DNA from: Candidatus Zixiibacteriota bacterium
GTDB lineage: Bacteria; Zixibacteria; MSB-5A5; GN15; JAAZOE01
DNA: 64,000 bases
Reading direction: 5' to 3'
Assembly: GCA_043819555.1 (NCBI GenBank)
Contig: JBDREQ010000064.1
Location: 18,026-82,025 of the forward strand
The position numbers and the translations under genes are program-made. Below, piece after piece: positions 1 through 64,000 of this stretch (its first letter is position 1; each line of letters opens with the position of its first letter). The notes under the pieces were generated by a model that worked only from the letters and a program-made list of their open reading frames with translations, had not been told where the DNA came from and did no database searches.

Positions 1-63
1 CATCTGGGCAGCAGCGGTTCCGGCAAAGAGAACTACTATCAGAAGTATTAATGTCCGTTTCAT
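1..63 (-). CDS. Secreted protein, 5' part only (runs off window edge)
   Basis: Read manually: ATG at 63 gives MKRTLILLIVVLFAGTAAAQM (Sec signal peptide with AxA site), preceded by an AAAAGGAG RBS; last visible gene of the ECF operon. Confidence 0.75.
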   Translation of the reverse strand, partial: MKRTLILLIVVLFAGTAAAQM

Positions 64-79
64 GTCTAATCTCCTTTTT

Positions 80-595
80 TTAAATTCCATCATCATTGGG
101 AGGGAATGGCCCGCCCCGTTTTCGATCAAACAGGGTCTCAAGCAAATCCCTCTCAAAATGTTCCTTAAAGAGGACAAACTTCCCCTTTTGATAAATATCA
201 AGGATATTGGAAAGTTTATTGGCCAATACGTTCTTTTCCTCACCCATTTTTTTCTCATTATAATTTAATAACTCGAACATCCGTTCAATATCTTGTTGTG
301 CGTTTTCCTGTTTAACAAAACCGGACAAAGAATCAAGTATCATCATTCTCTCCTGGTGTAACTCCCGCATTTGTTTGCGGTGCGTATTAAAAACCGGCAG
401 AAATTTATCGGCTTGCTCTTCAGTCATCTCCAGCGTCTCAATAAGTTTCATCTTTCGAAGTGTCTCAAAATTCTCAGCGCTGCGATGTTTGCCGTTTTTG
501 CTTCCGGGTCCTCTTCCGCGATGCTGGGCATTGGCGGGGAGGTTTAGGGTAAATATCAGCATGATCAATGCCGCGATTGCAATTATCCGCTTCAT
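80..595 (-). CDS. Periplasmic Spy/CpxP-like helical protein
   Basis: Signal peptide (ANA-Q), 'LEMTEEQADKF' resembling the LTxEQ motif, helical composition, position after anti-sigma. Confidence 0.65.
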   Translation of the reverse strand: MKRIIAIAALIMLIFTLNLPANAQHRGRGPGSKNGKHRSAENFETLRKMKLIETLEMTEEQADKFLPVFNTHRKQMRELHQERMMILDSLSGFVKQENAQQDIERMFELLNYNEKKMGEEKNVLANKLSNILDIYQKGKFVLFKEHFERDLLETLFDRKRGGPFPPNDDGI

Positions 596-598
596 AAT

Positions 599-1180
599 TT
601 ATATCTCCATTGTAAAGTTTTCGCTTAGCCATGCCAATTCTTCTTCAGTCAGGTTTTCAAGCAGATCAAAGGCCTGGTCCGACTCTATCTGTGACGTAAT
701 ATAATCGGTCGTCGATTCATCGATGAATTCGCCCAATATATTTTCATCCGAATCGAAAATCATTTCGGCCAGCAAATCGGTATCGATGTTATCCGAATTA
801 ATTTCCGTCCAGTCGAGAGCTGTCGTTATTTGATTTGGACTTTCCGGCGAATAAATAAACAAAACAATTAGGGCTACCACTGCGACCGCTGATGCCATTC
901 TAATCCATGAAAATATATTTCGTTCCCGGGGTTGCACCGGTATCGGCGCCGGTTCGTCGATCATTTTCTTTCTAAGCCCCGATTCGAGCCGCGCCGCTTC
1001 CTTTTCAGTCAATTCAAAACCAGCAAGGGGGGCCAACATTTCCGACATTTGCGCAAACTCGTTATAGTATGCCCGGCACTCGTCGCACGACTCGATATGA
1101 TTTTGCATCTCATCCGGCAATTTCATTGGAGAACCGGTAAAGAGCTCATCCATCTTTGATTTGAATTCATGACATTTCAT
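599..1180 (-). CDS. Zinc-binding (ZAS/zf-HC2) transmembrane anti-sigma factor
   Basis: MKC...HIESCDECR (HxxxCxxC), one TM helix, overlaps ECF sigma stop. Confidence 0.85.
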   Translation of the reverse strand: MKCHEFKSKMDELFTGSPMKLPDEMQNHIESCDECRAYYNEFAQMSEMLAPLAGFELTEKEAARLESGLRKKMIDEPAPIPVQPRERNIFSWIRMASAVAVVALIVLFIYSPESPNQITTALDWTEINSDNIDTDLLAEMIFDSDENILGEFIDESTTDYITSQIESDQAFDLLENLTEEELAWLSENFTMEI

Positions 1181-1709
1181 AGAACTTACTCATTGATATT
1201 TTTAGTTTTTTCAACGCCTCAGCATAATTTGTCTTGGCCGCCGACGCTGAGATTTCTAAAACTTCGGCGATTTCATTAAACTTCATCTGTTCATAATACC
1301 GCATATTGAAAACCAATTTCTGCCGCGGAGGCAAATCAGTCACGACCTCCATTATCTTTTGACCCGATTCCTTGTTGACAATCTTCCCATGAGGCGATTC
1401 TTCACTGGAGGGTGTATCAAAATCATCAGGCAAGGGCAATTCCCGTTTTGCCTTTTTCAAATAATTTTTGGTTTTGTTGGCGGCGATTTGAAACAGCCAC
1501 GAAGAGAACTGCGCGTCCTGCCTAAAACCGTTCAGGTTCTGCCACGCCGCCAGGAAAGTATCCTGGGTCAAGTCAAGAGCCGCTTCTCTGTTTGCCGTCA
1601 TTCTCATAACAAATCCAAAAATCCTGTTTTGATATTCCCGGACGAGTTCGGTAAAAGCGTTTTTGTCGCCCTTTGCCGCTTTTTCTATGAGTTCCATCTC
1701 GCCTGTCAT
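1167..1709 (-). CDS. ECF RNA polymerase sigma-70 factor (RpoE/SigW-like)
   Basis: DLTQDTFLAAW, FSSWLFQIAAN (region 2), LPPRQKLVF...EIAEVL (region 4). Confidence 0.92.
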   Translation of the reverse strand: MTGEMELIEKAAKGDKNAFTELVREYQNRIFGFVMRMTANREAALDLTQDTFLAAWQNLNGFRQDAQFSSWLFQIAANKTKNYLKKAKRELPLPDDFDTPSSEESPHGKIVNKESGQKIMEVVTDLPPRQKLVFNMRYYEQMKFNEIAEVLEISASAAKTNYAEALKKLKISMSKFYEMS

Positions 1710-1825
1710 ATCATTATTTATACTTTCTGTAAATTAGACACCCCAACCCGGAAAAAGACCAATGGGAAATGACATCCCCCGACTATACCTCCTAAGATAT
1801 GTCATTTCGATAGATTCGGAGCAAC

Positions 1826-1856
1826 AAAAAAACGGCCCAAATAAATTGAGCCGTTA
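1826..1856 (-). terminator. Intrinsic terminator after mreB
   Basis: AACGGCCCAA-ATAAA-TTGAGCCGTT hairpin with A-run on plus strand (U-tract on minus). Confidence 0.7.
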
Positions 1857-1885
1857 TTGAATTTCATATGATTGTATTAAAAAAA

Positions 1886-2929
<1,044 letters not shown>

Positions 2930-3014
2930 TCATAAGGGCTCAAAATACATGACCTTTGAATATTATCGGCAATTTATGCGAAATCAACAAAAAATAATGG
3001 GACCGGACTAAGAT

Positions 3015-3737
3015 TTATCTGGTCAGACCCGTCATACTTCTTAAATTATTGATTTCATCAGCAGTCAATTCGCGCCATCTCCCCTTTTTCAATCCCTGAC
3101 AGGTAATGCCTCCAAACGATATTCTCTTTAGTTTAATCACCGGATGTCCGGCCGCTTCGCACAGATGTTTGACTTCCCGCTTGCGCCCTTCGGTCAGTTC
3201 CAACTCAATCTCGCTCTGGTTTACACACGCTGAAATAATCGAAACGCTGGCCTTTCCCACAACACCATCGGGAAGTTTAATTCCTCTTTTAAATAAACCT
3301 AATTTCTCACTTTCCATCTGGTCCTTAACACAAGCCCGATAAACTCTTTTGATGTTATAACGCGGATGCGTAAGACGAAAAGCCAATTCGCCGTCATTGG
3401 TAAAAAGCAAAACGCCCTCGGTATCCAAATCCAGACGCCCAACCGGATTGAGGCGGTGCGGCATATCTTTGAGAAGATCAATTACAGTTTTTTTATGATG
3501 AGGGTCTCCGCGGGAAGTCAGATATCCCTTCGGTTTGTGCAACACGATGTATGTAAAAACTTCAATTGGAGCTACATGTTTACCGTCAATGCAGATTACA
3601 TCTTTGGTTTCATCGACGTTATATCCCGGGGATTCCAGTATCTCGCCATTAACCGAGATTTTTCCTTCTATAATGAGCGAATCAGCCCGGCGGCGCGATG
3701 ATACGCCGCACCGTGCCAGGTATTTATTAATTCTCAT
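3015..3737 (-). CDS. rluB: rRNA pseudouridine synthase (RsuA/RluB family)
   Basis: S4 domain MRINKYLARCGVSSRR, catalytic GRLD, EGRKREV; follows scpB. Confidence 0.88.
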   Translation of the reverse strand: MRINKYLARCGVSSRRRADSLIIEGKISVNGEILESPGYNVDETKDVICIDGKHVAPIEVFTYIVLHKPKGYLTSRGDPHHKKTVIDLLKDMPHRLNPVGRLDLDTEGVLLFTNDGELAFRLTHPRYNIKRVYRACVKDQMESEKLGLFKRGIKLPDGVVGKASVSIISACVNQSEIELELTEGRKREVKHLCEAAGHPVIKLKRISFGGITCQGLKKGRWRELTADEINNLRSMTGLTR

Positions 3738-3757
3738 AATGATGATAAACCGGATGT

Positions 3758-4852
3758 CTAACGATCCGGATCATATTCTTCATCATCCGATTCGTTTTCA
3801 GCGGTTTCTCGTCGATTGAAATAAATCGGGGCAGGACTATCCGCATCATCCAGGTTCTCGATGATAATCGAGCAAGGGCCTGACTCCGGTGTGGCTACGA
3901 CAGTGTTTTCTCCGCCATCTTCCTGTTCGGCAACCGGCTCGTCCTCATCTTCTACCGGCAATTTGAATCGATTAATTGGTGGAGGTGAAATTCCATTATC
4001 TTTGGAAACGTCACTAACTTCGGCGTCCAGTGAATCAATTTCAAGCTCGGTGCTAAACATATTGGTTTCGCTGACTTCGCGCGGCAGTTCAATGATTTCT
4101 TCCGGTTCCGAGTCTATGCCATCTCTGCGCAAATCATCCTGAAAATCATCCTGAATAGCTTCATATTCATCTACCCTGACCGCCACGCTTTCGGGAATTT
4201 CTTCCAGAGTGGTTTCCAGGATTTCAGATTCCTCGCCATCTTCATCATTTGCTTCAAAAGCACTTTGCTCTTTTACCTCTTCAAATGGCAAAGCGGTTTG
4301 CTCTTTGGGTTCTTCAGACAGCTTAATCATCTCTTCAATTTCGTCCATGCGAGGCAAATCAGTTAATCGATTCAACCCGAAGAATTTTAAAAATTCGGAT
4401 GATGTTTTATATAACAAAGGCCGTCCTGGCGTTTCCGCGCGTCCGGCAATCAGGATTAACTTATGGCTAAGGAGATTATGCAATACTCCGTCGGAAGCGA
4501 CTCCGCGAATATGTTCGACCTCGGTTTTAGTGACAGGCTGTTTGTAGGCAATTATCGCCAGTGCCTCCAGTGCGGCCCGAGTCAGGCGAACGGTACGTTC
4601 TTTGGTCAAGAGACGTTTAATTAATATTTCAAAATCAGGTAAGATATGGAATTGATATCCATTGGCCACTTCCCTGATGCGAAACGACGAACCGCATCCC
4701 ATATAGACATTGTTGAGATCATCGACGCCCTGCCTTATTCTTGCCGGAGTAATATCGCCAATGACATCGCATAATTTCCTGACGGATACCGGCTCGGGAG
4801 AGGCCAGAATCAACGCTTCAATTGTACAATTTGTATTTTCATCTTTAATCAT
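3758..4852 (-). CDS. scpB: SMC-Scp complex subunit ScpB with long acidic C-terminal tail
   Basis: IEALILAS, LEALAIIAYKQPVT, IRGV, PGRPLLY..FLKFFGL. Confidence 0.93.
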   Translation of the reverse strand: MIKDENTNCTIEALILASPEPVSVRKLCDVIGDITPARIRQGVDDLNNVYMGCGSSFRIREVANGYQFHILPDFEILIKRLLTKERTVRLTRAALEALAIIAYKQPVTKTEVEHIRGVASDGVLHNLLSHKLILIAGRAETPGRPLLYKTSSEFLKFFGLNRLTDLPRMDEIEEMIKLSEEPKEQTALPFEEVKEQSAFEANDEDGEESEILETTLEEIPESVAVRVDEYEAIQDDFQDDLRRDGIDSEPEEIIELPREVSETNMFSTELEIDSLDAEVSDVSKDNGISPPPINRFKLPVEDEDEPVAEQEDGGENTVVATPESGPCSIIIENLDDADSPAPIYFNRRETAENESDDEEYDPDR

Positions 4853-5658
4853 CAGTCTATATTTACCTTTTCTTTGTCAACGGCCGGTCTGATATTTATG
4901 GCTCCAATTGTGGGCAATGGGCTTATTGCCTGCAGCAGACGATCGGTTCTGTAAACTCTGATTTCCGAAAACAGCCGCGCCTGCCGAATCATTATACGAT
5001 GATTCTTTGCCAATTCGAGAATGGCAAGAAAAGTCAAAATCGCTATTATTTTCACTTTGATATCAGAGAATAATTCTTCAAGAGACACAAATTCGCTTTT
5101 TGATAATTTCTCGACGATAATTTCAATCCGATCATCAACCGAAACATCCTGATGATCCACGAGGTATGAATTATCATCTTTGTAGGCTGACATTACTTCA
5201 TGAAACACTGTCAGCAATTCGAATAGAGAATTGTTTTCGACAAGGACGGGGCGATCCGGTTTGAAACCATTGGTCCTTCCGGCCACAGCGGAAAGCCTCG
5301 TTTCGAGTTCGCGTTTTTCCCGCAGAATCTCACCGGCCTCTTTAAATTTTCCATATTCCAAAAGAGCCCGAGTCAGTTCTTCCCGGGGATCAACTTCTTC
5401 GTTATCGATCGATTCCCGCGGCAGCAGCATCTGGGCCTTGATGCGAATCAGGGTCGCGGCCAGAAGAATATAATCGCCGGCGTTTTCCAGATTGAGCAGT
5501 TTGAGCATTTTGACATATTCCATATACTGACTGGTAATGCGGGCGATCGGGATATCATAAATATCAATTTCATCCTTCCGAATTAAATACAGAAGCAAAT
5601 CCATCGGTCCTTGAAAAACATCGATGTCAACCGAGTAGTTATTGATATCAACCGTCAT
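4852..5658 (-). CDS. scpA: Segregation and condensation protein ScpA
   Basis: FQGPMDLLLYLI..EIDIYDIPIA, TFLAILEL. Confidence 0.94.
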   Translation of the reverse strand: MTVDINNYSVDIDVFQGPMDLLLYLIRKDEIDIYDIPIARITSQYMEYVKMLKLLNLENAGDYILLAATLIRIKAQMLLPRESIDNEEVDPREELTRALLEYGKFKEAGEILREKRELETRLSAVAGRTNGFKPDRPVLVENNSLFELLTVFHEVMSAYKDDNSYLVDHQDVSVDDRIEIIVEKLSKSEFVSLEELFSDIKVKIIAILTFLAILELAKNHRIMIRQARLFSEIRVYRTDRLLQAISPLPTIGAINIRPAVDKEKVNID

Positions 5659-6629
5659 TTAAAATAGTCCATTTTCATGTTGCGTCTCACTCTATCCATT
5701 GCCTCGGCAGCCCGTTTACGCGCCTTTTGACCGCCGTCCTTTAGAACATCAAAAACAAAGTCAGGTTTTTCAACTAATTTTTTTCTTTTTTCTCGTATTG
5801 GCGCCAGGGCCGAATTCAGGTTTTCAGTCAATCTTTTCTTGCAATCGACACAACCGAGTTCGCCGCTTTTACAGGGCCCGACAATATCGGCATGGTCGGG
5901 AGTATAAATTTGATGGAGTAAAAATACAGGGCATATCTCAGGTCGCCCCGGATCGCCTTTACGCAATTTCTCCGGATCGGTAAAAAATCTCTTTAGTTTT
6001 TGGGCCGTTTCTTCTTCGCTGTCGGCCAGGGCAATGTGATTATTCAAAGATTTTGACATTTTCTTACCGTCCGAACCGGGAATCGTCGGGAATTTTGTCA
6101 GAAGGGCTTCAGGTTCATTGAATGTCGGTCCGTAGAGATTGTTAAATTTTTTGGCTAGATCATTAGCCAGCCAGATATGTTTTACCTGGTCCTTTCCCAC
6201 CGGGACTTTATTGGCATTATATATAAGGATATCGGCCGCCTGCAAAACAGGATATCCCAAAAAACCGTAACTATCCAAACCAGCTTCTTCCTTTTTTTCA
6301 AGGTAAGTCGGCAAGCGCGTCAGAGTAGGAACGGTCGTTATCATCGATAATAAGAGATGAAGTTCGGCGTGCTCTTTGACATCGGATTGAATAAAAATCG
6401 CGCATTTTTGAGGATCCAGCCCCCCTGCTATGAAATCAACAGCCATTTGAAAGACATTTTCCTTAAGCTCATTAGTCTTATCGAATTCAGCGGTCAATGC
6501 ATGCCAATCGACAATGCACAAATACATTTCATAAGAATCCTGCAGGGCCGCCCAGTTTTTCAAGGCGCCCTCATAATTTCCCAAATGCAGATGACCGGTC
6601 GGCTGCATGCCCGATAAAATCGTTTCCAT
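5655..6629 (-). CDS. trpS: Tryptophan--tRNA ligase
   Basis: SGMQPTG.LHLGNY (HIGH-like), YPVLQAADIL, VPVGKDQ, KMSKS. Confidence 0.97.
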   Translation of the reverse strand: METILSGMQPTGHLHLGNYEGALKNWAALQDSYEMYLCIVDWHALTAEFDKTNELKENVFQMAVDFIAGGLDPQKCAIFIQSDVKEHAELHLLLSMITTVPTLTRLPTYLEKKEEAGLDSYGFLGYPVLQAADILIYNANKVPVGKDQVKHIWLANDLAKKFNNLYGPTFNEPEALLTKFPTIPGSDGKKMSKSLNNHIALADSEEETAQKLKRFFTDPEKLRKGDPGRPEICPVFLLHQIYTPDHADIVGPCKSGELGCVDCKKRLTENLNSALAPIREKRKKLVEKPDFVFDVLKDGGQKARKRAAEAMDRVRRNMKMDYFK

Positions 6630-6641
6630 AGTTACTCCGCG

Positions 6642-7148
6642 TTAATCCAAAAAAAGATATGGCCTCCAGCGCTCATCGGAAATACCGATGAAACTCTGAA
6701 TAAAAGTTATATGGCTGGGCCGGTGTGGCTTTTTAAACAGTTTCATTCCCGCCTGTTCGGGAAGGCGATCGCCTTTGCGGTTATTGCATTTCTCACAAGC
6801 GCAAACCATATTTTCCCAAGTGTCGGTGCCGCCATAACATTTCGGAATGATATGATCGACTGTCATCGGACCCCGCACATCGCGGCAATACTGGCACATA
6901 TGACGATCGCGCTTGATAATATTCTTCCGGGTTAATAGAATATTTTTGTACGGAACTCGAATATATCCGCCCAGACGGACAATCGACGGCAGCGGAATTG
7001 AGGAATTCACCGAATGAACTCGGACGCCATCATACGTCTCCACGATTTCAACCTTTCCCAGAAGCTGCATTATTATGGCACGCTTAGCCGAGCATACCGA
7101 TAACGGCTCATAATTTTGATTCAGCACTAATACTCTACTGGTAATCAC
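6642..7148 (-). CDS. HNH endonuclease (McrA-like)
   Basis: VLVLNQNYEPL N-terminus, RD..CQYC...TVDHIIP..GG..WEN...C..CN..KG. Confidence 0.9.
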   Translation of the reverse strand: MITSRVLVLNQNYEPLSVCSAKRAIIMQLLGKVEIVETYDGVRVHSVNSSIPLPSIVRLGGYIRVPYKNILLTRKNIIKRDRHMCQYCRDVRGPMTVDHIIPKCYGGTDTWENMVCACEKCNNRKGDRLPEQAGMKLFKKPHRPSHITFIQSFIGISDERWRPYLFLD

Positions 7149-7183
7149 GATGCTAACTCCCGCTAACGGCCGGTAAATTAGGT

Positions 7184-7212
7184 ATTATGGATAACTTAAC
7201 ACGGTGTGTCAA
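7184..7212 (-). promoter_or_regulatory. Sigma70-type promoter of HNH-trpS-scpA-scpB-rluB operon
   Basis: TTGACA-N17-CATAAT on minus strand. Confidence 0.7.
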
Positions 7213-7452
7213 CTTCAAAATTGTCTTCAAAACTAATAAATTCAATACGCCCGGCCTAAATGCGCTTACACCCTGTTTATTATTTTTACGCTTATCCAAT
7301 ATAATCGCTGAAAAATAATTTTGCATTTGATTTTTACCCCTTTCATTCGTTTAAAAAACAAATGAGATAAAATGTAAAATGGACACTTTACAGACTTGCA
7401 AATTATCGTATATTGTGAGGCTTATTTGTCTGAAGAAGAAGGAGTGTTGATT

Positions 7453-10376
7453 GTGAAAATATATATTTCTCTATTACTTGGCATCGCCTTATTTTCTAAT
7501 TTGGCGATGGCTGACGATTTATATCGGGTGAACCTTAGAAACCAGCAGGACGCAAGTTTATTAGAAGCTTCCGGAATTGAGCCGGTCCTCAGAGTTGATG
7601 GAGATTACTTGGTTCTGGCCAATCAAAATACAATGATACAATTAACTCAATCAGGGCTTCCCATGTACCGTCTGGCGTCGGATATTAATCTGGATGAGTT
7701 ATTTCTTGAATTTGAAGAAGGCGCAGGCGATAATGCCAATTACAAGACACTTTTTGAATTCAACAGCTTAAAACTCTATCAATCATCCGCCACCAACCTG
7801 ACCCTGTCAGCAATATCCACCAAAATGCTCCCAGTCAGAGGCAATCAGCCTCGGATTTTTTTCAGGCGTCCGACAATATTTAATCCGTCATTTTCAATAG
7901 TAAACGCCCAAATCGATCTGGATTCACTCACCGGCCTTGTGAGCAAGGATACCATCATGGCATACACCGATACTCTTCAGACTTTTAATGGCCGATTATC
8001 GGGAACGCCTTCAATTTTTGCCGCCCGCGATTGGATCGCGGCCAAGTTTACAGCATTTGGCTACGATTCGGTTGTTGTCGATTCCTTTACCGGTATTCAA
8101 CAAAACACCCGGGACGATGTCCCGGCTTATAATGTCGCGGCTTACAAAATTGGCACCGTTTATCCGGAGAAGCATATTATTATTGGCGCTCATTATGATG
8201 CCGTCTATGGCTCTCCCGGAGCAGATGATAATGGGTCTGGTACGGTTGGCGTTCTTGAATTCGCAAGAGTACTTTCGAATCTGGACACATATATGACAAT
8301 AGTACTGGTCGTTTTGATTCCGAAGAATCGGGTCTTCACGGCTCTCACCATTACGTTAATAATGCTGAAGCTATAGGTGAGGATATCGTCTATATGCTGA
8401 ATATGGATATGATCGCCAATATCGACAATGATATTTTTGCCAAGCTTTTTCATGGCGCCCAAACCGCTTATTCCCAATTATGGGGGAACCTGGCCGATAG
8501 CTTATTCAACATAATCGGAGTTTTGTCAGGAACCTCACCGAGTTCGGATCATTATCCGTTTCAACTTAAGGGTTACGATGTAACTTTTGTTTTTGAATAT
8601 GAATTTTCAACAGTTTACCACTCTCCGCGGGATAGCGCTACTTATATGAATTTTGATTACATGACAAAAATGATAAAATCCTCACTGGCAACGGCGTATG
8701 TCGTCGATTATTCACCGCCTCCGGTGATAATTACAAGCATTGGTGACGTCGGCGATGGCCAATCATTAAAAGTTATGTGGGAAACCCTAGACCAGAATTA
8801 TACCGATCATTATTATTTGCACTATAATCAAGTTCCGGCGGCAAATCCCGATTCGGTGCTGATACCCAATGATAGCAGTAGTTATGTAGTCAATGGATTA
8901 ATTGAGGGACAGAAATACAGCTTCTATATGATCTCTTATGATAATCTGGGCCGCTCATCAATCGCAATTACAAAAGTCGAGGCTACGCCTCTGGCAATAC
9001 CTCATAATCCGGGCGGTTTAAAAGCGCTGCCGATTTTTGGTGCGATAAATCTAATCTGGGGCAAGAACAATATTGAGCTTGATTTCAGCCATTATCAGAT
9101 CATCCGTGATGGAACGTTATTACCTGATATTGTATCTGATACGACTTATACCGATAATGATCCATCTCTGGGTTCGAATTTGCATGACTATTTGGTTGTT
9201 GCTTTCGATGAGAGCGATAATATGTCCGACACGACCGGGGCCGAACCGGTTCAGATGAAAACGGCCGCACTTGAGGCGGATCGAATTCTTGCCCTCAATC
9301 GTTCATCGGATCAGTTTTTCGCCAATGTCAATGAACAGATTACCGGCGAATTTATGCGCCAGGCTCTGGAAGGAATGAATTATGATTATTATTCTGATAG
9401 TTCGACCGCCAATACCGAACGAGCCGACTTGATTTCATTATTGGATTATGGAGTTGTAATTATCGGAGCCGAATCAGGAAACTCCACTGACGATATCGGA
9501 GCCTTCCCTGGAAACTTCCTGAACGATCTTTCTTATTATTTATCCATCGGAGGGAAAGCCGTCGTTTTTGGCCGCTGGGGTACAATAACTTCCCCTCCAT
9601 CCCGTATGGATACGGTTTTTTATAATCCCGCAGCCTATAATGGGGATTATTATAATTACTTCAACACTGCCTTTAGAATAATTCCGACCACGGAAATTAC
9701 TACTCCCGGACCCTACCTGGTTTCGGACTTTGTGGGCGCAATTAGTCAAATATCGGGATATCCTTCACTCAACTGGGACTCAACAGCGACGGCCAATCAT
9801 ATCAGCCCCATTTTCCTGGCGGCATCTGGGATTCCCAGCCCGAGCATACCGGGGATTTTTGGCTCGGGTAATGAAATAATTTATACTTATAATTCCTCGA
9901 CAGGCAACGCTGAAACGGATGGCAAACCAATTGCATGGCGCCATATTAACAGCAGCAGAGATTATGTTTTCTTTGATATCCCTCTTTCATTTATTGAACG
10001 GACCGCGGCAATTACCGCGTTACAAAAGGCCATTTATGATCTGGTGACTCCCGTCGCGACGGATGATGAATTTGATGAAAAATCTTTGCCGATATACTTT
10101 ACCCTATCGCAGAATTATCCAAATCCGTTTAATCCTCGGACAACAATTGAATTTTATAATCCCTATAATCAACCTCGCAATGCATCGCTTAAAGTTTTCA
10201 ATATAATCGGGCAGGAAATCAAATTGTTATTTGACGATATTGCGCAGCCCGGAATCAACCACATTGAATGGGATGGCACCGATAATATAGGCCGGCCCGT
10301 GTCTTCGGGAATTTACTTCTACCAATTGAAAACTGATGAGATATCTGAAACCAAAAAGATGTTACTCTTGAAATAA
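7453..10376 (+). pseudogene. Frameshifted secreted M28-family Zn peptidase with FN3 domains and C-terminal sorting (FlgD-Ig/T9SS-A-like) domain
   Basis: 5' ORF has signal peptide, GAHYD and GADDNGSG; the catalytic FDSEESGLHGS motif lies in the frame of the 3' ORF (LNMDMI, SDHYPF, YHS; QNYPNPFNP...SSGIYFYQL..KKMLLLK). A 1-nt loss near 8311-8313 joins them; start refined to GTG 7453 after AAGGAG. Confidence 0.8.
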
Positions 10377-10394
10377 TTCCGAATATTACAAATT

Positions 10395-10430
10395 AAAAGG
10401 CCGGTCGTAATAAGCGATCGGCCCTTTTTT
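10395..10430. terminator. Bidirectional intrinsic terminator between convergent genes
   Basis: AAAA-GGCCGGTCG-TAATAAG-CGATCGGCC-CTTTTTT. Confidence 0.75.
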
Positions 10431-10445
10431 ATTCATGTGTGACGT

Positions 10446-11579
10446 TTATGATTCAATAAGTTCAACATTGGCGCGCGGGACAATCGCGGTTTGACCGTCG
10501 TCAAATTCGACTTCCAAAACGCGAGCCTTTGATTCTGATTCCAAAACCTGGAGCGGCGATGGCAATCCTGAAACCTTACCCAGCATTCCAAAATAAGGGT
10601 GGCGGATAACACGAATCGGAGATCCAATTTCAAGACCCTGCTGTTCATAGGCGGCTGAGTCATCCTTTTCTTTCGGATCACCGCCGAGAGGTACAACTAC
10701 TTCCGGGCGGATTACGCCGGCTCGAATTTGAGTAGCCCCATTAATACATGCCATTTGCCCATTTCTGGATTTAAGCAGATCAAATGTTTTTTGAGCCATG
10801 TTGATATCGCCAAACCCTTCCGTAACAACCAGAGTAATGCCCAAATCCTCAGAGCCGGTAATGGCTACGCCGATATCATATCCCAAAAACTCGCGCAAAT
10901 CCTTATCATCAAAACCGCCGGTGACAACGCCTTTGGCCCCGACTTTTATAGCCTTTCTAATAGCATTAGCAGTTACCCGGGAACCGCCGATGATGATGCA
11001 GTCTTTGCAATCATCGGTAATATATTTTTCCTGCAACTGAGTGTAATTATCCGGGACAACAACTTTAATCATCCCATGGGTCTCGCCGCCGATGCCAAAT
11101 ATACCCTGTATAAACGCTCCCCAGGCCGCCACAGCCACACCCTCTTCGGGGATCACTTCCATAACTTCGCCTACGAGATATGCCGTTACTTCAACCGGAA
11201 TGGGCTCTCCGCGCAGAAGAACCTGACCGGTAATGCTGGATATTGATTCCACTGTACCTTTCAAAGTGGACGCACTTGAAGAGGAAAATATTTTCAATCC
11301 AAAAAGAGGTTTTGTGCGGGCGATAATTTCGCCCTTTTCAACCGCGTCACCCACCTTTTTGAGCATACATCCCTCAATATCCTCGGGTGGCAACCCCAAT
11401 TGGTTGGCGACATTAATAGGTTCGACGTCACCGGGTAAAAATGTCCGGGCAACTACGGTCTCAGGCGAAACTCTGTCGCCCTTTGAAGCGACAACTTCTC
11501 CTTTAAGGGGGAGAATTCTTCTCTTCGTCACAAGCAGCTTTTCGCTGACTTTCAATCCGGGTGTATATGCATGTGCCAT
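10446..11579 (-). CDS. Conserved hypothetical cytoplasmic protein (barrel-sandwich-hybrid-like repeats, KOW-like C-terminus), GlmL-associated
   Basis: 377-aa ORF with RBS; GEVVASKGDRV and KKVGDAVEKGEIIA resemble lipoyl/RnfC-N barrel-sandwich repeats; C-terminal IGSPIRVIRHPYFGMLGKV is KOW-like; no signal peptide or TM. Confidence 0.75.
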   Translation of the reverse strand: MAHAYTPGLKVSEKLLVTKRRILPLKGEVVASKGDRVSPETVVARTFLPGDVEPINVANQLGLPPEDIEGCMLKKVGDAVEKGEIIARTKPLFGLKIFSSSSASTLKGTVESISSITGQVLLRGEPIPVEVTAYLVGEVMEVIPEEGVAVAAWGAFIQGIFGIGGETHGMIKVVVPDNYTQLQEKYITDDCKDCIIIGGSRVTANAIRKAIKVGAKGVVTGGFDDKDLREFLGYDIGVAITGSEDLGITLVVTEGFGDINMAQKTFDLLKSRNGQMACINGATQIRAGVIRPEVVVPLGGDPKEKDDSAAYEQQGLEIGSPIRVIRHPYFGMLGKVSGLPSPLQVLESESKARVLEVEFDDGQTAIVPRANVELIES

Positions 11580-11612
11580 TCTGTTTTTGCCTTCCTAAAA
11601 TTACTCCAAATT

Positions 11613-12419
11613 CTAATCGGACTTTTCCTTTGATTTTTTCACGCGAGGCGCGATGACAAAATTCCATATCAAGCCAAAAGAAATGATCACTAATACTCCG
11701 GCAAGCATCCAGTTTTTGAATCGCGTAACCGGTTCAGCCGCCTGTTCCTCAGTCGCCTCAGATGAAGATTCGTTCAGGTTTTCCGTATTGCCGACTTCCG
11801 TAAATTTCAGTTCTTCCTGCGCCTGAGCTTCTTTTAAATTATCAAATGATAGTGATGCGATCACGCTGTCAAAAATCGGCTTATTATCTTCAAACGCGGA
11901 ATCCGGACTATAACAATAGAGAGTCACCAAACCGGCGTCATTCAATTTCATATGCATCAGAAGCTTCATCATCGCTTCAGGAGTAAAAGCCATTTCCGAT
12001 ATGACTGTAATTGATTTTTCTTTCAAATTTAACCGAGGCTGTCCGGGCAACAAATCAGACATTTTATCCACTACGCGGCTTTTGTAAATGTCCTTCTTAT
12101 AACTGTCGGAGATATCTTGAAGCAATGAATCCGCCTCGTGCTTGCCCAATTCTCCGGTAGAGTCGAAGGCAATCACGACATAAGCGTCATCCAGATATTG
12201 CGATGATATTGGCGCGAAAACTGCTTCATAATTATATGCATCGCTGGAGGCATCAGAAGGCGAAAATATGGCATCAACAATTCGGTAATCGACTTTTTCC
12301 CAATTTTTCGGATAGCTTATCCAGAAACCGCCTTTCCAATTGACATAGTTTCCTGCCAGAGCGCCAATTGGCAATATAAAAACCGCCAATGCTAAAAAAA
12401 TTATCACCCACTTTTTCAT
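11613..12419 (-). CDS. Exported protein with C-terminal membrane anchor (PsbP/DcrB-like N-terminal motif)
   Basis: Start refined to ATG 12419 (MKKWVIIFLALAVF...ALA signal); GFWISYPKNW motif; C-terminal TM followed by basic tail. Confidence 0.7.
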   Translation of the reverse strand: MKKWVIIFLALAVFILPIGALAGNYVNWKGGFWISYPKNWEKVDYRIVDAIFSPSDASSDAYNYEAVFAPISSQYLDDAYVVIAFDSTGELGKHEADSLLQDISDSYKKDIYKSRVVDKMSDLLPGQPRLNLKEKSITVISEMAFTPEAMMKLLMHMKLNDAGLVTLYCYSPDSAFEDNKPIFDSVIASLSFDNLKEAQAQEELKFTEVGNTENLNESSSEATEEQAAEPVTRFKNWMLAGVLVIISFGLIWNFVIAPRVKKSKEKSD

Positions 12420-12444
12420 AAAAATATATCCTTCATATGATCCC

Positions 12445-14298
12445 TTAATCATTATCCAGGGCCTTTTTGGGATAAATATCAAGTTCTGTCATCCATTTTT
12501 TCAAAGAGCTAATCCTCTGTGAATTATCTTCCGGCAGTACAAATGGATTGCGGCCTCGGCCATCGAGAATAATCCCAACTACGCCGCCTTTGAGTTCTGT
12601 CTCGACTTTTTGTCCGCGTCCTTTGCCGAGATCGAGGTGCTTTAGCGGTTCCAGCGTCGCCTGGGCAGTCATCGGTAATCCGTTTTCGGCGACGCCGAGC
12701 TTGAGCAGCTTAATCTCGCCGAATTCAAGTCTGCCCGAAACAGTTCCGTCAGGCAGATCAATCTTATAACTGAGAATCTCTCCGCCTTTTTTAACTTCTC
12801 CCGAAGGAGCCACACAGGTTCCGAGATGAATCAAACAGTCTTTTTCAAATACTTCGGTAGCCGCCTGAGGATGCAATGTAGAAAGAACGCCCAACTGGGG
12901 CATCATAAAGATGGAATCAACCGCGAGGCGAGTTATGCCTTCCGGCTGAAACGCGTCAATCAGCATCAGGGCCGATTGCTGCCGGCGGGGAGCGTGAGAC
13001 AATACGCCGCCCGAACCGATTAGCATGTCCAGAGTCATCATATTGACAATTGTCGAACCGGAACTATCCTGTTCAAAGGCGTCGGCGATTGTCCTCTGTT
13101 TTTGAACGCCTTTCAAAACCGTCGCGAAACTTTTATGCTGTATAAAGGCCAAGCGAAGAGCTTCCTTCGCGACTCCCTGTTCAAACACTAATTCTTCCAT
13201 TGATTGAGGAATCGTCGTCGGGCGGATCATTTTATTTTTAACTCGGTTGCGCAGATCGCGCTCATCCATTTCAAATGGCACCCAGCGCATGATATTGGGC
13301 AGAGTCGCTTCAGCGAACACATTTGAAATTGAGTAACTCATCCCCAAATTAGCCGATACCGTCCGGTTAAAGACGCCTTCTCCTCCACCGGGACGGAAAA
13401 CGGAAAACACATCAGTCGTAGCGCCGCCGATATCAACTCCAACGGCTTCCATATTTCCCAGATCGGCAATCGTCTTGATAATCAATCCCACCGCCCCCGG
13501 CGTCGGCATGATCGGAGCATCGGTCCATTTCATCAGTTTGGAATATCCCGGAGCCTGCGCCATGACATGTTCCATAAATAAGTTATGAATCTCTTCACGG
13601 GCGGGATAGAGGTTTTCCCGCTCTAAAACCGGTCGGAGATTATCGACAATGCCTAAATCTACTTTTTTATCAAGAGTTTCTTTGACGGCTTTGCGGGCTT
13701 CTATATTACCGGCGAAAATAACCGGTAATTTATATCCCGAACCCAGGCGCGGTTTGGGATCGGCTGCGGCAATTAATTCCGCGATTTCCGCGACGTGCGA
13801 TGTGGTTCCACCGTCGATCCCTCCCGATAATAAAATCATATCGGGACGCAAATGACGAATTCTTTCAATTTGCTGATGAGGACGGCGCTTGTCGTTGGAT
13901 GCTATCACATCCATAACGATTGCTCCCGCCCCAAGAGCGGCGCGCTCGGCCGATTCGGCTGTCATAGAACGAACCACACCGGCAACCATCATTTGCAATC
14001 CGCCGCCGGCCGATGAAGTCGAAATATAAATATCGCATCCCCGGTCCCCGTCTGCGGGCGTGATGATTCTATCGTTTTCATCGAGCAGAGTTTTATTGGT
14101 CAATTCACCGACTTCGGCCACGGCGTTGAGGACCCCCATCGTTACATCCTCAAAAGGCGCTTCAACCGTCGTGGGCGCCTCGCCTCGTGCAATCAATCGA
14201 TACTCGCCGTCTCGTTTTTCTATCAGGATTGCCTTGGTAGTCGTTGAACCGCAATCGGTAGCCAAAATTGTATTAATCTTTTCCAGATTCTCAAGCAT
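12445..14298 (-). CDS. GlmL/MutL-like (glutamate mutase L family) ASKHA-fold ATPase
   Basis: TDCGSTTTK (phosphate-1), TSSAGGGL, LSGGIDGG, IMPTPGAV, VDIGGATTDVFS (phosphate-2), RTVSANLGMSYS, IGSGGVL. Confidence 0.85.
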   Translation of the reverse strand: MLENLEKINTILATDCGSTTTKAILIEKRDGEYRLIARGEAPTTVEAPFEDVTMGVLNAVAEVGELTNKTLLDENDRIITPADGDRGCDIYISTSSAGGGLQMMVAGVVRSMTAESAERAALGAGAIVMDVIASNDKRRPHQQIERIRHLRPDMILLSGGIDGGTTSHVAEIAELIAAADPKPRLGSGYKLPVIFAGNIEARKAVKETLDKKVDLGIVDNLRPVLERENLYPAREEIHNLFMEHVMAQAPGYSKLMKWTDAPIMPTPGAVGLIIKTIADLGNMEAVGVDIGGATTDVFSVFRPGGGEGVFNRTVSANLGMSYSISNVFAEATLPNIMRWVPFEMDERDLRNRVKNKMIRPTTIPQSMEELVFEQGVAKEALRLAFIQHKSFATVLKGVQKQRTIADAFEQDSSGSTIVNMMTLDMLIGSGGVLSHAPRRQQSALMLIDAFQPEGITRLAVDSIFMMPQLGVLSTLHPQAATEVFEKDCLIHLGTCVAPSGEVKKGGEILSYKIDLPDGTVSGRLEFGEIKLLKLGVAENGLPMTAQATLEPLKHLDLGKGRGQKVETELKGGVVGIILDGRGRNPFVLPEDNSQRISSLKKWMTELDIYPKKALDND

Positions 14299-14561
14299 GT
14301 TTCTCTCACTATCCTAAATGTAAAATCCCAAAATTGCCTGTCTGCAAAATCATTTTTACTTCCCAGCCACAAATATAGCGGCCAAGAAAAGATTCCAAAT
14401 ATAATCATCAGAGGCAATTTTGTCCACCCCTTTCGGAAGGATTTTATTGGCCAAAAACTACCTCTCCTAATCGACAGTTCTGTAACCATTTCCGAGAAAT
14501 AGCAATATTGGCATGATGTGGGGGAAAAAAGAACTTGCATCGACCGGGTTTCCCTGCCCAC

Positions 14562-15344
14562 GGGCGAGGCGACCTCGCCCCTACATCAAAAATAAAATCC
14601 TTTGCTATTATCATATAAATAGAGTATTATTGATTTGTGCGCGATTGCTTAGTCATTGCGAGTCCCGCGTTAGCGGGACGTGGCTAACTGTTGAGGGAAA
14701 AATCTTGGGCAATAAGGCAATTGAATAAAGATAATTCAAAATTGACGAGTGATGGATGAATAATCTTCTTGTCAAAAATCAACATTATATCCCGGAAGGA
14801 TTCCTTAAAGGATTCACCGATTCTGATGGTAGATTGGTGGAAGTCCTTTTGAGGAACAAGAAAATTTATCGGACTAGCCCTTCTAATTCAATGTCTGAGA
14901 AATTTGTATACGAGCATGATAACCTAAGAAGGAATACCTTAGAAAAGTATTTTGCCAAATTAGATAGTAACATTGTACCAAGACCGGTGGCCCATTGTTC
15001 CCGTGAAACGGGAACGGTGGGTTCCCGCTTTTATGCCTATGCACCAACTCCATCAATCTCCAATGGCACCTTGCCCAGGATTCCGTATTCATATTTAATA
15101 ATAGAGTAATTGTACGATAATTGCAACAAATTTGGGAATTACTTACGGGCAGACGAGGACGTCTGCCCTTTTGAATTTCATTCCGGCAGATGTCAACATC
15201 TGCCGGCCACAATTAATATGTGTCATTGTGAGCGAACGAAGTGAGCGTGGCAATCTTGGAATTTTGTGAGATGGAAACAGATCGCCACGTCGGCCTTCGG
15301 CCTTCTCGCGATGACCGAGACGACAACCCGAGGGTTGTCGCTAC
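14562..15344. repeat. Cluster of REP-like palindromes of several classes
   Basis: GTAG/GTGG-tailed hairpins at 14562-14584, 14987-15021, 15183-15210, 15321-15344; hairpin 15147-15168; GTCATTGCGAG...CGTGGC-type units at 14652-14684, 15222-15256 and inverted at 15279-15315. Confidence 0.8.
14756..15109 (+). pseudogene. Truncated DUF4238-like gene remnant
   Basis: KNQHYIPEGFLKGF...SEKFVYE...LEKYFAKLD resembles the DUF4238 N-terminus; plausible protein sequence ends where a palindrome begins (~14987). Confidence 0.6.
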
Positions 15345-15545
15345 GAATTTATTGGCGGGATCGCGGGCTTCCGCCCGGCCAAGTCCAACAATTTGCCTCC
15401 CCAACTGGAACCTTTTCTTGCGATTTGTTGTATAAATTCTTAATCCGCAAGCGTTTTTTGTTGAATTAAACACAACCTTTTTCTATCGTTATCAGTCTGA
15501 CAGATAAAACATAAACCTTTTTATAGAGATTGTGTACAATAGGTT

Positions 15546-16292
15546 ATGACTTCAATTCCAATCGCTCTTTTGAGCGCTCAGGTTCACATGCCGATCGCGT
15601 TATTCTCCGGAGGGGTCTGGGAAATCATCGCGCACATGTCATTCTTTGGCTGGATCATCGTCAGCGTTTTGGTCATCATGTCTCTGGTGTCATGGGGCAT
15701 CATGTTCAACAAATACCGCCTCTTCAAGGAAGTCGAATCGCAGTCGTTTAAGTTTAATAATTTATTCGACAAAGCGACCGACATCTCGGATTTGATTAAT
15801 CAAACCAAGAACTTTCGTCTAACGCCTGATTCGGGAGTCTATACCGCCGGCATCAAAGAGGCCGACGCCATCATGGAAGCCAAAAACAAAGGCGGTGTTC
15901 CCGAAAACCAGCGCAAATTATCTGAAGATGATTTCAAGACGATTACGATGATGATGGACAAGGCCGTCAACGAGCAGGTCGGCGAACTGGAGCGGTATGT
16001 CGTTTTCCTGGCGACCACCGCCAACGCCGCGCCGTTTCTGGGACTTTTGGGAACGGTCGTCGGTGTCATGGATTCCTTCTGGTCAATCGGCGAACGCGGC
16101 TCAGCGTCATTAACGGTTGTCGCTCCGGGCATCGCCGAGGCGCTTTTGGCCACAATCGTCGGTCTGGCCGCGGCCATCCCCGCAGTAATCGGATACAACT
16201 GGGCCAATAATAAACTCAAATATATAATCGACCGGTCCAACAATTTCAGCATCTCGTTTATGGCCCGCCTCAAGAAAGACAGCTATCAATGA
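15546..16292 (+). CDS. tolQ: TolQ (MotA/TolQ/ExbB proton channel)
   Basis: APFLGLLGTVVGVM, VAPGIAEALLATIVGL..AIPA. Confidence 0.92.
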   Translation: MTSIPIALLSAQVHMPIALFSGGVWEIIAHMSFFGWIIVSVLVIMSLVSWGIMFNKYRLFKEVESQSFKFNNLFDKATDISDLINQTKNFRLTPDSGVYTAGIKEADAIMEAKNKGGVPENQRKLSEDDFKTITMMMDKAVNEQVGELERYVVFLATTANAAPFLGLLGTVVGVMDSFWSIGERGSASLTVVAPGIAEALLATIVGLAAAIPAVIGYNWANNKLKYIIDRSNNFSISFMARLKKDSYQ

Positions 16293-16705
16293 TACAACGT
16301 CGCTATGGACATATGGCCGATATAAACGTCACCAACCTCGTTGACGTCGTCCTGGTGCTGTTGATTATCTTTATGATTACGGCGCCAATGCTTCAGTCCG
16401 GAATCGATGTCAACCTGCCCAAAACAAAAACGGCGATAAGCGATGATTTGGGCGAAGGTGTCGTCCTGACGATCGATAAAAAAGGCGGCATATTCATTGA
16501 TGATATCTGGGTCAGGATTCCCGATTTCGAAAAACGGCTTGATGCCGTTATGAGGCAGAAAAATACCTCATCGGTTTATGTCAGGGCCGACAGCGCCGTC
16601 GTTTATGCCGCCGTTGTTGACGTTGTCGCCAAATTGAAGGAAATGGGAATCGATTATCTTGGGCTGGTCACGACCCCGGTCAATTCTGATAATATGCGGA
16701 AATAA
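16289..16705 (+). CDS. tolR: TolR/ExbD
   Basis: INVTNLVDVVLVLLIIFMITAP, VRAD. Confidence 0.92.
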   Translation: MIQRRYGHMADINVTNLVDVVLVLLIIFMITAPMLQSGIDVNLPKTKTAISDDLGEGVVLTIDKKGGIFIDDIWVRIPDFEKRLDAVMRQKNTSSVYVRADSAVVYAAVVDVVAKLKEMGIDYLGLVTTPVNSDNMRK

Positions 16706-16710
16706 CAGCC

Positions 16711-17427
16711 ATGGATTTTACGGCACGAGATATTTTTTACTCCATTATTTTTCATGTGGGATTGATTATGATGATCACTATCATGAATCCATTTAAGGTC
16801 CTGATGAAGCCGGATTTTGATTCGGTGGGAGTAAATATTATCGAAATGCCTCCGCTGGGAAGTCCCGAACTTATACAACCCGACAAGATGCCCGAAATTT
16901 CAATTCCTGAAGCATTGGTCGAAGAGGATATTGCCGTACCCATTTCCACTCCCGAAACCCGCGAGAAGCCGGTTGAGATCAAAAAACCGCCTGAAGAAAA
17001 AGTCGAAGATCCCAAACCGGAACGCGATACGAGCTATAAAGGCCAGGCCAAGACCGCAGATAAAAATCAACAAGGCGGCGCCGACGTCAGCAGTCAAATC
17101 GGTCCCGGAAGCGCCTTTGGTTCGGCAACGGTTGACAATGCCAGTTTTCAATATCCTTCATATTTGACGCAGGTTTTTTTAAAGGTGGAGAGAAACTGGT
17201 CAAATCCGGTCAGAGCCAATAAACAAATTTCGGCGCAAATCTATTTTCAAATAATCAGATCGGGTACAATTCTGGACGCGAAGCTCGTCCAGTCATCAGG
17301 AGTCGAAGCATATGATCGGGCATGCTTAAGGGCCATTCAGGCAACCACAATGTTACCGCCTCTGCCTGCGAATTTTCAGGACGATATTATAGGCATCACT
17401 TTGGAATTTCGTTATATACCGGAATAA
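16711..17427 (+). CDS. TolA/TonB-family energy transducer
   Basis: N-terminal TM with S..FH motif, Pro/Glu/Lys linker, C-terminal TonB_2-like SSG..AYDRACLRAI; between tolR and tolB. Confidence 0.85.
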   Translation: MDFTARDIFYSIIFHVGLIMMITIMNPFKVLMKPDFDSVGVNIIEMPPLGSPELIQPDKMPEISIPEALVEEDIAVPISTPETREKPVEIKKPPEEKVEDPKPERDTSYKGQAKTADKNQQGGADVSSQIGPGSAFGSATVDNASFQYPSYLTQVFLKVERNWSNPVRANKQISAQIYFQIIRSGTILDAKLVQSSGVEAYDRACLRAIQATTMLPPLPANFQDDIIGITLEFRYIPE

Positions 17428-17429
17428 GT

Positions 17430-18731
17430 ATGAAAAAAACTGCTTTATCAATAATCTGCGTAATCCTTTTTTGCGCACAGGTATATTCCCAATCCGACTG
17501 GAAAGGGATAATAACCAAACAGGGGACTTTTCAACCCATATCCCTCGGCGTCGAAGATTTTACCGGCGTTGAAAATCAGCGATTATCATCCGCCGATTCG
17601 GTTGTTCTCGTACGAATGGGTGAGATTATTCGAAAAGACCTGAACTTCTCACCGTTCTATGAAGTCATTGCACTTGATTCGTTTTACCTGCGCCATATGG
17701 AACTCGAGATAATGACGCTTCTGGGATGGTCTCAGCTCGGCGCCGAATATGTCGTCAAAGGCGAAGCGTCATTTTCGGGAGAGAACATCAATTTCAGTTA
17801 CCGGATTTATGCCGCCAAATCGCAAATGGTTTTCGCTCGCGGACGATTCCAATCAATCACAAGTAATTATCGGCGACTGTCGCATACCATCGCCAATGAT
17901 ATTATTTATTATCTCACCGGCGACAAGGGCATCTTCGATACCCGCATCTGTTTTATGTCCAAGCGAACCGGCAACAAGGAATTATTCCTGTGCGATTATG
18001 ACGGTGCCAATATCTATCAATTGACCGGGAACGGCTCGATTAACCTGTCCCCGGCATTCGACCCTGACGGCAGGCGTATTATATTTACTTCGTTTATGAA
18101 TGATGAACCCCAGCTTTTTGAATATAATGTTATCAATGGCAACGTCAGCCAGATCGCGGCGTATCCGGGAATAAATTCAGCCGCGCGGGTTTCGCCTGAT
18201 GGGGATAATATAGTAGCGGCGCTTTCCCGCGACGGTAACGCCGAATTATATCTTTTAAGACGCGATGGACGAATCAAACGCCGGCTAACCTACACCAATT
18301 CAATTGAATCTGGCCCGTGCTGGTCGCCGACCGGCAAGGAAATCGCCTTCACTTCAGACCGAACCGGATCGCCTCAGATATATATAATGGATATCGACGG
18401 CGTCAACGTACGAAGGCTAACTTACCAGGGAAATTATAACGACTCCCCCGACTGGTCGCCGAAAGGAGATAATATCGTCTTTTTAAGCCGGGTCAACGGT
18501 GAATTCGATATCTGCACAATTGACGTTACCGGCGATAATTATCGCGTCCTGACCGAACGGGGAAATAACGAAAACCCGCATTGGTCGCCCGACGGTAATC
18601 ATATCGTATTCTCATCGACCCGGACCGGAACGAAAGAGATTTATATCATGGATAGATTTGGGTTTGAGGAAAAGCGTCTGACAACCGGAGGGGGCAATTC
18701 CAACCCATATTGGTCGGGATATGACCGATAA
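17430..18731 (+). CDS. tolB: Tol-Pal beta-propeller protein TolB
   Basis: Start refined to ATG 17430 (signal peptide); TolB-N domain and repeated PD40 motifs (P.WSP.G..I.F.S.R.G). Confidence 0.93.
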   Translation: MKKTALSIICVILFCAQVYSQSDWKGIITKQGTFQPISLGVEDFTGVENQRLSSADSVVLVRMGEIIRKDLNFSPFYEVIALDSFYLRHMELEIMTLLGWSQLGAEYVVKGEASFSGENINFSYRIYAAKSQMVFARGRFQSITSNYRRLSHTIANDIIYYLTGDKGIFDTRICFMSKRTGNKELFLCDYDGANIYQLTGNGSINLSPAFDPDGRRIIFTSFMNDEPQLFEYNVINGNVSQIAAYPGINSAARVSPDGDNIVAALSRDGNAELYLLRRDGRIKRRLTYTNSIESGPCWSPTGKEIAFTSDRTGSPQIYIMDIDGVNVRRLTYQGNYNDSPDWSPKGDNIVFLSRVNGEFDICTIDVTGDNYRVLTERGNNENPHWSPDGNHIVFSSTRTGTKEIYIMDRFGFEEKRLTTGGGNSNPYWSGYDR

Positions 18732-18759
18732 ATTTTTTCGATGTATTGATAAAATTTTG

Positions 18760-18788
18760 TTGCAATGGATATTCCAATTTCGTACAGT
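18760..18788 (+). promoter_or_regulatory. Possible internal promoter for pal
   Basis: TTGCAA-N17-TACAGT in the tolB-pal gap. Confidence 0.5.
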
Positions 18789-18849
18789 TTTACAATAGAT
18801 TGGAGATTAACGAAACTGAGTCTGTATAAAAAATTGTAAGGAGGGACTA

Positions 18850-19368
18850 ATGAAAAAATTATTGCTCATTCTTGGGCTAATAATGATTATGATTTTCATC
18901 TACGGATGCGGCGGCAAGAAAACCGCCCCGCCTGTGGTTGAAGAACCGGTTGCGGTAGTCGATACGACTCCTCCACCGCCACCACCACCACCACCGCCGC
19001 CACCACCACCGCCGCCACCCACAATTAAGGCATCCGATTTTGTCACAATTTATTTCGATTTTGACAAGTACAATATTCGAGGCGATCAGAAAGCGAGTCT
19101 TGATAAAAATGCTGACGTGATGAGGTCGTTCAGCAACGCGGTCATTAAAATTGAAGGGCATTGCGACGAACGCGGAACGGTCGAATACAACCTTGCCCTG
19201 GGTGACAAACGCACAAACTCGGTTAAGGAGTATTTAGTCGGCCTTGGCATCAGAGCTGATCGTATTGAAATCGTCAGCTACGGTAAGGAAAAACCGGCCG
19301 TCATGGGCAGCAATGAAGACGCCTGGGCCAAAAATCGCCGGGCTGAATTCCGAATCGTGGCGAAATAA
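18850..19368 (+). CDS. pal: Peptidoglycan-associated lipoprotein Pal
   Basis: Lipobox IYGC, IYFDFDK, IEGHCDERGT.EYNLALG, SYGKEKP, NRRAEF; 17-Pro linker. Confidence 0.96.
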   Translation: MKKLLLILGLIMIMIFIYGCGGKKTAPPVVEEPVAVVDTTPPPPPPPPPPPPPPPPPTIKASDFVTIYFDFDKYNIRGDQKASLDKNADVMRSFSNAVIKIEGHCDERGTVEYNLALGDKRTNSVKEYLVGLGIRADRIEIVSYGKEKPAVMGSNEDAWAKNRRAEFRIVAK

Positions 19369-19372
19369 TCGG

Positions 19373-20185
19373 ATGGTTATGCGAAAAGGAAAACGCATTA
19401 AGGGATACCTCATTGTGGTATCCCTTTTTAGCCTGATGGTTTTATTCGCCGGATGCGCCACCAAGCAGGATGTTTTGCGGGTTGAGGAAAAGGTCAATCA
19501 GGTTCGCGCCGACCAAAGACTCTTGAAGGCAAAAATTGACGCCATCGATTCACTGATCGCCGACGGCGCCGAGCAAGACAACCGTCTCCGCGCCGATATG
19601 CGTTCGTCTGTTGAAGATTTAAACGAACAGCTAACTCAACTACAAAATCAACTCAACGATCTCAATCAGATGATCTATAATTTCTCTCAGCGCGTCGCTT
19701 CGCAGCCGGCCCAGTCCCAGGTATTCCAGCAAGCGCCGCTGGCAGATGATGCGGCCGCGCAGGCCAGTGATACCACTGAAATTGAAGCGGTTTCATCGGT
19801 AGATTGTACCGGCCTGTGGGATCAGGCTTTCAAGGATATGCGACGCGGCCAATACGACCTGGCCCTTTCCGGATTTTCAGATTATATCAAATTTTGCCCG
19901 AAAGGCAATCTCCTTGATAACAGCCAGTACTGGATTGCTGAATGCTATTATGAGATGGAAATGAATGAGCGGGCTATCGAGGAATATACCAGGCTCATCG
20001 ACGGGTACCCCGAATCTGAAAAGCTATCATCCGCTTATTTCAAAATCGGCCGCTCGTATGAAAAAATGAACAATAACGGAAAGGCTCTCGAGTATTATAT
20101 CATAATCCAGGAGCAGTTCCCCGGCTCGGTTCAGCACGAGCAGGTCAAAGATAAGATTGAGCGTTGGCAAAAAGAGCACAATTAA
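19373..20185 (+). CDS. cpoB: Tol-Pal protein CpoB/YbgF
   Basis: Start refined to ATG 19373; lipobox FAGC, coiled coil, TPR with SQYWIAECYY; directly after pal. Confidence 0.88.
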   Translation: MVMRKGKRIKGYLIVVSLFSLMVLFAGCATKQDVLRVEEKVNQVRADQRLLKAKIDAIDSLIADGAEQDNRLRADMRSSVEDLNEQLTQLQNQLNDLNQMIYNFSQRVASQPAQSQVFQQAPLADDAAAQASDTTEIEAVSSVDCTGLWDQAFKDMRRGQYDLALSGFSDYIKFCPKGNLLDNSQYWIAECYYEMEMNERAIEEYTRLIDGYPESEKLSSAYFKIGRSYEKMNNNGKALEYYIIIQEQFPGSVQHEQVKDKIERWQKEHN

Positions 20186-20787
20186 GCGGCGGCAATTATA
20201 TTGAATTAAGTATAAGAAGACTACCGGCAGAAACTGAGTATTTCTGCCAGGGTTTTTATCAGATTGAAGAAGACGTATTATACGTACCGATATACCCTTC
20301 GGGACGTTTTTATTCTTATTTGGATTCAATCCCGGATAACAATATTCAAAATGCGGATAATAATAAGCAACCGCTTGCAAATCTGGATATAGATCATGAA
20401 GGACGGCTGGTATTTCTGCAAATTAAGACTCCTCGTCGGCAATGGAAGGTAAACAAATCATTGAAGCCTTCTCCGCCGATTGAATTGGCTGATGTAAGAT
20501 TTATAAGTTTCCGCGAAAAAACACAATGCCTTGATATTGAAACCGATCAAAATCATTCACAGGTTCGATTGACATTTTCCGCTAAAAAAATCAAACGCTC
20601 ATTTCGTGCCGCAGACAATTTAATATTTGATCTATCTGAGGATAATTTCCTTGTTGCCATTTGGATTATTTCGATTACCGATGACCGGGCGGCAAAGCTA
20701 ATGTCGGAATGGCGTAAAGCAATGCGAATAAATCAAAAACCCGAAGATACCCAATCGTTTTATAAACGAATTGAGATAAATAAATAA
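20164..20787 (+). CDS. Hypothetical protein with two DUF2283-like repeats
   Basis: YQIEEDVLYV...NLDIDHEGRLVFLQI and DNLIFDLSEDNFLVAIWI; start uncertain. Confidence 0.6.
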   Translation: MAKRAQLSGGNYIELSIRRLPAETEYFCQGFYQIEEDVLYVPIYPSGRFYSYLDSIPDNNIQNADNNKQPLANLDIDHEGRLVFLQIKTPRRQWKVNKSLKPSPPIELADVRFISFREKTQCLDIETDQNHSQVRLTFSAKKIKRSFRAADNLIFDLSEDNFLVAIWIISITDDRAAKLMSEWRKAMRINQKPEDTQSFYKRIEINK

Positions 20788-20792
20788 CGTTC

Positions 20793-20829
20793 AAAAAAAA
20801 CGCCCCGATTAATCCATCGGGACGTTTTT
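20793..20829. terminator. Bidirectional terminator between tol-pal operon and ppdK
   Basis: A-run-ACGCCCCGAT-TAATCC-ATCGGGACGT-T-run. Confidence 0.75.
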
Positions 20830-20848
20830 AATCTAAAACGAAACTCAA

Positions 20849-23755
20849 TTATTTTTTCTTTTTGGCACCCTTTTTCTTGGCAGCCGCCTTTTTCAAGGCA
20901 GGTTTCTTGGCGCCGCCCTTAATTGATTTGATGTTGGTTTTGGCGGTTTTCTTTTGGGAAGCTGCTTTTGGAGCCGGTTTCTTTTTGGCCGGAGTCTTGG
21001 TTGTTTCCTTTGGCTTAGTCACCACCTTTTGGGCCGCCATCTTTTTGCCCGTCGGTTTGGCCAGCGTACCTTTATCTCTTAGGGTCGCTTGAGCCGCTAC
21101 CAGTCGAGCAATCGGAACTCTGAAAGGTGAACAGGATACGTAGTTGAGCCCGACGTCATGGCAAAACTGAATCGAAGCAGGGTCGCCGCCATGCTCGCCG
21201 CAAATACCCACTTTCAATTCAGGATTAACGGAACGGCCTTTTTCGCATCCCATCTTTACCAGCTGGCCGACACCTACCGTATCCAAAGAAACAAACGGAT
21301 CAGCCGGCAATATGCCCTTCTCGACATAATAATTGAGAAACTTACCGGCATCATCGCGAGAAAATCCCATTGACATCTGCGTCAGATCATTGGTTCCGAA
21401 TGAGAAAAATTGAGCTTCTGCCGCGATTTCATCAGCGGTTAAAGCCGCCCTCGGAATCTCAATCATCGTTCCGACCAGATATTTTAGTTTGGATTTCTTG
21501 CGGCTGGTAATTTCGAGAGCGATGCGCTCAACGATTTCCTTCTGATTCTTAAATTCATTGACATGACCAATCAACGGTATCATTATTTCAGGATATACTT
21601 TTTTGCCTTTCTTGGTCAATTCATTGGCCGCCTCAAGAATGGCCCGAACCTGCATTTCAGTGATCTCAGGATAAACAATGCCCAAGCGGCAACCACGATG
21701 GCCCAGCATGGGATTCATTTCATGAAGCTCGTCAATGCGCTGTAGCATCTTCTCAATTTTTTCCAGTTTCTCTTCATATTGTTCGTCAGACTTTTCGAGC
21801 AATCCTATGCGAGCTTCGACCTCTTCTCGATTCGGGAGGAATTCATGAAGGGGCGGATCAAGAGTCCTGATAGTTACCGGATAACCCTCCATGGCCGCAA
21901 AGATTTTCTTGAAATCATCTTTCTGGAATGGAAGGAGTTTATCCAGAGCGGCCTGCCGTTCTTCGGTTGTCTCAGCAAGTATCATTTCCTGTACAATCGG
22001 CAAACGCTCCTCGGAGAAAAACATATGTTCAGTGCGGCAAAGACCGATGCCTTCGGCTCCAAACTTTATCGCTTTGATGGAATCAGCCGGAGTGTCGGCG
22101 TTAGTGCGAACGCCCAGTTTTCGATATTTATCGGCCCATTCCATAAGTTCCGCGAATTCGCCCGATAATTCCGGTTCGATCGTGGGCACTTCGCCCACAA
22201 TTACTTCACCAGTCGAACCATTGATGGTAATTACTTCGCCTTCCTTAATAATAAGACGGCCGATATGAAATCGCTTTTTGGCTTCGTCAACACGAATCTT
22301 TTCACAGCCGGCCACACAAGGCTTTCCCATTCCGCGCGCGACGACAGCCGCGTGCGAAGTCATACCGCCCCGACTGGTCAGGATTCCAGCGGCAGAGTTC
22401 ATCCCTTCAATATCATCCGGATTAGTTTCCTGTCTGACCAAAATGCATTTTTTCTTTGCCGACACCCGTACCGCTTCCTCGGCGGTAAAAACGACCATAC
22501 CGGAACCGGCACCGGGAGACGCGGCCAATCCGGTAGCCACCGAAGTATATTCGACTTTTGGATCCAAACGCGGATGCAATAGCTGATCAAGCTGAGTCGG
22601 CTCAATACGCATCAGAGCTTCCTCTTCGGATATTAAGCCTTCTTTGACCATATCCGTCGCAATCTTCAAAGCGGCCTGGATGGTGCGCTTTCCGGAACGC
22701 GTCTGAAGCATATACAGTTTGCCTTCCTGAATAGTAAACTCAAAATCCTGAACATCCCGATAATGAGCCTCAAGACGATCCGTAATATCTTTTAGCTGTT
22801 TATAAACATCCGGCATATCCGTTTTAAGCTGACCGATTTGAAGAGGAGTTCTGATTCCGGCGACGACATCCTCACCCTGAGCATTATGCAGGTACTCTCC
22901 ATAGAAAACCTTTGCGCCACTGCCCGGATCGCGGGTGAACCCAACGCCGGTGCCGGAAGTATTGCCCATATTTCCGTAAACCATAACCTGCACATTCACC
23001 GCCGTTCCCAGATTCGAAGGGATATTATTTAAGCGGCGGTAGCTAATCGCTCTGGGATTATTCCAGGAACGAAAAACCGCGTCGCGTGACATTGCCAGCT
23101 GCTTATAAGGATCCTCCGGGAAAGGTTCACCGGTTTTCTTAAGTACGATTTTTTTAAATTTCGCAACAATTTCCTGAAGATCCTTAACCTGAAGAGAACT
23201 ATCCTGCTTAATCCGTTTGTCCTTCTTTTTCGCGGTTATTACTTCCTCAAAGATATCTTTATCAATACCAAGAACGACATTTCCAAACATGGAAATGAAG
23301 CGCCGATAATTATCATAACCAAAACGCTCATCACCGGCCCTGGCGATAAAACCTTTCAAGGTTTCTTCATTTAATCCCAGATTCAGAACCGTATCCATCA
23401 TACCGGGCATTGAAAACTTGGCGCCCGAGCGAACCGATACCAGAAGCGGATTTGTAGGATCGCCAAATTTGGCTCCCATGATTTTCTCCACTTTGGCCAT
23501 GTATGATTTCATCTCTTTTTCAAAACCCGATGGCAAGCTCATATTATTTTCATAATACGCCAGACATGCTTCGGTCGTGATTGTAAATCCCGGCGGAACC
23601 GGAATCTTAATATTGGTCATTTCGGCCAGGCCGGCGCCTTTACCGCCAAGGAGATCTTTCATATCTCCCCTGCCCTCAGCCTTGCCAGCGCCAAAGAAAT
23701 AGATAAATTTAGATTCAGCCTTGCTTGCTCTTTTTGTTTGACTTTTCTTAACCAT
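20849..23755 (-). CDS. ppdK: Pyruvate, phosphate dikinase with Lys/Ala-rich C-terminal extension
   Basis: LGGKGAGLAEM, PLLVSVRSGA, GGMTSHAAVVAR (phospho-His), GLCRTEHMF, SFGTNDLTQ, GICGEHGG; start refined to ATG 23755 after GGAG. Confidence 0.97.
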   Translation of the reverse strand: MVKKSQTKRASKAESKFIYFFGAGKAEGRGDMKDLLGGKGAGLAEMTNIKIPVPPGFTITTEACLAYYENNMSLPSGFEKEMKSYMAKVEKIMGAKFGDPTNPLLVSVRSGAKFSMPGMMDTVLNLGLNEETLKGFIARAGDERFGYDNYRRFISMFGNVVLGIDKDIFEEVITAKKKDKRIKQDSSLQVKDLQEIVAKFKKIVLKKTGEPFPEDPYKQLAMSRDAVFRSWNNPRAISYRRLNNIPSNLGTAVNVQVMVYGNMGNTSGTGVGFTRDPGSGAKVFYGEYLHNAQGEDVVAGIRTPLQIGQLKTDMPDVYKQLKDITDRLEAHYRDVQDFEFTIQEGKLYMLQTRSGKRTIQAALKIATDMVKEGLISEEEALMRIEPTQLDQLLHPRLDPKVEYTSVATGLAASPGAGSGMVVFTAEEAVRVSAKKKCILVRQETNPDDIEGMNSAAGILTSRGGMTSHAAVVARGMGKPCVAGCEKIRVDEAKKRFHIGRLIIKEGEVITINGSTGEVIVGEVPTIEPELSGEFAELMEWADKYRKLGVRTNADTPADSIKAIKFGAEGIGLCRTEHMFFSEERLPIVQEMILAETTEERQAALDKLLPFQKDDFKKIFAAMEGYPVTIRTLDPPLHEFLPNREEVEARIGLLEKSDEQYEEKLEKIEKMLQRIDELHEMNPMLGHRGCRLGIVYPEITEMQVRAILEAANELTKKGKKVYPEIMIPLIGHVNEFKNQKEIVERIALEITSRKKSKLKYLVGTMIEIPRAALTADEIAAEAQFFSFGTNDLTQMSMGFSRDDAGKFLNYYVEKGILPADPFVSLDTVGVGQLVKMGCEKGRSVNPELKVGICGEHGGDPASIQFCHDVGLNYVSCSPFRVPIARLVAAQATLRDKGTLAKPTGKKMAAQKVVTKPKETTKTPAKKKPAPKAASQKKTAKTNIKSIKGGAKKPALKKAAAKKKGAKKKK

Positions 23756-24030
23756 TTTCTTTATCTCCGCAAATCGTTTATGGTTTGAAGCTGTATTTAC
23801 AAAAATTATGAACAATTTTCAAGTGTAAAGGCATAAACAAACTCTAAAAATCAATTTTTGTGGACTAAAATACCGATTTTTAGGTATAATTCAGTACAAA
23901 ATTACATATTGCTGCTTTTTTGGCTTTTATTTCACGCCAATCCTGTCGCTTGTTTTAGAGACACTGCCCCATTAGGCAAGAAACATAATAAATTTCATCC
24001 ATATAATAAATCGAAAAAGAAGAGTATTAA

Positions 24031-24336
24031 TTACATTGTAAACAGCCGTTCACCGGTAATAATTTTCTCCAGCATCTTGATGGTTTTTTCTACCGGTGAA
24101 TTCATTAAATCACAGGTGTTAAAGGTGTGGCGGGTCGCCTCTCGAGGACAGACAAAGTTGGCCTTGCCACGCCCCCCTCTCTTTTTCTTATGGGTCAGAT
24201 TATATAACCGCTGATACTCCTTGGCCTTCTCCTTATGCATCTGATAATAGTGGCGCTGATACTCCCTGCGGGCTTCAGCCGTTGATAATCTACCCTTACT
24301 TATTCTTGTGGTAGAAGAATCAGTCTTCCGTGCCAT
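24031..24336 (-). CDS. Small basic hypothetical protein (101 aa)
   Basis: GAGGTG RBS, own promoter, internal 14-aa repeat, no overlap with other real genes. Confidence 0.75.
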   Translation of the reverse strand: MARKTDSSTTRISKGRLSTAEARREYQRHYYQMHKEKAKEYQRLYNLTHKKKRGGRGKANFVCPREATRHTFNTCDLMNSPVEKTIKMLEKIITGERLFTM

Positions 24337-24427
24337 TCTTCACCTCACTTTTGCCTTGGTTAGAAAACCCCAGGTTACTCCTGATATCTCGTAAGTCTTC
24401 TTATTACAAGGAAATCCCACAGCGATT

Positions 24428-24456
24428 ATATTAAAAATATCGGCCGCCTTTGTCAA
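24428..24456 (-). promoter_or_regulatory. Sigma70-type promoter for the small basic protein
   Basis: TTGACA-N17-TAATAT, with an overlapping TATAAT. Confidence 0.65.
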
Positions 24457-24765
24457 GGGATATTTTCGTTTTTTTGAAAAAACTTGCTTCATATCATTTT
24501 GTGGTCAAACAAGTTAGTTTTCTGAATAAAGCGAAACTCTTGTAATAAACTCCATTGTAACAACTTACGACTACCACCGCAACTCCCGATCCAGCAATAG
24601 CTTAACATTCTAAAAGACACATTCCTACTGATTCTTTTTACAGGATTAAATTATTGAAAAAAAGGCACAGATTTAAATCTGTCTCCCCGCCTTTATAGTT
24701 TTAATATAGTACGTTGTTAAAACTTTATTCAATAATTTTTTTTGATTTTCTGGAAATTTTTTAAC

Positions 24766-24797
24766 AAAAAAAACCCCGCTCGATGACGGGGTTTTTT
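24766..24797 (-). terminator. Intrinsic terminator of the triplicated cassette operon
   Basis: A-run-ACCCCG-CTCGATGA-CGGGGT-T-run just after the D3 stop. Confidence 0.75.
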
Positions 24798-24821
24798 ATC
24801 TTATTTAATCTATACTAAATA

Positions 24822-25607
24822 TCAAGCCGGCGCCTGTGCTGATTTCTTTTGCAGGTGGCGAATGATTTCAAGTATGATTAACAAAACCAAAATCAGGGCA
24901 ATTGCCCAGACAACGGTTGTCATACCTCCTCCCCCTTCGAATCCGGCCGAGACCCAGTCGCGAATTATTTGAATTCTTTGAATGAAAAGCGAGATGCGCG
25001 CCATAACTGTATATCCAAACGATGCGCCAAAACCAATCATTAGAATATATATTCCAAATTTAGCGACACCGCCAAACGTGCCCTTATGAGCGACCGAGAA
25101 AAAGAAGTAGAATAATCCGGTAACGACTCCTAAGATTATTACTACGTCTTCAAAGCCAACCCAAAATCCCTCGGCAAAATGCTGTTTAACATCAAACAGA
25201 ATATTAACCGTATCGGCCAATTGACGGCTGACCCTGTTCTGCATTTCCGTAGGAATAGCTACACCGGTAGCGATACCGATATAAAAGGCAATCGGATAAC
25301 GAGAAATCCAGGCTTTCTTTTTGGAGAAGCGAAACCACATAAGCACTCCAAGAATTCCCGGGAATAAATACCACCATTGTCCTCCCCAGAATTGCCACCA
25401 GGGCTGTTCCGGCGTCATCCAGACTTTGTCAAAGAGAGTCGGGATTAAACTGGTATAGACCAGAATCATCGAAAAGTAACCGGCTGATACGCCGACAAAT
25501 AAACTCTCGGAAAATTTATAAAACGGATTGTCTTTATACAGAAATGAAAACGTACACAGGGTGAGACAAACACCGAGAGTCGTCCAAAGAAAAGTTGCCC
25601 AATCCAT
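24822..25607 (-). CDS. Cassette subunit D, copy 3: multi-pass membrane protein
   Basis: Start refined to ATG 25607 (TGATG overlap with C3); motifs SFLYKDN.FYK..E, YFFFS..HKG.FG and FGASFGYTVM.R shared with D1 and D2. Confidence 0.85.
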   Translation of the reverse strand: MDWATFLWTTLGVCLTLCTFSFLYKDNPFYKFSESLFVGVSAGYFSMILVYTSLIPTLFDKVWMTPEQPWWQFWGGQWWYLFPGILGVLMWFRFSKKKAWISRYPIAFYIGIATGVAIPTEMQNRVSRQLADTVNILFDVKQHFAEGFWVGFEDVVIILGVVTGLFYFFFSVAHKGTFGGVAKFGIYILMIGFGASFGYTVMARISLFIQRIQIIRDWVSAGFEGGGGMTTVVWAIALILVLLIILEIIRHLQKKSAQAPA

Positions 25608-26470
25608 CAGTGCGTCCCTCCTCTCCGCCTGGAAATAAAGAAACCTATATTTCCAATCAAAATAAAGATTATGATTGTCATATGGGTCCAAACCTGAACT
25701 CTCATGGCCTCCATCGCTGGACCGGGCTTTGCCCCCGGTAATTTTTTACGGAGCAATGTTTCGTATTCAGCGGCACCGAGCATTCCACCCATAAGTCCGA
25801 ATAATTGGCCAGAGCGAAGGTATGGATAATAATCGGCTGCGGATACGCCGGTTAGTCCAGCGGCCAGAAGAGCGTTATATCTGCCGTTGGCGTAAGAAAG
25901 CCAATAATCGATTCCGCTTGTCCCCGTGATTAAAATAATACCTTCGACATTATTGTAATTAACAATGCCGTTCATCATTGGTATGCTGTCGGTCAGCGTA
26001 TTATAATAATCACTGGGGAAGGATAACCTGTAATTCTGCCCCATACTCAGGATGACAATTCCCGGATATGGTTTGTATCCGAGAAACACGACGTCCTGAC
26101 CATATGTAAGTTCACGTCCGTATTTGGTTCTCACCGAATCCATAACATCAAGCATTGCTGCTTCAGCCATCCCCGGACCGTTTGGAGATAACGCGGTAAT
26201 TATTAGCTTAACCCCTTTTGCCATGGCCTGCTCCATGATAGCATAAGTCATCGGATGCAACTCAGCCATTGAACCGGGATCATAGTCCACTGCGAAATGG
26301 ATATACTGGCCTTCCTCAAGATTTTCAACGAAATCATAAATCGAACGAACTTCCGGATTGACACGGAGAGGCGATTCGAATTCAATCAGAACAGTAATAA
26401 TAACGACTGCGGCAAGGATCAGGTATATCCATCTTCTATCGAGTCCTGCTATTTTTTCAAAAAAATTCAT
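25607..26470 (-). CDS. Cassette subunit C, copy 3: membrane protein with soluble domain between TMs
   Basis: DYDP...EL.PM and YPY...GQL.GLMGG..GAAEYE shared with C1 and C2; GGAGG RBS. Confidence 0.87.
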   Translation of the reverse strand: MNFFEKIAGLDRRWIYLILAAVVIITVLIEFESPLRVNPEVRSIYDFVENLEEGQYIHFAVDYDPGSMAELHPMTYAIMEQAMAKGVKLIITALSPNGPGMAEAAMLDVMDSVRTKYGRELTYGQDVVFLGYKPYPGIVILSMGQNYRLSFPSDYYNTLTDSIPMMNGIVNYNNVEGIILITGTSGIDYWLSYANGRYNALLAAGLTGVSAADYYPYLRSGQLFGLMGGMLGAAEYETLLRKKLPGAKPGPAMEAMRVQVWTHMTIIIFILIGNIGFFISRRRGGTH

Positions 26471-26483
26471 ATCTCATCCTCCC

Positions 26484-27101
26484 TCAATCGCTTCCCATAT
26501 AGGTTCGTTCAATACCAAGGATAACCTTGAGAGCAGTTCCCACCATACCCAGGCCGATTCCGATAACGATCGCTCGTTTGGCGGCCATATTGGGCACGTT
26601 TAGAATCCAAGCGGCCAGATCACCGATCGGTTCGCCCAAAAATCCCAGAAATGGATTAAATCTCAACATTATAATTATTGCGGCAAGAAGTAAAACTGTT
26701 GCCAGAAGAGAGTGTGCCCTGAATGCCCGGAATGCCGCCGAGGCGATAAAAAATGCCAATAGCGAAAACATCGTCGCGTGAAGGGGCATTATTATATACA
26801 GGAAGAAACTACGGAACATATATGATTCCAATCCTCCAAATAGGGCAAAGATGGTCATACTAATTAAGCCGGCAAGAACAACAATCGCGTATTGCCAGTT
26901 TTCCGCTTTTCGTTTTATTTTATTGGCTGAAACTCTGATCAGCGACCATATCCCCAGAGCCAGCGCAAAAATACCGATAATAATTGTCCATTCCATCACA
27001 AATTCATAAACGAATTCCGAGCTGCTGTGAGGAATAAAAAATTGTACCGCCATAAACAGGCCGGTAACAAAGACAATCATTAGAGGAATTTCTCTTTTCA
27101 T
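26484..27101 (-). CDS. Cassette subunit B, copy 3: multi-pass membrane protein
   Basis: MKREIP, TMFSLLAFFIASAAFRAFRA, RAI.IG.GLG, ILGIERTYMG shared with B1 and B2. Confidence 0.87.
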   Translation of the reverse strand: MKREIPLMIVFVTGLFMAVQFFIPHSSSEFVYEFVMEWTIIIGIFALALGIWSLIRVSANKIKRKAENWQYAIVVLAGLISMTIFALFGGLESYMFRSFFLYIIMPLHATMFSLLAFFIASAAFRAFRAHSLLATVLLLAAIIIMLRFNPFLGFLGEPIGDLAAWILNVPNMAAKRAIVIGIGLGMVGTALKVILGIERTYMGSD

Positions 27102-27114
27102 AATTTAATCCTCC

Positions 27115-28326
27115 CTAATTACCGACCCGAAAAAGGTTCATAAAGCCGTCCCAATTAAAAATAGCCGCAACGACTCCAAGTAAAATACTAATTATAACTA
27201 GTGCTTTTCCGTAGTCCTGACCTTTTAAAGAACCGAGTAAAACCGGTTCGCGACCGAGATATGCCGAAGCTGCATAGAGTTCTTCCCCGATCAGGGTATA
27301 ATCGCAAGCCACAACGAAGAAAGGAATCTGAGTAACCTCATCAGTACCGGAAATCTGAATCGATCCAGTGGCTGATCCGGTTTCTGCCAGGATAAGCGAT
27401 TCGGCGTAAAATTTACCCAAATAAAAATTCGTCGCCGGTTTTTCTCGAACCATGATTCCATTAACACCGCCAACATATGCGAACTGCTGATTGGTAACAA
27501 AGAAAATATCATCCTCATTGTAAGCGTCCGGACGTCCGGCATCATAGTAAGCGGTCTTGACAGTTTCCTGGGCGACCGTCATAACGATCGGATCATAACA
27601 GGGAACAATTAGCGAAGTCTGATATTCGGCGACTTTTTTGGCGACGCGGCTGAGGATAGTAAACGATGCGATAGTCGCGACGTCCGCGGCGGTACCCAAT
27701 CCCAGAACGTACAAAATCGGTTTTCCCATTTCCGTGGCCCGACCAATTGCTTCGTCAACAGCGTCAATTCCCGCCAGCGGGCGAACATATAATTCCGCAC
27801 CAGCCCGAGCTCTCTGGATAAAATACAGAGTAAAGATAGTAAACAGGATTACTGCGGCCGCAACTGGAGTTTTTCCCCAGTTGTAATACTGCCCCACAGC
27901 ACGTACCGGCCCAAATGCTTCCGATTCAGTATTGCCATTTTTCTGAAGGGCAACTATTTTATACCAGAAGTCTTTTTCTCTTGGGAAGTAATCAGCATTA
28001 TCAGATTCCTTAACGCCGCTATCCCTTTCCGAAGTATTCCCGCGAGCAACATCTTTTCGTTCCGCAAAAGGTTCATCCGGTGATTCCGCTCGCAAAATGC
28101 GATAACCGATGAAATCTAAATTTTCATCAACATCATCGGCCGATAACTCCCATTCCAGCGATATTGAATGACCGTTATCATTGGGAGTATCAACTGCATT
28201 TACGTTTGTGGGCGGCGCCGGCAGCGCAGATTCAGCGACACTATCGGGGACTGCTTCATCTTGAGCCCATCCGGCAACGGGAATAACCAGAAGTACCATG
28301 ATAAACAGTAAAAATTTGTTTTTCAT
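27115..28326 (-). CDS. Cassette subunit A, copy 3: signal peptide + FN3 + TM + DUF6754-like domain + TM
   Basis: Start refined to ATG 28326 after GGAG; GRATEMG, REKPA, AESLILAETG, PFFVVACDYTLIGEEL, LGSLKGQD shared with A1 and A2. Confidence 0.87.
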   Translation of the reverse strand: MKNKFLLFIMVLLVIPVAGWAQDEAVPDSVAESALPAPPTNVNAVDTPNDNGHSISLEWELSADDVDENLDFIGYRILRAESPDEPFAERKDVARGNTSERDSGVKESDNADYFPREKDFWYKIVALQKNGNTESEAFGPVRAVGQYYNWGKTPVAAAVILFTIFTLYFIQRARAGAELYVRPLAGIDAVDEAIGRATEMGKPILYVLGLGTAADVATIASFTILSRVAKKVAEYQTSLIVPCYDPIVMTVAQETVKTAYYDAGRPDAYNEDDIFFVTNQQFAYVGGVNGIMVREKPATNFYLGKFYAESLILAETGSATGSIQISGTDEVTQIPFFVVACDYTLIGEELYAASAYLGREPVLLGSLKGQDYGKALVIISILLGVVAAIFNWDGFMNLFRVGN

Positions 28327-28365
28327 AATGACTCCACTCATCATCTATTATATTTATTTTGTATT

Positions 28366-29178
28366 CTATTGAATCAGTCCCAGCCAATCATCCAACAAGA
28401 ATGTCAAACGTCCGACCAGAAGCGATATTCGTCCCATCACTGTGTATCCGAATGAAGCCCCAAAAGTAATCATCAGAATCCAAATGCCAAAACGCGAGCT
28501 TACACCAAAAGCTCCCTTATGCTCCTTGCTGAAAAAGAAATATATTATTCCGCAAAATACGCCCGTGAAAACTACAAGGTTGCTTAGCATTCCGACCAAT
28601 TGACCGGACGCCGCAAGAGACATATTTGAGAAAAAATGTCCAAAGCCTTGCCAATCGACTAATAAAGGCATAAACGTAGATGAAATCTGCGAAATAAAAT
28701 CTGAGCGCAAGAATCGCGGCAAATTCAAACCGGCCGTGGTTCCGACAATAAATGCCAAAGCCCATCTCGATATCCAGCCGCCTTTGGGCGACAGTCGCAT
28801 CAACAGGATTATTCCTAGCGCCGGAGGAATTAAATAATGCCATTCGAATCCGGCAAACGGCACATCAAACCAGTTACTTAAAGTTTCCGATACGCGGGGG
28901 AATAGATTGCCAACCAATGTCGTCCAAAAACCGAGACACATCCAGTAAGCTGCGGAAACACCAACATACAGATGCTCGGCGAACTTGTAAAAGGTATTAT
29001 CCTTATATAAGAAAGACAACACTGCCAAGGTTAAAAATGCCGCGAATGTTACCCAGAAGGCTGACGCAAATGAATCGAATGCAGAGGCGCTTTCAGGCGA
29101 GCCCAACATTTTAGCCCAAATGCTGAATAAAAACAATACCGCCACAACCGCAACAACGATAACTGGTCCCTTACGCAT
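28366..29178 (-). CDS. Cassette subunit D, copy 2
   Basis: SFLYKDNTFYKFAE, YFFFSKEHKG, FGASFGYTVMGR; extra N-terminal TM. Confidence 0.87.
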   Translation of the reverse strand: MRKGPVIVVAVVAVLFLFSIWAKMLGSPESASAFDSFASAFWVTFAAFLTLAVLSFLYKDNTFYKFAEHLYVGVSAAYWMCLGFWTTLVGNLFPRVSETLSNWFDVPFAGFEWHYLIPPALGIILLMRLSPKGGWISRWALAFIVGTTAGLNLPRFLRSDFISQISSTFMPLLVDWQGFGHFFSNMSLAASGQLVGMLSNLVVFTGVFCGIIYFFFSKEHKGAFGVSSRFGIWILMITFGASFGYTVMGRISLLVGRLTFLLDDWLGLIQ

Positions 29179-30088
29179 CGATATTTTTCCTTCTGCTCCG
29201 GAAGTAAGAAATATTCCCGATTACGATAAAAGCCATCACGACAATATGCGCCAGCGTTTGCGGTCCCATCATTCTCAGGGCGGGCGCTTCGGTATCCTTA
29301 AATTGAGGATATCTCTCCATTAATTTGGATTCATATTCAGCGGCACCCTTAACGCCGCCCAAAAGGCCAACTACCTGCCTGGGATAATAAGGGTATATCT
29401 GCGGAGCCACGACAGCCGCCAAACCCGCCGCAATATCAACATTCCCCGGATCACCGATGAATTGTATCCATTCTTTTGGTCCTGGAAATCCGCCTCCAAT
29501 CGCAAGTATCAAATCCATATCCGTAGCCGAATTGACATTTTTAAAAATCGGCAATTCGGATAATTCAGTATTATTATCATCGGTCGGGTACATTTTCTGG
29601 AAATCGGTAACAATGACATTCAATACTCCAACACCGCCAGCCTTAAATCCCAGTGATGTAAAATCTACGCCATAAACCGCGTCGGGAAAATCAGTTTTCA
29701 AAACTTCTTCAATACTTTCGGTCATAAGCGCGTGGCCGGTAGCCCAAAGAGTCATAAAATACATTTTGTGCCCTTTTGACATGCAATGCCGGACAAAAGC
29801 ATTTGCCATCGGGCCCACTTCAGGCTTCATCGCTGGATCAAAATCAAATGATATTAAAATTTTTGAACCGGGCGGCATGCTATCGATCTTTTCAAATACG
29901 GCCCTGACAATGGGTGTTGGTGTCTCTTTAAACTTAATATTGAAAACTATTGCGAAGGCGACGGATAAAAATATAAACAGGAATATGATGCGGCGATCTA
30001 TATCTCGGCCCTTCAGAGAATAAATCAGGATGACCAATAGACCAATCAGTACTCCGACGACGGATAGAATTGAGCCGATATTAGTCAT
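29171..30088 (-). CDS. Cassette subunit C, copy 2
   Basis: SFDFDPAMKPEVGPMA, YPYYP.QVVGLLGGVKGAAEYE; ATG 30088 overlaps the B2 end. Confidence 0.87.
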   Translation of the reverse strand: MTNIGSILSVVGVLIGLLVILIYSLKGRDIDRRIIFLFIFLSVAFAIVFNIKFKETPTPIVRAVFEKIDSMPPGSKILISFDFDPAMKPEVGPMANAFVRHCMSKGHKMYFMTLWATGHALMTESIEEVLKTDFPDAVYGVDFTSLGFKAGGVGVLNVIVTDFQKMYPTDDNNTELSELPIFKNVNSATDMDLILAIGGGFPGPKEWIQFIGDPGNVDIAAGLAAVVAPQIYPYYPRQVVGLLGGVKGAAEYESKLMERYPQFKDTEAPALRMMGPQTLAHIVVMAFIVIGNISYFRSRRKNIDA

Positions 30089-30755
30089 TATCACTCCCCA
30101 GATAAGTTCGTTCCATGCCTAATATCAGCCTGAGGGACATCGATACTACGCCTAAACCGACACCGATTAGAATCGCCCTTTGCCCCGCCAAATTTGGACC
30201 GTTCATAATCCAAACGGCCAAATTTGGAATTTGGAGAACGGAAAATGATTCGGGAATCCAGCCGGTTACGGCCATACCCAACGGTGTCCTGCCCAATAAA
30301 ATAATAAATGCCGCAATAAGGAGTATTGTGGCCTCTCGATTTTTGGCGCGAAACGCCCTGTACGACGCTGAGGCAACAAAGAACGCCAATAGAGCGTACA
30401 TTGTCGAAGATAACGGCGCGATAATATTATCGAAGATTACTTTTAATGCGGTTCCTTCGGCAATAACCGAAGCCGCGATGTTTTCACTGCCGACTTTTAG
30501 CATGCCCAATATCAGAGTCAGCAAAAACCCGGTGATGGTAACGATTGAAAATCCCCAATCGGGTTTCTTGCGATATACTTTGGCGAAATGTATGCGGACC
30601 AGGTTTCCTCCGCCGAGGAAAAACGCGAATACCGCGATAATATCAAAAAACAGCGAGAAATCTTCACCCAACGTTTGAGCGGTCGGGAAAAAAACCGAGA
30701 GGATCAGAACAACTCCTACCACTGATGTTATGACAATCGGTATAATGCGTTTCAT
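30081..30755 (-). CDS. Cassette subunit B, copy 2
   Basis: STMYALLAFFVASASYRAFRA, AGQRAILIG, ILGMERTYLG. Confidence 0.87.
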   Translation of the reverse strand: MKRIIPIVITSVVGVVLILSVFFPTAQTLGEDFSLFFDIIAVFAFFLGGGNLVRIHFAKVYRKKPDWGFSIVTITGFLLTLILGMLKVGSENIAASVIAEGTALKVIFDNIIAPLSSTMYALLAFFVASASYRAFRAKNREATILLIAAFIILLGRTPLGMAVTGWIPESFSVLQIPNLAVWIMNGPNLAGQRAILIGVGLGVVSMSLRLILGMERTYLGSDND

Positions 30756-30773
30756 TTTCTAATACGATCCTCG

Positions 30774-31988
30774 CTAATTAGTTGCGAATATAGCGTTCAA
30801 TATATCCAGGAGCCATTGCATTGATTCACTGCCCCAGGCATTAGCGATTGTTGCGGCCATCGTGCCCAGTAAGATGGCGCACATTGCCATAATCTTTCCG
30901 ATATCCTGCCCTTTTAATGATCCCAGCTGTTTGGGATCGCCCGATAGATAAGCCGACGCTGCAAATAATTCTTCACCAATTAAAGTGTAATCGCAGGCGG
31001 CCACAAAAAACGGCAACTGACCTGGGCGAGCCGTACCGGCGATTTGAATCGCCCCGATACTATTACCGGTCTCGGCCAGAATCAGGGACTCCGCGAAAAA
31101 AGCGCCCAAATACAGACAGGTCGCCGGCTTTTCGCGCACCATGATTCCATTCACAGCCGCTACAAATCCAAACTGCTCATCGGTGATATACTGAACCATA
31201 TCGTCGCTGTATCCATCAGGGCGTCCGGCCGACATATATGCTTCTTTTATTGTTTCTCGGGCGGAAGTCATTACCAATGAGCGCGAGACAGGCATCCTTA
31301 TTTTACTATCATAGTCGGCAATAACTCGGGCAACTCGCCCCAAAATAGTTATCCCCGCAATTGTTTGAACATCGTCCATATCCTGAATACCGGCTATAAA
31401 TAAAATCGGGCGTCCCATTTCGGTTGCGCGGCCAACCGCCTCTTCAATCGCTTCCAAACCCGCGATTTTTCTAATAAAAAATTTGCGCCCGCCCTTTACA
31501 GACAATATAAAGCCTATGACCGAACCGCAAACGATAAAGGCCAGAATCAGAATATTCAATTGACCAAAATTAAAAAACTCCCATGTTGCCGCTGCGGGCC
31601 GTGATGGTTCCGAAATAGATTCACCGGCCGAATTATACGCCGCGACTTTATACTGATAAGGGATATCGTTTTCTAACTCCTGGTCACTATAAGTAGTCTG
31701 GCCAATTATTAAATCGGTAATGTGTTCAAAATCGTTGTCCGACTGTGAACGATATAGTTTGTATCCGAGAATATTATCGGGATCGTCAGGGGATTTTTCC
31801 CAGGTCACGATTAATATTCCACCGGCGTCATATACCGCGTTTTGGGCAGTTACATTAGTCGCCGGCAGAGGCAGAGAAACAACCAAAGAATCGGCCAATT
31901 CATCAATTGGAGTTACTTCCTCGGCGAAAACCGCCAATGAAGATATGAGACAAAACGTAAGTGCCGGCGCTAAGAATATCTTATTCAT
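30774..31988 (-). CDS. Cassette subunit A, copy 2
   Basis: ATG 31988 (TAATG overlap with D1); FN3 (W...GYKLYRS...YQYKVAAYN); GRATEMGRP...ACDYTLIGEELFAASAYL. Confidence 0.87.
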   Translation of the reverse strand: MNKIFLAPALTFCLISSLAVFAEEVTPIDELADSLVVSLPLPATNVTAQNAVYDAGGILIVTWEKSPDDPDNILGYKLYRSQSDNDFEHITDLIIGQTTYSDQELENDIPYQYKVAAYNSAGESISEPSRPAAATWEFFNFGQLNILILAFIVCGSVIGFILSVKGGRKFFIRKIAGLEAIEEAVGRATEMGRPILFIAGIQDMDDVQTIAGITILGRVARVIADYDSKIRMPVSRSLVMTSARETIKEAYMSAGRPDGYSDDMVQYITDEQFGFVAAVNGIMVREKPATCLYLGAFFAESLILAETGNSIGAIQIAGTARPGQLPFFVAACDYTLIGEELFAASAYLSGDPKQLGSLKGQDIGKIMAMCAILLGTMAATIANAWGSESMQWLLDILNAIFATN

Positions 31989-32617
31989 TACGGTAATAAT
32001 CCGAGCCATTGATCAAAAAGAAAATCAAGTCTTCCAAGCATAAGCGACATACGGCTCATTACCGTATATCCGAATGAAGCTCCAAAGGTGGCCATCAAAA
32101 ACCAAATGCCGACCTTTGCGGTCGCTCCAAAAAGCCCTTTATGTTCTTTACTGAAGAAGAAATAAACAAGGCCAGAACAGACTCCAACAATAATAATCAA
32201 GTTGTTTATAAAGAGACTGGCTCCGCCCCCAAAAAGAGGCACAATTGTTGCCGAAACCTGTTGCATGGCATTAGAGACAAAGTACATCATCATATATAAA
32301 CCGGCCGTCGCGCCGACTATGAAAGCAAGCGGCCATCGCGCTATCCAGCCAATCTTATCAAAAAGGCGGGCCAGCATAAGAACTCCCAAAATAAAACCGA
32401 ACCATGGATAAATTAAGGGATCTGTGGCAAAAACTGTTTGTTCCAGAAATTTACTGTACATCATGTCCCAAAAATAGACGACAAACCAGTAACCGGCCGA
32501 AGCGCCGACAAAGATCGCCTCACTTATCTTGTAGAACACATTGTCTTTATATAAGAAAGAGATAATGCCCAAAGTCAAAAGAGCAGCTACCCAAATGCCA
32601 AATACTTCCCAGCTCAT
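31988..32617 (-). CDS. Cassette subunit D, copy 1
   Basis: SFLYKDNVFYKISE, YFFFSKEHKG, FGASFGYTVMSR; ATGA overlap with C1. Confidence 0.87.
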   Translation of the reverse strand: MSWEVFGIWVAALLTLGIISFLYKDNVFYKISEAIFVGASAGYWFVVYFWDMMYSKFLEQTVFATDPLIYPWFGFILGVLMLARLFDKIGWIARWPLAFIVGATAGLYMMMYFVSNAMQQVSATIVPLFGGGASLFINNLIIIVGVCSGLVYFFFSKEHKGLFGATAKVGIWFLMATFGASFGYTVMSRMSLMLGRLDFLFDQWLGLLP

Positions 32618-33609
32618 GACTTTTTCTCCTTCTTTTTCTTATCCCGAAGATAGGCGACATTACCAATTATTATAAAACCGATCACTACGATATGCGCGAA
32701 CGATTGTGATAATAAAAACGTGGTTGCCTTGCCCATATATTCAGTCAGCAATTCAAATTCAGCCGCGCCTGACATGCCTCCCATTAATCCGATTAATTGC
32801 CCCGAATTGACATAAGGATAAGCCATTGGAGCCTGAACCGCGGTATTCCCGGCTCCCATTTTTAGATTATATCTATCAACGGCCAATTGAACCCATTCAA
32901 CGGTTCCCGGCTTACCGGCAGAAAGATTTATCGAATAATCTATATTTGTAAAATTCGAAACGTTGCGCACCAATGGGATCGAATCATAAATTCGTCCATT
33001 CATATCGCGCGGGAATGTTGCCCGAATCGATTCGCCCATGCGCAGGATTACGAATTCATTCCCTGATTGAAAACCAAGATTGCAATAATCAACCCCATCA
33101 ACCTTCTGCGTCCGCCATTCAGGATTTTCCACAAAAGCCGCCTCAAGCGCAAGCTGCGCCTGCTGCGGACCCATGGGCCACAAACCCATAATAATTAAAT
33201 TCAAATCATGCTCGAAGGCGTATTTGATTATGCATTCCGCCATTGGTTGTAATTCTGGCGCGGACGGGGGATCATAATCAAAAGAAACCAATATGGTCGA
33301 ACCCGACTGCAGTTCAACCAATCCATCATAGACGCCTCGAACTTCAGCTGAGATTTGAATGGGAAGGGTGAATTGCATGAAAAATGGCAGGAGCAGCGAA
33401 ATGCCAATCAATAAAAATACCATCCGACGCTTAACATATTTCCCTTGCAACGTCCTGACAAAAATAATAACGAAAACCAGAAACATCAGGATGATGATGA
33501 CCGTCGAAACCGTAGTCGAAAACCGAAGCGGTCCCTTCATAAAGTAACAAACAAGAAAAAATATGGCGATTAACACCGTTGCAATAATTTCTTTCATCCT
33601 GATAGTCAT
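32614..33609 (-). CDS. Cassette subunit C, copy 1
   Basis: SFDYDPPSAPELQPMA, YPYVNSGQLIGLMGGMSGAAEFE; three N-terminal TMs; TGATG overlap with B1. Confidence 0.87.
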   Translation of the reverse strand: MTIRMKEIIATVLIAIFFLVCYFMKGPLRFSTTVSTVIIILMFLVFVIIFVRTLQGKYVKRRMVFLLIGISLLLPFFMQFTLPIQISAEVRGVYDGLVELQSGSTILVSFDYDPPSAPELQPMAECIIKYAFEHDLNLIIMGLWPMGPQQAQLALEAAFVENPEWRTQKVDGVDYCNLGFQSGNEFVILRMGESIRATFPRDMNGRIYDSIPLVRNVSNFTNIDYSINLSAGKPGTVEWVQLAVDRYNLKMGAGNTAVQAPMAYPYVNSGQLIGLMGGMSGAAEFELLTEYMGKATTFLLSQSFAHIVVIGFIIIGNVAYLRDKKKKEKKS

Positions 33610-34256
33610 CAATCACCCCCCAGATACGATCGTTCAAGCCCAATAATAATTCGCAGAGAGTTGGAAACCAATCCGAGGGCGATACCCATCATAATCGCCC
33701 GCTGTCCGGCAGTATTAAGAACATTCATTATCCAGTTAGCCCATTGAGACATTTGATATTTGTAAGGAAGCCAGGAGGTAATAAGATCCCCTACCGGAAC
33801 CCGTCCAAGCATTACAAAAAACGCAGCCAAAAGTAATATGGTCGCCTCAAAATTGCGAGCCCTGAAGGCTCGATAAGAAGCTGAGGCTACAAAAAACGCC
33901 AGCAGAGCAAACATAGTCGATGACAACGAACTATAGACATTGATATAAAGCCAGTCAAATGCCGTGCCAGGGTTTCGAAATTCTATCCCGCCAGCAAATC
34001 CGGCAATAGCAACGATTAAAAACGATATTATAATTATAACGGCATATGGCCAATCGGGACGTTTCCTGAAAATTTTTATGCTGGAAATTTTAATCAGATT
34101 CAACGCGCCCAGCCAGATTGCGAAAGCGGCCACAATTAAAAACCAATCGGTAAACCATTTCTCAAATTCATAAAATGGCCAATGCGGTATGAAATAGGAT
34201 ATAACATACGCAACACCGACTACAAAGGTTATTATCAGGGGTATTTCTCGTCTCAT
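33609..34256 (-). CDS. Cassette subunit B, copy 1
   Basis: MRREIP, STMFALLAFFVASASYRAFRA, AGQRAIMMG, IIGLERSYLG. Confidence 0.87.
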   Translation of the reverse strand: MRREIPLIITFVVGVAYVISYFIPHWPFYEFEKWFTDWFLIVAAFAIWLGALNLIKISSIKIFRKRPDWPYAVIIIISFLIVAIAGFAGGIEFRNPGTAFDWLYINVYSSLSSTMFALLAFFVASASYRAFRARNFEATILLLAAFFVMLGRVPVGDLITSWLPYKYQMSQWANWIMNVLNTAGQRAIMMGIALGLVSNSLRIIIGLERSYLGGD

Positions 34257-34283
34257 CAAAAATCCCTTATATTTTCTATTTCG

Positions 34284-35543
34284 TTAATGGGCGGCAAACC
34301 ACTCCGAGATATTCCAATCCGGGTTAAGCGCCAGTAAGATTACACCAATTATAATCGCTGTCAGACAAAGCACTTTGCCTACGTCCTGCCCCTTAAGCGA
34401 TCCCAAGAGTTTTGGTTCGCCTGTCAAATATGCCGACGCCGCAAAAAGTTCCTCGCCAATTAAAGTGTAGTCGCAGGCCGCGACAAAGAACGGCAATTGT
34501 GCCGGCATGGCCGTGCCCGCTATTTGAATGGCGCCAATGCTGTTACCAGTTTCAGCCATGATTAGTGATTCAGCGAAGAAGGTACCGATCAGAAAAACTG
34601 TCGCCGGTTTTTCACGCACAAATAATCCGTCAATTGCTGCAGCATATCCGAATTGATCATCAGTAAGATATCTTACCTGATCTTCAATAAAAGAATCCGG
34701 CCGACCGGCTTTGCTGTATGCTTCTTTGACGACTTCTTTGGCCGTGACCATAACCATAGAACGGCAAACCGGTACATCTATTCGGGTATCGTTTTCGGCG
34801 GCAATCGTCGCAACCCGACCCAAAATTGACATACTGGCAAGGGTTTGAACATCATCCATATCATGAATGCCCGGAACATAATATATTGAACGCCCCATTT
34901 CCGTGGCACGTCCCACCGCATTCTCCACTTCTTCAATACCGGCAATTTTCCGGATATAAAATTTCTTCCCGCTTTTGGCCGCAAAGATAAAATAAATAAT
35001 TGAGGATGACAGCAGGATCGTACCGATAAAAATTACAAAGCGACTCATATTAAACCATTGAGAGACAGATTTCACAGGTCCAATCACGGCAGAACTACTC
35101 GATGTCGACCATAAAACATTCCCGCCCGTTTTGACAAAATTCACAGTAATGATTTTATAATAGTATTCCGTATCGGTAGGCGCCTGAAAATCAGTAAACG
35201 TAGTATGCCCTTGCGGGGTACTGCCCAGTTCCGTGAATTCTCCTTCCGGCGATGTACTGCGTAATATCTTATATTCCATTACATTGCCGCCTTCATAGTC
35301 GTCTGGCGATCTTTCCCAGTTGATTACAATGGCATCACCCTTATCATTTGCATTGTCAAAGGCGTTAATATCAAAGGCAGGCTGCGGGGTTAGTTCCTCC
35401 AAAAACGACGAATCATAAACCTGTTGGGCTAGAGTATCTGTATTTGATTCAACCGGTTCGGATTGAGCTATAGCTTTTGGTGAGGATAGTACTAATGAAA
35501 ATAGAACGGCATAAAAAGAAAAAACACTAAGTCGTTTAAGCAT
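34284..35543 (-). CDS. Cassette subunit A, copy 1
   Basis: Signal peptide, FN3-like domain, TM, GRATEMG...ACDYTLIGEELFAASAYL...GSLKGQD, C-terminal TM. Confidence 0.87.
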   Translation of the reverse strand: MLKRLSVFSFYAVLFSLVLSSPKAIAQSEPVESNTDTLAQQVYDSSFLEELTPQPAFDINAFDNANDKGDAIVINWERSPDDYEGGNVMEYKILRSTSPEGEFTELGSTPQGHTTFTDFQAPTDTEYYYKIITVNFVKTGGNVLWSTSSSSAVIGPVKSVSQWFNMSRFVIFIGTILLSSSIIYFIFAAKSGKKFYIRKIAGIEEVENAVGRATEMGRSIYYVPGIHDMDDVQTLASMSILGRVATIAAENDTRIDVPVCRSMVMVTAKEVVKEAYSKAGRPDSFIEDQVRYLTDDQFGYAAAIDGLFVREKPATVFLIGTFFAESLIMAETGNSIGAIQIAGTAMPAQLPFFVAACDYTLIGEELFAASAYLTGEPKLLGSLKGQDVGKVLCLTAIIIGVILLALNPDWNISEWFAAH

Positions 35544-35619
35544 AACGATTCCTTATTATTGTGCCGCCTATTATGCCCCGCACGATAGGGATTATGCGAA
35601 AATCCGGTTATATACTAAG

Positions 35620-35648
35620 ACGATTGACACACAATTGTGTTCAATCGT
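35620..35648. promoter_or_regulatory. Near-perfect 29-bp palindrome in cassette operon leader
   Basis: ACGATTGA-C-ACACAATTGTGT-TCAATCGT. Confidence 0.55.
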
Positions 35649-35694
35649 TTTGAAATAGATTCACATATTATTAAAAGCGGCAAACATTGCGGAT

Positions 35695-35723
35695 AATGTA
35701 CACCCGACTCAAATTCAAGTCAA
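35695..35723 (-). promoter_or_regulatory. Sigma70-type promoter of the cassette operon
   Basis: TTGACT-N17-TACATT, ~150 nt upstream of the A1 start. Confidence 0.65.
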
Positions 35724-36335
35724 GCCAAATATGTGTTATGTTTTTTTGGGGGGGGTGGTTTCCATAGGATTATTCCGCATCAGGCGGGGATGCAAAAAAA
35801 TGGTTGCGATAAATTCATTTTGCTTCCCAATATTCCATTGACTGAAGAACCCAATCCGTTTTGACCATAATTAACACCCCCTGAACCTTGTCCACCGGCA
35901 TCAACTGCAATAATATCGGCCTCAATTTTCCTGAAGTTTTGTAGCCATATATAAATTCGAGCGCTAAGGGTCAAATTGGGAACGGTCTGCAATAAGTATC
36001 CAGTCTCTGCTTTGATATCAAGACTATTTTTGATCTGCTGCAGTAATCCGACAAATAAGATACCCGGAAGAATCTGAGGTGTTATTTGAAGTCTCCATTA
36101 TTATCCAAAATCCATATGTAATATATTTTATTTGACGCTTTACAATTCAGCTTGGATTGATTATAATGGCGCCATTCGCCGGTTAGATATTATAGTCTTG
36201 ATTATGGTAGATTATGAAATAGGTTTTTAATACCATTTGGGAAGCGAACTGACGGATGATCACGTCGGCCCGGATGTTCCGCGCCGACCGTCTGTTTTTA
36301 ACAAAAATATTGGGCTAGGAGATTTGGAGAATTTC

Positions 36336-37817
36336 ATGAAACAAATTCGCTTGATTGCAATCAAAGGCTTATGGGCGCTGTGCCTGGCGATAATAATTAC
36401 TGCCTGCTCGGATTTAGCTGGCCAGGGGAAAATACCTATTACATCTTCTTCGGAGAAAGCTCTGGAGTACTATTATCAGGGATTGGATATGGCTGATAAT
36501 CTTCAGACTCAACAAGCCCGGCTTCTTTTCCAAAAGGCTATAGAAATTGATCCCAAGTTTGCTATGGCTCATTTGCAGCTGGCTGCCGTTCAGCCAACAA
36601 CTAATGAATTTCTTGAAAGCTTTAATAATGCAAAAGCCCTCATAAATAATGTGTCGCAAGCGGAACGATTATGGATCCTTGGATATGAGGCGGCGAACAT
36701 TACCGGTATCCCAAAGGCACAGTTGGAGAATTTTCAAGAACTCGCAAATTTATACCCCGGCGACGAGCGGGCACATTATTTATTGGGTGGATATTATTTT
36801 GGTCAGCAGGACTGGGAATCGGCAATAGCTAAATTTAAGCAGGCCGCGAAAATAAACCCAGAGTTCTCGCCACTATATAATCAAATGGGCTATGCCCTTG
36901 TGTTTACTGAACGTTACGATGAGGCTGAAATTACTTTTAAGAAGTATATTGAACTGATCCCTCAGGATCCTAATCCTTATGATTCATACGCCGAACTCCT
37001 AATGAAAACGGGGCGCTACGATGAGGCAATTGAACAATATAAAAAGGTTTTGGAAATTAAACCCGATTTCTTAACCTCATATGTTGGCATTGCCACCAAT
37101 CTCAATTTTATTGGGAAATATGAGGAAGCTCGAAAACAATTACAGATTATGTGTGATTTAGCCGGAGATGTCGGCCAACAGCGGTTAGCCAATTCCGCCA
37201 TGGCGTATTCATATATAGATGAAGGCGATTTCGATCAAGGGCTTAAACAATACGACAAAAATTATGCGATAGCTGAAGCCTTAGGAGATACTTCCTTAAT
37301 GGCTGGAGACCTGGCTCTTATGGGATTTGCCCTGGTTGAAGTAAAAGGACGCGAAATGGAGGCTTTGGATAAATTCAATAAAGCAACAGCTATGATACAA
37401 GCTTCATCGCTTGCTGATAGAACCAAAGCTATTAACAGGCAAGGCCACCGCTATAACGCCAGCCGAGCATATGTGGCCATGGGAAATATTGAAGAAGCCC
37501 GAAAATATGCCGCCGAATATCGCGCAGAGGCTGAAGCCGCCAATAATCAGAACCAGATTAAGACGGTATGCCAATTGGATGGATTAATTGCTTCGGAAGA
37601 AGGCAAATATGACCAGGCAATTGAATATTTCTTAAATTCAAATCTACAGAACCCCTGGAACTTCTTTCATCTTGCCAAAGCGTATGAACGCAATGGTGAC
37701 CGCGTTAATGCCAAAAAGTACTATGAAAAAGCAGCCTACTTCAATGGACTCAACAGCAGCCCTCTGGCATGTATAAGGGTTCAGGCTAAAGAACGAGCCG
37801 AAGCAATGCAGGACTGA
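36336..37817 (+). CDS. TPR-repeat lipoprotein
   Basis: Start refined to ATG 36336 after GGAG; lipobox ITAC; many TPRs (AIEIDPKFAMAH, PNPYDSYAE). Confidence 0.85.
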   Translation: MKQIRLIAIKGLWALCLAIIITACSDLAGQGKIPITSSSEKALEYYYQGLDMADNLQTQQARLLFQKAIEIDPKFAMAHLQLAAVQPTTNEFLESFNNAKALINNVSQAERLWILGYEAANITGIPKAQLENFQELANLYPGDERAHYLLGGYYFGQQDWESAIAKFKQAAKINPEFSPLYNQMGYALVFTERYDEAEITFKKYIELIPQDPNPYDSYAELLMKTGRYDEAIEQYKKVLEIKPDFLTSYVGIATNLNFIGKYEEARKQLQIMCDLAGDVGQQRLANSAMAYSYIDEGDFDQGLKQYDKNYAIAEALGDTSLMAGDLALMGFALVEVKGREMEALDKFNKATAMIQASSLADRTKAINRQGHRYNASRAYVAMGNIEEARKYAAEYRAEAEAANNQNQIKTVCQLDGLIASEEGKYDQAIEYFLNSNLQNPWNFFHLAKAYERNGDRVNAKKYYEKAAYFNGLNSSPLACIRVQAKERAEAMQD

Positions 37818-37839
37818 TCTATCAGTATGCGAATATTAT

Positions 37840-37865
37840 TTGACTGGGGCGACCGCCCCAGTCAA
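37840..37865. repeat. Perfect hairpin after TPR gene (terminator or REP-like)
   Basis: TTGACTGGGGCG-AC-CGCCCCAGTCAA. Confidence 0.6.
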
Positions 37866-38078
37866 TTCATAGTCTCAGAATAGACAAATACTTAATGGAA
37901 CTCCTGGCCGGTTTTTTCTCCAAAGGCGGTCGTTAATAAATTCCAGATGAATCAAAACTTGATAATATTTAAAAACTTCATTTCAGAATTATTGCAACAA
38001 ATGATTTGTGTTATATATTTAAATGAACTATTGGTAATGTGATCAAAAATTTACAGACAATAAGATGATTATCAAATT

Positions 38079-39593
38079 ATGAAACGTTTTTCAATTATTG
38101 AATATACAAAAAGGTATCCAATCATCCCGCCTATTTTACTTGCTCTGATCTGTCTTATTCCATGGATTCTTAATCTATACCCATTATTTTTTGTATCCCC
38201 TGATGTTGCATATGTGAAGGCAAAAATTCTGTGGGTATTGGAGGGCGAACTATTTAAAGACCCTGTAACCGGTTACACGAATATGCACCCGCCTCTTTAT
38301 CACCTCTTCCTTGCGGCATTAAATTCAATTGGAATTCCGATTAATTTTCTCTTATGGATTATTTCAATATTGAATGTCATTATGATTTTTATTTTCTCAT
38401 TTAAAATAAACCAGCGATTATTTAATCAAAACACTGCCATCGTTGCGGCAGCATTAATGCCGTTTATTGTTGAATATATGGGTTGCGGTAATCTTCTCTT
38501 GCCAACCGCTTTTTATTTCGGCCTGCCTTTTTTTCTAATTGGGGTTTGGTTATACTTACACCCGAATAGAACGCTCAAGCACATTTTTCTATTCTCAATT
38601 TTCTGGGGACTTGCATTCCTGATTTCTCCCGTATATATTTTCCTAATCGGTTTTTCCTTAATTTATGAATTACTAATTAATCGCAATTACCGTCTTTTTA
38701 TTAATTCCGCATTCGTACTTGTGATTATGCTAATCCCTTTTTTCTATCAAGCATATATTGTGTATACCCATGGGCTCTTTGGCACTTCCGCTTTTTCTTT
38801 CTGGCGCGGGTACCCGAATCTCGAATATTTCAAAAACCTCCTGCAATACATTATCAATCCAACTATGAAATCATGGAGCAATCCTTTGATTTGGATTGCC
38901 CCAATACTTTCCGGGCTGGGAATCTGGGGACTATTACGAGGATTACCAAAAGCAGAATTCTCTCGTTTTAAATGGTTTCTGATAATTACTTTCCTGGCAT
39001 ATATTTTTACCTATTACAATTTTAAACCGCAATATGCCATACGGATTCATCTCATAATTTCTATCTTTCTGGCGGCTCTTGCGGTTGAGTACTTATTTCA
39101 TCGATTCAAAAATTCGCGCCTGCCAATTTTCGTACTATCAGGATTGATTATATGCGGAATGATTTATCACCAATACATTTATTTTACTGAGTACAAAAAT
39201 CAAAACGTTCACATGCTTGAATTTAACAAATCCAGGGCCGGTATCTCAAAAGTCCTAAAGCAAATTGTCCTCCCCGATGAATTTATTATTATCCATGCCG
39301 ATACCTATCGCCAGTATATCCTTCCGTTTTTTAAAGTCCATGCGCTGTTGGCATATAAATCAGGAGAGTATTTCCAGCTTAACGCAAAATTATCCGATGA
39401 AATGCTGAATGATTATGAAGTGTTAATGAAATGCGATACACAAGATTGTATCAACTCCATTAGCAATAAATATACTATGGTCATTGCTATAGCAAGCGGA
39501 AATGATTTTGATTATCCGGTATTTCAATTGATCAACAAATCATGGCCATGCGTCTATAACGACAACTATTTTAGAATTTATCATAAGCCCTGA
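38079..39593 (+). CDS. Multi-pass membrane protein, GT-C-fold glycosyltransferase-like (ArnT/PMT-type)
   Basis: Roughly 11 TM segments, early loop SPD..Y, HPPLY motif, C-terminal soluble domain; AT-rich. Confidence 0.6.
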   Translation: MKRFSIIEYTKRYPIIPPILLALICLIPWILNLYPLFFVSPDVAYVKAKILWVLEGELFKDPVTGYTNMHPPLYHLFLAALNSIGIPINFLLWIISILNVIMIFIFSFKINQRLFNQNTAIVAAALMPFIVEYMGCGNLLLPTAFYFGLPFFLIGVWLYLHPNRTLKHIFLFSIFWGLAFLISPVYIFLIGFSLIYELLINRNYRLFINSAFVLVIMLIPFFYQAYIVYTHGLFGTSAFSFWRGYPNLEYFKNLLQYIINPTMKSWSNPLIWIAPILSGLGIWGLLRGLPKAEFSRFKWFLIITFLAYIFTYYNFKPQYAIRIHLIISIFLAALAVEYLFHRFKNSRLPIFVLSGLIICGMIYHQYIYFTEYKNQNVHMLEFNKSRAGISKVLKQIVLPDEFIIIHADTYRQYILPFFKVHALLAYKSGEYFQLNAKLSDEMLNDYEVLMKCDTQDCINSISNKYTMVIAIASGNDFDYPVFQLINKSWPCVYNDNYFRIYHKP

Positions 39594-39762
39594 GATATAT
39601 ACTGTTTATCAAAATATACAAGTCAGTGGCATGTCAGGCTTCAAATAACCTTAGCGAATTGGAATCTCAAAAAGGAGCACAATTTCTTACAATCAATCTT
39701 TCGTTTCCCACTTGAATTGATTATAATAACGGCAGGTCAACCAAACCGATAGGGGTTGCAAA

Positions 39763-40233
39763 ATGCCTGAAAAAACCTGCCTCTTAAAAGAAGAACAGAT
39801 CAAGTTGTGGCGTAAATATATTAAACCAAATATTAATGATTCGTTGAGCTTTGCGCCCGATGACAAACTCGATTGGGCGCCGGCCGAAGGGATGATGACT
39901 TTTGGCCAGGTTTTTGTTCATATTGCCGAGACATCTGACTGGTGGTATGACGAGGTGATGAAGAATAATATCAGCGTCGAGTTGACCAGCAAGACTATCG
40001 AAAGCAAAAAAGAGATCGCCGCGCATCTCGATGCACACTGGAATCGGATGGATCGATTTTTCTCAGAACCTCAGGAAGCTCTGGAGAAACAGTACAGCTT
40101 CAAACATGAAGACAAGACTTTTACTTTTTCCGGGAACTGGATTTTCACTCACTTGCTCGAGCATGACAGCCACCATCGCAGCCAGATTCATCAATATTTG
40201 CGCATCCTCGGCATCACCCCACCACGGGTGTGA
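39763..40233 (+). CDS. DinB/YfiT-family protein
   Basis: WAP...MTFGQVFVHIA and HLLEHDSHHRSQI..YLR.LG..PP. Confidence 0.88.
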   Translation: MPEKTCLLKEEQIKLWRKYIKPNINDSLSFAPDDKLDWAPAEGMMTFGQVFVHIAETSDWWYDEVMKNNISVELTSKTIESKKEIAAHLDAHWNRMDRFFSEPQEALEKQYSFKHEDKTFTFSGNWIFTHLLEHDSHHRSQIHQYLRILGITPPRV

Positions 40234-40316
40234 GGCCAGTTTACTTATAGATTAGAAGCTTAGGCGGTCTCTTTCGATAAATATCCCTTCCCACAGCAAA
40301 GTTTTGGGCCACAGGG

Positions 40317-41012
40317 TTATTCTTGAATTGAAGCTTTTAAAATGAATTGGCTTAGTTTTTTGATGCGTTTTTCAAAATCGATTATTCCAGGTTTTTCATC
40401 TATTATTGAATTCACATACTCATAATAATGCGCGCAGATGCTTGACAAAAAACCTATTAGCATTATAAAAACTCCATCTATATAATTGTCATCAACAGTA
40501 GGATGGAATTTCAAGATCGAATAATTATTGACCTTTTGTCCATAATTTGCAATCTGTGAGAATTCGGCATGCTTCATTTGACTAATTTTACCCCATCCTT
40601 TATTACTTATAACTGTTGGAATATTTTCCTTCTTTAGCCTCTTTCTAACTTCCTTAGATTTTAATTTCCCCTTTAATAAATATTCCATTTCGTGAGGAAA
40701 TTGGCTGGCAAAAGCTATTTTTTCTATAGAATCATTTACTTCTCGAAAAAGTGACTCGGCTGTTGCATAATATCCATTTAATAATGCATGATAAATAGTT
40801 CTTATATCGCCGTTAGCTTTATTAGTTTGCATCAAAAATATTCGATTAAACAGCTTTTCATTACCGTTTTTTAATTGAATTTGCGACTCATTGACACACT
40901 CAATAAATAGTAAATAAGCATCCTTGAATATCATATTTAGGGTTGAGTATTCCTGCAAAACATAAGACTTATGATCGCATTCGAGAATATCAATATTTTC
41001 TGCGTCATTCAC
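40317..41012 (-). CDS. AT-rich hypothetical protein (DUF5677-like helical)
   Basis: 231-aa ORF starting 12 nt after guaA; LLNGYYATAESLFRE motif; visibly more AT-rich than flanks. Confidence 0.6.
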   Translation of the reverse strand: MNDAENIDILECDHKSYVLQEYSTLNMIFKDAYLLFIECVNESQIQLKNGNEKLFNRIFLMQTNKANGDIRTIYHALLNGYYATAESLFREVNDSIEKIAFASQFPHEMEYLLKGKLKSKEVRKRLKKENIPTVISNKGWGKISQMKHAEFSQIANYGQKVNNYSILKFHPTVDDNYIDGVFIMLIGFLSSICAHYYEYVNSIIDEKPGIIDFEKRIKKLSQFILKASIQE

Positions 41013-41024
41013 TTTTCCGCCGCC

Positions 41025-42566
41025 CTACTCCCACTCAATTGTTGCTGGGGGTTTGGATGAGATATCATAACAGATGCGGTTGACACCTTTGACTTCGTTG
41101 ATAATACGATTTGAAACACGAGCCAGAATATCATTGGGGATATGCGCCCAGTCAGCAGTCATTCCGTCGGTTGAAGTCACCGCTCGAAGCGCTATTGTAT
41201 TCTCATATGTCCGTTCATCACCCATAACTCCAACCGATTGCACCGGCAAGAGTACCGCGAACGCCTGCCAGATTTTATCATACTGACCGGTCGCCTTCAG
41301 CTCGGATATATAAATCGCGTCGGCTTCACGAAGCACAGCCAGTCGTTCTTCAGTAATATCGCCGATAATGCGAACTGCCAGACCCGGTCCGGGAAACGGA
41401 TGCCGCCCAATTAGCAGCGGATCAAGTTCGAGCTTTCGGCCCAGCGCCCGCACTTCGTCTTTAAACAGTTCCCGCAACGGTTCGACGATTTTAAGATTCA
41501 TCTTTTCGGGAAGACCCCCGACGTTGTGATGCGATTTAATTGTCGCCGACGGGCCTTTGAAACTGACTGACTCGATTACATCTGGATAAAGTGTTCCCTG
41601 CGCGAGATATTTGGCGTCGCCGTCATTGCGGGCGGCTTCTTCGAATACTTCAATAAACGTCTCCCCGATAATTTTGCGTTTCTTTTCGGGATCGACAACA
41701 CCGGACAAACGATCAAGAAATTTCTTTGAGGCATCTACCGGTTTGAGGTTTATCCCCATTGACTTATATGACTGGATGACGTCTTCATATTCATTCTTGC
41801 GCAAAAGGCCATTATTAACGAAAATTGCTGTCATCTGATCGCCGACCGCTTTTTGCAAAAGCGCCGCTGTGACGGTTGAATCTACTCCGCCGGATATTCC
41901 CAGGATAACCTTGTCGTCGCCGATAGTCTTATGAAGCGATTTGACCGATGATTCAATAAATGATTCGGTTGTCCAGTCACCGGAAACGCCGCATATGTCG
42001 AACAGAAAATTCTTAATTATCTTTGTGCCTTCTTCGGTATGATTGACTTCGGGATGAAACTGAACCCCGTAAAAGTTTTTCTTCTCGTTGGCAACGGCCG
42101 CATAAGGAATATCCGGTGTTGACGCCAGAATCTGAAACCCATCAGGCATTTTCGTCAGAGAATCGCCATGGCTCATCCATCCCTGGCTGGGTGAGTTCAC
42201 ATCTTTCAAAAACGGGCTGCCGTTTTTGATATCAATCATCGCCCGGCCATATTCTCGCTTTTCGGCCCGCGATAATTCGCCGCCCAGACGATAAGCCATG
42301 AGATGCAGTCCATAACAAATGCCAAGAATGGGAAGGTCACAATCAAAAAATGAAGCAGGCAATCGGGGCGCATCGTCATCAAGTACCGAAGCCGGTCCCC
42401 CGGAAAGGATATAACCCTTCAGATTTGCATTTCCGTATTTTGATAAATCGGCATTAAACGGCACGATTTCACAATAGACGTTTTGCTCGCGCACGCGGCG
42501 GGCGATTAGTTGCGTATATTGGGAGCCAAAATCTAAAATCAGTATTAGTTCATGCTGTCGATCCAT
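41025..42566 (-). CDS. guaA: GMP synthase (glutamine-hydrolysing)
   Basis: [49 protein letters not shown]. Confidence 0.98.
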
Positions 42567-44161
42567 CGACATGTTCCCTTTTTGTTAAAAATCGTATCCT
42601 TCTTCCAATTGGTATCATCGGTATCGGGAAAATCTGCCATATAATGCAAACCTCGAGACTCCTTGCGCGCACTCGCTCCTTCGATTATCAGACAGGCATT
42701 GAGAGCCATGTTTCTAAGTTCAATACTTGGGTATGATAATGCATGCGACTGAAAGTAACGGCTCACGCTGGTTCTGATAAGAGCCATATGTTCGGCGGCT
42801 TCTTCGAGAAGATATGAACTGCGCACAATCCCGACACAATCCCACATTATTCGTTTTAGCTCACGGCGGTTGTGCATCAAAATGACTCGTTCACGGGTCG
42901 CTTTCGGCCGATCAGGATGGGGGAAAACCAATTTAGGCGGTTCTGGAATTTTTGATGTTCTAAATACTTTTACTGCCTGATTTGCTGCCATTTCGGCCGT
43001 TGCGACGGCTTCCAATAGTGAATTAGATGCCAGACGATTGGCGCCGTGCATTCCGGTGCAGGCTGTTTCGCCGCATACAAATAATCGTTCAATTCCGGTC
43101 CGTCCGCAGACATCAGCAACCACCCCGCCGCATAGATAATGAGCCGCCGGGACAACTGGGATTAAATCTCGGGTAATATCGATTCCTTCTTCAAGGCAGT
43201 TTATATAGATATTAGGAAATCGAGATCTTATATGTCCTGATGAAATGTGTCTTAAATCAAGCCAGACACTATCCTGCCCTGATAGTTTCAATTCAGTATC
43301 AATTGCCCGCGCGACAATATCCCTGGGCGCCAAATCTTTCATGGGATGATATTTTTCCATGAATGGCTTGCCGTCGCCGGTTCGCAAAACGGCTCCTTCG
43401 CCTCGAACCGCTTCGGAAATCAAAAAAGTCCGTTTACCAATGACCGATAGCGTCGTAGGATGAAATTGGATAAATTCCATATTGGCCACGTTGGCTCCGG
43501 CGCGGAACGCCATGGCGACACCATCTCCGGTAGCGATGCGAGGGTTGGTAGTGTGGCGATAAACCTGCCCGCTCCCCCCCGTCGCCAGCATTGTAATCGC
43601 GGAACGGATGTTTATCCGATCCTGATTGTGGGGATTAAAAACATAAGCCCCGCCGCAAATTGTTTTCCCCTGAGATTCGAAGGCTATTAAATCGACGGCT
43701 ATTTGATTGGAGTACACCGATATATTTTTATGCTCGTGGCAGGCCGCTACTAAAGCCGTTTCTATTTCGCGGCCGGTCAGATCGTCAGCATGGACGACTC
43801 GCTTATGAGAATGTCCCCCTTCGCGCCCCAATGAAAAGCGATCGCCGTTTCGACCTCGGGTGAATCTGACTCCAATATCTTTTAACCGCTCAATGCAGGC
43901 CGGGCCGGCTTTGATAATCGTTTCCACGACTTCCTTATTACATAACCCCGCCCCGGCTGTTAAAGTATCGGCCAGATGCGACTCAAAGCTGTCAGTGGGA
44001 GACATGACCGAGGCGATCCCACCCTGGGCGTAGTTGGTATTCGATTCCGTTTCTTCTTTTTTGGTAATAATCGCCACGCTGCCATATTCGGCCACCTTCA
44101 ATGCGAATGACAGCCCTGCGATTCCAGAACCTATGATAAGAAAATCATATTCGTTTTTCAT
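42545..44161 (-). CDS. nadB: L-aspartate oxidase
   Basis: [46 protein letters not shown]. Confidence 0.95.
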
Positions 44162-45248
44162 TGTTCACTCGACCCAGAATTTTGCTTAGAACCTCCTCGT
44201 CAAATGGCTCTACTTTAAGAGACAGCGAATAAATTGGCATATCAAGGCCTTCCTGCGGTAATTTAACCATGTCTTTGGCAGTTGTCAAATAGCAGTCGGC
44301 TCCGCAATTATCTGATAAAACTCGCAGATGAGCAAAGTCCGATTTATCATAGTCATAATGGTCGCCAAAGCTATACGAACCGGCCAGGTCAATTCCGGAC
44401 TCTTTCAGCATATCCTGAAGGCGAGAAAATGAACCAATGCCTGCGAATAAAAACGGTTTATGATTTTTCAACCCTGATACAGGTAATTTTTGATTGCCAA
44501 GCATGACCCCGTCCCATGAATATTTCCAAATCATGCAGGGTGCCATTGCATTAAAGTTCCGATATAATTGGCTTGAATTGTCAATTTCTTCTTTGCCGCT
44601 TTGGATAAACATAATCGCATCAGCCCGGGATATTGAATCAAGAGGCTCCCGCAATTTACCAACCGGAAACATCCTCCAATTTTTCTTTTCATTTTCTGAA
44701 TCTTTATTAAATACTTCTGCGGGTAATATCGCCAAATCAATATCTTTTTGAATATCAAGCCTCTGATAACCATCATCGATTAAGATTATCTCAGGCGATA
44801 ATTTTTCATCGATTAGCTTAACCATTTTTTTCTTATCCCGGCCGACGGCAAATCCCGCATTCGACAATTGTTGAGCCATCATGGATACTTCATCGCCAAC
44901 ATCTTTATAATTTAGGCCATTAAACTTCCCTGGTTCAACGACAATGCAATTGTTTGAGGACCGTCCGTAACCGGAATGAACTATGGCGACCTTTTTCTCC
45001 TGCTCCAGAAAATATCGCGCCAGCCAGATAACAATCGGCGTCTTACCTGTTCCGCCGACGGATATATTCCCGACTGAAATAACGCGGGCGTTCCATTCAC
45101 GAGAACAGCGATTTTTGCGGTTTCGCAGATTCATTCTTGAGAATAATTGATATATCGGTGCGATTATCCTGAAGAGCAGTAAAAACGGAAAACAATAAAA
45201 TCTGTCGCTGCCCCGGGAATCAACGACGATTTCCCAGAATCGTTTCAT
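44145..45248 (-). CDS. lpxK: Tetraacyldisaccharide 4'-kinase
   Basis: SVGNISVGGTGKTP, GDE, DDGYQ, G.LREP, AGIG, DH, TAKD. Confidence 0.92.
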   Translation of the reverse strand: MKRFWEIVVDSRGSDRFYCFPFLLLFRIIAPIYQLFSRMNLRNRKNRCSREWNARVISVGNISVGGTGKTPIVIWLARYFLEQEKKVAIVHSGYGRSSNNCIVVEPGKFNGLNYKDVGDEVSMMAQQLSNAGFAVGRDKKKMVKLIDEKLSPEIILIDDGYQRLDIQKDIDLAILPAEVFNKDSENEKKNWRMFPVGKLREPLDSISRADAIMFIQSGKEEIDNSSQLYRNFNAMAPCMIWKYSWDGVMLGNQKLPVSGLKNHKPFLFAGIGSFSRLQDMLKESGIDLAGSYSFGDHYDYDKSDFAHLRVLSDNCGADCYLTTAKDMVKLPQEGLDMPIYSLSLKVEPFDEEVLSKILGRVNNEKRI

Positions 45249-46522
45249 AGTCCGAATTCCTTGACAATAATTTCAGCGGTCATATCGGCAACGGATTCAT
45301 TGTTCGCCGCATACTCCTTGAATTTCAAACTGCCTGAAATGAATTGAATCAATGTCTCAGCCATGGATTTACCATTTTCTATCATTGTGCCCCAGTTTTG
45401 GGACAGAATCTGCTTCGATGCCTCGCGAACATTATCGAGTGATGGCCCGAATATAACCGGTATGCCGGCCAAAACCGGTTCCATTATATTATGACCGCCG
45501 ATATCCGTTAAAGTTCCTCCGACAAAAGCGATATCCGCACCGCAGAATAAATCAGCCAGGACACCCATGCTATCCATGAGGATGATATCTTCGGCAATAT
45601 GTTTCCCTTCACCCAATTCCGAATATAAGACATATGAATACCCGTATGAGCCAATAATTCCTTTAACTTCGCCAATCCTCTCCAAATGCCGTGGTGCAAT
45701 AAGTAATTTAAAATTACTCGAATGGCGGTTTATTCGTTTCATCGCTTCGCAAATCTGTTCTTCTTCGCCTGAGCGGGTGGATGCCGCTATAAAAAAGGTA
45801 GTCTGATTATCTATTCCCAGTGTCTCCCGAATTGTTTTTTTAGATTTACTTTGTTCATCGTTATTATTGCGGTCATGCTTGATATTGCCGCCTACAAGAA
45901 TTTTATCATGTTTGGCCCCGATAGCTTCCATTCGTGCGGCATCGGTTTTGGTTTGGACAATAAATTTTCGGTAAATTGAAAACAAACGGGATAGCGATGA
46001 TTTGAACAGACGATAACCTTTTAGCGATTTTTCAGACAGCCGTCCATTCGCGAGGAGAATCGGAATATTGTTTTTTCGACAAAAGGCCAAAAAATAGGGC
46101 CAAATTTCAGTTTCGACAATTACAATGCCCATGGGTTTGAACTTATTGAATAATCTTTTAAGAGGAAAATAACAATCAAGTGGAAAATAAAATACCGAAC
46201 GAGCATCGGGAAAAACGGCGCGAGCCAGTTCTTGCCCGGTTTTGGTATAGGTAGATATACAATAATCAAATTTCTTATCAGTATTTTTCAATGCTATTAT
46301 CAAACGTTCAAGTACTTTTACTTCCCCCACTGATGAGGCATGAAGCCAGAGTAAATTATTTTTTGTAATTTCTTTATTCTGACAGGTATCAAGAGGTAAA
46401 TATATTTCTGGGTTTATCACCCGCCTCTGTCCCCATTCATCGCATTTGGCGGTCTTGATGGCGAGGTACGGCCAGCACAGCAGGTATGCCATATTCAAAA
46501 TTATTTTATAGACTATTATCAT
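45245..46522 (-). CDS. waaA: Kdo transferase
   Basis: WLHASSVGE, ETEIWP, NGRLS, APRHLER, GGHNIMEP. Confidence 0.94.
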   Translation of the reverse strand: MIIVYKIILNMAYLLCWPYLAIKTAKCDEWGQRRVINPEIYLPLDTCQNKEITKNNLLWLHASSVGEVKVLERLIIALKNTDKKFDYCISTYTKTGQELARAVFPDARSVFYFPLDCYFPLKRLFNKFKPMGIVIVETEIWPYFLAFCRKNNIPILLANGRLSEKSLKGYRLFKSSLSRLFSIYRKFIVQTKTDAARMEAIGAKHDKILVGGNIKHDRNNNDEQSKSKKTIRETLGIDNQTTFFIAASTRSGEEEQICEAMKRINRHSSNFKLLIAPRHLERIGEVKGIIGSYGYSYVLYSELGEGKHIAEDIILMDSMGVLADLFCGADIAFVGGTLTDIGGHNIMEPVLAGIPVIFGPSLDNVREASKQILSQNWGTMIENGKSMAETLIQFISGSLKFKEYAANNESVADMTAEIIVKEFGL

Positions 46523-47655
46523 AGCGGAACAATTTCCATAATGGCCTCAAATGCCCGTCGACCACAGCCGCCTTCCCCCAGTTTTTCACGAACCAGATTC
46601 AGCTCCTTTACGGTACCGGCGTACTTCTCGCCGTCGGTCAATAGCAACTTTGCCTCGCGGGTAATATTGGCAACCGATGCATCTTTCTGAATCAATTCAG
46701 GAACAATTTTCCTTCCCATAATAATATTTATCATCGCGATTGAATCAAGCGTTATCAAATGTTTGGCAATCCGGTATGTTAATCCTCCAGTCTTATAAAT
46801 TACCACCATCGGCTTGCCAAAAAACGCTGTCTCGACCGTCGCCGTTCCCGATGAAGTTATTACCAGATCAGAGGCATTAATAATCCCCGGCGTCTCCCCG
46901 ATTGAAATCTTTATTCCCGAATCCGAGATGATATTATCATAGATGGAAAGAGGGACATTATCAATTCCCGCAACAATAAATTCCAAATTCGCTTTCTGTT
47001 GCGATAAGCGGCGTGCCGTTTTTATCATCACCGGAAGCATCCGCTTGACTTCCTGAATGCGGGACCCGGGGAGAAGTGCGATAAGCTTTTTCCCTGATTC
47101 TATTTTTAATTTGGCCCGGCATGTTTTCGCGTCCGGAAAATCCTTATATCGATCCGTGATCGGATGGCCCACGAATTTTACCGGTATCTGATGGTTCTGA
47201 TAGAACTCCTCCTCGAAAGGAAAAATCACAAGCATAAAATCAATCAGATTTTTTATTTGGGATACCCGATTCTTTCCCCAGGCCCATACCTGGGGTGATA
47301 TGTAGTATATAATTGGAATGCCAAGTCGCCTAATTCTCCGGGCCAGACGGAGATTAAAACCGGGATAATCAATAAGTACGATTGCCCCTGGTTTCTTTTT
47401 TTCAATTTCTAAGATGGACTGATTTAATAGTTTTCTAAAGAAATTTATCTGCGGAATAATTTCCCAGAATCCCAGAATGGCAAGTTTTTTATAATCGGCC
47501 AGCGAGGATAATCCGGCTTCCTGCATCATCGGTCCTCCCAGACCGAAAATATCTATATTACTATCGAAACGTTTTATTTCCTCTATCAGATTTTTCCCTG
47601 GGAAATCAGCTGAAGGATCTCCGGCGCTGATAAATATGGATTTTTTATCGTTCAT
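46519..47655 (-). CDS. lpxB: Lipid A disaccharide synthase
   Basis: IDYPGFNL, YISPQVWAW, FVGHP, LPGSR, SSGTAT, PELIQ. Confidence 0.95.
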   Translation of the reverse strand: MNDKKSIFISAGDPSADFPGKNLIEEIKRFDSNIDIFGLGGPMMQEAGLSSLADYKKLAILGFWEIIPQINFFRKLLNQSILEIEKKKPGAIVLIDYPGFNLRLARRIRRLGIPIIYYISPQVWAWGKNRVSQIKNLIDFMLVIFPFEEEFYQNHQIPVKFVGHPITDRYKDFPDAKTCRAKLKIESGKKLIALLPGSRIQEVKRMLPVMIKTARRLSQQKANLEFIVAGIDNVPLSIYDNIISDSGIKISIGETPGIINASDLVITSSGTATVETAFFGKPMVVIYKTGGLTYRIAKHLITLDSIAMINIIMGRKIVPELIQKDASVANITREAKLLLTDGEKYAGTVKELNLVREKLGEGGCGRRAFEAIMEIVPL

Positions 47656-48637
47656 TGGCTTTCATCTTCTCGGCCCCGATCCTGCTTTTGGCAATTACGT
47701 CCAGCGCCACAGCAAGCGCATCACGCCCCTCGCGGCCTGACACCGCTACAGGCGCATCCTTTATAATTGACTCGCCAAATGATTTTAATTCAGCCTCGAG
47801 CATATCGATCTTTTTATCACCTATCTGCCGGTACCCGATATTTTTGCCCGAATCTCCAAGAGGAATCGTTAAATCGCCTGATGACGTTGCGGGATCAACC
47901 ATCCGATAAATGTCGACCTGTTTTTCAGACAAATCGAGTGAAAAATAACCGGAGGTTTGAAATATCCGCAACTTTCGCATGGCCTGAAGAGAAATTCGAC
48001 TGGCGGTCAGATTAGCCACAGAGCCATTTTCAAAAGTCAGCCGGGCATTGGCGATATCCTCGCTGTCAGAAACAACTCTTACCGCCGAGGCGGAAATATC
48101 CTTAATGGGCGATTTAATAAAATAAAGCGACAGGTCGATATCATGAATCATTAAATCAAGAACGACGGCGACGTCGGCTCCGCGCGGATTAAACTTGGCC
48201 AAACGATGAGCTTCAATAAAACTGGGGCGAATATCGAAATCGCATAGCTTCGCAACCGCCGGATTAAATCTCTCGATATGCCCGACCATGAGTTTGACAC
48301 CCGCTGCCTCGGCGCACTTGATAATCTCATCGGCCTGTTCAATTGTGGCCGCAATCGGCTTTTCGATCAAAAGATGCTTCTTTTGAGCAATTACTTTCAG
48401 CGCAATCTCATAATGATTCGATGTTGTCGCCGCGACGGAAACAGCATCACAGTTTTTGATTAATTCGTCAACGCCGGTGAAAGCCCTGCATCCTATTTCG
48501 CGCGACAGTTCCTCCATGCGGGTGTTATCAATATCATAAATGCCCTGAAAATCAAATATTGATATTTGACCGGCCCAGCGGGCATGATGCCGCCCCAGGG
48601 CTCCCACTCCTATAACGCCATATTTTATTTTATCCAT
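47645..48637 (-). CDS. Gfo/Idh/MocA-family oxidoreductase (GnnA candidate)
   Basis: GVIGVG.LG..H, LIEKPIA, VGHIERFNPA, DLMIHDID; between lpxA and lpxB. Confidence 0.85.
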   Translation of the reverse strand: MDKIKYGVIGVGALGRHHARWAGQISIFDFQGIYDIDNTRMEELSREIGCRAFTGVDELIKNCDAVSVAATTSNHYEIALKVIAQKKHLLIEKPIAATIEQADEIIKCAEAAGVKLMVGHIERFNPAVAKLCDFDIRPSFIEAHRLAKFNPRGADVAVVLDLMIHDIDLSLYFIKSPIKDISASAVRVVSDSEDIANARLTFENGSVANLTASRISLQAMRKLRIFQTSGYFSLDLSEKQVDIYRMVDPATSSGDLTIPLGDSGKNIGYRQIGDKKIDMLEAELKSFGESIIKDAPVAVSGREGRDALAVALDVIAKSRIGAEKMKANER

Positions 48638-48650
48638 ATCTCTATATAAA

Positions 48651-48672
48651 CAAAACCACCCCTTAGGGTGGT
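48651..48672 (-). terminator. Hairpin after lpxA (possible partial terminator)
   Basis: ACCACCC-CTTA-GGGTGGT followed by a U-rich run on minus strand. Confidence 0.5.
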
Positions 48673-48700
48673 AAAAATTTTAAGAATTTACCAATCTGAT

Positions 48701-49471
48701 TTACGCTTTGACCAACCCTCGCGTTGACGCCTTGATAAAATTTAGAATTTCATTGACTTCATCAGTAAGTTCAATTTCGGCTTTTATTTTTTCCACCGCT
48801 TGTGTCGTATTCAGATTCGAAAAAAACAGTATTTTAAATGCATCCCTAAGGATCTTTATTGTTTCCGGAGAAAAACCTCTCCGCCGCAAGCCAATAATAT
48901 TCACTCCCGCGATTTTCAGAGGATATCCTCCGGCCATTGAATACGGCATAAGATCCTGAACGATTCGGAACCCTCCGCCGGTCATGGAATGCGTCCCGAT
49001 TTTTACAAATTGATGAACCGGCACCACGCCTCCGACAATGGCATGATCGCCAATATGCACATGCCCCCCCAAATTAACCGAATTGGCCATGATGACATCA
49101 TCGCCCAATTTGCAGTCATGAGCCACATGAGCATAGGCCATCAACAGACAATTCCTGCCGATGATAGTCGAACCGCTTTCGGATGTTCCTCGATTAACGG
49201 TCACATATTCCCGGATTCTGGTTCCGTCGCCGATAATGGCCACCGATTCCTCCCCCTCAAATTTCAAATCTTGTGGGATAGTTCCGATGACGGCACCCTG
49301 GAATACCTGAACATTTTTGCCGACTCGGGCGCCATAAGCGATCTGGACATGCGATCCGATTTTGCTCCCTTCATCTATCTCGACATTGCCCTCAATTATC
49401 GAGTACGGCCCGATTTCGACCGTATCATGCACCCGGGCATCTTCTGATATAATCGCCGTTTTATGTATCAT
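48701..49471 (-). CDS. lpxA: UDP-N-acetylglucosamine acyltransferase
   Basis: Hexapeptide repeats, PQDLKF, IREYVTVNRGT, AHVAHDC, VHQF. Confidence 0.96.
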   Translation of the reverse strand: MIHKTAIISEDARVHDTVEIGPYSIIEGNVEIDEGSKIGSHVQIAYGARVGKNVQVFQGAVIGTIPQDLKFEGEESVAIIGDGTRIREYVTVNRGTSESGSTIIGRNCLLMAYAHVAHDCKLGDDVIMANSVNLGGHVHIGDHAIVGGVVPVHQFVKIGTHSMTGGGFRIVQDLMPYSMAGGYPLKIAGVNIIGLRRRGFSPETIKILRDAFKILFFSNLNTTQAVEKIKAEIELTDEVNEILNFIKASTRGLVKA

Positions 49472-50859
49472 CGGTCAATTATTGCCGCCATAAATTTGGC
49501 TTCGGTTACAACTTTATCATCAACAAAGGTTTTGCCTTCCATGCGGCAAGTTCCCCGGCGCAGCGAAACCAGTTCTATTTCAAAACGAAGCTGATCGCCC
49601 GGCTCTACCGGTTTGCGGAATTTCACGTCATCAATTGACATAAAATAAACAAGCTTGGTTTCCGGTTTTCCAAGGGCGTTAAGCAATAACAAGCCGCCGG
49701 CCTGAGCCATCGCCTCAACAATTAAAACTCCCGGCATAATCGGGTGATCGGGAAAATGACCCATGAAAAACGGTTCATTGATAGTCACATTTTTCATCGC
49801 CACGACCCGCTTTTCAGGCTCCAGGTCGATGATTCTATCGATAAGCAAAAATGGATAACGATGCGGCATAATTTTTAAAATGCCGCTGATATCCATAAAG
49901 GCGCTGGATTTTTTGGTCGGAAAACGGCTGGCGATCTGCTTTTTCTGATAGAGTGAACGCAGTTTCTTAACCAGTTCCACATTGGCCTTATGCCCCGACC
50001 GGGCCGCCAGTATATGGCCTTTGATAGGCACGCCAATCAATGTTAAATCACCGATTAAATCGACAGCCTTGTGCCGAACCGGTTCATTATCGTAACGCAG
50101 AGGGATGTCGTTTATTATTCCGGTTTTACCGACAAATATTTTATCCTTCAAATTGAGCGCTTTGCGAATCCGATCAACCTCTATCTGCCCGCCGTTCAAA
50201 TCATAAATAACGATGGCATTATCGATCCCGCCGCCCTTGATAAGTCCCTTCTCCCTGAGCTCTTCGGCTTCCGAAAGAAAACAAAAAGTCCGGGCGGGAG
50301 CGAATTCTGTAGCGAATTCTTCTTCAAGATTAACCAGTGAAGTGTATTGCGTCCCCAATGCCGGACTGGCATAGTCAATCATAAATGTTAAACGGAAATC
50401 GGTCGAGGGCGTTACGACAATATCGACTTTTCTGTCAGGTTCCGAATACGACATGGGAGCGTCGATTTCAAGATACTCCTTATCTTCTTCGAAATCATGA
50501 AAACCGGCTTTTTGCAGGAGTTCGACAAAAGGCATCGCCGATCCATCGCCGACCGGAGGTTCCGAACCGGATAACTCAATGAGGATGTTATCTATTCCCA
50601 GACCGGTCAGGGCCGCCAGTACGTGTTCAACGGTATGGACTTTGGCCTCGCCGATGCCGATCGTTGTCCCACGGGCGATATCTATGACATGGTCAATATC
50701 GGCCGGAATCGGTTCGGAATTGGGAATATCAGTCCGCACGAATTTTATTCCATGATCCGGATTGGCCGGCTTGAACGTAATCCGGCAATTCTCGCCGGTA
50801 TGCAGACCGACTCCATCAAAACTTATTTCGCGCGTGATGCTTCTCTTTTTTGCGTACAT
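49468..50859 (-). CDS. lpxC: Bifunctional LpxC/FabZ
   Basis: GVGLHTG, TVEH, APARTF, HKAVDLIGD (LpxC); PHRYPFLLID, GHFP..PIMPGVL.EAMAQ (FabZ). Confidence 0.96.
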   Translation of the reverse strand: MYAKKRSITREISFDGVGLHTGENCRITFKPANPDHGIKFVRTDIPNSEPIPADIDHVIDIARGTTIGIGEAKVHTVEHVLAALTGLGIDNILIELSGSEPPVGDGSAMPFVELLQKAGFHDFEEDKEYLEIDAPMSYSEPDRKVDIVVTPSTDFRLTFMIDYASPALGTQYTSLVNLEEEFATEFAPARTFCFLSEAEELREKGLIKGGGIDNAIVIYDLNGGQIEVDRIRKALNLKDKIFVGKTGIINDIPLRYDNEPVRHKAVDLIGDLTLIGVPIKGHILAARSGHKANVELVKKLRSLYQKKQIASRFPTKKSSAFMDISGILKIMPHRYPFLLIDRIIDLEPEKRVVAMKNVTINEPFFMGHFPDHPIMPGVLIVEAMAQAGGLLLLNALGKPETKLVYFMSIDDVKFRKPVEPGDQLRFEIELVSLRRGTCRMEGKTFVDDKVVTEAKFMAAIIDR

Positions 50860-51005
50860 ATCCTGCCTTAAAAGTTAGTCATGGTATATAGCCAAATACA
50901 AATTCTATTTCAAGGAAAAATTTGATGCGTTTTCGGCCCAATTCAGCTATATTATTATGAGGCTTGACCTTATTGGGAAACTCTGCTGCAATTCGCAAGT
51001 AACGG

Positions 51006-51797
51006 ATGGGGCGTATGAAAAAACTAATCACAATTCAAATTCTGTTCTTCATTCTTTTGATTGTGGGAATGACATTATTTTGTATTTCAATAGCTCATGC
51101 CGAAAACGAATTGAAAAAATCTCACTTTGATTATAACGAGATTCAGGTAGATAAACCATTCAAGAAATTCGCGCTGCGTCTGGGTGCCGATTATTCTATT
51201 CCATATGGTGAATACAATAATCTCATGTCCGGAAGTGGATATGGTGCTGAGTTTACATATTATGTAACCCCGCGTACCGGCTTTAAAATAGGCTGGGAGC
51301 GAATGGGGATTGATTACGGCAATGAATCATATGCGGCGACGACACCCCCCTGGGATATTCGCTATCGAATTATTTTTTCAGAAAAGAAAATCTCACCTTT
51401 TCGCATAAATATAGCCCTGCACTATCTCCACTCCATAGGCAATGCTATTAATCCAAAAGCCCGGGCTCATCTCGATTTTGGACTTGGTCATTACCGAATG
51501 AAGATAACATCCAGACAATCAATCATTGATGATTCCACCGGAGTGGTCCATTCCAATAACTATGATTACGCGAAAAGCCGCATCGCCTTTGAGATGGGAG
51601 GCGGATTGATTTTACATCTGATAAATGAGTTCGCTCTGGATTTCGGCTTGTTGCTGTCTTATAACATATCCGGCAGAACCGAAAATATTATTCTCACTCC
51701 ACCCGCCGAACAATTTACCTTTTTTTACTATGGCTCCAAATATCCCAAATACGATGGTCTGATGAAACTGCAACTGGGTTTAATCTGGTTTTTCTGA
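51006..51797 (+). CDS. Outer-membrane beta-barrel protein
   Basis: Signal peptide, amphipathic beta-strands, C-terminal LQLGLIWFF beta-signal. Confidence 0.7.
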   Translation: MGRMKKLITIQILFFILLIVGMTLFCISIAHAENELKKSHFDYNEIQVDKPFKKFALRLGADYSIPYGEYNNLMSGSGYGAEFTYYVTPRTGFKIGWERMGIDYGNESYAATTPPWDIRYRIIFSEKKISPFRINIALHYLHSIGNAINPKARAHLDFGLGHYRMKITSRQSIIDDSTGVVHSNNYDYAKSRIAFEMGGGLILHLINEFALDFGLLLSYNISGRTENIILTPPAEQFTFFYYGSKYPKYDGLMKLQLGLIWFF

Positions 51798-51862
51798 GAG
51801 TAAGCAAGGTTCATTTCCCAAAATATTAATAAAACTTATTATTAAAAAATACATCTGGCAGC

Positions 51863-51891
51863 TTGACAAGAAATAAGATAGAGCTTATTAT
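51863..51891 (+). promoter_or_regulatory. Sigma70-type promoter
   Basis: TTGACA-N17-TATTAT upstream of 51927 gene. Confidence 0.7.
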
Positions 51892-51926
51892 CCTCTATCT
51901 TGTAACAAAGGAGGGGACATACCCTT

Positions 51927-52973
51927 ATGAAAACCTCAGTATTAAAATTCATATGTATATCTATTTTAATTATTCTATGGACATCAGGATTTGCACTGGC
52001 TGCGAAAAAAGGCACTATTGTTTTAAAAAACGGTGAAACATATGAAAATGCCGAATACAAAATTGACAAAGTGTATAAAACGGTCAAGGTCAAATTACCA
52101 GACGGAGAAACAGAGAAAAACTTTAGTTTCTCGAATATCGATGCCATCTATGATTCTGACGGTAAAAACCTGGCGCCGCGCTTATTGGGACGATGGTATG
52201 TTCCTAAAACTGAATTCACTCCTGAATCCTCGAGTGAAATAATCGACTCAGTCTCATCTTCTGAAGATACCAGCGATAATTCTCGCCAACCCGAGACTAT
52301 GCCAAAGAATAATCGACAAAACTCAAATTGGCTATCTGAAGAAAGTGATCATTATAAACATCTTACCCGTCGTCTCTGGAACGCCGCATTTCGTTTTGGC
52401 GGCCAATATTCGGTACCGTTGGGGTCGTGGTTTCAAGGCATTAATTCCGGTCCGGGCTTCGATATAACATCTATGTTTTCTATTACTCATCAAATCGCAA
52501 TAAGATTTGATTTTACCAAATCTGGACTGAATGTTAGTGAAAATTATATCTCCTTTTATTCAATGGATCCGTCATTTTCGATTGTCGATCAAAAAACAAC
52601 TATGGGCGTTCACCGTTTTTATGTCTCGGGAGTTTATTATAACCGCTTCGACCGCAATCGACTTGATGGAGGTACGATTTTTTACGCATGGTCGGGACTG
52701 GGCGCAGCGGTTCACAAAATGAGCTATGAGGGGACTCTGGTAGATAACACAACCAACGAACAATTTCACGATAAAATCGAAGATACGATTTCAAAATTCT
52801 CATTATACAATGGGGTCGGCTTTATCTTTTTGCTTTCGAAAAAAGTAGGCATTGATGTCACGGCGTCACTGGATTATATCTTTATCGGCACAATAGAAAG
52901 CCATTCTGGCTACTCTGATGTCCAGACCGCGGGAATAATCGATTTCAAACTCGGTTTTGTATATTTTATTTAA
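51927..52973 (+). CDS. Outer-membrane beta-barrel protein with N-terminal periplasmic domain
   Basis: Signal peptide, TIVLKNGE small domain, Ser-rich linker, barrel ending FKLGFVYFI. Confidence 0.7.
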   Translation: MKTSVLKFICISILIILWTSGFALAAKKGTIVLKNGETYENAEYKIDKVYKTVKVKLPDGETEKNFSFSNIDAIYDSDGKNLAPRLLGRWYVPKTEFTPESSSEIIDSVSSSEDTSDNSRQPETMPKNNRQNSNWLSEESDHYKHLTRRLWNAAFRFGGQYSVPLGSWFQGINSGPGFDITSMFSITHQIAIRFDFTKSGLNVSENYISFYSMDPSFSIVDQKTTMGVHRFYVSGVYYNRFDRNRLDGGTIFYAWSGLGAAVHKMSYEGTLVDNTTNEQFHDKIEDTISKFSLYNGVGFIFLLSKKVGIDVTASLDYIFIGTIESHSGYSDVQTAGIIDFKLGFVYFI

Positions 52974-52989
52974 TTAAGGAGGAAAAGAC

Positions 52990-53535
52990 GTGAAGAATTA
53001 CATATTTGTCTTATTCGGATTAATTTTAATGTTGGCGCTTTTTTCGGGTTGCGCCAATTATGTCATCACGCAGGAGCTTGAAGCTGAATTTAGTGATTCA
53101 CCTAAGGCTTATGTAGGTGAAATCCGCGATGCGCTTCCTTTAGATACTCCTACCGACAAAAAACCATCACTCGAAGATATTGAAAAATTCAAGAATTATT
53201 TATCCGATGAATTACTAAAAAAGGAATTTTTCACAATCGCGACATCAGCGACTTTAAAAGGCATGGATTATGAATTAACGGGCGCTATCATAGACTATAA
53301 AAAAGGCAGCGGGTTTGTACGGTTTTTATTTGGAACTTTTGGCGGGGGCCAGGCAAAAGTTACCACACTATTGGAATTGAAGGAAACCAGATCTGGCCAA
53401 ATTATTTTTTCCGGAAATTTCAAGGGTTTCGTTGGCAGCTATGGCGAATCTGGAGATAAGATGTTCGAACGCGTTGCCAAAGATTTTGCCAAAGCATTGA
53501 GGAAACGGGTGGAAAAACAAAGGAAAAATCAATAG
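52990..53535 (+). CDS. Lipoprotein (DUF4410-like)
   Basis: Lipobox FSGC; DYKKGSGFVRFLFG.FGGGQA motif. Confidence 0.65.
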   Translation: MKNYIFVLFGLILMLALFSGCANYVITQELEAEFSDSPKAYVGEIRDALPLDTPTDKKPSLEDIEKFKNYLSDELLKKEFFTIATSATLKGMDYELTGAIIDYKKGSGFVRFLFGTFGGGQAKVTTLLELKETRSGQIIFSGNFKGFVGSYGESGDKMFERVAKDFAKALRKRVEKQRKNQ

Positions 53536-53541
53536 GGATAT

Positions 53542-54048
53542 CTATTCCAACTCACGAATAGCTTTTATAACATCATACGGTTCTTTGGCAGCCATCAGCT
53601 TCTCGCTGAGGCCGTCAAACATGATCATTTCGGATAAAGATTTAAATGCTTTTAAATAAAGAGTGTCTTCATAGGGCGGTGCGGCCATTATGAAGAAATG
53701 ATTGACCGGCAACCCGTCAATGGCATCATATTCATAACCTTCCAGACTGCGAGCGTAACCAACCATAAACTCCCGGGCCTGCATCGAGCGGATATGGGGC
53801 ACGGCGAATCCGCTTCCGATTCCGGTTGACGCTTTTTTCTCACGATTGATAAAATCAAGAAACAGCTTGTTCCTGTTTCCGATTTTATCAGCCGGATCGA
53901 GAACATCAATCAATTCGGTCAGCAGAGCTTCCTTAGCCGACAAAATCCACTTTTTCCTGCTGCCGTTCTCGGCCATCTCAGGGAGTTTAGTGGACATGTC
54001 AAGCTTTATCAGCCCGGCGCTCATATGTCGCGAAATATTAAATCCCAT
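53542..54048 (-). CDS. PTS EIIA-type (PtsN/Ntr-like) protein
   Basis: REKKASTGIGSGFAVPH with phospho-His; DAIDGLPV. Confidence 0.85.
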   Translation of the reverse strand: MGFNISRHMSAGLIKLDMSTKLPEMAENGSRKKWILSAKEALLTELIDVLDPADKIGNRNKLFLDFINREKKASTGIGSGFAVPHIRSMQAREFMVGYARSLEGYEYDAIDGLPVNHFFIMAAPPYEDTLYLKAFKSLSEMIMFDGLSEKLMAAKEPYDVIKAIRELE

Positions 54049-54087
54049 AGCTATATTTATCGGCTAAAGCCGCCCAAAAATTAGATT

Positions 54088-54116
54088 ACTATAAGCTATA
54101 AACGCTTTTCAGTCAA
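54088..54116 (-). promoter_or_regulatory. Promoter for EIIA gene
   Basis: TTGACT-N17-TATAGT. Confidence 0.6.
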
Positions 54117-54167
54117 GAACGTTCATTAAAAGTTCCCATGTGATAAAATTAAATGACGACATCGGGC

Positions 54168-54196
54168 TTGACATCGCATATCGAATTAAATAGTTT
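54168..54196 (+). promoter_or_regulatory. Promoter for aspS operon
   Basis: TTGACA-N17-TAGTTT, divergent from the EIIA promoter. Confidence 0.6.
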
Positions 54197-54308
54197 TTCC
54201 TGCGGATGGACCCAAAAGGAGTGTCTTGAACCTGTTAATCTTTGACTAAAACATTCCGATTTACAGGGAATAAACACGGATTTATCGATTTATGGTTAAG
54301 GAGAATAA

Positions 54309-56138
54309 TTGGCAAAATATTCCGAATTCAAAAGAACCGCAACCTGCGGTGATTTGACTCAATCACACATCAAGAATAAAGTAGTACTAAACGGCTGGGT
54401 TCAGGAATATCGCAACCTGGGCGGACTTTTGTTTATAGATTTGCGCGACCGCTACGGCATAACACAGGTCGTTTTTCACCCCGAGCATGTTGCCAATGAA
54501 ATTATGCAAACGGCCGCTTCCTGCAGGCATGAGTTTGTAATCGCCGTTAAAGGCATTGTCAAAGCTCGTCCGGAAGGGACCGTCAATCCCAAAATGAAAA
54601 CGGGTGAAATTGAAGTCGAATGCAATGAAATTGAAATATTATCCGAATCGGAAACGCCCCCGTTTGAAATCGCCGACGAAACCAATGCGCGGGAAGAACT
54701 GCGGCTTGAATACCGATACCTTGATTTACGACGCAATCCGCTTCAGGAAAAAATGCGCATTCGCCACGAAGCGTCAATCGCCGTGAGAGAATACTTGAAC
54801 AGTCAGGGTTTTTATGAAATTGAAACCCCCCTTATGATGCGCTCCACACCCGAAGGAGCGCGTGACTATGTCGTTCCCAGCCGCGTTCAGCCGGGAAAGT
54901 TTTATGCTCTCCCCCAGTCGCCGCAGCTTTTGAAACAGATACTGATGATCGCCGGTTACGATAAATATTTTCAACTGGCTCGATGTCTGCGCGATGAAGA
55001 TTTACGGGCCGACCGCCAGCCGGAACATACCCAAATCGATATGGAAATGTCGTTTGTCACGCAGGATGATGTATTCGCCAACGCCGAAGGCATGTTCGCG
55101 CACTTATGGAAAAAAGTTTTAGACATTGACATAAAAACGCCATTCCCTCGCTATACCTATGAGGAAGTAATGAACCGCTGGGGAATTGACAAACCTGATG
55201 TAAGGTTTGGCATGGAGTTATTTGATTTAAGCAATGAAGTCGCCGGATGCGGCTTTAAAGTATTCACATCAACTCTTGAAAATGGCGGGCGCGTCAAAGG
55301 TATAACGTATAAAGGCGGGGGCTCATTATCGCGCAAACAGGTTGGTGAATTGGAAAATCTGGCAAAAGAATTCGGCGCCGGAGGTCTGGCCTATTTTCTC
55401 CGTGCCGAAGATGGCGATAAAAGCCCGATAATGAAATTTGTTGGCGAAGAAACGGCCGCAAACATTTTCAATAAGGCCAAAGCTGAACCGGGCGACGCCG
55501 TTTTTATCATTGCTGATATGCCGATTAAAACCGAAGCAATTCTGGGGCAATTACGGCTGCACTTGGGAAAACAAGGCAACTTAATGGATAAATCACAATG
55601 GGAATTTTTATGGGTAACAAAATTCCCTCTTTTCGAATACAATGAGGATGAGAACAGATTTGATGCCATGCATAATATTGTATCGAGCCCATGCGAAGAA
55701 GACATAGATCTGCTCGATAAAGGTTTTTCTACTGATTTATCTCCGTCAGATATCAATCACCCCTGGCGAAAAATACGGGCCGACCAGTACGATCTGGTAT
55801 TAAACGGAAGCGAGATTGCGTCGGGAGGTATTCGAATTCATCGCAGCGGCCTTCAAAAGAAAATACTTAATATCCTGGGTATGTCTGACGAACGGGCAGA
55901 GAGAATGTTCGGGTTTTTATTAAAAGCCCTCAAATACGGAGCTCCCCCCCATGGCGGACTGGCCCCCGGTTTGGATCGAATCGTTGCGCTGATGACAGGA
56001 TCTGATTCTATCCGCGATGTAATTGCTTTCCCAAAAACGACCAATGCTTCATCTTTAATGGATGGAGCCCCGGATTATATCGACGAAGAACAATTGCGCG
56101 AACTGGGGCTTAAAATCGTATATAAATCAGAGGAATAA
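54309..56138 (+). CDS. aspS: Aspartate--tRNA ligase
   Basis: FIDLRDRYG, RYLDLR, TPEGARDY, LPQSPQL, RDEDLRADRQPE, GAPPHGG, IAFPKT. Confidence 0.97.
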   Translation: MAKYSEFKRTATCGDLTQSHIKNKVVLNGWVQEYRNLGGLLFIDLRDRYGITQVVFHPEHVANEIMQTAASCRHEFVIAVKGIVKARPEGTVNPKMKTGEIEVECNEIEILSESETPPFEIADETNAREELRLEYRYLDLRRNPLQEKMRIRHEASIAVREYLNSQGFYEIETPLMMRSTPEGARDYVVPSRVQPGKFYALPQSPQLLKQILMIAGYDKYFQLARCLRDEDLRADRQPEHTQIDMEMSFVTQDDVFANAEGMFAHLWKKVLDIDIKTPFPRYTYEEVMNRWGIDKPDVRFGMELFDLSNEVAGCGFKVFTSTLENGGRVKGITYKGGGSLSRKQVGELENLAKEFGAGGLAYFLRAEDGDKSPIMKFVGEETAANIFNKAKAEPGDAVFIIADMPIKTEAILGQLRLHLGKQGNLMDKSQWEFLWVTKFPLFEYNEDENRFDAMHNIVSSPCEEDIDLLDKGFSTDLSPSDINHPWRKIRADQYDLVLNGSEIASGGIRIHRSGLQKKILNILGMSDERAERMFGFLLKALKYGAPPHGGLAPGLDRIVALMTGSDSIRDVIAFPKTTNASSLMDGAPDYIDEEQLRELGLKIVYKSEE

Positions 56139-57122
56139 GTGGCAACCGATAAATCGACAATTATTAAAGAATTCGACCTGCATGATATTGACCAGCGGAT
56201 ATTGTTCGGCCAAAATGACAAGTACAGCCAGTTAATCGAATCCCAGTTCAACGTAAAAATCATCGCCCGGGGCGAAAAGGCTATGGTTGAGGGAAAAGAT
56301 AATGAGGTCAAAAACGTCATTCTCCTTTTTAACGACATGACTGAAAGAATGAACGCCGGACATAATCTCACTGAACGCTATCTGCGTTATGCTATCGATA
56401 TGGTGAAAGAAGAGGGTCGCGGTCCGGCTGAATCTCTGAACGGGGAAATAAACAATGCCGTAACCCGCATTGTCAAAGCCCGAACTCTTGGCCAAAAAAA
56501 GTACCTTGAGGCAATCGATAAATTTGATATTGTTTTTTCAATCGGTCCGGCCGGAACCGGAAAAACTTATCTGGCCGTGGCCCAGGCAGTGGCCGAGTTA
56601 AAGAAAAAATCTGTCAAACGAATTATCCTGGTACGGCCGGCGGTCGAAGCGGGAGAATCGCTGGGATTTCTGCCCGGCGACATTAAAGCCAAAATTGATC
56701 CTTATCTGCGCCCAGTCTATGATGCCCTGCATGAACTGATGCCGGCTGAAAAAATAACAAAACTGATAGATCTGGGCGTAATTGAAATTTGCCCCCTGGC
56801 GTTTATGCGAGGACGAACGCTTAACCGGTCATTTGTTATTCTCGATGAAGCGCAGAACACAACCCTTGGCCAGATGAAAATGTTTCTAACCCGGCTCGGA
56901 GATGGATCCAAATCGATAATTACCGGAGATATAACTCAAATTGACCTCGATAAAAAAATACCTTCAGGATTGGTAAAAATCCGTAAGATTCTTGAAGGCA
57001 TTAAGGGAATTGAGTTCGTTTACCTGACTCCAAAAGATGTCGTCCGGCATCGACTGGTACAGGATATAATTAACGCATACGCCCGTTATGAAGACAAGGC
57101 AAAACGGGCCAAGGGCAATTAA
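56139..57122 (+). CDS. phoH: PhoH-family ATPase
   Basis: GPAGTGKTYLA, RPAVEAGE.LGFLPG, MRGRTL, DEAQN, GD.TQID. Confidence 0.95.
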   Translation: MATDKSTIIKEFDLHDIDQRILFGQNDKYSQLIESQFNVKIIARGEKAMVEGKDNEVKNVILLFNDMTERMNAGHNLTERYLRYAIDMVKEEGRGPAESLNGEINNAVTRIVKARTLGQKKYLEAIDKFDIVFSIGPAGTGKTYLAVAQAVAELKKKSVKRIILVRPAVEAGESLGFLPGDIKAKIDPYLRPVYDALHELMPAEKITKLIDLGVIEICPLAFMRGRTLNRSFVILDEAQNTTLGQMKMFLTRLGDGSKSIITGDITQIDLDKKIPSGLVKIRKILEGIKGIEFVYLTPKDVVRHRLVQDIINAYARYEDKAKRAKGN

Positions 57123-57145
57123 ATTCAGGCGGCCAAAAAACCAGA

Positions 57146-59383
57146 ATGAGAAAACTGCTTTTAAAACTTAAGCGCGTAATAAAACGCACTTTTAAGGTCA
57201 AGGAAGAAATTGACATGGTCGCTGCGAGGAGGCGCAGCCGCCTGCTTGTCAAATTCCTCATGGGTCTTATCTCAATAATCCTCATTACCTTGCTTTATCC
57301 CATGAAAGATATGCGCGGTCCGCTTGATGTCCCGATTGAAGGGGAAATCGCTCTCGATAATATTATTGCTGATTTTTCGTTTGATATTCAAAAAGACCGG
57401 GCTAACTTTGAAGAAGAACGAACGATGGCCATTCGCAGTACGCCTTTGTTTTTTAATTACCGCGAGGAAATTGCCATTAACGGAAAAAAATCCCTGCATA
57501 AATTATTTGCCACGGCCGACTCATTAAAGTCTTTGCAGAATCTGCCGGTCGATTCAGCCATAAAAACCCTCAACCAGATTTTTTCTTTTGTACCCTCAAA
57601 GTGGTTGGAGAATTTAATAAACAGCGATGCCCCCCTCAAGTTTGCCGGTCTGCTTGATACGATTTTATCGGACAGTATCTATTATTATGGGGTGATGAAT
57701 GATCGTGCGAATCTGCCTGCCTCCGAATTCAATTCAATTATTATGAAAAAACCCGGGCGGGATCTGCTGATGATTCGCAACCAGTTATTAGATCTTCAGG
57801 GTGCCTATAATAAGTTATTGGAAACTCTGAATAATTATCCCAATATTTCCGACTATGATTTGGAAACTCTCTATCAAATAGGCCGCCATTTTATACTGCC
57901 AAATGCTAACTTTAACGAAGAGACCACCAATGCTGCCAGGGACAGTTCGGTGGCAAATATATCGACCATTGAAAGGCATGTTTCTAATGGGGACCTAATT
58001 ATCAGACGGGGCGTCAGAGTCGACGCCTCGCAATCCCGCATATTGAATGCCTATGCGCTTGAACTGCAAAAGATGGCGGCAGAAAGAGGCTGGTTTCAGG
58101 CTGTTCTGCCCATATTTTCCAGGCTGATTTTAATTTTTTCGGTTATTCTTCTACTCTACCTATTCTTTTATCACTTCCGTCCCGATGTCTATTGGTCGAA
58201 TAATAAAATGCTGGCAATTCTGATTATAATTGGTTTGGAGCTCTTTCTTGTAAATTTCGTAGCTGTGCGACTGGTGCCTTCGGTATATCTCTACCCTATT
58301 GCGATTTTATCAATCTTAATTTCGGTTCTTTTTGACACCCGCCTGGGCGTTGTTATTACACTGTTAGTCGCGCTTCTATTGGGAATATTGAATCGCTTCA
58401 ATTTTTCAATTACTCTAATCGCCTCTATTACAGGAAGCATTGCCTGTTTCTCAGCCGGTGAGGTCAGGCGGAGAAGTGAGTTTTACCGCATTATAATTAC
58501 ATTGTCTCTTACTTATGCTGTCATTGCGGCCGTCGTAGAATCATTAAAACTATCCCCAGCTGAGGATATATGGACCAATGTCGGTTATGGCTTGGCCAAC
58601 GGCCTTGTGGCTCCTCTTTTAACCATTGGAATCTTGCCATTTTTTGAATCTCTATTTGGCTTTTCAACTAATATTACCCTCCTCGAATTGGCCGATCTGA
58701 ACCAGCCGCTGTTGAAAAGGCTGGCCATGGAAGCCCCCGGCACGTATCATCATTCTATCGTTGTCGGAAACCTAGGGGAGGCGGCGGCCAAAACCATTGA
58801 TGCCAATCCTCTTTTGACTCGCGTCGGCGCCTATTATCACGATATCGGAAAAATGGAAATCCCTGAGTATTTTGTTGAAAATCAATTGGGAATAAAATCA
58901 AAACATGATTCGCTAAATCCAACTATGTCCGCTCTGGTTCTTGCCTCTCATGTCAAAAAAGGCCGATTGATGGGCGAGGAAGCCGGGTTGCCCGATGCCG
59001 TCCTGAATTTTATCGAAGAACATCACGGTACTACCCAGATGTCATATTTTTATAATAAAGCCATAGAAATGGATTTGCCCATTGGGTCTGATGATGAATT
59101 CCGCTATCCTGGCCCGAAACCGCAGTCAAAAGAAACAGCAATAATTATGCTGGCTGATTCGGCCGAAGCCGCCAGCCGTACTCTAGATAACCCCACCTCG
59201 GCCCGCATTAGGAATTTGATCCAAAAACTGATCAACAGCAAATTTACATCCGGTGAACTGACGCAGTGCGAACTGACATTAAAAGATTTAAATGATATCC
59301 GGGAAGCTTTCGTCAAGATACTAATCGGCGTCTTCCATCATCGGATTCCATATCCCAAAAAAGAAGGAGATGAAAACGAATAA
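57146..59383 (+). CDS. 7TM-HD (HDIG) phosphohydrolase, PgpH-like
   Basis: Extracytoplasmic domain, ~7 TM, EAPGTYHHS, YHDIGK, HHGT, FRYPGPKP, MLADS.EAA. Confidence 0.92.
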   Translation: MRKLLLKLKRVIKRTFKVKEEIDMVAARRRSRLLVKFLMGLISIILITLLYPMKDMRGPLDVPIEGEIALDNIIADFSFDIQKDRANFEEERTMAIRSTPLFFNYREEIAINGKKSLHKLFATADSLKSLQNLPVDSAIKTLNQIFSFVPSKWLENLINSDAPLKFAGLLDTILSDSIYYYGVMNDRANLPASEFNSIIMKKPGRDLLMIRNQLLDLQGAYNKLLETLNNYPNISDYDLETLYQIGRHFILPNANFNEETTNAARDSSVANISTIERHVSNGDLIIRRGVRVDASQSRILNAYALELQKMAAERGWFQAVLPIFSRLILIFSVILLLYLFFYHFRPDVYWSNNKMLAILIIIGLELFLVNFVAVRLVPSVYLYPIAILSILISVLFDTRLGVVITLLVALLLGILNRFNFSITLIASITGSIACFSAGEVRRRSEFYRIIITLSLTYAVIAAVVESLKLSPAEDIWTNVGYGLANGLVAPLLTIGILPFFESLFGFSTNITLLELADLNQPLLKRLAMEAPGTYHHSIVVGNLGEAAAKTIDANPLLTRVGAYYHDIGKMEIPEYFVENQLGIKSKHDSLNPTMSALVLASHVKKGRLMGEEAGLPDAVLNFIEEHHGTTQMSYFYNKAIEMDLPIGSDDEFRYPGPKPQSKETAIIMLADSAEAASRTLDNPTSARIRNLIQKLINSKFTSGELTQCELTLKDLNDIREAFVKILIGVFHHRIPYPKKEGDENE

Positions 59384-59808
59384 TGGACGAAAGTCGATTA
59401 TTTTCCAGGCAGCGCGGTCGACTTCCCCGAAAGAAATCAATTGCGCTTGCCGATTACATCCTCCGTAAAGAAAAAGCCAAACTTTCAATCAATATAATTT
59501 TCTGCGATGATGCAGATGTAACCGAACTTAATTCCCGATTCAGACATCAACATCGATCAACGGATGTTTTGTCATTTAATTCAGATCCGGATCTGGAAAT
59601 ATTGGGCGAAGTTTATATTTCCATTGAAACTGCCAGGCGGCAGGCCAACGAATATCAAGCCACTTTGACCGATGAAATCCTGCGCTTGGTTTGTCACGGT
59701 GTTTTGCATTTATGCGGTTATGAGCATTCAGCAAAAACTGAACGAGAAATTATGAGAAAACTTGAGGATAGATATTTATCCGATTTCCCCGGAGCAAAAA
59801 ATGCTTGA
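59383..59808 (+). CDS. ybeY: rRNA maturation endoribonuclease YbeY
   Basis: TDVLSF, LGEVYIS, HGVLHLCGYEH. Confidence 0.93.
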   Translation: MDESRLFSRQRGRLPRKKSIALADYILRKEKAKLSINIIFCDDADVTELNSRFRHQHRSTDVLSFNSDPDLEILGEVYISIETARRQANEYQATLTDEILRLVCHGVLHLCGYEHSAKTEREIMRKLEDRYLSDFPGAKNA

Positions 59809-61081
59809 ACTATTATTTTATCTAATTGGCTCCAGCGCTTTACTTTTTGTAGGCTATCTGGTATCGGTTTATACGAACTCCATTTATATTGATCCTGATG
59901 AGGTAAAAGATATATTTCCCGAAATTTCGGACCGCCGACGTAAACGTTTGGAAAAATTTATCTCCAATCCCAGGGTATTTTTTCAAATCGGTCGATTAAT
60001 CCGCGTTTCGGCTTCAATCCTTCTGGGGGCTATTGCGGTTCTGATCGTATTGGATTTGAAACAGTTAATTCCGATACCTTCTTTTAGTTTTTATATCATC
60101 ATAATTCCATTATTCTGGATTTTAACGGCAACATTTTTTATCTATTTCCCCCGCAGAATCACTATTGAGCAGGCCCGAAGCAAGCTTATCCGTTTCCTCC
60201 CCCTGATGAATCTGATTTATATTTTATCTTTGCCGGCTCTTCATATTTTTTCAAAAATATCCCCGTCCGATCAGCCCAACGATATTACCGAAGATCAAAA
60301 AGACGATATTGTTGAAAGGGCTATCGAAACCCTGGCCGAATCAGCCGGGATTTCATCTCCCATAATTGAAGAGGATGAAAAGGAAATGATCCACCAGATC
60401 TTCCAGCTTGACGTTACCGAAGCTGAGGAGATTATGATCCCCCGCTTTAACATCACCGGAATTGAGATAAACGCAAAGCTCGGCGAAATACAGAAAATCG
60501 TCGGTGAATTCGGGTATTCCCGCTACCCGGTTTATAAAGAATCAATTGATAATATTATCGGCGTTCTTTATGTCAAAGATTTACTCCTCCTGGATGAATC
60601 GACCCGCCAGAATTTTGCCTTAAAAGACCATATTCGCCAACCTCTTGTTATTGGTGAACATAGAAAAATCGATGAGCTTTTGGCTGAATTTAAAAGGTCA
60701 AAAACTCATTTGGCCATCGTTATCGACGAATTTGGCGGGATTGCCGGATTGGTCACGCTTGAAGATATCCTTGAGGAAATTGTCGGTGAAATTGAAGATG
60801 AACACGATCCTGAACAAATTCGCGATATTGTCATGCTGGATAATGGAAGTCTTGAAGTATCAGGCGCTTGCCCTCTGGATGACCTTGCTGATGAGCTTGA
60901 TATTGAGCTGCAACAGGATGAATTTGAAACTGTTGGTGGTATGATATACGATAAGGTGGGTTCAGTACCCCCTGAAGGAACGTCCCTCCATTGGAAAAAC
61001 TGCAAGCTTACGGTAACTCAACTGGACGGCCAGAGAATTGTCAAAATCCTGGTTATTCCCGGAAATTCCGAAAACCTATAA
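59801..61081 (+). CDS. Hemolysin/CorC-family CBS-domain membrane protein (CNNM-CBS-CorC)
   Basis: Start refined to ATG 59801; N-terminal TMs, SRYPVY, VIDEFGG.AGLVTLEDILEEIVGEI, CorC C-terminus. Confidence 0.9.
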   Translation: MLELLFYLIGSSALLFVGYLVSVYTNSIYIDPDEVKDIFPEISDRRRKRLEKFISNPRVFFQIGRLIRVSASILLGAIAVLIVLDLKQLIPIPSFSFYIIIIPLFWILTATFFIYFPRRITIEQARSKLIRFLPLMNLIYILSLPALHIFSKISPSDQPNDITEDQKDDIVERAIETLAESAGISSPIIEEDEKEMIHQIFQLDVTEAEEIMIPRFNITGIEINAKLGEIQKIVGEFGYSRYPVYKESIDNIIGVLYVKDLLLLDESTRQNFALKDHIRQPLVIGEHRKIDELLAEFKRSKTHLAIVIDEFGGIAGLVTLEDILEEIVGEIEDEHDPEQIRDIVMLDNGSLEVSGACPLDDLADELDIELQQDEFETVGGMIYDKVGSVPPEGTSLHWKNCKLTVTQLDGQRIVKILVIPGNSENL

Positions 61082-61222
61082 ACCAGAAAAATCCAACCAA
61101 ATTTGTGAAAAATCGTACAATGAAGTACTTATGCCGACGTATAAGTATTTTAATTGGGACGGGAACCGGATATGGTAGAATCCGTAAAAGAATTTTGAGT
61201 ACAATGAAAAATAAATTTAAAC

Positions 61223-61250
61223 TTGACAGGCTCGAAAATAGTCTTATTAT
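61223..61250 (+). promoter_or_regulatory. Promoter for htrA
   Basis: TTGACA-N16-TATTAT. Confidence 0.55.
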
Positions 61251-61280
61251 AAGAAGTTATCCTTTATTGGAGGAAACAAA

Positions 61281-62777
61281 TTGAGAGCGGGGATTTTTGG
61301 CGCCAAAAGGCGCCTTGTTTCTTCAGTGCTGTTTGCCATCTTGTATATTTTTGTGGGCATCATCATCGCCTCGATGCTGGATTTGCCGGTAAAACCGTTT
61401 GCCGAAAACAGAACTGAAATTGTCGCTCAGGATTCATCTTTCAGCCGCCCGGCCGACTTTTCAACTCCTTTTATTAAAGTCGTCTCGAAAGCACGCGACG
61501 CGGTCGTGAATGTCACCGCGGAATCTGAACGCCGCGGTTATGGAATCGATGAATATTTTCGGTTTTTTGGAATGCAGCATCCGCGAACGCAAAAATCTTT
61601 TGGAACCGGATTTATCTTCCGGGAAGACGGTTATATTTTGACCAATAATCATGTCATTGCCGGCTCCAGTCGAATTCAGGTAACCACATCAGATAATGCC
61701 GTTTATGAAGCTGAAATTGTCGGAAATGATCCCGAGACTGATTTGGCTGTTTTGAAAATTGACCCTCGCACCGATTTACCGGTAATTGCATTCGGACATT
61801 CCAAAGATCTGCAAATTGGCGAATGGGTTGTGGCTATCGGAAATCCTTTTCCACAAACAGGCCTTGACAGGACGGTTACCGCTGGAGTCGTTTCAGCTAC
61901 CGGTCGGCGTAATTTCCGCTTTGCTGATGGGAACGTCGTTTATCAGGACTATATTCAAACTGACGCCACCATTAATCCTGGAAATTCGGGCGGACCGCTT
62001 CTAAATCTTAAAGGTGAAGCCATCGGAATTAACGCCGCCATTTCATCTCCGACAGGAGTTTCGGTTGGAATCGGTTTTGCGATTCCTATTGATTTCGCAC
62101 GAGCGATTGTTCCCGATTTAATCGCCCACGGCAATGTTTCGCGCGGATGGCTGGGTGTCAGCGCCATTGATGTTCCCTATGAAATGGCTGAAGAATTGAA
62201 TATTGAAGGTCCGGCGGTAATGTTCGAGCAGGTTCTCCACAATTCACCGGCATCAAGAGCTGGATTGAAACCGCGTGATATTTTGCTAAAATTCGACGGA
62301 CATTCTGTCAAAAACTCCGATGATTTTAGCTTTCAGGTCGCCAGTACTGCCATCGGCGATACTGTTGAACTGGAATTGGTGCGCAATGGTGAACCTTTTA
62401 ACCTTAAGGCTGAAATCGGCAATAGAAACCTTGCCCTTCAAACGGCTAATTCCCCGCGCCAGCAACCATATTCTGAAGATTACTGGCTGGGCATGGAAGT
62501 CGCGAATTGCTCGCCTCAAACCGCCAATCAACTCGGCGTTGATTGCCCTCCATCAGGAGGAGTAATCGTAACCAATGTGATCAGCGGTTCTCCGGCCTAC
62601 AACAGAAACATCGTTCCCGGCGTAATTATAATGGAGATCGACAAGTTTGAGATAAATGATATCCGCGATTATCGCGAAGCGGTTGATAAATTGAAAGATA
62701 GAAAAAAATCTATTTCGTTTATAATCTACGATACCGAGGGAAATACTCGCTGGGTTGGAATTAAGCCAAATCGGTAA
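61281..62777 (+). CDS. HtrA/DegP/DegQ serine endoprotease with two PDZ domains
   Basis: TNNHV, TDLAVL, INPGNSGGPL, two PDZ-like domains. Confidence 0.95.
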   Translation: MRAGIFGAKRRLVSSVLFAILYIFVGIIIASMLDLPVKPFAENRTEIVAQDSSFSRPADFSTPFIKVVSKARDAVVNVTAESERRGYGIDEYFRFFGMQHPRTQKSFGTGFIFREDGYILTNNHVIAGSSRIQVTTSDNAVYEAEIVGNDPETDLAVLKIDPRTDLPVIAFGHSKDLQIGEWVVAIGNPFPQTGLDRTVTAGVVSATGRRNFRFADGNVVYQDYIQTDATINPGNSGGPLLNLKGEAIGINAAISSPTGVSVGIGFAIPIDFARAIVPDLIAHGNVSRGWLGVSAIDVPYEMAEELNIEGPAVMFEQVLHNSPASRAGLKPRDILLKFDGHSVKNSDDFSFQVASTAIGDTVELELVRNGEPFNLKAEIGNRNLALQTANSPRQQPYSEDYWLGMEVANCSPQTANQLGVDCPPSGGVIVTNVISGSPAYNRNIVPGVIIMEIDKFEINDIRDYREAVDKLKDRKKSISFIIYDTEGNTRWVGIKPNR

Positions 62778-62817
62778 TTTTTCCCTAACTTATAGATGAG
62801 GAGGAGCCTTAAACTAA

Positions 62818-63672
62818 GTGGCTAAACAATCAAGACGATATCGGGACGAAGACCGTTCCCTGGATCTATACCTTCGGGAAATAGGATCCACCCCATTGAT
62901 TACCGCTCAGGAAGAAGTGAGGTTGGCTCAACGCATTCGCAAAGGCGACAAAACCGCTTTGGAAAAATTGACCAAAGCCAATTTGCGCTTTGTTGTCAGC
63001 GTGGCCAAAAATTACCAGAATCAAGGTCTCTCTCTGGCGGACTTAATCAATGAGGGGAATATCGGCCTTATCAAAGCCGCTAAGCGTTTTGATGAAACGC
63101 GCGGTTTTAAATTCATTTCGTACGCGGTCTGGTGGATTCGCCAGGCGATTTTGCAAGCCCTGGCCGAACAGAGCCGGATTGTCAGACTTCCCCTGAACCG
63201 AGTCGGAACCTTGCACAAAATTGGCAAGGTATCATCCCGCCTTGAGCAAACCTTTGGGCGCAATCCGTCACCCGAGGAAATTGCCGACAAGCTGGAACTG
63301 ACCGAAAACGAAGTATCTGATACGCTGAAGATTTCCAACACGCATCTGTCTTTGGATCAGCCGTTCTCGGTTTCTGAAGATAATTCGCTGATTGACATTC
63401 TCGAGGACGAGTATCAGCCGGGACCCGATGAAGCGCTTCTTGATATGTCGCTCCGGGTAGAAATCGATAAGGCTTTGGATACTCTGACGCCTCGTGAAGC
63501 CGAGGTCATCAACCTCTATTTTGGCCTCAATGCTGAAAAAGCGCTAACGCTGGAAGAAATCGGCACGCGCTTTAATCTGACCCGTGAACGAGTCCGGCAG
63601 ATTAAAGAAAAGGCAATTCGCCGACTGCGCCATGCTTCGCGCAGCCGTTCGCTTCGCGCGTATTTGAGTTAA
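62818..63672 (+). CDS. RNA polymerase sigma factor, RpoD/SigA family (short form lacking region 1.1)
   Basis: [51 protein letters not shown]. Confidence 0.95.
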
Positions 63673-63697
63673 GAAAAAACTAAAATATATCTAAATC

Positions 63698-63732
63698 AAA
63701 ATCCCTGCCTTTTCCAAAGCAGGGATTTTTTT
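63698..63732 (+). terminator. Intrinsic terminator after sigma gene
   Basis: AATCCCTGC-CTTTTCCAAA-GCAGGGATT-TTTTT. Confidence 0.8.
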
Positions 63733-63751
63733 ATTGCACCATCCCTCGTCT

Positions 63752-63849
63752 GTCATTCCCGAGAGCGGAGCCCTAATGGGCGGAGCGAATCGGGAATCCA
63801 TGCGGTAATCGGAAAACAGGCTTTTGCCTGTTCCCCTCTTCGAGAGGGG
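63752..63849. repeat. REP-like palindromes
   Basis: GTCATTCCCGA...TCGGGAATCC (63752-63799), AACAGGC-TTTT-GCCTGTT (63815-63832), CCCCTCT-TCG-AGAGGGG (63833-63849). Confidence 0.7.
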
Positions 63850-63859
63850 TGGCTCGAGC

Positions 63860-64000
63860 GGTATAGACCGGATAGATAGGTAACAGTTTAGACCGGTGAC
63901 ATAGGTAACAGGTATATTACGGCATAATTGAAGGAGGTTTGGTTATGTCGTGGAAAGAGACCTGTCCTATGGATGAAAAAGTTAAGTTTTTAAATTATTA
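63860..64000 (+). mobile_element. Left end of IS481-family insertion sequence (partial)
   Basis: Two 22-nt repeats TAGACCGG(ATAG/TGAC)ATAGGTAACA at 63864 and 63889; AAGGAGG RBS; ATG 63945 gives MSWKETCPMDEKVKF, like IS481 transposase N-termini (MPWKE...M). Confidence 0.8.

Follow-up and report, generated by a model that had tools for sequence, protein, structure and literature searches.

Background

DdrAB and EutA are ASKHA ATPases that serve a partner protein as chaperones driven by ATP, and DdrA combines its ATPase domain with a swivelling beta/beta/alpha domain. PilM-PilN, FtsA, and GspL are actin-fold proteins docking on bitopic membrane proteins, and the energising modules of ECF transporters use a pair of ABC (P-loop) ATPases together with an EcfT scaffold. 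The gene considered here, termed G, encodes a relative of GlmL, the methylaspartate mutase accessory protein, and public records name proteins of the G type 'glutamate mutase L' or 'methylaspartate mutase'. As the analyses below show, this gene with the public annotation 'glutamate mutase L' belongs to a widespread, so far undescribed gene set. No published description of this set, which combines G and its partner P with DUF6754 membrane proteins, was found in the literature.

Three genes and three DUF6754 cassettes in one genomic window

The window, that is, the whole stretch of 64,000 nucleotides analysed from Candidatus Zixiibacteriota bacterium (GCA_043819555.1 JBDREQ010000064.1:18026-82025), contains three co-oriented ORFs on the minus strand at positions 10446-14298. 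A sequence-only reading had described them as a 617-aa protein with intact ASKHA motifs, an exported anchored protein, and a 377-aa protein, and this description was confirmed. G (12445..14298, minus strand) specifies 617 aa, predicted to form a long-form ASKHA (actin-fold) ATPase of the MutL/GlmL family whose C-terminus is extended by a conserved stretch of about 130 aa. X (11613..12419, minus strand) has about 268 aa if started at the ATG at 12419. A TTG at 12482 would yield 289 aa (11613..12482), and the ATG was favoured because homologues span 249-306 aa. P (10446..11579, minus strand) is a soluble protein of 377 aa. Its N-terminal region is a putative barrel-sandwich hybrid, which is followed by a central alpha/beta domain and, at the C-terminus, a KOW/SH3-like domain. 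A hydropathy scan with a 19-residue window detected no hydrophobic segment in G or P and two in X, residues 5-23 (signal-like) and 240-258 (membrane anchor), as would be expected if this protein is exported and held in the membrane by its C-terminus. A hairpin (10399..10423, strand-neutral) is located between P and a convergent M28 peptidase gene; it has 10 pairs, including 7 G-C pairs, with a T run behind them, and is called terminator-like by consensus match only. Since at least 8000 database relatives were found at E <= 1e-3 for G and likewise for P, both are real genes and not chance ORFs.

The same strand carries three cassettes of four genes each, designated A to D. Cassette 1 consists of A1 (34284..35543), B1 (33609..34259), C1 (32614..33612), and D1 (31988..32617), cassette 2 of A2 (30774..32009), B2 (30081..30755), C2 (29171..30094), and D2 (28366..29178), and cassette 3 of A3 (27115..28344), B3 (26484..27101), C3 (25607..26470), and D3 (24822..25691), all on the minus strand. 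The A proteins belong to the DUF6754 family (PF20539; 397.9 bits for A1, 401.7 for A2, 400 for A3). By hydropathy, A1 is composed of a signal peptide, an exported domain, a transmembrane segment, a cytoplasmic alpha/beta domain, and a further transmembrane segment. A2 combines DUF6754 with an exported fn3 domain, and its structure model (AF2, pLDDT 87.7) shows fn3 at residues 51-141, a transmembrane helix at 148-172, the alpha/beta domain at 183-356, and C-terminal helices; the fold search with the DUF6754 protein was dominated by fn3 matches. B1 and D1 are polytopic membrane proteins and C1 is membrane-anchored with a soluble domain that is probably periplasmic. B, C, and D of the window gave no Pfam match at E <= 0.001 and therefore none to Rnf/Nqr membrane subunit families; B and D showed no detectable homology to each other, and an Atlas search with D1 hit unnamed clusters only.

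G, P, and X are present once each in the window, whereas A, B, C, and D occur three times each. Among the A paralogues, pairwise identity amounts to 57-70% in the cytoplasmic domains compared to 30-33% in the exported parts and 14-32% in the transmembrane segments. The last cassette gene ends at 24822 and G starts at 14298, 10.5 kb away on the same strand, with tolQ/tolR/tolA-like/tolB/pal/ybgF-like genes (plus strand) and ppdK (minus strand) in between. The REP cluster that had also been placed there could not be confirmed, a few short repeats and hairpins being all that was seen, but tol-pal, ppdK, and the spacing of about 10.5 kb were as described. Directly after the D3 stop codon, an inverted repeat (24745..24820, strand-neutral) consists of an A-run, CCCCG / CGGGG, and a T-run, with 34-nt arms that are 71% complementary. 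Its role is possibly that of a terminator separating transcription of the cassettes from that of ppdK and the ATPase genes. Co-transcription of cassettes and ATPase genes therefore appears unlikely in the window, given the 10.5-kb gap and this terminator-like hairpin.

Gene order in related loci

The surroundings of G were surveyed in the best 80 of 358 confirmed relatives from named public genomes, a sample that leans to the long subfamily and is devoid of the canonical glmS-glmL-glmE locus. Of the 80 loci, 29 had A within 10 kb of G, and the corresponding numbers for B, C, and D were 27, 25, and 25. For 34 loci, at least 9 kb were available on both sides; half of these (17/34) had A near G and the remaining 17 were without A within 10 kb. 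Loci with a cassette near G are distributed over 12 named phyla. The sequence-only reading had stated that long GlmL-like genes and the 377-aa family often adjoin DUF6754 genes in other genomes, which turned out to be correct.

The P family was found by HMM search beside G in 55 of the 80 loci. Where at least 1.5 kb of downstream sequence existed, P was located downstream of G on the same strand in 50 of 67 loci, in 46 within 1.3 kb. The commonest arrangement is a tight operon G-P-A-B-C-D with gaps from -11 to about +40 nt inside the block (e.g. L080, L046, L072, L035). Among the 28 loci possessing both P and A, P is directly followed by A in 19, and G-(X)-P are adjacent in 25; in three loci (L055, L056, L074) G is displaced and P is still found with A. 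In six other loci (L006, L010, L011, L012, L015, L030), one G-P set is accompanied by two to three cassettes. As an internal control, specific matches in more than three loci were obtained only for G, P, X, the tol-pal genes, and the cassette families. A GFO/IDH/MocA ORF was seen in seven loci with 26% identity, a generic family match. Median identity to the window proteins was 66% for G, 55% for P, 46-48% for A, 39-44% for B and D, and 34-40% for C.

The X family is present in 13 of the 80 loci, eight from Zixibacteria, three from Ignavibacteriota, one from Calditrichota, and one without a phylum name. In 12 of them the fetched stretch includes the gene for the 377-aa protein, and there X is always located between G and P. 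It is found where the small genes c11 and c2, which precede G in other phyla, are missing. By this survey, X is an accessory of Zixibacteria, Ignavibacteriota, and Calditrichota, a lineage-specific insert between G and P. A match of X to PsbP was weak (E 0.005, below the cut-off). With the PADLOC anti-phage models, G, P, X, A-D, c2, and c11 all remained without a match at E <= 0.01.

Not all relatives of G conform to this picture. In Poribacteria, P or A is near G in none of 10 loci, and the G neighbours there are not divergent A-D proteins (hhalign probabilities <= 3%). In four WOR-3 loci (L064, L066, L075, L079), c2-G follows gcvP and neither P nor A is nearby. Such loci are in favour of G-P being a soluble ATP-dependent enzyme or chaperone, hydantoinase/oxoprolinase-like, that acts on a metabolite or protein and is connected to an A-D transporter by a common pathway, for example peptide or glycine catabolism, without powering it. 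Weak sub-threshold Pfam matches of G to Hydantoinase_A and Hydant_A_N point in the same direction, as do several neighbours. Immediately upstream, 14 loci have gcvT-gcvH-gcvPA-gcvPB. A lipoate ligase follows D in L030 and L072, Opp-type ABC genes are interleaved with the block in L080, L055, L056, and L073, an FAD oxidoreductase (DAO) is upstream of G in L003, L009, L017, and L019, and exported peptidases adjoin the block both in the window and in L002, L004, and L010. However, uvrA shares the conserved block with gcv, so that the gcv synteny may reflect inherited gene order without common function. In addition, P has no invariant lysine able to carry lipoate or biotin, no substrate-binding family was recognised, and the gradient of conservation as well as the ratio of one G-P set to two or three cassettes fit a shared machine subunit better. 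A soluble enzyme of this kind is considered unlikely, although it is the foremost of the alternatives.

Tol-pal genes adjoin in 11 loci, cdsA was found in L046, L060, and L080, and glycosyltransferases in L029 and L042. This envelope context could indicate that G is neither motor nor enzyme, and instead an actin-like scaffold or filament, as in MreB, FtsA, or PilM, which places or assembles envelope complexes formed by A-D and X. Membership in the actin-fold family would agree with a scaffold, and so would the unusually strong conservation across phyla (best-segment identity of 61-85% throughout all 80 sampled loci) and, in the lineages with X, the exported parts of the fn3 and PsbP-like types. 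On the other hand, tol-pal adjacency is confined to loci named Zixibacteria, Ignavibacteria/Ignavibacteriales, Calditrichaeota, or 'FCB group' and may be inherited order, the G family is found also in MAGs labelled Clostridia, and polymerisation is not known from GlmL-family relatives. A scaffold appears less probable still than a soluble enzyme.

G is a long-form member of the MutL/GlmL family

The Pfam profile MutL (PF13941) matched residues 11-488 of G over profile positions 1-450 of 450 with 436.9 bits (E 1.1e-130), well above the gathering score of 27 bits. Three motifs, DCGSTTTK (residues 15-22), DIGGATTD (289-296), and GSGG (429-432), are intact, which we take to be the phosphate-1 (DxGxT), phosphate-2 (DxGG), and adenosine (GxGG) motifs. 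In an alignment of 26 diverse long-form sequences, D15, G17, T21, and G430 are invariant, and D289 and G291 are nearly so, as they are in a set of 12 sequences. Columns G575, D579, and R581 of the C-terminal extension are also invariant in the 26 sequences. Pfam and NCBIfam scans of G, X, and P detected no ABC_tran or P-loop family, and the PilM, FtsA, and GspL Pfam families did not match G.

The three NCBIfam models for GlmL-type proteins scored below their cut-offs: NF040745 (GlmL, methylaspartate mutase accessory protein, equivalog) gave 225.8 bits (cut-off 475), NF040744 (Or-4, GlmL-related ornithine degradation protein) 216.2 bits (cut-off 600), and TIGR01319 (glmL_fam, subfamily) 169.5 bits (cut-off 204.05). 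A fused relative described below, P0242, reached 239.4 bits with NF040745 (cut-off 475). JGI records label close relatives of G 'TIGR01319 family' despite the sub-cut-off score of G.

Reactivases of B12 enzymes release damaged cobalamin from their partner enzyme in an ATP-dependent manner. If G were such a chaperone of the GlmL type, acting on an adenosylcobalamin enzyme whose gene lies in another part of the genome, and if its neighbourhood were coincidental, its Pfam family and the public names cited above would be accounted for. The central domain of P, resembling PA, RraA, LdcA, and pyruvate-kinase C-terminal domains, could be viewed likewise, because this fold class occurs also in diol dehydratase reactivase. 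Against this stand the scores below all three GlmL-type cut-offs and the conservation of the membrane-cassette synteny in 12 phyla. Moreover, Pfam scans of the window ORFs (3 + 34 + 20, which include two of ten small non-overlapping ORFs, plus the other eight) revealed no B12-binding, Met_asp_mut_E, or other mutase domain, confirming the earlier statement that glmE/glmS and other B12 enzymes are missing from the window. In the 80 loci, 133 genes come first in the flanks beyond the G, P, X, and cassette families, and no B12 or mutase domain was found in any of them. Ornithine aminomutase or related genes were detected neither in the window nor among these 133 genes, a cobalamin riboswitch neither in the window nor in six loci, and c2, at the position expected for glmS, had no Pfam match. 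A reactivase is the least probable of the explanations, very improbable in our estimate, and these results support the earlier proposal that G does not act as one. In the best overall reading, G represents a long-form MutL/GlmL ASKHA ATPase and not a glutamate-mutase accessory protein.

P and its fusion with G

A structure model of P (AF2, pLDDT 85.5) gave domain-level matches only when searched with Foldseek, among them those of the central domain mentioned above. The profile RnfC_N (PF13375), a domain that occurs also in peripheral subunits of membrane complexes, reached 16.5 bits on P of the window (cut-off 25.6). A P paralogue in L053 exceeded this cut-off with 40.9 bits and matched NQRA_N as well. 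A PF13375 label was precomputed on one close homologue of P, and in the Atlas, PF13375 or PF00364 is assigned to 11-19% of members in similar clusters.

When the 50%-identity representatives of G were ranked by score, 43 of the first 150 had a P-family region C-terminal to G in one chain. One of them, P0242 (995 aa), shows 48% identity with P across 376 residues (E 7e-119). PF13941 was found in each of the 44 longer relatives of P, and fused forms are present on many independent contigs, G and P being one polypeptide in many other lineages. No P-A or G-A fusion was detected, an absence which is weak evidence. Sequence searches against solved structures gave no match. Gene fusion and adjacency suggest that G binds P, the two presumably forming a soluble cytoplasmic unit.

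A possible ATP-driven unit for DUF6754 membrane complexes

The widespread gene set of G and P also specifies the four proteins of a membrane complex, so that G is probably the cytoplasmic ATP-using part of a membrane machine and not a helper of a vitamin-B12 enzyme. The best reading, to which we give about even chances, is that a soluble ATP-driven G-P unit serves the DUF6754 complexes, here three paralogous ones. Family membership, motifs, topology, synteny, fusion, and copy-number ratios lead to this reading; binding, docking, ATPase activity, and the direction of the work are presumed in the following scheme. ATP binding and hydrolysis in G would cause a conformational change, which P may relay to the cytoplasmic DUF6754 domain of A, and this relay could power or gate a membrane core formed by B and D. 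A would contribute its membrane-anchored cytoplasmic alpha/beta domain, to which an exported fn3 domain is added here; the polytopic parts would be B and D, and C an anchored subunit with a putative periplasmic domain. In the Zixibacterium of the window, one G-P pair would operate three paralogous cassettes. That one ATPase module serves three complexes had been proposed from the sequence, and this part fits the six loci with two to three cassettes and the higher identity of the cytoplasmic A domains (57-70%) relative to the exported parts (30-33%). The likeness to ECF transporters drawn at the same time holds as an analogy only, since no P-loop/ABC domain is involved. As a tentative guess from the neighbouring genes, the function may lie in transport or in the envelope and concern peptides or amino acids.

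Comparison with known systems

With GlmL/MutL (NF040745; PF13941), G shares the Pfam family, the ASKHA fold, and intact phosphate-1, phosphate-2, and adenosine motifs. In contrast to GlmL, whose gene accompanies those of the glutamate mutase subunits, glmS and glmE, it attains 225.8 instead of 475 bits, has about 130 extra conserved C-terminal residues, lacks glmS/glmE beside it both in the window and in the 133 flanking genes of the 80 loci, has the 377-aa protein as a neighbour or fusion partner, and is linked to a membrane cassette. Or-4 (NF040744) belongs to the same superfamily, but G remains below its cut-off (216.2 versus 600 bits). As regards DdrAB and EutA, the middle domain of P matches at domain level the fold class of the swivelling domain in DdrA; a membrane complex and not a B12 enzyme seems to be the partner in the present case. 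The N-terminal region of P may be of the barrel-sandwich-hybrid type as in RnfC/NqrA (PF13375, PF05896), but P is devoid of NADH, FMN, and Fe-S domains. Like PilM-PilN, FtsA, and GspL, G is a soluble protein of the actin fold with a genetic link to membrane proteins that have periplasmic domains, although the relation is only a distant one within the superfamily. In its overall layout, the set resembles ECF transporters, with one cytoplasmic module for several membrane modules (1:3 in the window, 1:2-3 in six loci); it differs from them in that G and P lack ABC_tran or P-loop matches and show no homology to EcfT or S components.

The GlmL-like protein and its relatives

The ORF listing bore out the three co-oriented minus-strand ORFs of the sequence-only reading, which are G, a 617-aa actin-fold (ASKHA) protein (12445..14298), X, an exported and C-terminally anchored protein (11613..12482), and P, a soluble protein of 377 aa (10446..11579). 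For X, translation most likely starts at ATG 12419, yielding 268 aa, which fits the 249-306 aa of its homologues. A hydropathy scan revealed one N-terminal and one C-terminal hydrophobic segment in X, and no membrane segment in G and P.

Residues 11-488 of G match the Pfam family MutL (PF13941, E 1.1e-130). The ASKHA motifs named in that first reading are present, with key residues that vary little or not at all among diverse relatives. About 130 residues of G lie beyond the Pfam domain and contain the motif G..D.RGRP, which is invariant or nearly so in 26 sequences showing 29-63% identity to G of the window. A search for the family returned 3054 cluster representatives at E <= 1e-3; the close relatives number at least 8000. 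By the public names of the closest ones, the source organism belongs to Zixibacteria. For the analysis of gene context, the best 80 of 358 confirmed relatives, all from named genomes, were taken as locus set, the locus scan being based on an alignment of 12 closer sequences. Best-segment identity to G of the window is 61-85% in these 80 loci from many phyla, and the conservation of G across phyla is thus unusually high. In two related cluster representatives, P0251 (1332 aa) and P0243 (1304 aa), the G region is preceded by about 700 additional residues, with a Peptidase_M1 domain in the former and a bacterial TSP3 repeat in the latter; these two are candidate fusions or gene-calling artefacts.

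Membership in the MutL family could suggest that G is a reactivase of a B12-dependent mutase, and NCBI and JGI records indeed carry the names 'glutamate mutase L', 'methylaspartate mutase' or 'TIGR01319 family' for close relatives of G. These names are given despite scores below the cut-offs, and G itself stays below the cut-offs of the NCBIfam models GlmL (NF040745; 225.8 versus 475), Or-4 (216.2 versus 600) and TIGR01319 (169.5 versus 204.05). The canonical gene order is glmS-glmL-glmE, as given in the legend to Fig. 4 of PMC4682846, with NCBIfam naming alongside. As had been stated from the sequence alone, the window contains no B12 enzyme: Pfam scans of its ORFs revealed no B12-related domain. 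Likewise, no B12 or mutase domain was detected in the 133 first non-family genes flanking the block in the 80 loci, a sample without a canonical glmS-glmL-glmE locus. Neither the window nor six loci searched against Rfam gave a match to a riboswitch or any other RNA family. The low scores against GlmL-type models and the missing mutase context support the earlier view that G is not a mutase reactivase. With such names in public records, metabolic reconstructions could go astray in uncultured phyla (Zixibacteria, Marinimicrobia, Planctomycetota, Latescibacterota and others) and wrongly credit them with B12-dependent glutamate fermentation.

A partner protein tied to G by adjacency and fusion

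At least 8000 relatives of P were found, and every named one is designated 'hypothetical'. HMM searches detected P in 55 of the 80 loci, and among the 67 loci with at least 1.5 kb of downstream sequence, 50 have P downstream of G on the same strand. Moreover, in 43 of the 150 best-scoring 50%-identity representatives of G, a P-family region follows the G region in the same protein. P0242 is an example of such a fusion, with residues 621-994 being 48% identical to P (E 7e-119). Conversely, each of the 44 longer P relatives had PF13941. Since fused forms turned up on many separate contigs, they are not assembly accidents. P is tied to G by two independent lines, adjacency and fusion.

No Pfam family matched P above threshold, and only a weak match to the barrel-sandwich hybrid of RnfC_N was obtained. 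In an AlphaFold2 model (pLDDT 85.5), P begins with a beta-barrel region, continues with a central alpha/beta domain and ends in a KOW/SH3-like part resembling the Spt5 KOW domain (TM-score 0.83 on target). Foldseek matched the central domain to PA domains, RraA, LdcA/MccF and the C-terminal domain of S. aureus pyruvate kinase, all of which we take to belong to the 'swivelling beta/beta/alpha' fold class. Among solved structures, no whole-chain fold match was found (best E 9.7e-4, TMq 0.12), and an ESM Atlas search with P and with the cassette protein D described below returned unnamed clusters only. Two candidate roles were considered. A lipoyl or biotinyl carrier is unlikely because no lysine is invariant among 35 homologues, and a link to the PEP-utilizer mobile domain was rejected, since hhalign against PpdK of the window gave a probability of 0.4%.

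Association with DUF6754 membrane cassettes

The window contains three DUF6754 proteins (A; PF20539), each gene being followed by three more membrane-protein genes, B and D encoding polytopic proteins and C a membrane-anchored one. A model of A2, one of the three A paralogues (pLDDT 87.7), starts with a signal peptide and an fn3 domain; a TM helix then leads to a Rossmann-like alpha/beta domain, and helices form the C terminus. From the positive-inside rule, the alpha/beta (DUF6754) domain of A would be cytoplasmic and the soluble domain of C periplasmic. A fold search with the A2 model returned a list filled by fn3 matches, and sequence and profile searches of G, P and A to D against PDB chains gave nothing except fn3. 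A to D, X and two small genes described below, c2 and c11, matched nothing in PADLOC and NCBIfam. An all-against-all hhalign comparison of nine families revealed no cross-homology, the best probability of 17.5% concerning a C-terminal TM stretch only; A is therefore not detectably related to C, nor B to D.

Cassettes and G share one strand, with 10.5 kb between the end of the last cassette gene and the G start, as the sequence-only reading had it. tolQ/tolR/tolA-like/tolB/pal/ybgF-like genes and ppdK are located in between; a 'REP cluster' reported there as well was not found in repeat searches. This separation, together with a terminator-like hairpin after the last cassette gene, was counted against a link between G-P and the cassettes in the window.

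Gene order in other genomes argues for such a link. The sequence-only reading had stated that long GlmL-like genes and the gene for the 377-aa protein often adjoin DUF6754 genes elsewhere, and this proved to be true. The cassette families were searched by BLAST and then by HMMs made from the window proteins, up to 10 kb from G. Within that distance, 29 of the 80 loci have A and 27 have B, and C and D were each found in 25. In 34 loci at least 9 kb are available on each side; A was present in 17 of them, and the other half have no A within 10 kb. The 29 A-bearing loci represent 12 named phyla: Zixibacteria, Planctomycetota, Ignavibacteriota, Bacillota, Eisenbacteria, Pseudomonadota, Latescibacterota, Fidelibacterota, Calditrichota, Dormiibacterota, Bdellovibrionota, and Sumerlaeota. 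By rough reasoning, chance alone would place a rare family no more than 10 kb from a given gene in about 1% of genomes. As an internal control, other ORFs of the window were used as queries, and these recurred in three loci at most, except for the tol-pal genes and one generic oxidoreductase match.

The commonest layout is a tight same-strand block in the order G-P-A-B-C-D, with gaps from -11 to about +40 nt. Among the 28 loci with both P and A, A immediately follows P in 19 and G-(X)-P are adjacent in 25. In three loci (L055, L056, L074), P remains beside A with G 2-5 kb away, and in nine loci G and P are together with the cassettes elsewhere in the locus. P keeps with A or with G in the displaced layouts and is therefore linked to both sides, placed as an adaptor would be. 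Fusions of P to A or of G to A were not found, an absence which is weak evidence.

The association is not universal. In Poribacteria, P or A was found near G in none of ten loci, and the downstream families c37-c40 were rejected as divergent versions of A-D or P, being unrelated. In eight of the ten (L026, L036-L039, L041, L044, L076), G adjoins a GFO/IDH/MocA oxidoreductase gene, without P or A within 10 kb, and in seven of these eight a xylose-isomerase-like TIM-barrel gene is located directly upstream of G, L036 being the exception. In L031, L040 and L059, c2 is found ahead of G instead. Four WOR-3 loci show the order gcvP-c2-G, again without P or A.

Lineage-specific genes next to G

X is found between G and P in 13 loci from Zixibacteria, Ignavibacteriota and Calditrichota. 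Six of them (L005, L006, L011, L012, L013, L015) have cassettes, up to three, divergently upstream of G, and in several X loci tol-pal genes follow P. The layout of L002 is the window's own.

Outside the X-bearing lineages, G is preceded by two small genes, c2 and c11. The c2 product of about 100-170 aa has a conserved hydrophobic core (...PAILFLE..KPLNYIGSQ...) and is encoded in 43 of the 80 loci (L008:9308-9718, L062:9620-9982, L028:9553-9978, and 40 others), in most of them directly before G and in L046 and L080 between P and A. The c11 product of about 145-190 aa has two hydrophobic helices and a conserved LSPF..PSRLE.FRG motif, and its gene is located before c2 in 21 of the 80 loci (L028:9105-9629, L030:9061-9507, L008:8873-9307, and 18 others). 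No Pfam, NCBIfam or PADLOC match was obtained for c2 and c11. Both are missing from the window, and c2 is also missing from the X-carrying loci.

One soluble unit and several cassettes

G, P and X are encoded once in the window, and A, B, C and D three times each. One G-P set with two or three cassettes was detected in six other loci, and the reverse ratio occurs in L053 (3240-12943), where two G-P pairs in tandem come after a single cassette (A-D). Of the P paralogues in L053, the first has 483 aa, is above the cut-off for Pfam RnfC_N (40.9 bits) and matches NQRA_N.

Identity among the three A paralogues of the window is 57-70% for the cytoplasmic domain but drops to 30-33% for the exported part and to 14-32% for the TM segments. 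This pattern would be explained by a common cytoplasmic partner, and also by catalytic constraint on the cytoplasmic domain of A. Median identity to the window proteins decreases from G (66%) over P (55%), A (46-48%), and B and D (39-44%) to C (34-40%), an order one would predict for a machine with its engine in the cytoplasm, then an adaptor, a membrane core and a periplasmic part.

Neighbouring genes

Genes around the block point tentatively to the handling of peptides or amino acids, or to the cell envelope. In 14 loci (L028, L030, L072, L063, L075, L079, and others), gcvT-gcvH-gcvPA-gcvPB are located directly upstream of c11-c2-G on the same strand. The same conserved block has uvrA ahead of the gcv genes, so that part of this synteny may be inherited order without common function. 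A lipoate-protein ligase gene (lplA) follows D in L030 and L072. Opp/Dpp-type ABC genes are interleaved with the block in four loci, L080 (~1300-13025), L055 and L056 (~11800-21300), and L073 (~16850-20000). The order in L080 is oppA-oppB-oppC-G-P-c2-A-B-C-D-oppD/F with gaps from -8 to +14 nt, and in L055 and L056 the Opp genes lie between G and P. Further neighbours are a DAO oxidoreductase gene in four Zixibacteria loci, and genes for exported M28 or M4 peptidases, cdsA and tol-pal.

The tolQ-tolR-tolA-like-tolB-pal-ybgF-like cluster of the window (15546-20185, plus strand) is inverted and located between G and the cassettes, as it is in L002. Such a cluster adjoins G-X-P in 11 loci (L006, L007, L012, L017, L077, and others), this adjacency being confined to loci named Zixibacteria, Ignavibacteria/Ignavibacteriales, Calditrichaeota or 'FCB group'. 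In the gap of 1.25 kb between G and tolQ, a 117-aa ORF (14756-15109, plus strand) matches positions 1-72 of 281 of DUF4238 only and has the appearance of a gene remnant. Two plus-strand ORFs together make up an exported M28 peptidase that also has fn3 and, at its C terminus, a T9SS-type sorting domain; ORF 7396-8376 covers positions 9-59 of the Peptidase_M28 profile and ORF 8394-10376 positions 89-187. The homologue in L002 is one ORF of 1058 aa; the split in the window may be a gene interruption or an error of sequencing near 8376-8394. An ordinary lipid A cluster (44145-50859, minus strand; lpxC-fabZ fusion, lpxA, GFO/IDH/MocA gene, lpxB, Kdo transferase gene, lpxK) is consistent with a diderm envelope.

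A possible membrane machine and its relation to known systems

We give about even chances to the proposal that G-P is the soluble ATP-driven unit of a DUF6754 membrane complex, acting via the cytoplasmic domain of A and in this genome common to three cassettes differing in their exported parts. Association of G with P is strongly implied by fusion and adjacency, docking of G-P on A would be implied by synteny only, and ATP hydrolysis by G appears plausible from its intact motifs. A wider proposal is offered with clearly more reserve: c11-c2-G-P-A-B-C-D might possibly specify an unrecognised kind of membrane machine, a transporter or envelope device present in at least 12 phyla, powered by an actin-fold ASKHA protein and not by a P-loop ATPase or an ion gradient, and modular in that one G-P unit can serve several paralogous cassettes with differing exported parts, three of them in this genome. 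A literature search by family names and accessions found no publication on this system. It was rated as far from any described kind, and could prove to be a variant of something known.

The gene set includes some of the most conserved proteins in these genomes, with no described function and no solved structure. Direct tests are within reach, since the soluble unit has two proteins or is naturally fused, the cytoplasmic domain of A is defined, and variants with one, two or three cassettes exist in nature. No characterised membrane complex that draws its power from an actin-fold ATPase of GlmL type is known to us, and an ATP-coupled one would therefore represent a new way of energising membrane work.

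The closest characterised relative of G is GlmL/MutL, with which it shares the Pfam family, but G falls short in the equivalog and subfamily tests and is without the defining gene context. Like the chaperones of reactivase type, G may act as an ATP-driven chaperone, but on a membrane partner. By analogy only, G-P may resemble the shared energising module of ECF transporters, and G may be likened, again solely by analogy, to PilM-type actin-fold proteins docking on membrane proteins.

Follow-up and report, generated by a model that had tools for sequence, protein, structure and literature searches.

A repeated four-protein membrane cassette with a DUF6754 subunit in Candidatus Zixiibacteriota, and its possible link to an actin-fold ATPase

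What could twelve membrane-protein genes do that repeat the same four-gene order three times, and do they act alone? The genes lie at positions 24822–35543, on the minus strand, of the window, the 64,000-nucleotide stretch of a Candidatus Zixiibacteriota genome that was analysed here. The original prediction had described them as four paralogue families in strict A-B-C-D order, and this layout was borne out: the 12 consecutive ORFs fill the region, none has internal stops, the motifs quoted for A to D were found in 3 of 3 copies, and all-against-all BLASTP of the 12 proteins separated the four families cleanly (E values within families of 1e-18 or better, down to 1e-131; best cross-family match 0.003). 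The three copies share 44–47% (A), 38–48% (B), 30–37% (C) and 39–46% (D) identity. With gene starts placed at the overlapping ATG, 6 of the 11 junctions overlap, as had been claimed: TGATG at B1-C1 and C3-D3, ATGA at C1-D1, TAATG at D1-A2, and 8 nt at B2-C2 and C2-D2; the remaining five are gaps of 13–27 nt. Beyond D3, pattern matching recognised a terminator-like hairpin (24768–24797) with 11 pairs and with T runs on both strands. A single upstream promoter was not supported: the 9/12 match at 35723–35695 is at background level (41 matches vs 27 expected from shuffles). Nor are there three variants, as the genome has four; the fourth cassette lies on contig C66, upstream of a nucleotidyltransferase gene.

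The first cassette consists of A1 (34284–35543, 419 aa), with a signal peptide, an FN3-like head, a transmembrane helix (TM), a DUF6754 alpha/beta domain predicted to be cytoplasmic and a second TM; B1 (33609–34256, 215 aa from the ATG), with about 6 TMs and both ends predicted inside; C1 (32614–33609, 331 aa from the ATG), with two extra N-terminal TMs followed by a TM, a predicted periplasmic alpha/beta domain and a TM; and D1 (31988–32617, 209 aa), with about 6 TMs and the N-terminus predicted outside. The second consists of A2 (30774–31988, 404 aa from the TAATG-coupled ATG), B2 (30081–30755, 224 aa, 48% identity with B1), C2 (29171–30094, 305–307 aa, one extra N-terminal TM, 31% identity with C1) and D2 (28366–29178, 270 aa, one extra N-terminal TM, 46% identity with D1). 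The third consists of A3 (27115–28344, 403–409 aa), B3 (26484–27101, 205 aa, 38–41% identity with B1 and B2), C3 (25607–26470, 287 aa, 30–37% identity with C1 and C2) and D3 (24822–25607, 261 aa from the TGATG-coupled ATG, an extra C-terminal TM, 39–42% identity with D1 and D2); all 12 genes are on the minus strand. An FN3 domain, predicted for A in general, was detected by Pfam in A2 (E 4e-7), whereas A1 and A3 have no Pfam match there, although the region can be aligned.

The suggestion that A resembles DUF6754 proved right: A1, A2 and A3 are full members of PF20539 (398, 402 and 400 bits vs a cut-off of 27; model positions 3–257), a Pfam family without a described function. In databases, the A proteins are named hypothetical or FN3-domain proteins. 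B, C, D and the partner protein E described below are uncatalogued; B, C and D gave no match over a family cut-off in Pfam or NCBIfam, the D family matching nothing and the best Pfam match of B1, TMD0_ABC, being sub-threshold (20.2 bits vs 27). Sequence searches of the PDB returned no match for A, C or D at E 1–3 and one for B (E 0.2), and in a protein atlas C matched only unnamed clusters and A gave no usable match. The stated lack of transporter motifs was also upheld, DctM, DctQ, TctA and MFS being absent from the 12 proteins at E 0.1 in Pfam and NCBIfam. In sequence searches, B and D had no match over cut-off to EcfT, S-component, permease or binding-protein families and none to channel or TrkH pore families, and no ABC-type ATPase occurs among the 12 cassette genes and recurring neighbours. 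Family and PDB searches thus yielded no confident match to a characterised complex.

Confident AF2 models of A (residues 157–419 of A1, pLDDT 93.9) and C (core of C1, pLDDT 95.9) share a Sir2/ACDS-epsilon-like fold, which we take to be the DHS-like NAD/FAD-binding fold; the domain is predicted on the cytoplasmic face in A and on the periplasmic face in C. The best matches of A were Sir2 (Z 12.1, rmsd 3.4, 142 aligned) and ACDS epsilon; the latter (3cf4_G) aligns end to end with both A (Z 10.2, rmsd 3.0, 137 aligned) and C (Z 9.0, rmsd 3.3, 149 aligned), as does MTH777 (1kjn; Z 9.9 and 9.8–9.9, respectively). Transhydrogenase domain III, also among the best matches of A, had Z 9.9 (rmsd 3.1, 136 aligned, 15% identity), tied with other alpha/beta folds, and RCK domains matched A and C with Z 7.5–10, tied with unrelated folds. 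Identity of A and C to Sir2, ACDS epsilon and domain III is 6–15%, without sequence homology, and unlike in those proteins the cassette domain is slung between two TMs and present twice, on predicted opposite sides of the membrane. Foldseek matches were not clear, the lowest E values being 9e-4 (C) and 2e-3 (A), and the fold searches with A and C listed no known membrane complex, which does not imply a novel fold. Profile comparisons of whole proteins and parts did not detect A-C or B-D homology, all scores lying within those of shuffled controls; for the C-terminal parts of A and C, the alignment fell in the expected register, with a score of 7.6 vs at most 11.8 in controls. Homology to transhydrogenase (membrane part of PntB or domain III) was not supported, as hhalign with 30 PntB sequences stayed within shuffled controls and no PNTB match was found.

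B and D, with about 6 TMs each in opposite orientation, are predicted to pack together as a membrane core. Among 827 scored columns of 313 cassettes, the top co-varying pair, B74-D30 (z 15.7), was the only one clear of noise; together with B78-D34 (z 8.8) it forms a parallel helix ladder, and in a tree test the two pairs had 24 joint changes vs 9.7 expected and 14 vs 4.9, respectively. The second-ranked inter-chain pair, A62-C223 (z 9.2), failed this test (5 joint changes vs 3.5); such a contact would place A and C on the same membrane side. In complex prediction of B1, C1, D1 and the A1 core, a control scored equally high, and the outcome counts neither for nor against binding. Conserved polar residues occur inside predicted TMs (alignment numbering: C Q259/H263/N274, D E32/T184, B S125/R186 and A Q230/D231/K234), A has invariant glycines after its strands 1, 4, 5 and 6, and B and D have no Cys conserved at the 90% level. 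Between paralogues, A is the most conserved (51–62%) and C the least (31–38%). C-D fusions with a linker TM were found in P0272, P0293, P0295, P0296, P0344 and P0350; 4 of the 10 C-D fusions (P0289, P0316, P0336 and P0342) were set aside because the linker TM was absent or a frameshift was apparent. P0289, if real, contradicts an outside N-terminus of D. An apparent A-SppA fusion in L041 was a masked-gap artefact. Fusions and co-variation favour the physical complex of A to D that had been proposed, although a complex of four subunits alone does not stand, since an ATPase (G) and its partner (E) accompany them.

The genes for G and E, absent from the original prediction, lie 10.5 kb downstream of the cassettes (10446–14298), in a separate transcription unit with unrelated genes intervening. 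G (12445–14298, minus strand, 617 aa) is a long GlmL/MutL-like actin-fold (ASKHA) ATPase with the motifs DCGSTTTKA (15), DIGGATTD (289) and GSGGVLSH (428); phosphate-1, phosphate-2 and adenosine motifs were found in 71, 74 and 63 of 74 homologues. It shares 78% of its residues with a PF13941 protein encoded beside a cassette, shows 64–80% identity across phyla, and had no useful match in a PDB sequence search. E (10446–11579, minus strand, 377 aa) is soluble, with a hybrid-motif N-terminus (biotin/lipoyl and NqrA, E 0.1–0.6), a weakly RraA-like middle (E 0.1–0.9) and a C-terminal KOW domain (SPT5, E 3e-4); NQRA_N and RnfC_N exceeded the cut-off in one G-E fusion, such fusions occurring in P0130, P0216 and L136–L141. 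Between G and E lies X (11613–12482, minus strand), an exported, C-terminally anchored protein with a PsbP-like match below cut-off (E 0.0065); we are unsure that it is part of the system, its cluster being lineage-restricted (23 loci, 0 planctomycete).

All 121 genomes sampled from the window's phylum have the system, and E was found in 119 of them, as a single copy vs 2–6 A genes. Of 301 planctomycete genomes, 89 have DUF6754, 84 together with E and 5 without it, whereas 3 have E only and 209 neither; in another phylum the count is 41 of 264 genomes. G and E fell within the fetched stretch at 24 of 73 named-genome loci, at 22 and 26 of 40 planctomycete loci and at 30 and 32 of 60 loci of the window's phylum, respectively. 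At linked loci G-E-A-B-C-D is a frequent order, and in many relatives G and E are divergent from the cassettes. The four families co-occur across phyla; in 8 planctomycete genomes A stands apart, and 7 of these retain a single copy of B, of C and of D at another place. Whole cassettes are, as predicted, old and selected paralogues; the three tandem copies are old orthologous clades rather than recent duplicates and are not each other's closest relatives. Four lineages have ExbB/ExbD(-TonB) or TolQR genes close to the module, a gene for a TonB-dependent receptor lies directly 3' of D at three loci, and peptidase genes occur at five (loci L241–L248 are left out of this tally and included in the G/E linkage counts). 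Context is weak, because neighbours vary by lineage and ExbBD genes are common. Cassette proteins also carry freely exchanged periplasmic add-ons, including large FN3, PQQ-propeller and FG-GAP domains.

The explanation we prefer, while holding it tentatively, is that the three old variants of the four-protein module, together with one G and one E, form ATP-driven importers in which an ATPase serves several modules; the modules likely differ in specificity. One E vs several A genes is a copy ratio fitting an ATPase common to several modules. It may be envisaged that i) the variable periplasmic domain of C catches the substrate, with help from the variable heads of A, B or D, ii) G and E together hold on to the cytoplasmic domain of A, which is nearly invariant, with G docking on A, and iii) ATP-dependent binding and release acts on the B/D path as a switch or ratchet, by analogy with other chaperones of the actin fold. 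We infer ATP coupling, transport, its inward direction and the substrate alike; from the neighbourhood, our best guess at the latter is peptides or amino-acid-derived nutrients. With less confidence, prokaryotes might have in this system a new class of primary transporter that runs on an actin/Hsp70-fold ATPase; its inverted four-protein unit would carry the same type of alpha/beta domain at either membrane face, one ATPase-partner pair would serve four to six interchangeable specificity modules, and peptides would possibly be ratcheted inward in a chaperone-like way.

Bacterial ATP-driven transport is known for ABC, P-type, rotary and secretion ATPases. In group II ECF transporters and in ABC importers with a shared ATPase, several membrane modules draw on a single energising module; the proposed likeness in way of working would extend to a conserved cytoplasmic docking part and a variable substrate side, whereas the ATPase linked to the cassettes has an actin fold and is not of the ABC type. 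In Rnf/Nqr complexes, two 6-TM subunits are oppositely oriented and a soluble subunit has a barrel-sandwich hybrid domain, features that resemble the predicted inverted B/D pair and the hybrid-motif domain of E; in contrast to Rnf/Nqr, B and D lack conserved Cys, no Fe-S or flavin subunit was matched, and an ATPase is present instead.

Several rival explanations were weighed against ATP-driven import. The strongest of these, although unlikely, is ATP-driven envelope export or assembly, in which G-E would push a polymer, lipid-linked unit or protein out through B/D while periplasmic heads anchor or guide it: presence in all sampled genomes of the phylum, the conservation of G, the Tol/Exb genes nearby, the large periplasmic add-ons and the nucleotidyltransferase downstream of the fourth cassette would suit it, whereas the distribution elsewhere is patchy, glycosyltransferase, outer-membrane pore and secreted-substrate genes do not recur in the neighbour clusters, and several variants per ATPase better match uptake modules. 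Less probable still is transmembrane signalling, with variable periplasmic domains sensing, B/D relaying to cytoplasmic A and G-E acting as an output switch rather than a motor; the exchange of extracytoplasmic domains and the KOW domain of E are consistent with this, and several sensors per transducer would likewise yield many cassettes per ATPase, yet the neighbourhood has no recurring kinase, cyclase or regulator gene, and 16 TM helices with conserved polar residues exceed the usual needs of a relay. The nucleotide-binding neighbours of the modelled A fold would also fit a gated or regulatory device, and a further rival is a channel or secondary carrier gated by a nucleotide or ligand, in which A would bind a dinucleotide in the manner of transhydrogenase domain III or RCK, as the glycines after its strands might suggest, and G-E would only reset or regulate it. 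We regard this as improbable: profile similarity to domain III or its membrane part is absent, the Z values lie near the common alpha/beta range, B and D have neither conserved Cys nor a redox motif, and the tight G-E linkage is unaccounted for. That G is an ordinary B12-mutase reactivating factor beside unrelated membrane genes is largely refuted by profile, for although G belongs to PF13941, scores against the GlmL and Or-4 models and is separated from the cassettes here, it falls far under all three NCBIfam cut-offs (226 vs 475, 216 vs 600 and 170 vs 204 bits), glutamate mutase E (PF06368) exceeds its cut-off in 7 of 121 genomes and was not found in the window's genome (97% complete), and E accompanies the system almost throughout the phylum, with near-perfect co-occurrence with DUF6754 in planctomycetes. 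PF09043 (lysine or ornithine aminomutase) was matched in 0 of 121 genomes, the controls likewise being without a match.

GlmL/MutL and Or-4 proteins (PF13941, NF040745, NF040744, TIGR01319) share the ASKHA family and phosphate motifs with G, which differs in being about 150 residues longer, paired or fused with E and tied to membrane cassettes instead of a mutase. The role described for characterised GlmL/MutL is to chaperone a soluble B12 enzyme and not to power transport. Although the system is highly conserved, we found no paper on it, nor on DUF6754, PF13941, an ASKHA protein combined with a membrane complex or an actin-like ATPase combined with a transporter, in mostly open texts without supplements, and passages of an article on the window's phylum (PMC3903129) contain nothing relevant to it. 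If ATP-driven import is correct, a membrane machine with an actin-fold ATPase would add a class to ATP-driven transport. The system accounts for a large set of genes labelled 'glutamate mutase L' in mutase-free organisms. A C-D fusion occurs in two named planctomycete species, which offers an experimental route.

The 12 minus-strand ORFs at 24822–35543, all intact, were borne out as three tandem copies of an A-B-C-D cassette, and BLASTP splits their products into four paralogue families as first proposed, with copies 30–48% identical and no real match between families. As the original prediction also held, many junctions overlap (6 of 11, the remaining 5 being gaps of 13–27 nt) and a terminator-like hairpin is located 3' of D3. 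The single promoter that it placed upstream was not distinguished from background (41 promoter matches vs 27 expected). The GC content of the array (0.42–0.46) is similar to that of the window. A1 to A3 score about 400 bits in DUF6754 (PF20539), the family to which A had been likened, and B, C and D gave nothing over cut-off in Pfam or NCBIfam and no relative in PDB sequence searches. Homologues that carry a name indicate Zixibacteria. Directly past the terminator lies the gene for a 101-aa basic protein of no known family (24031–24336, minus strand), relatives of which come after the array in 37 loci of the phylum, usually ahead of a PPDK-like gene.

The count of three variants had to be revised, since a fourth A-B-C-D cassette, without the FN3 head, is present on another contig of the genome (L001:8157–11340, contig C66). 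It lies upstream of a nucleotidyltransferase gene and of two genes that we take, from their sequences, to be metK and ahcY, an arrangement seen in at least 10 relatives; some relatives have two copies of its A gene (A-A-B-C-D; L013, L015 and L029). The proposed four-subunit unit stands as to its four families, but not as a unit on its own, as two linked genes recur beside the cassettes. In loci of other lineages, the most frequent neighbours are a 600–620-aa GlmL-like actin-fold (ASKHA, PF13941) ATPase, here called G, a 375-aa protein, E, and two small genes, frequently in the order small-small-G-E-A-B-C-D. In the window, G (12445–14298) and E (10446–11579) are separated from the array by the PPDK-like and tol-pal genes. 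Neither small gene belongs to a known family (one product has two TM helices, the other is helical); they stand ahead of G-E-A-B-C-D in several phyla and are on a separate contig, C34, in this genome (L142:2228–3183). A 207-aa ORF that follows the tol-pal genes (20164–20787, plus strand) has a weak DUF2283 match (E value 5e-4, below cut-off). E consists of hybrid-motif repeats, a weakly matched RraA-like central part and a terminal KOW; none of its residues conserved at 90% is a Lys or His, which speaks against its being a lipoyl or phospho-His carrier. Longer G-E fusion paralogues, in which the ATPase is joined to an E-like part (920–980 aa; L136:6788–9568 and L137–L141) and which stand alone, not near cassettes, in 6 of the 121 phylum genomes and in several other phyla, are a second use of the same ATPase module.

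All 41 close relatives and all 121 genomes of the phylum have DUF6754, with 2–6 matches per genome, and none of 14 control genomes does; E is present in 119 of the 121 as a single full-length copy (62–92% identity). Of 50 genomes from records not titled Zixibacteria, 49 gave a match to E (4 of these partial or against the fusion paralogue) and 49 a match to G, which at full length is 64–80% identical; several of the 50 bear the triple array and probably belong to Zixibacteria. The 301 planctomycete genomes, in which kin are not independent, comprise 84 with both DUF6754 and E, 5 with DUF6754 only, 3 with E only (one resting on an E value of 3e-4) and 209 with neither; in a further phylum, DUF6754 occurs in 41 of 264 genomes. 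B-C-D comes after A in 100 of 119 cases for named-genome loci (17 end at the locus edge), in 155 of 165 for phylum loci (8 end at the edge) and in 33 of 44 for planctomycete loci. In 8 planctomycete loci A is on its own; 7 of these genomes have B, C and D once each elsewhere, some of them at three or four distinct sites, and in the eighth there is just a short remnant of D; the gene set thus stays together in 7 of 8 genomes despite a broken operon. Locus L226 (genome G444), with A and E present, B and C not found and D a 35-residue remnant, is a decaying system or an assembly gap.

Subunit trees, proposed as a check of whole-cassette duplication, show whole cassettes as old paralogues: those of A, B, C and D correlate with r of 0.84–0.92 (135 cassettes, 13 partial or duplicate loci excluded), and in 116 of the 135 each subunit has its nearest counterpart in one and the same cassette of the four in this genome, the other 19 belonging to lineages outside those clades. 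In triple arrays, clade matches array position throughout. A midpoint-rooted FastTree tree of 86 of 313 joined cassettes places positions 1, 2, 3 and the fourth cassette each on one side of a branch at 100, a unity that is partly circular as identity was used to delimit the groups. The position 2 cassettes fall with single planctomycete and acidobacterial cassettes rather than with positions 1 or 3. The copies predate the radiation of the phylum or were gathered by transfer, and are not recent tandem duplicates.

Fusions (C-D and G-E, the latter in P0130 and P0216) and co-variation are independent signs of a physical complex. Among 313 paired cassettes (340 before near-copy removal; effective number 203), the strongest coupling overall is inter-chain, B74-D30 (z 15.7), and B78-D34, one helical turn further, reaches 8.8; top within-chain couplings are plausible strand-helix neighbours. 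Re-paired controls peak at 5.2–7.0, and since re-pairing also lowers the whole tail, only B74-D30 is clear of noise. In joint changes on a tree, B74-D30, A223-B199 and B78-D34 rank 68, 82 and 196 of 194,786 inter-chain pairs; the A62-C223 coupling fails this test.

AlphaFold2 models of the A and C cores (pLDDT 93.9 and 95.9) have the same order of elements: TM helix, helix, six strands with helices in between, helix, TM helix. Each can be aligned over its full length with the ACDS epsilon subunit (3cf4_G; Z 10.2 for A, 9.0 for C) and MTH777 (1kjn; Z 9.9 and 9.8); their top-50 lists in a wide structure search have 16 entries in common. For A, Sir2 is the best match (Z 12.1, rmsd 3.4, 142 aligned), with transhydrogenase domain III next at Z 9.9. 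All these scores are middling for a common architecture. A and C are predicted from the models to have the same fold and we infer common ancestry; profile comparison of A with C found no homology. Conserved Lys/Arg come after the first TM of A and flank the TMs of C on the side away from its domain, by which the A domain is predicted to be cytoplasmic and the C domain periplasmic; B is predicted to start inside and D outside, with about six TMs each. Both filters were passed by 14 inter-chain pairs, and with this topology 11 of them sit at matching depths in the membrane (45% in the background; nominal P 0.011, with seven thresholds tried and pairs not independent). Flipping C leaves 5 of 14, and flipping A gives 10 of 14 vs a 58% background, so the test does not fix the side of A. 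The topology agrees with natural variants: an FG-GAP propeller between TM3 and TM4 of B, long inserts between TM4 and TM5 of D, extra N-terminal TMs in C1, C2 and D2, and a linker TM in 6 of 10 C-D fusions. Individual subunits gain and lose large periplasmic additions: the FG-GAP propeller in B, a PQQ propeller or RHS repeats on A, and inserts of 240–380 residues in D (L052:14719–16494, L059:15571–17349, L090:8309–10771, L091:4182–6020 and P0297–P0349). The C-D fusions P0295 and P0296 come from Calycomorphotria hydatis and Stratiformator vulcanicus, two named planctomycetes that might serve for experiments.

The gene set matches no known transporter or secretion family among those tested, in line with the complex having been called undescribed, and on that basis counts as new in make-up. 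Catalogue entries exist only for A and G, neither giving a function for this setting, and no paper on DUF6754, PF13941 or this system was found, subscription papers and supplements being outside the scope. Between paralogues, conservation is highest in A (51–62%, with 61 positions conserved at 90%) and lowest in C (31–38%, with 25 such positions); given also that several cassettes go with a single G-E pair, A may be a common docking site for G-E and C a variable, outward-facing selector. The TM helices have conserved polar residues and glycine motifs that would suit a translocation path. Our preferred but tentative reading is that the cassettes and G-E form an importer driven by ATP, its actin-fold motor being shared. 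Clues to its substrate from neighbouring genes are thin: a TonB-dependent receptor with ExbBD-TonB follows D in three loci, ExbBD-TonB is near the module in four and ExbB-ExbD in four planctomycete loci, TolQR adjoins G-E in relatives of this genome, and peptidases (five loci) and glycine cleavage genes (three) also occur nearby. Export or assembly of the envelope is an unlikely alternative. A signalling device is somewhat less probable again, and a nucleotide-gated channel or carrier slightly less so than that. An unrelated B12 reactivase is highly improbable; true MutL/GlmL is described as a chaperone in glutamate mutase reactivation (PMC4682846), G retains the ASKHA motifs yet scores under every GlmL/Or-4 cut-off, and just 7 of 121 phylum genomes have a glutamate mutase match over cut-off. 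PntB-like frames of a variant form in several phylum genomes (L125–L135 and others) have 517–531 residues vs the usual 463–470 and are matched in two pieces.
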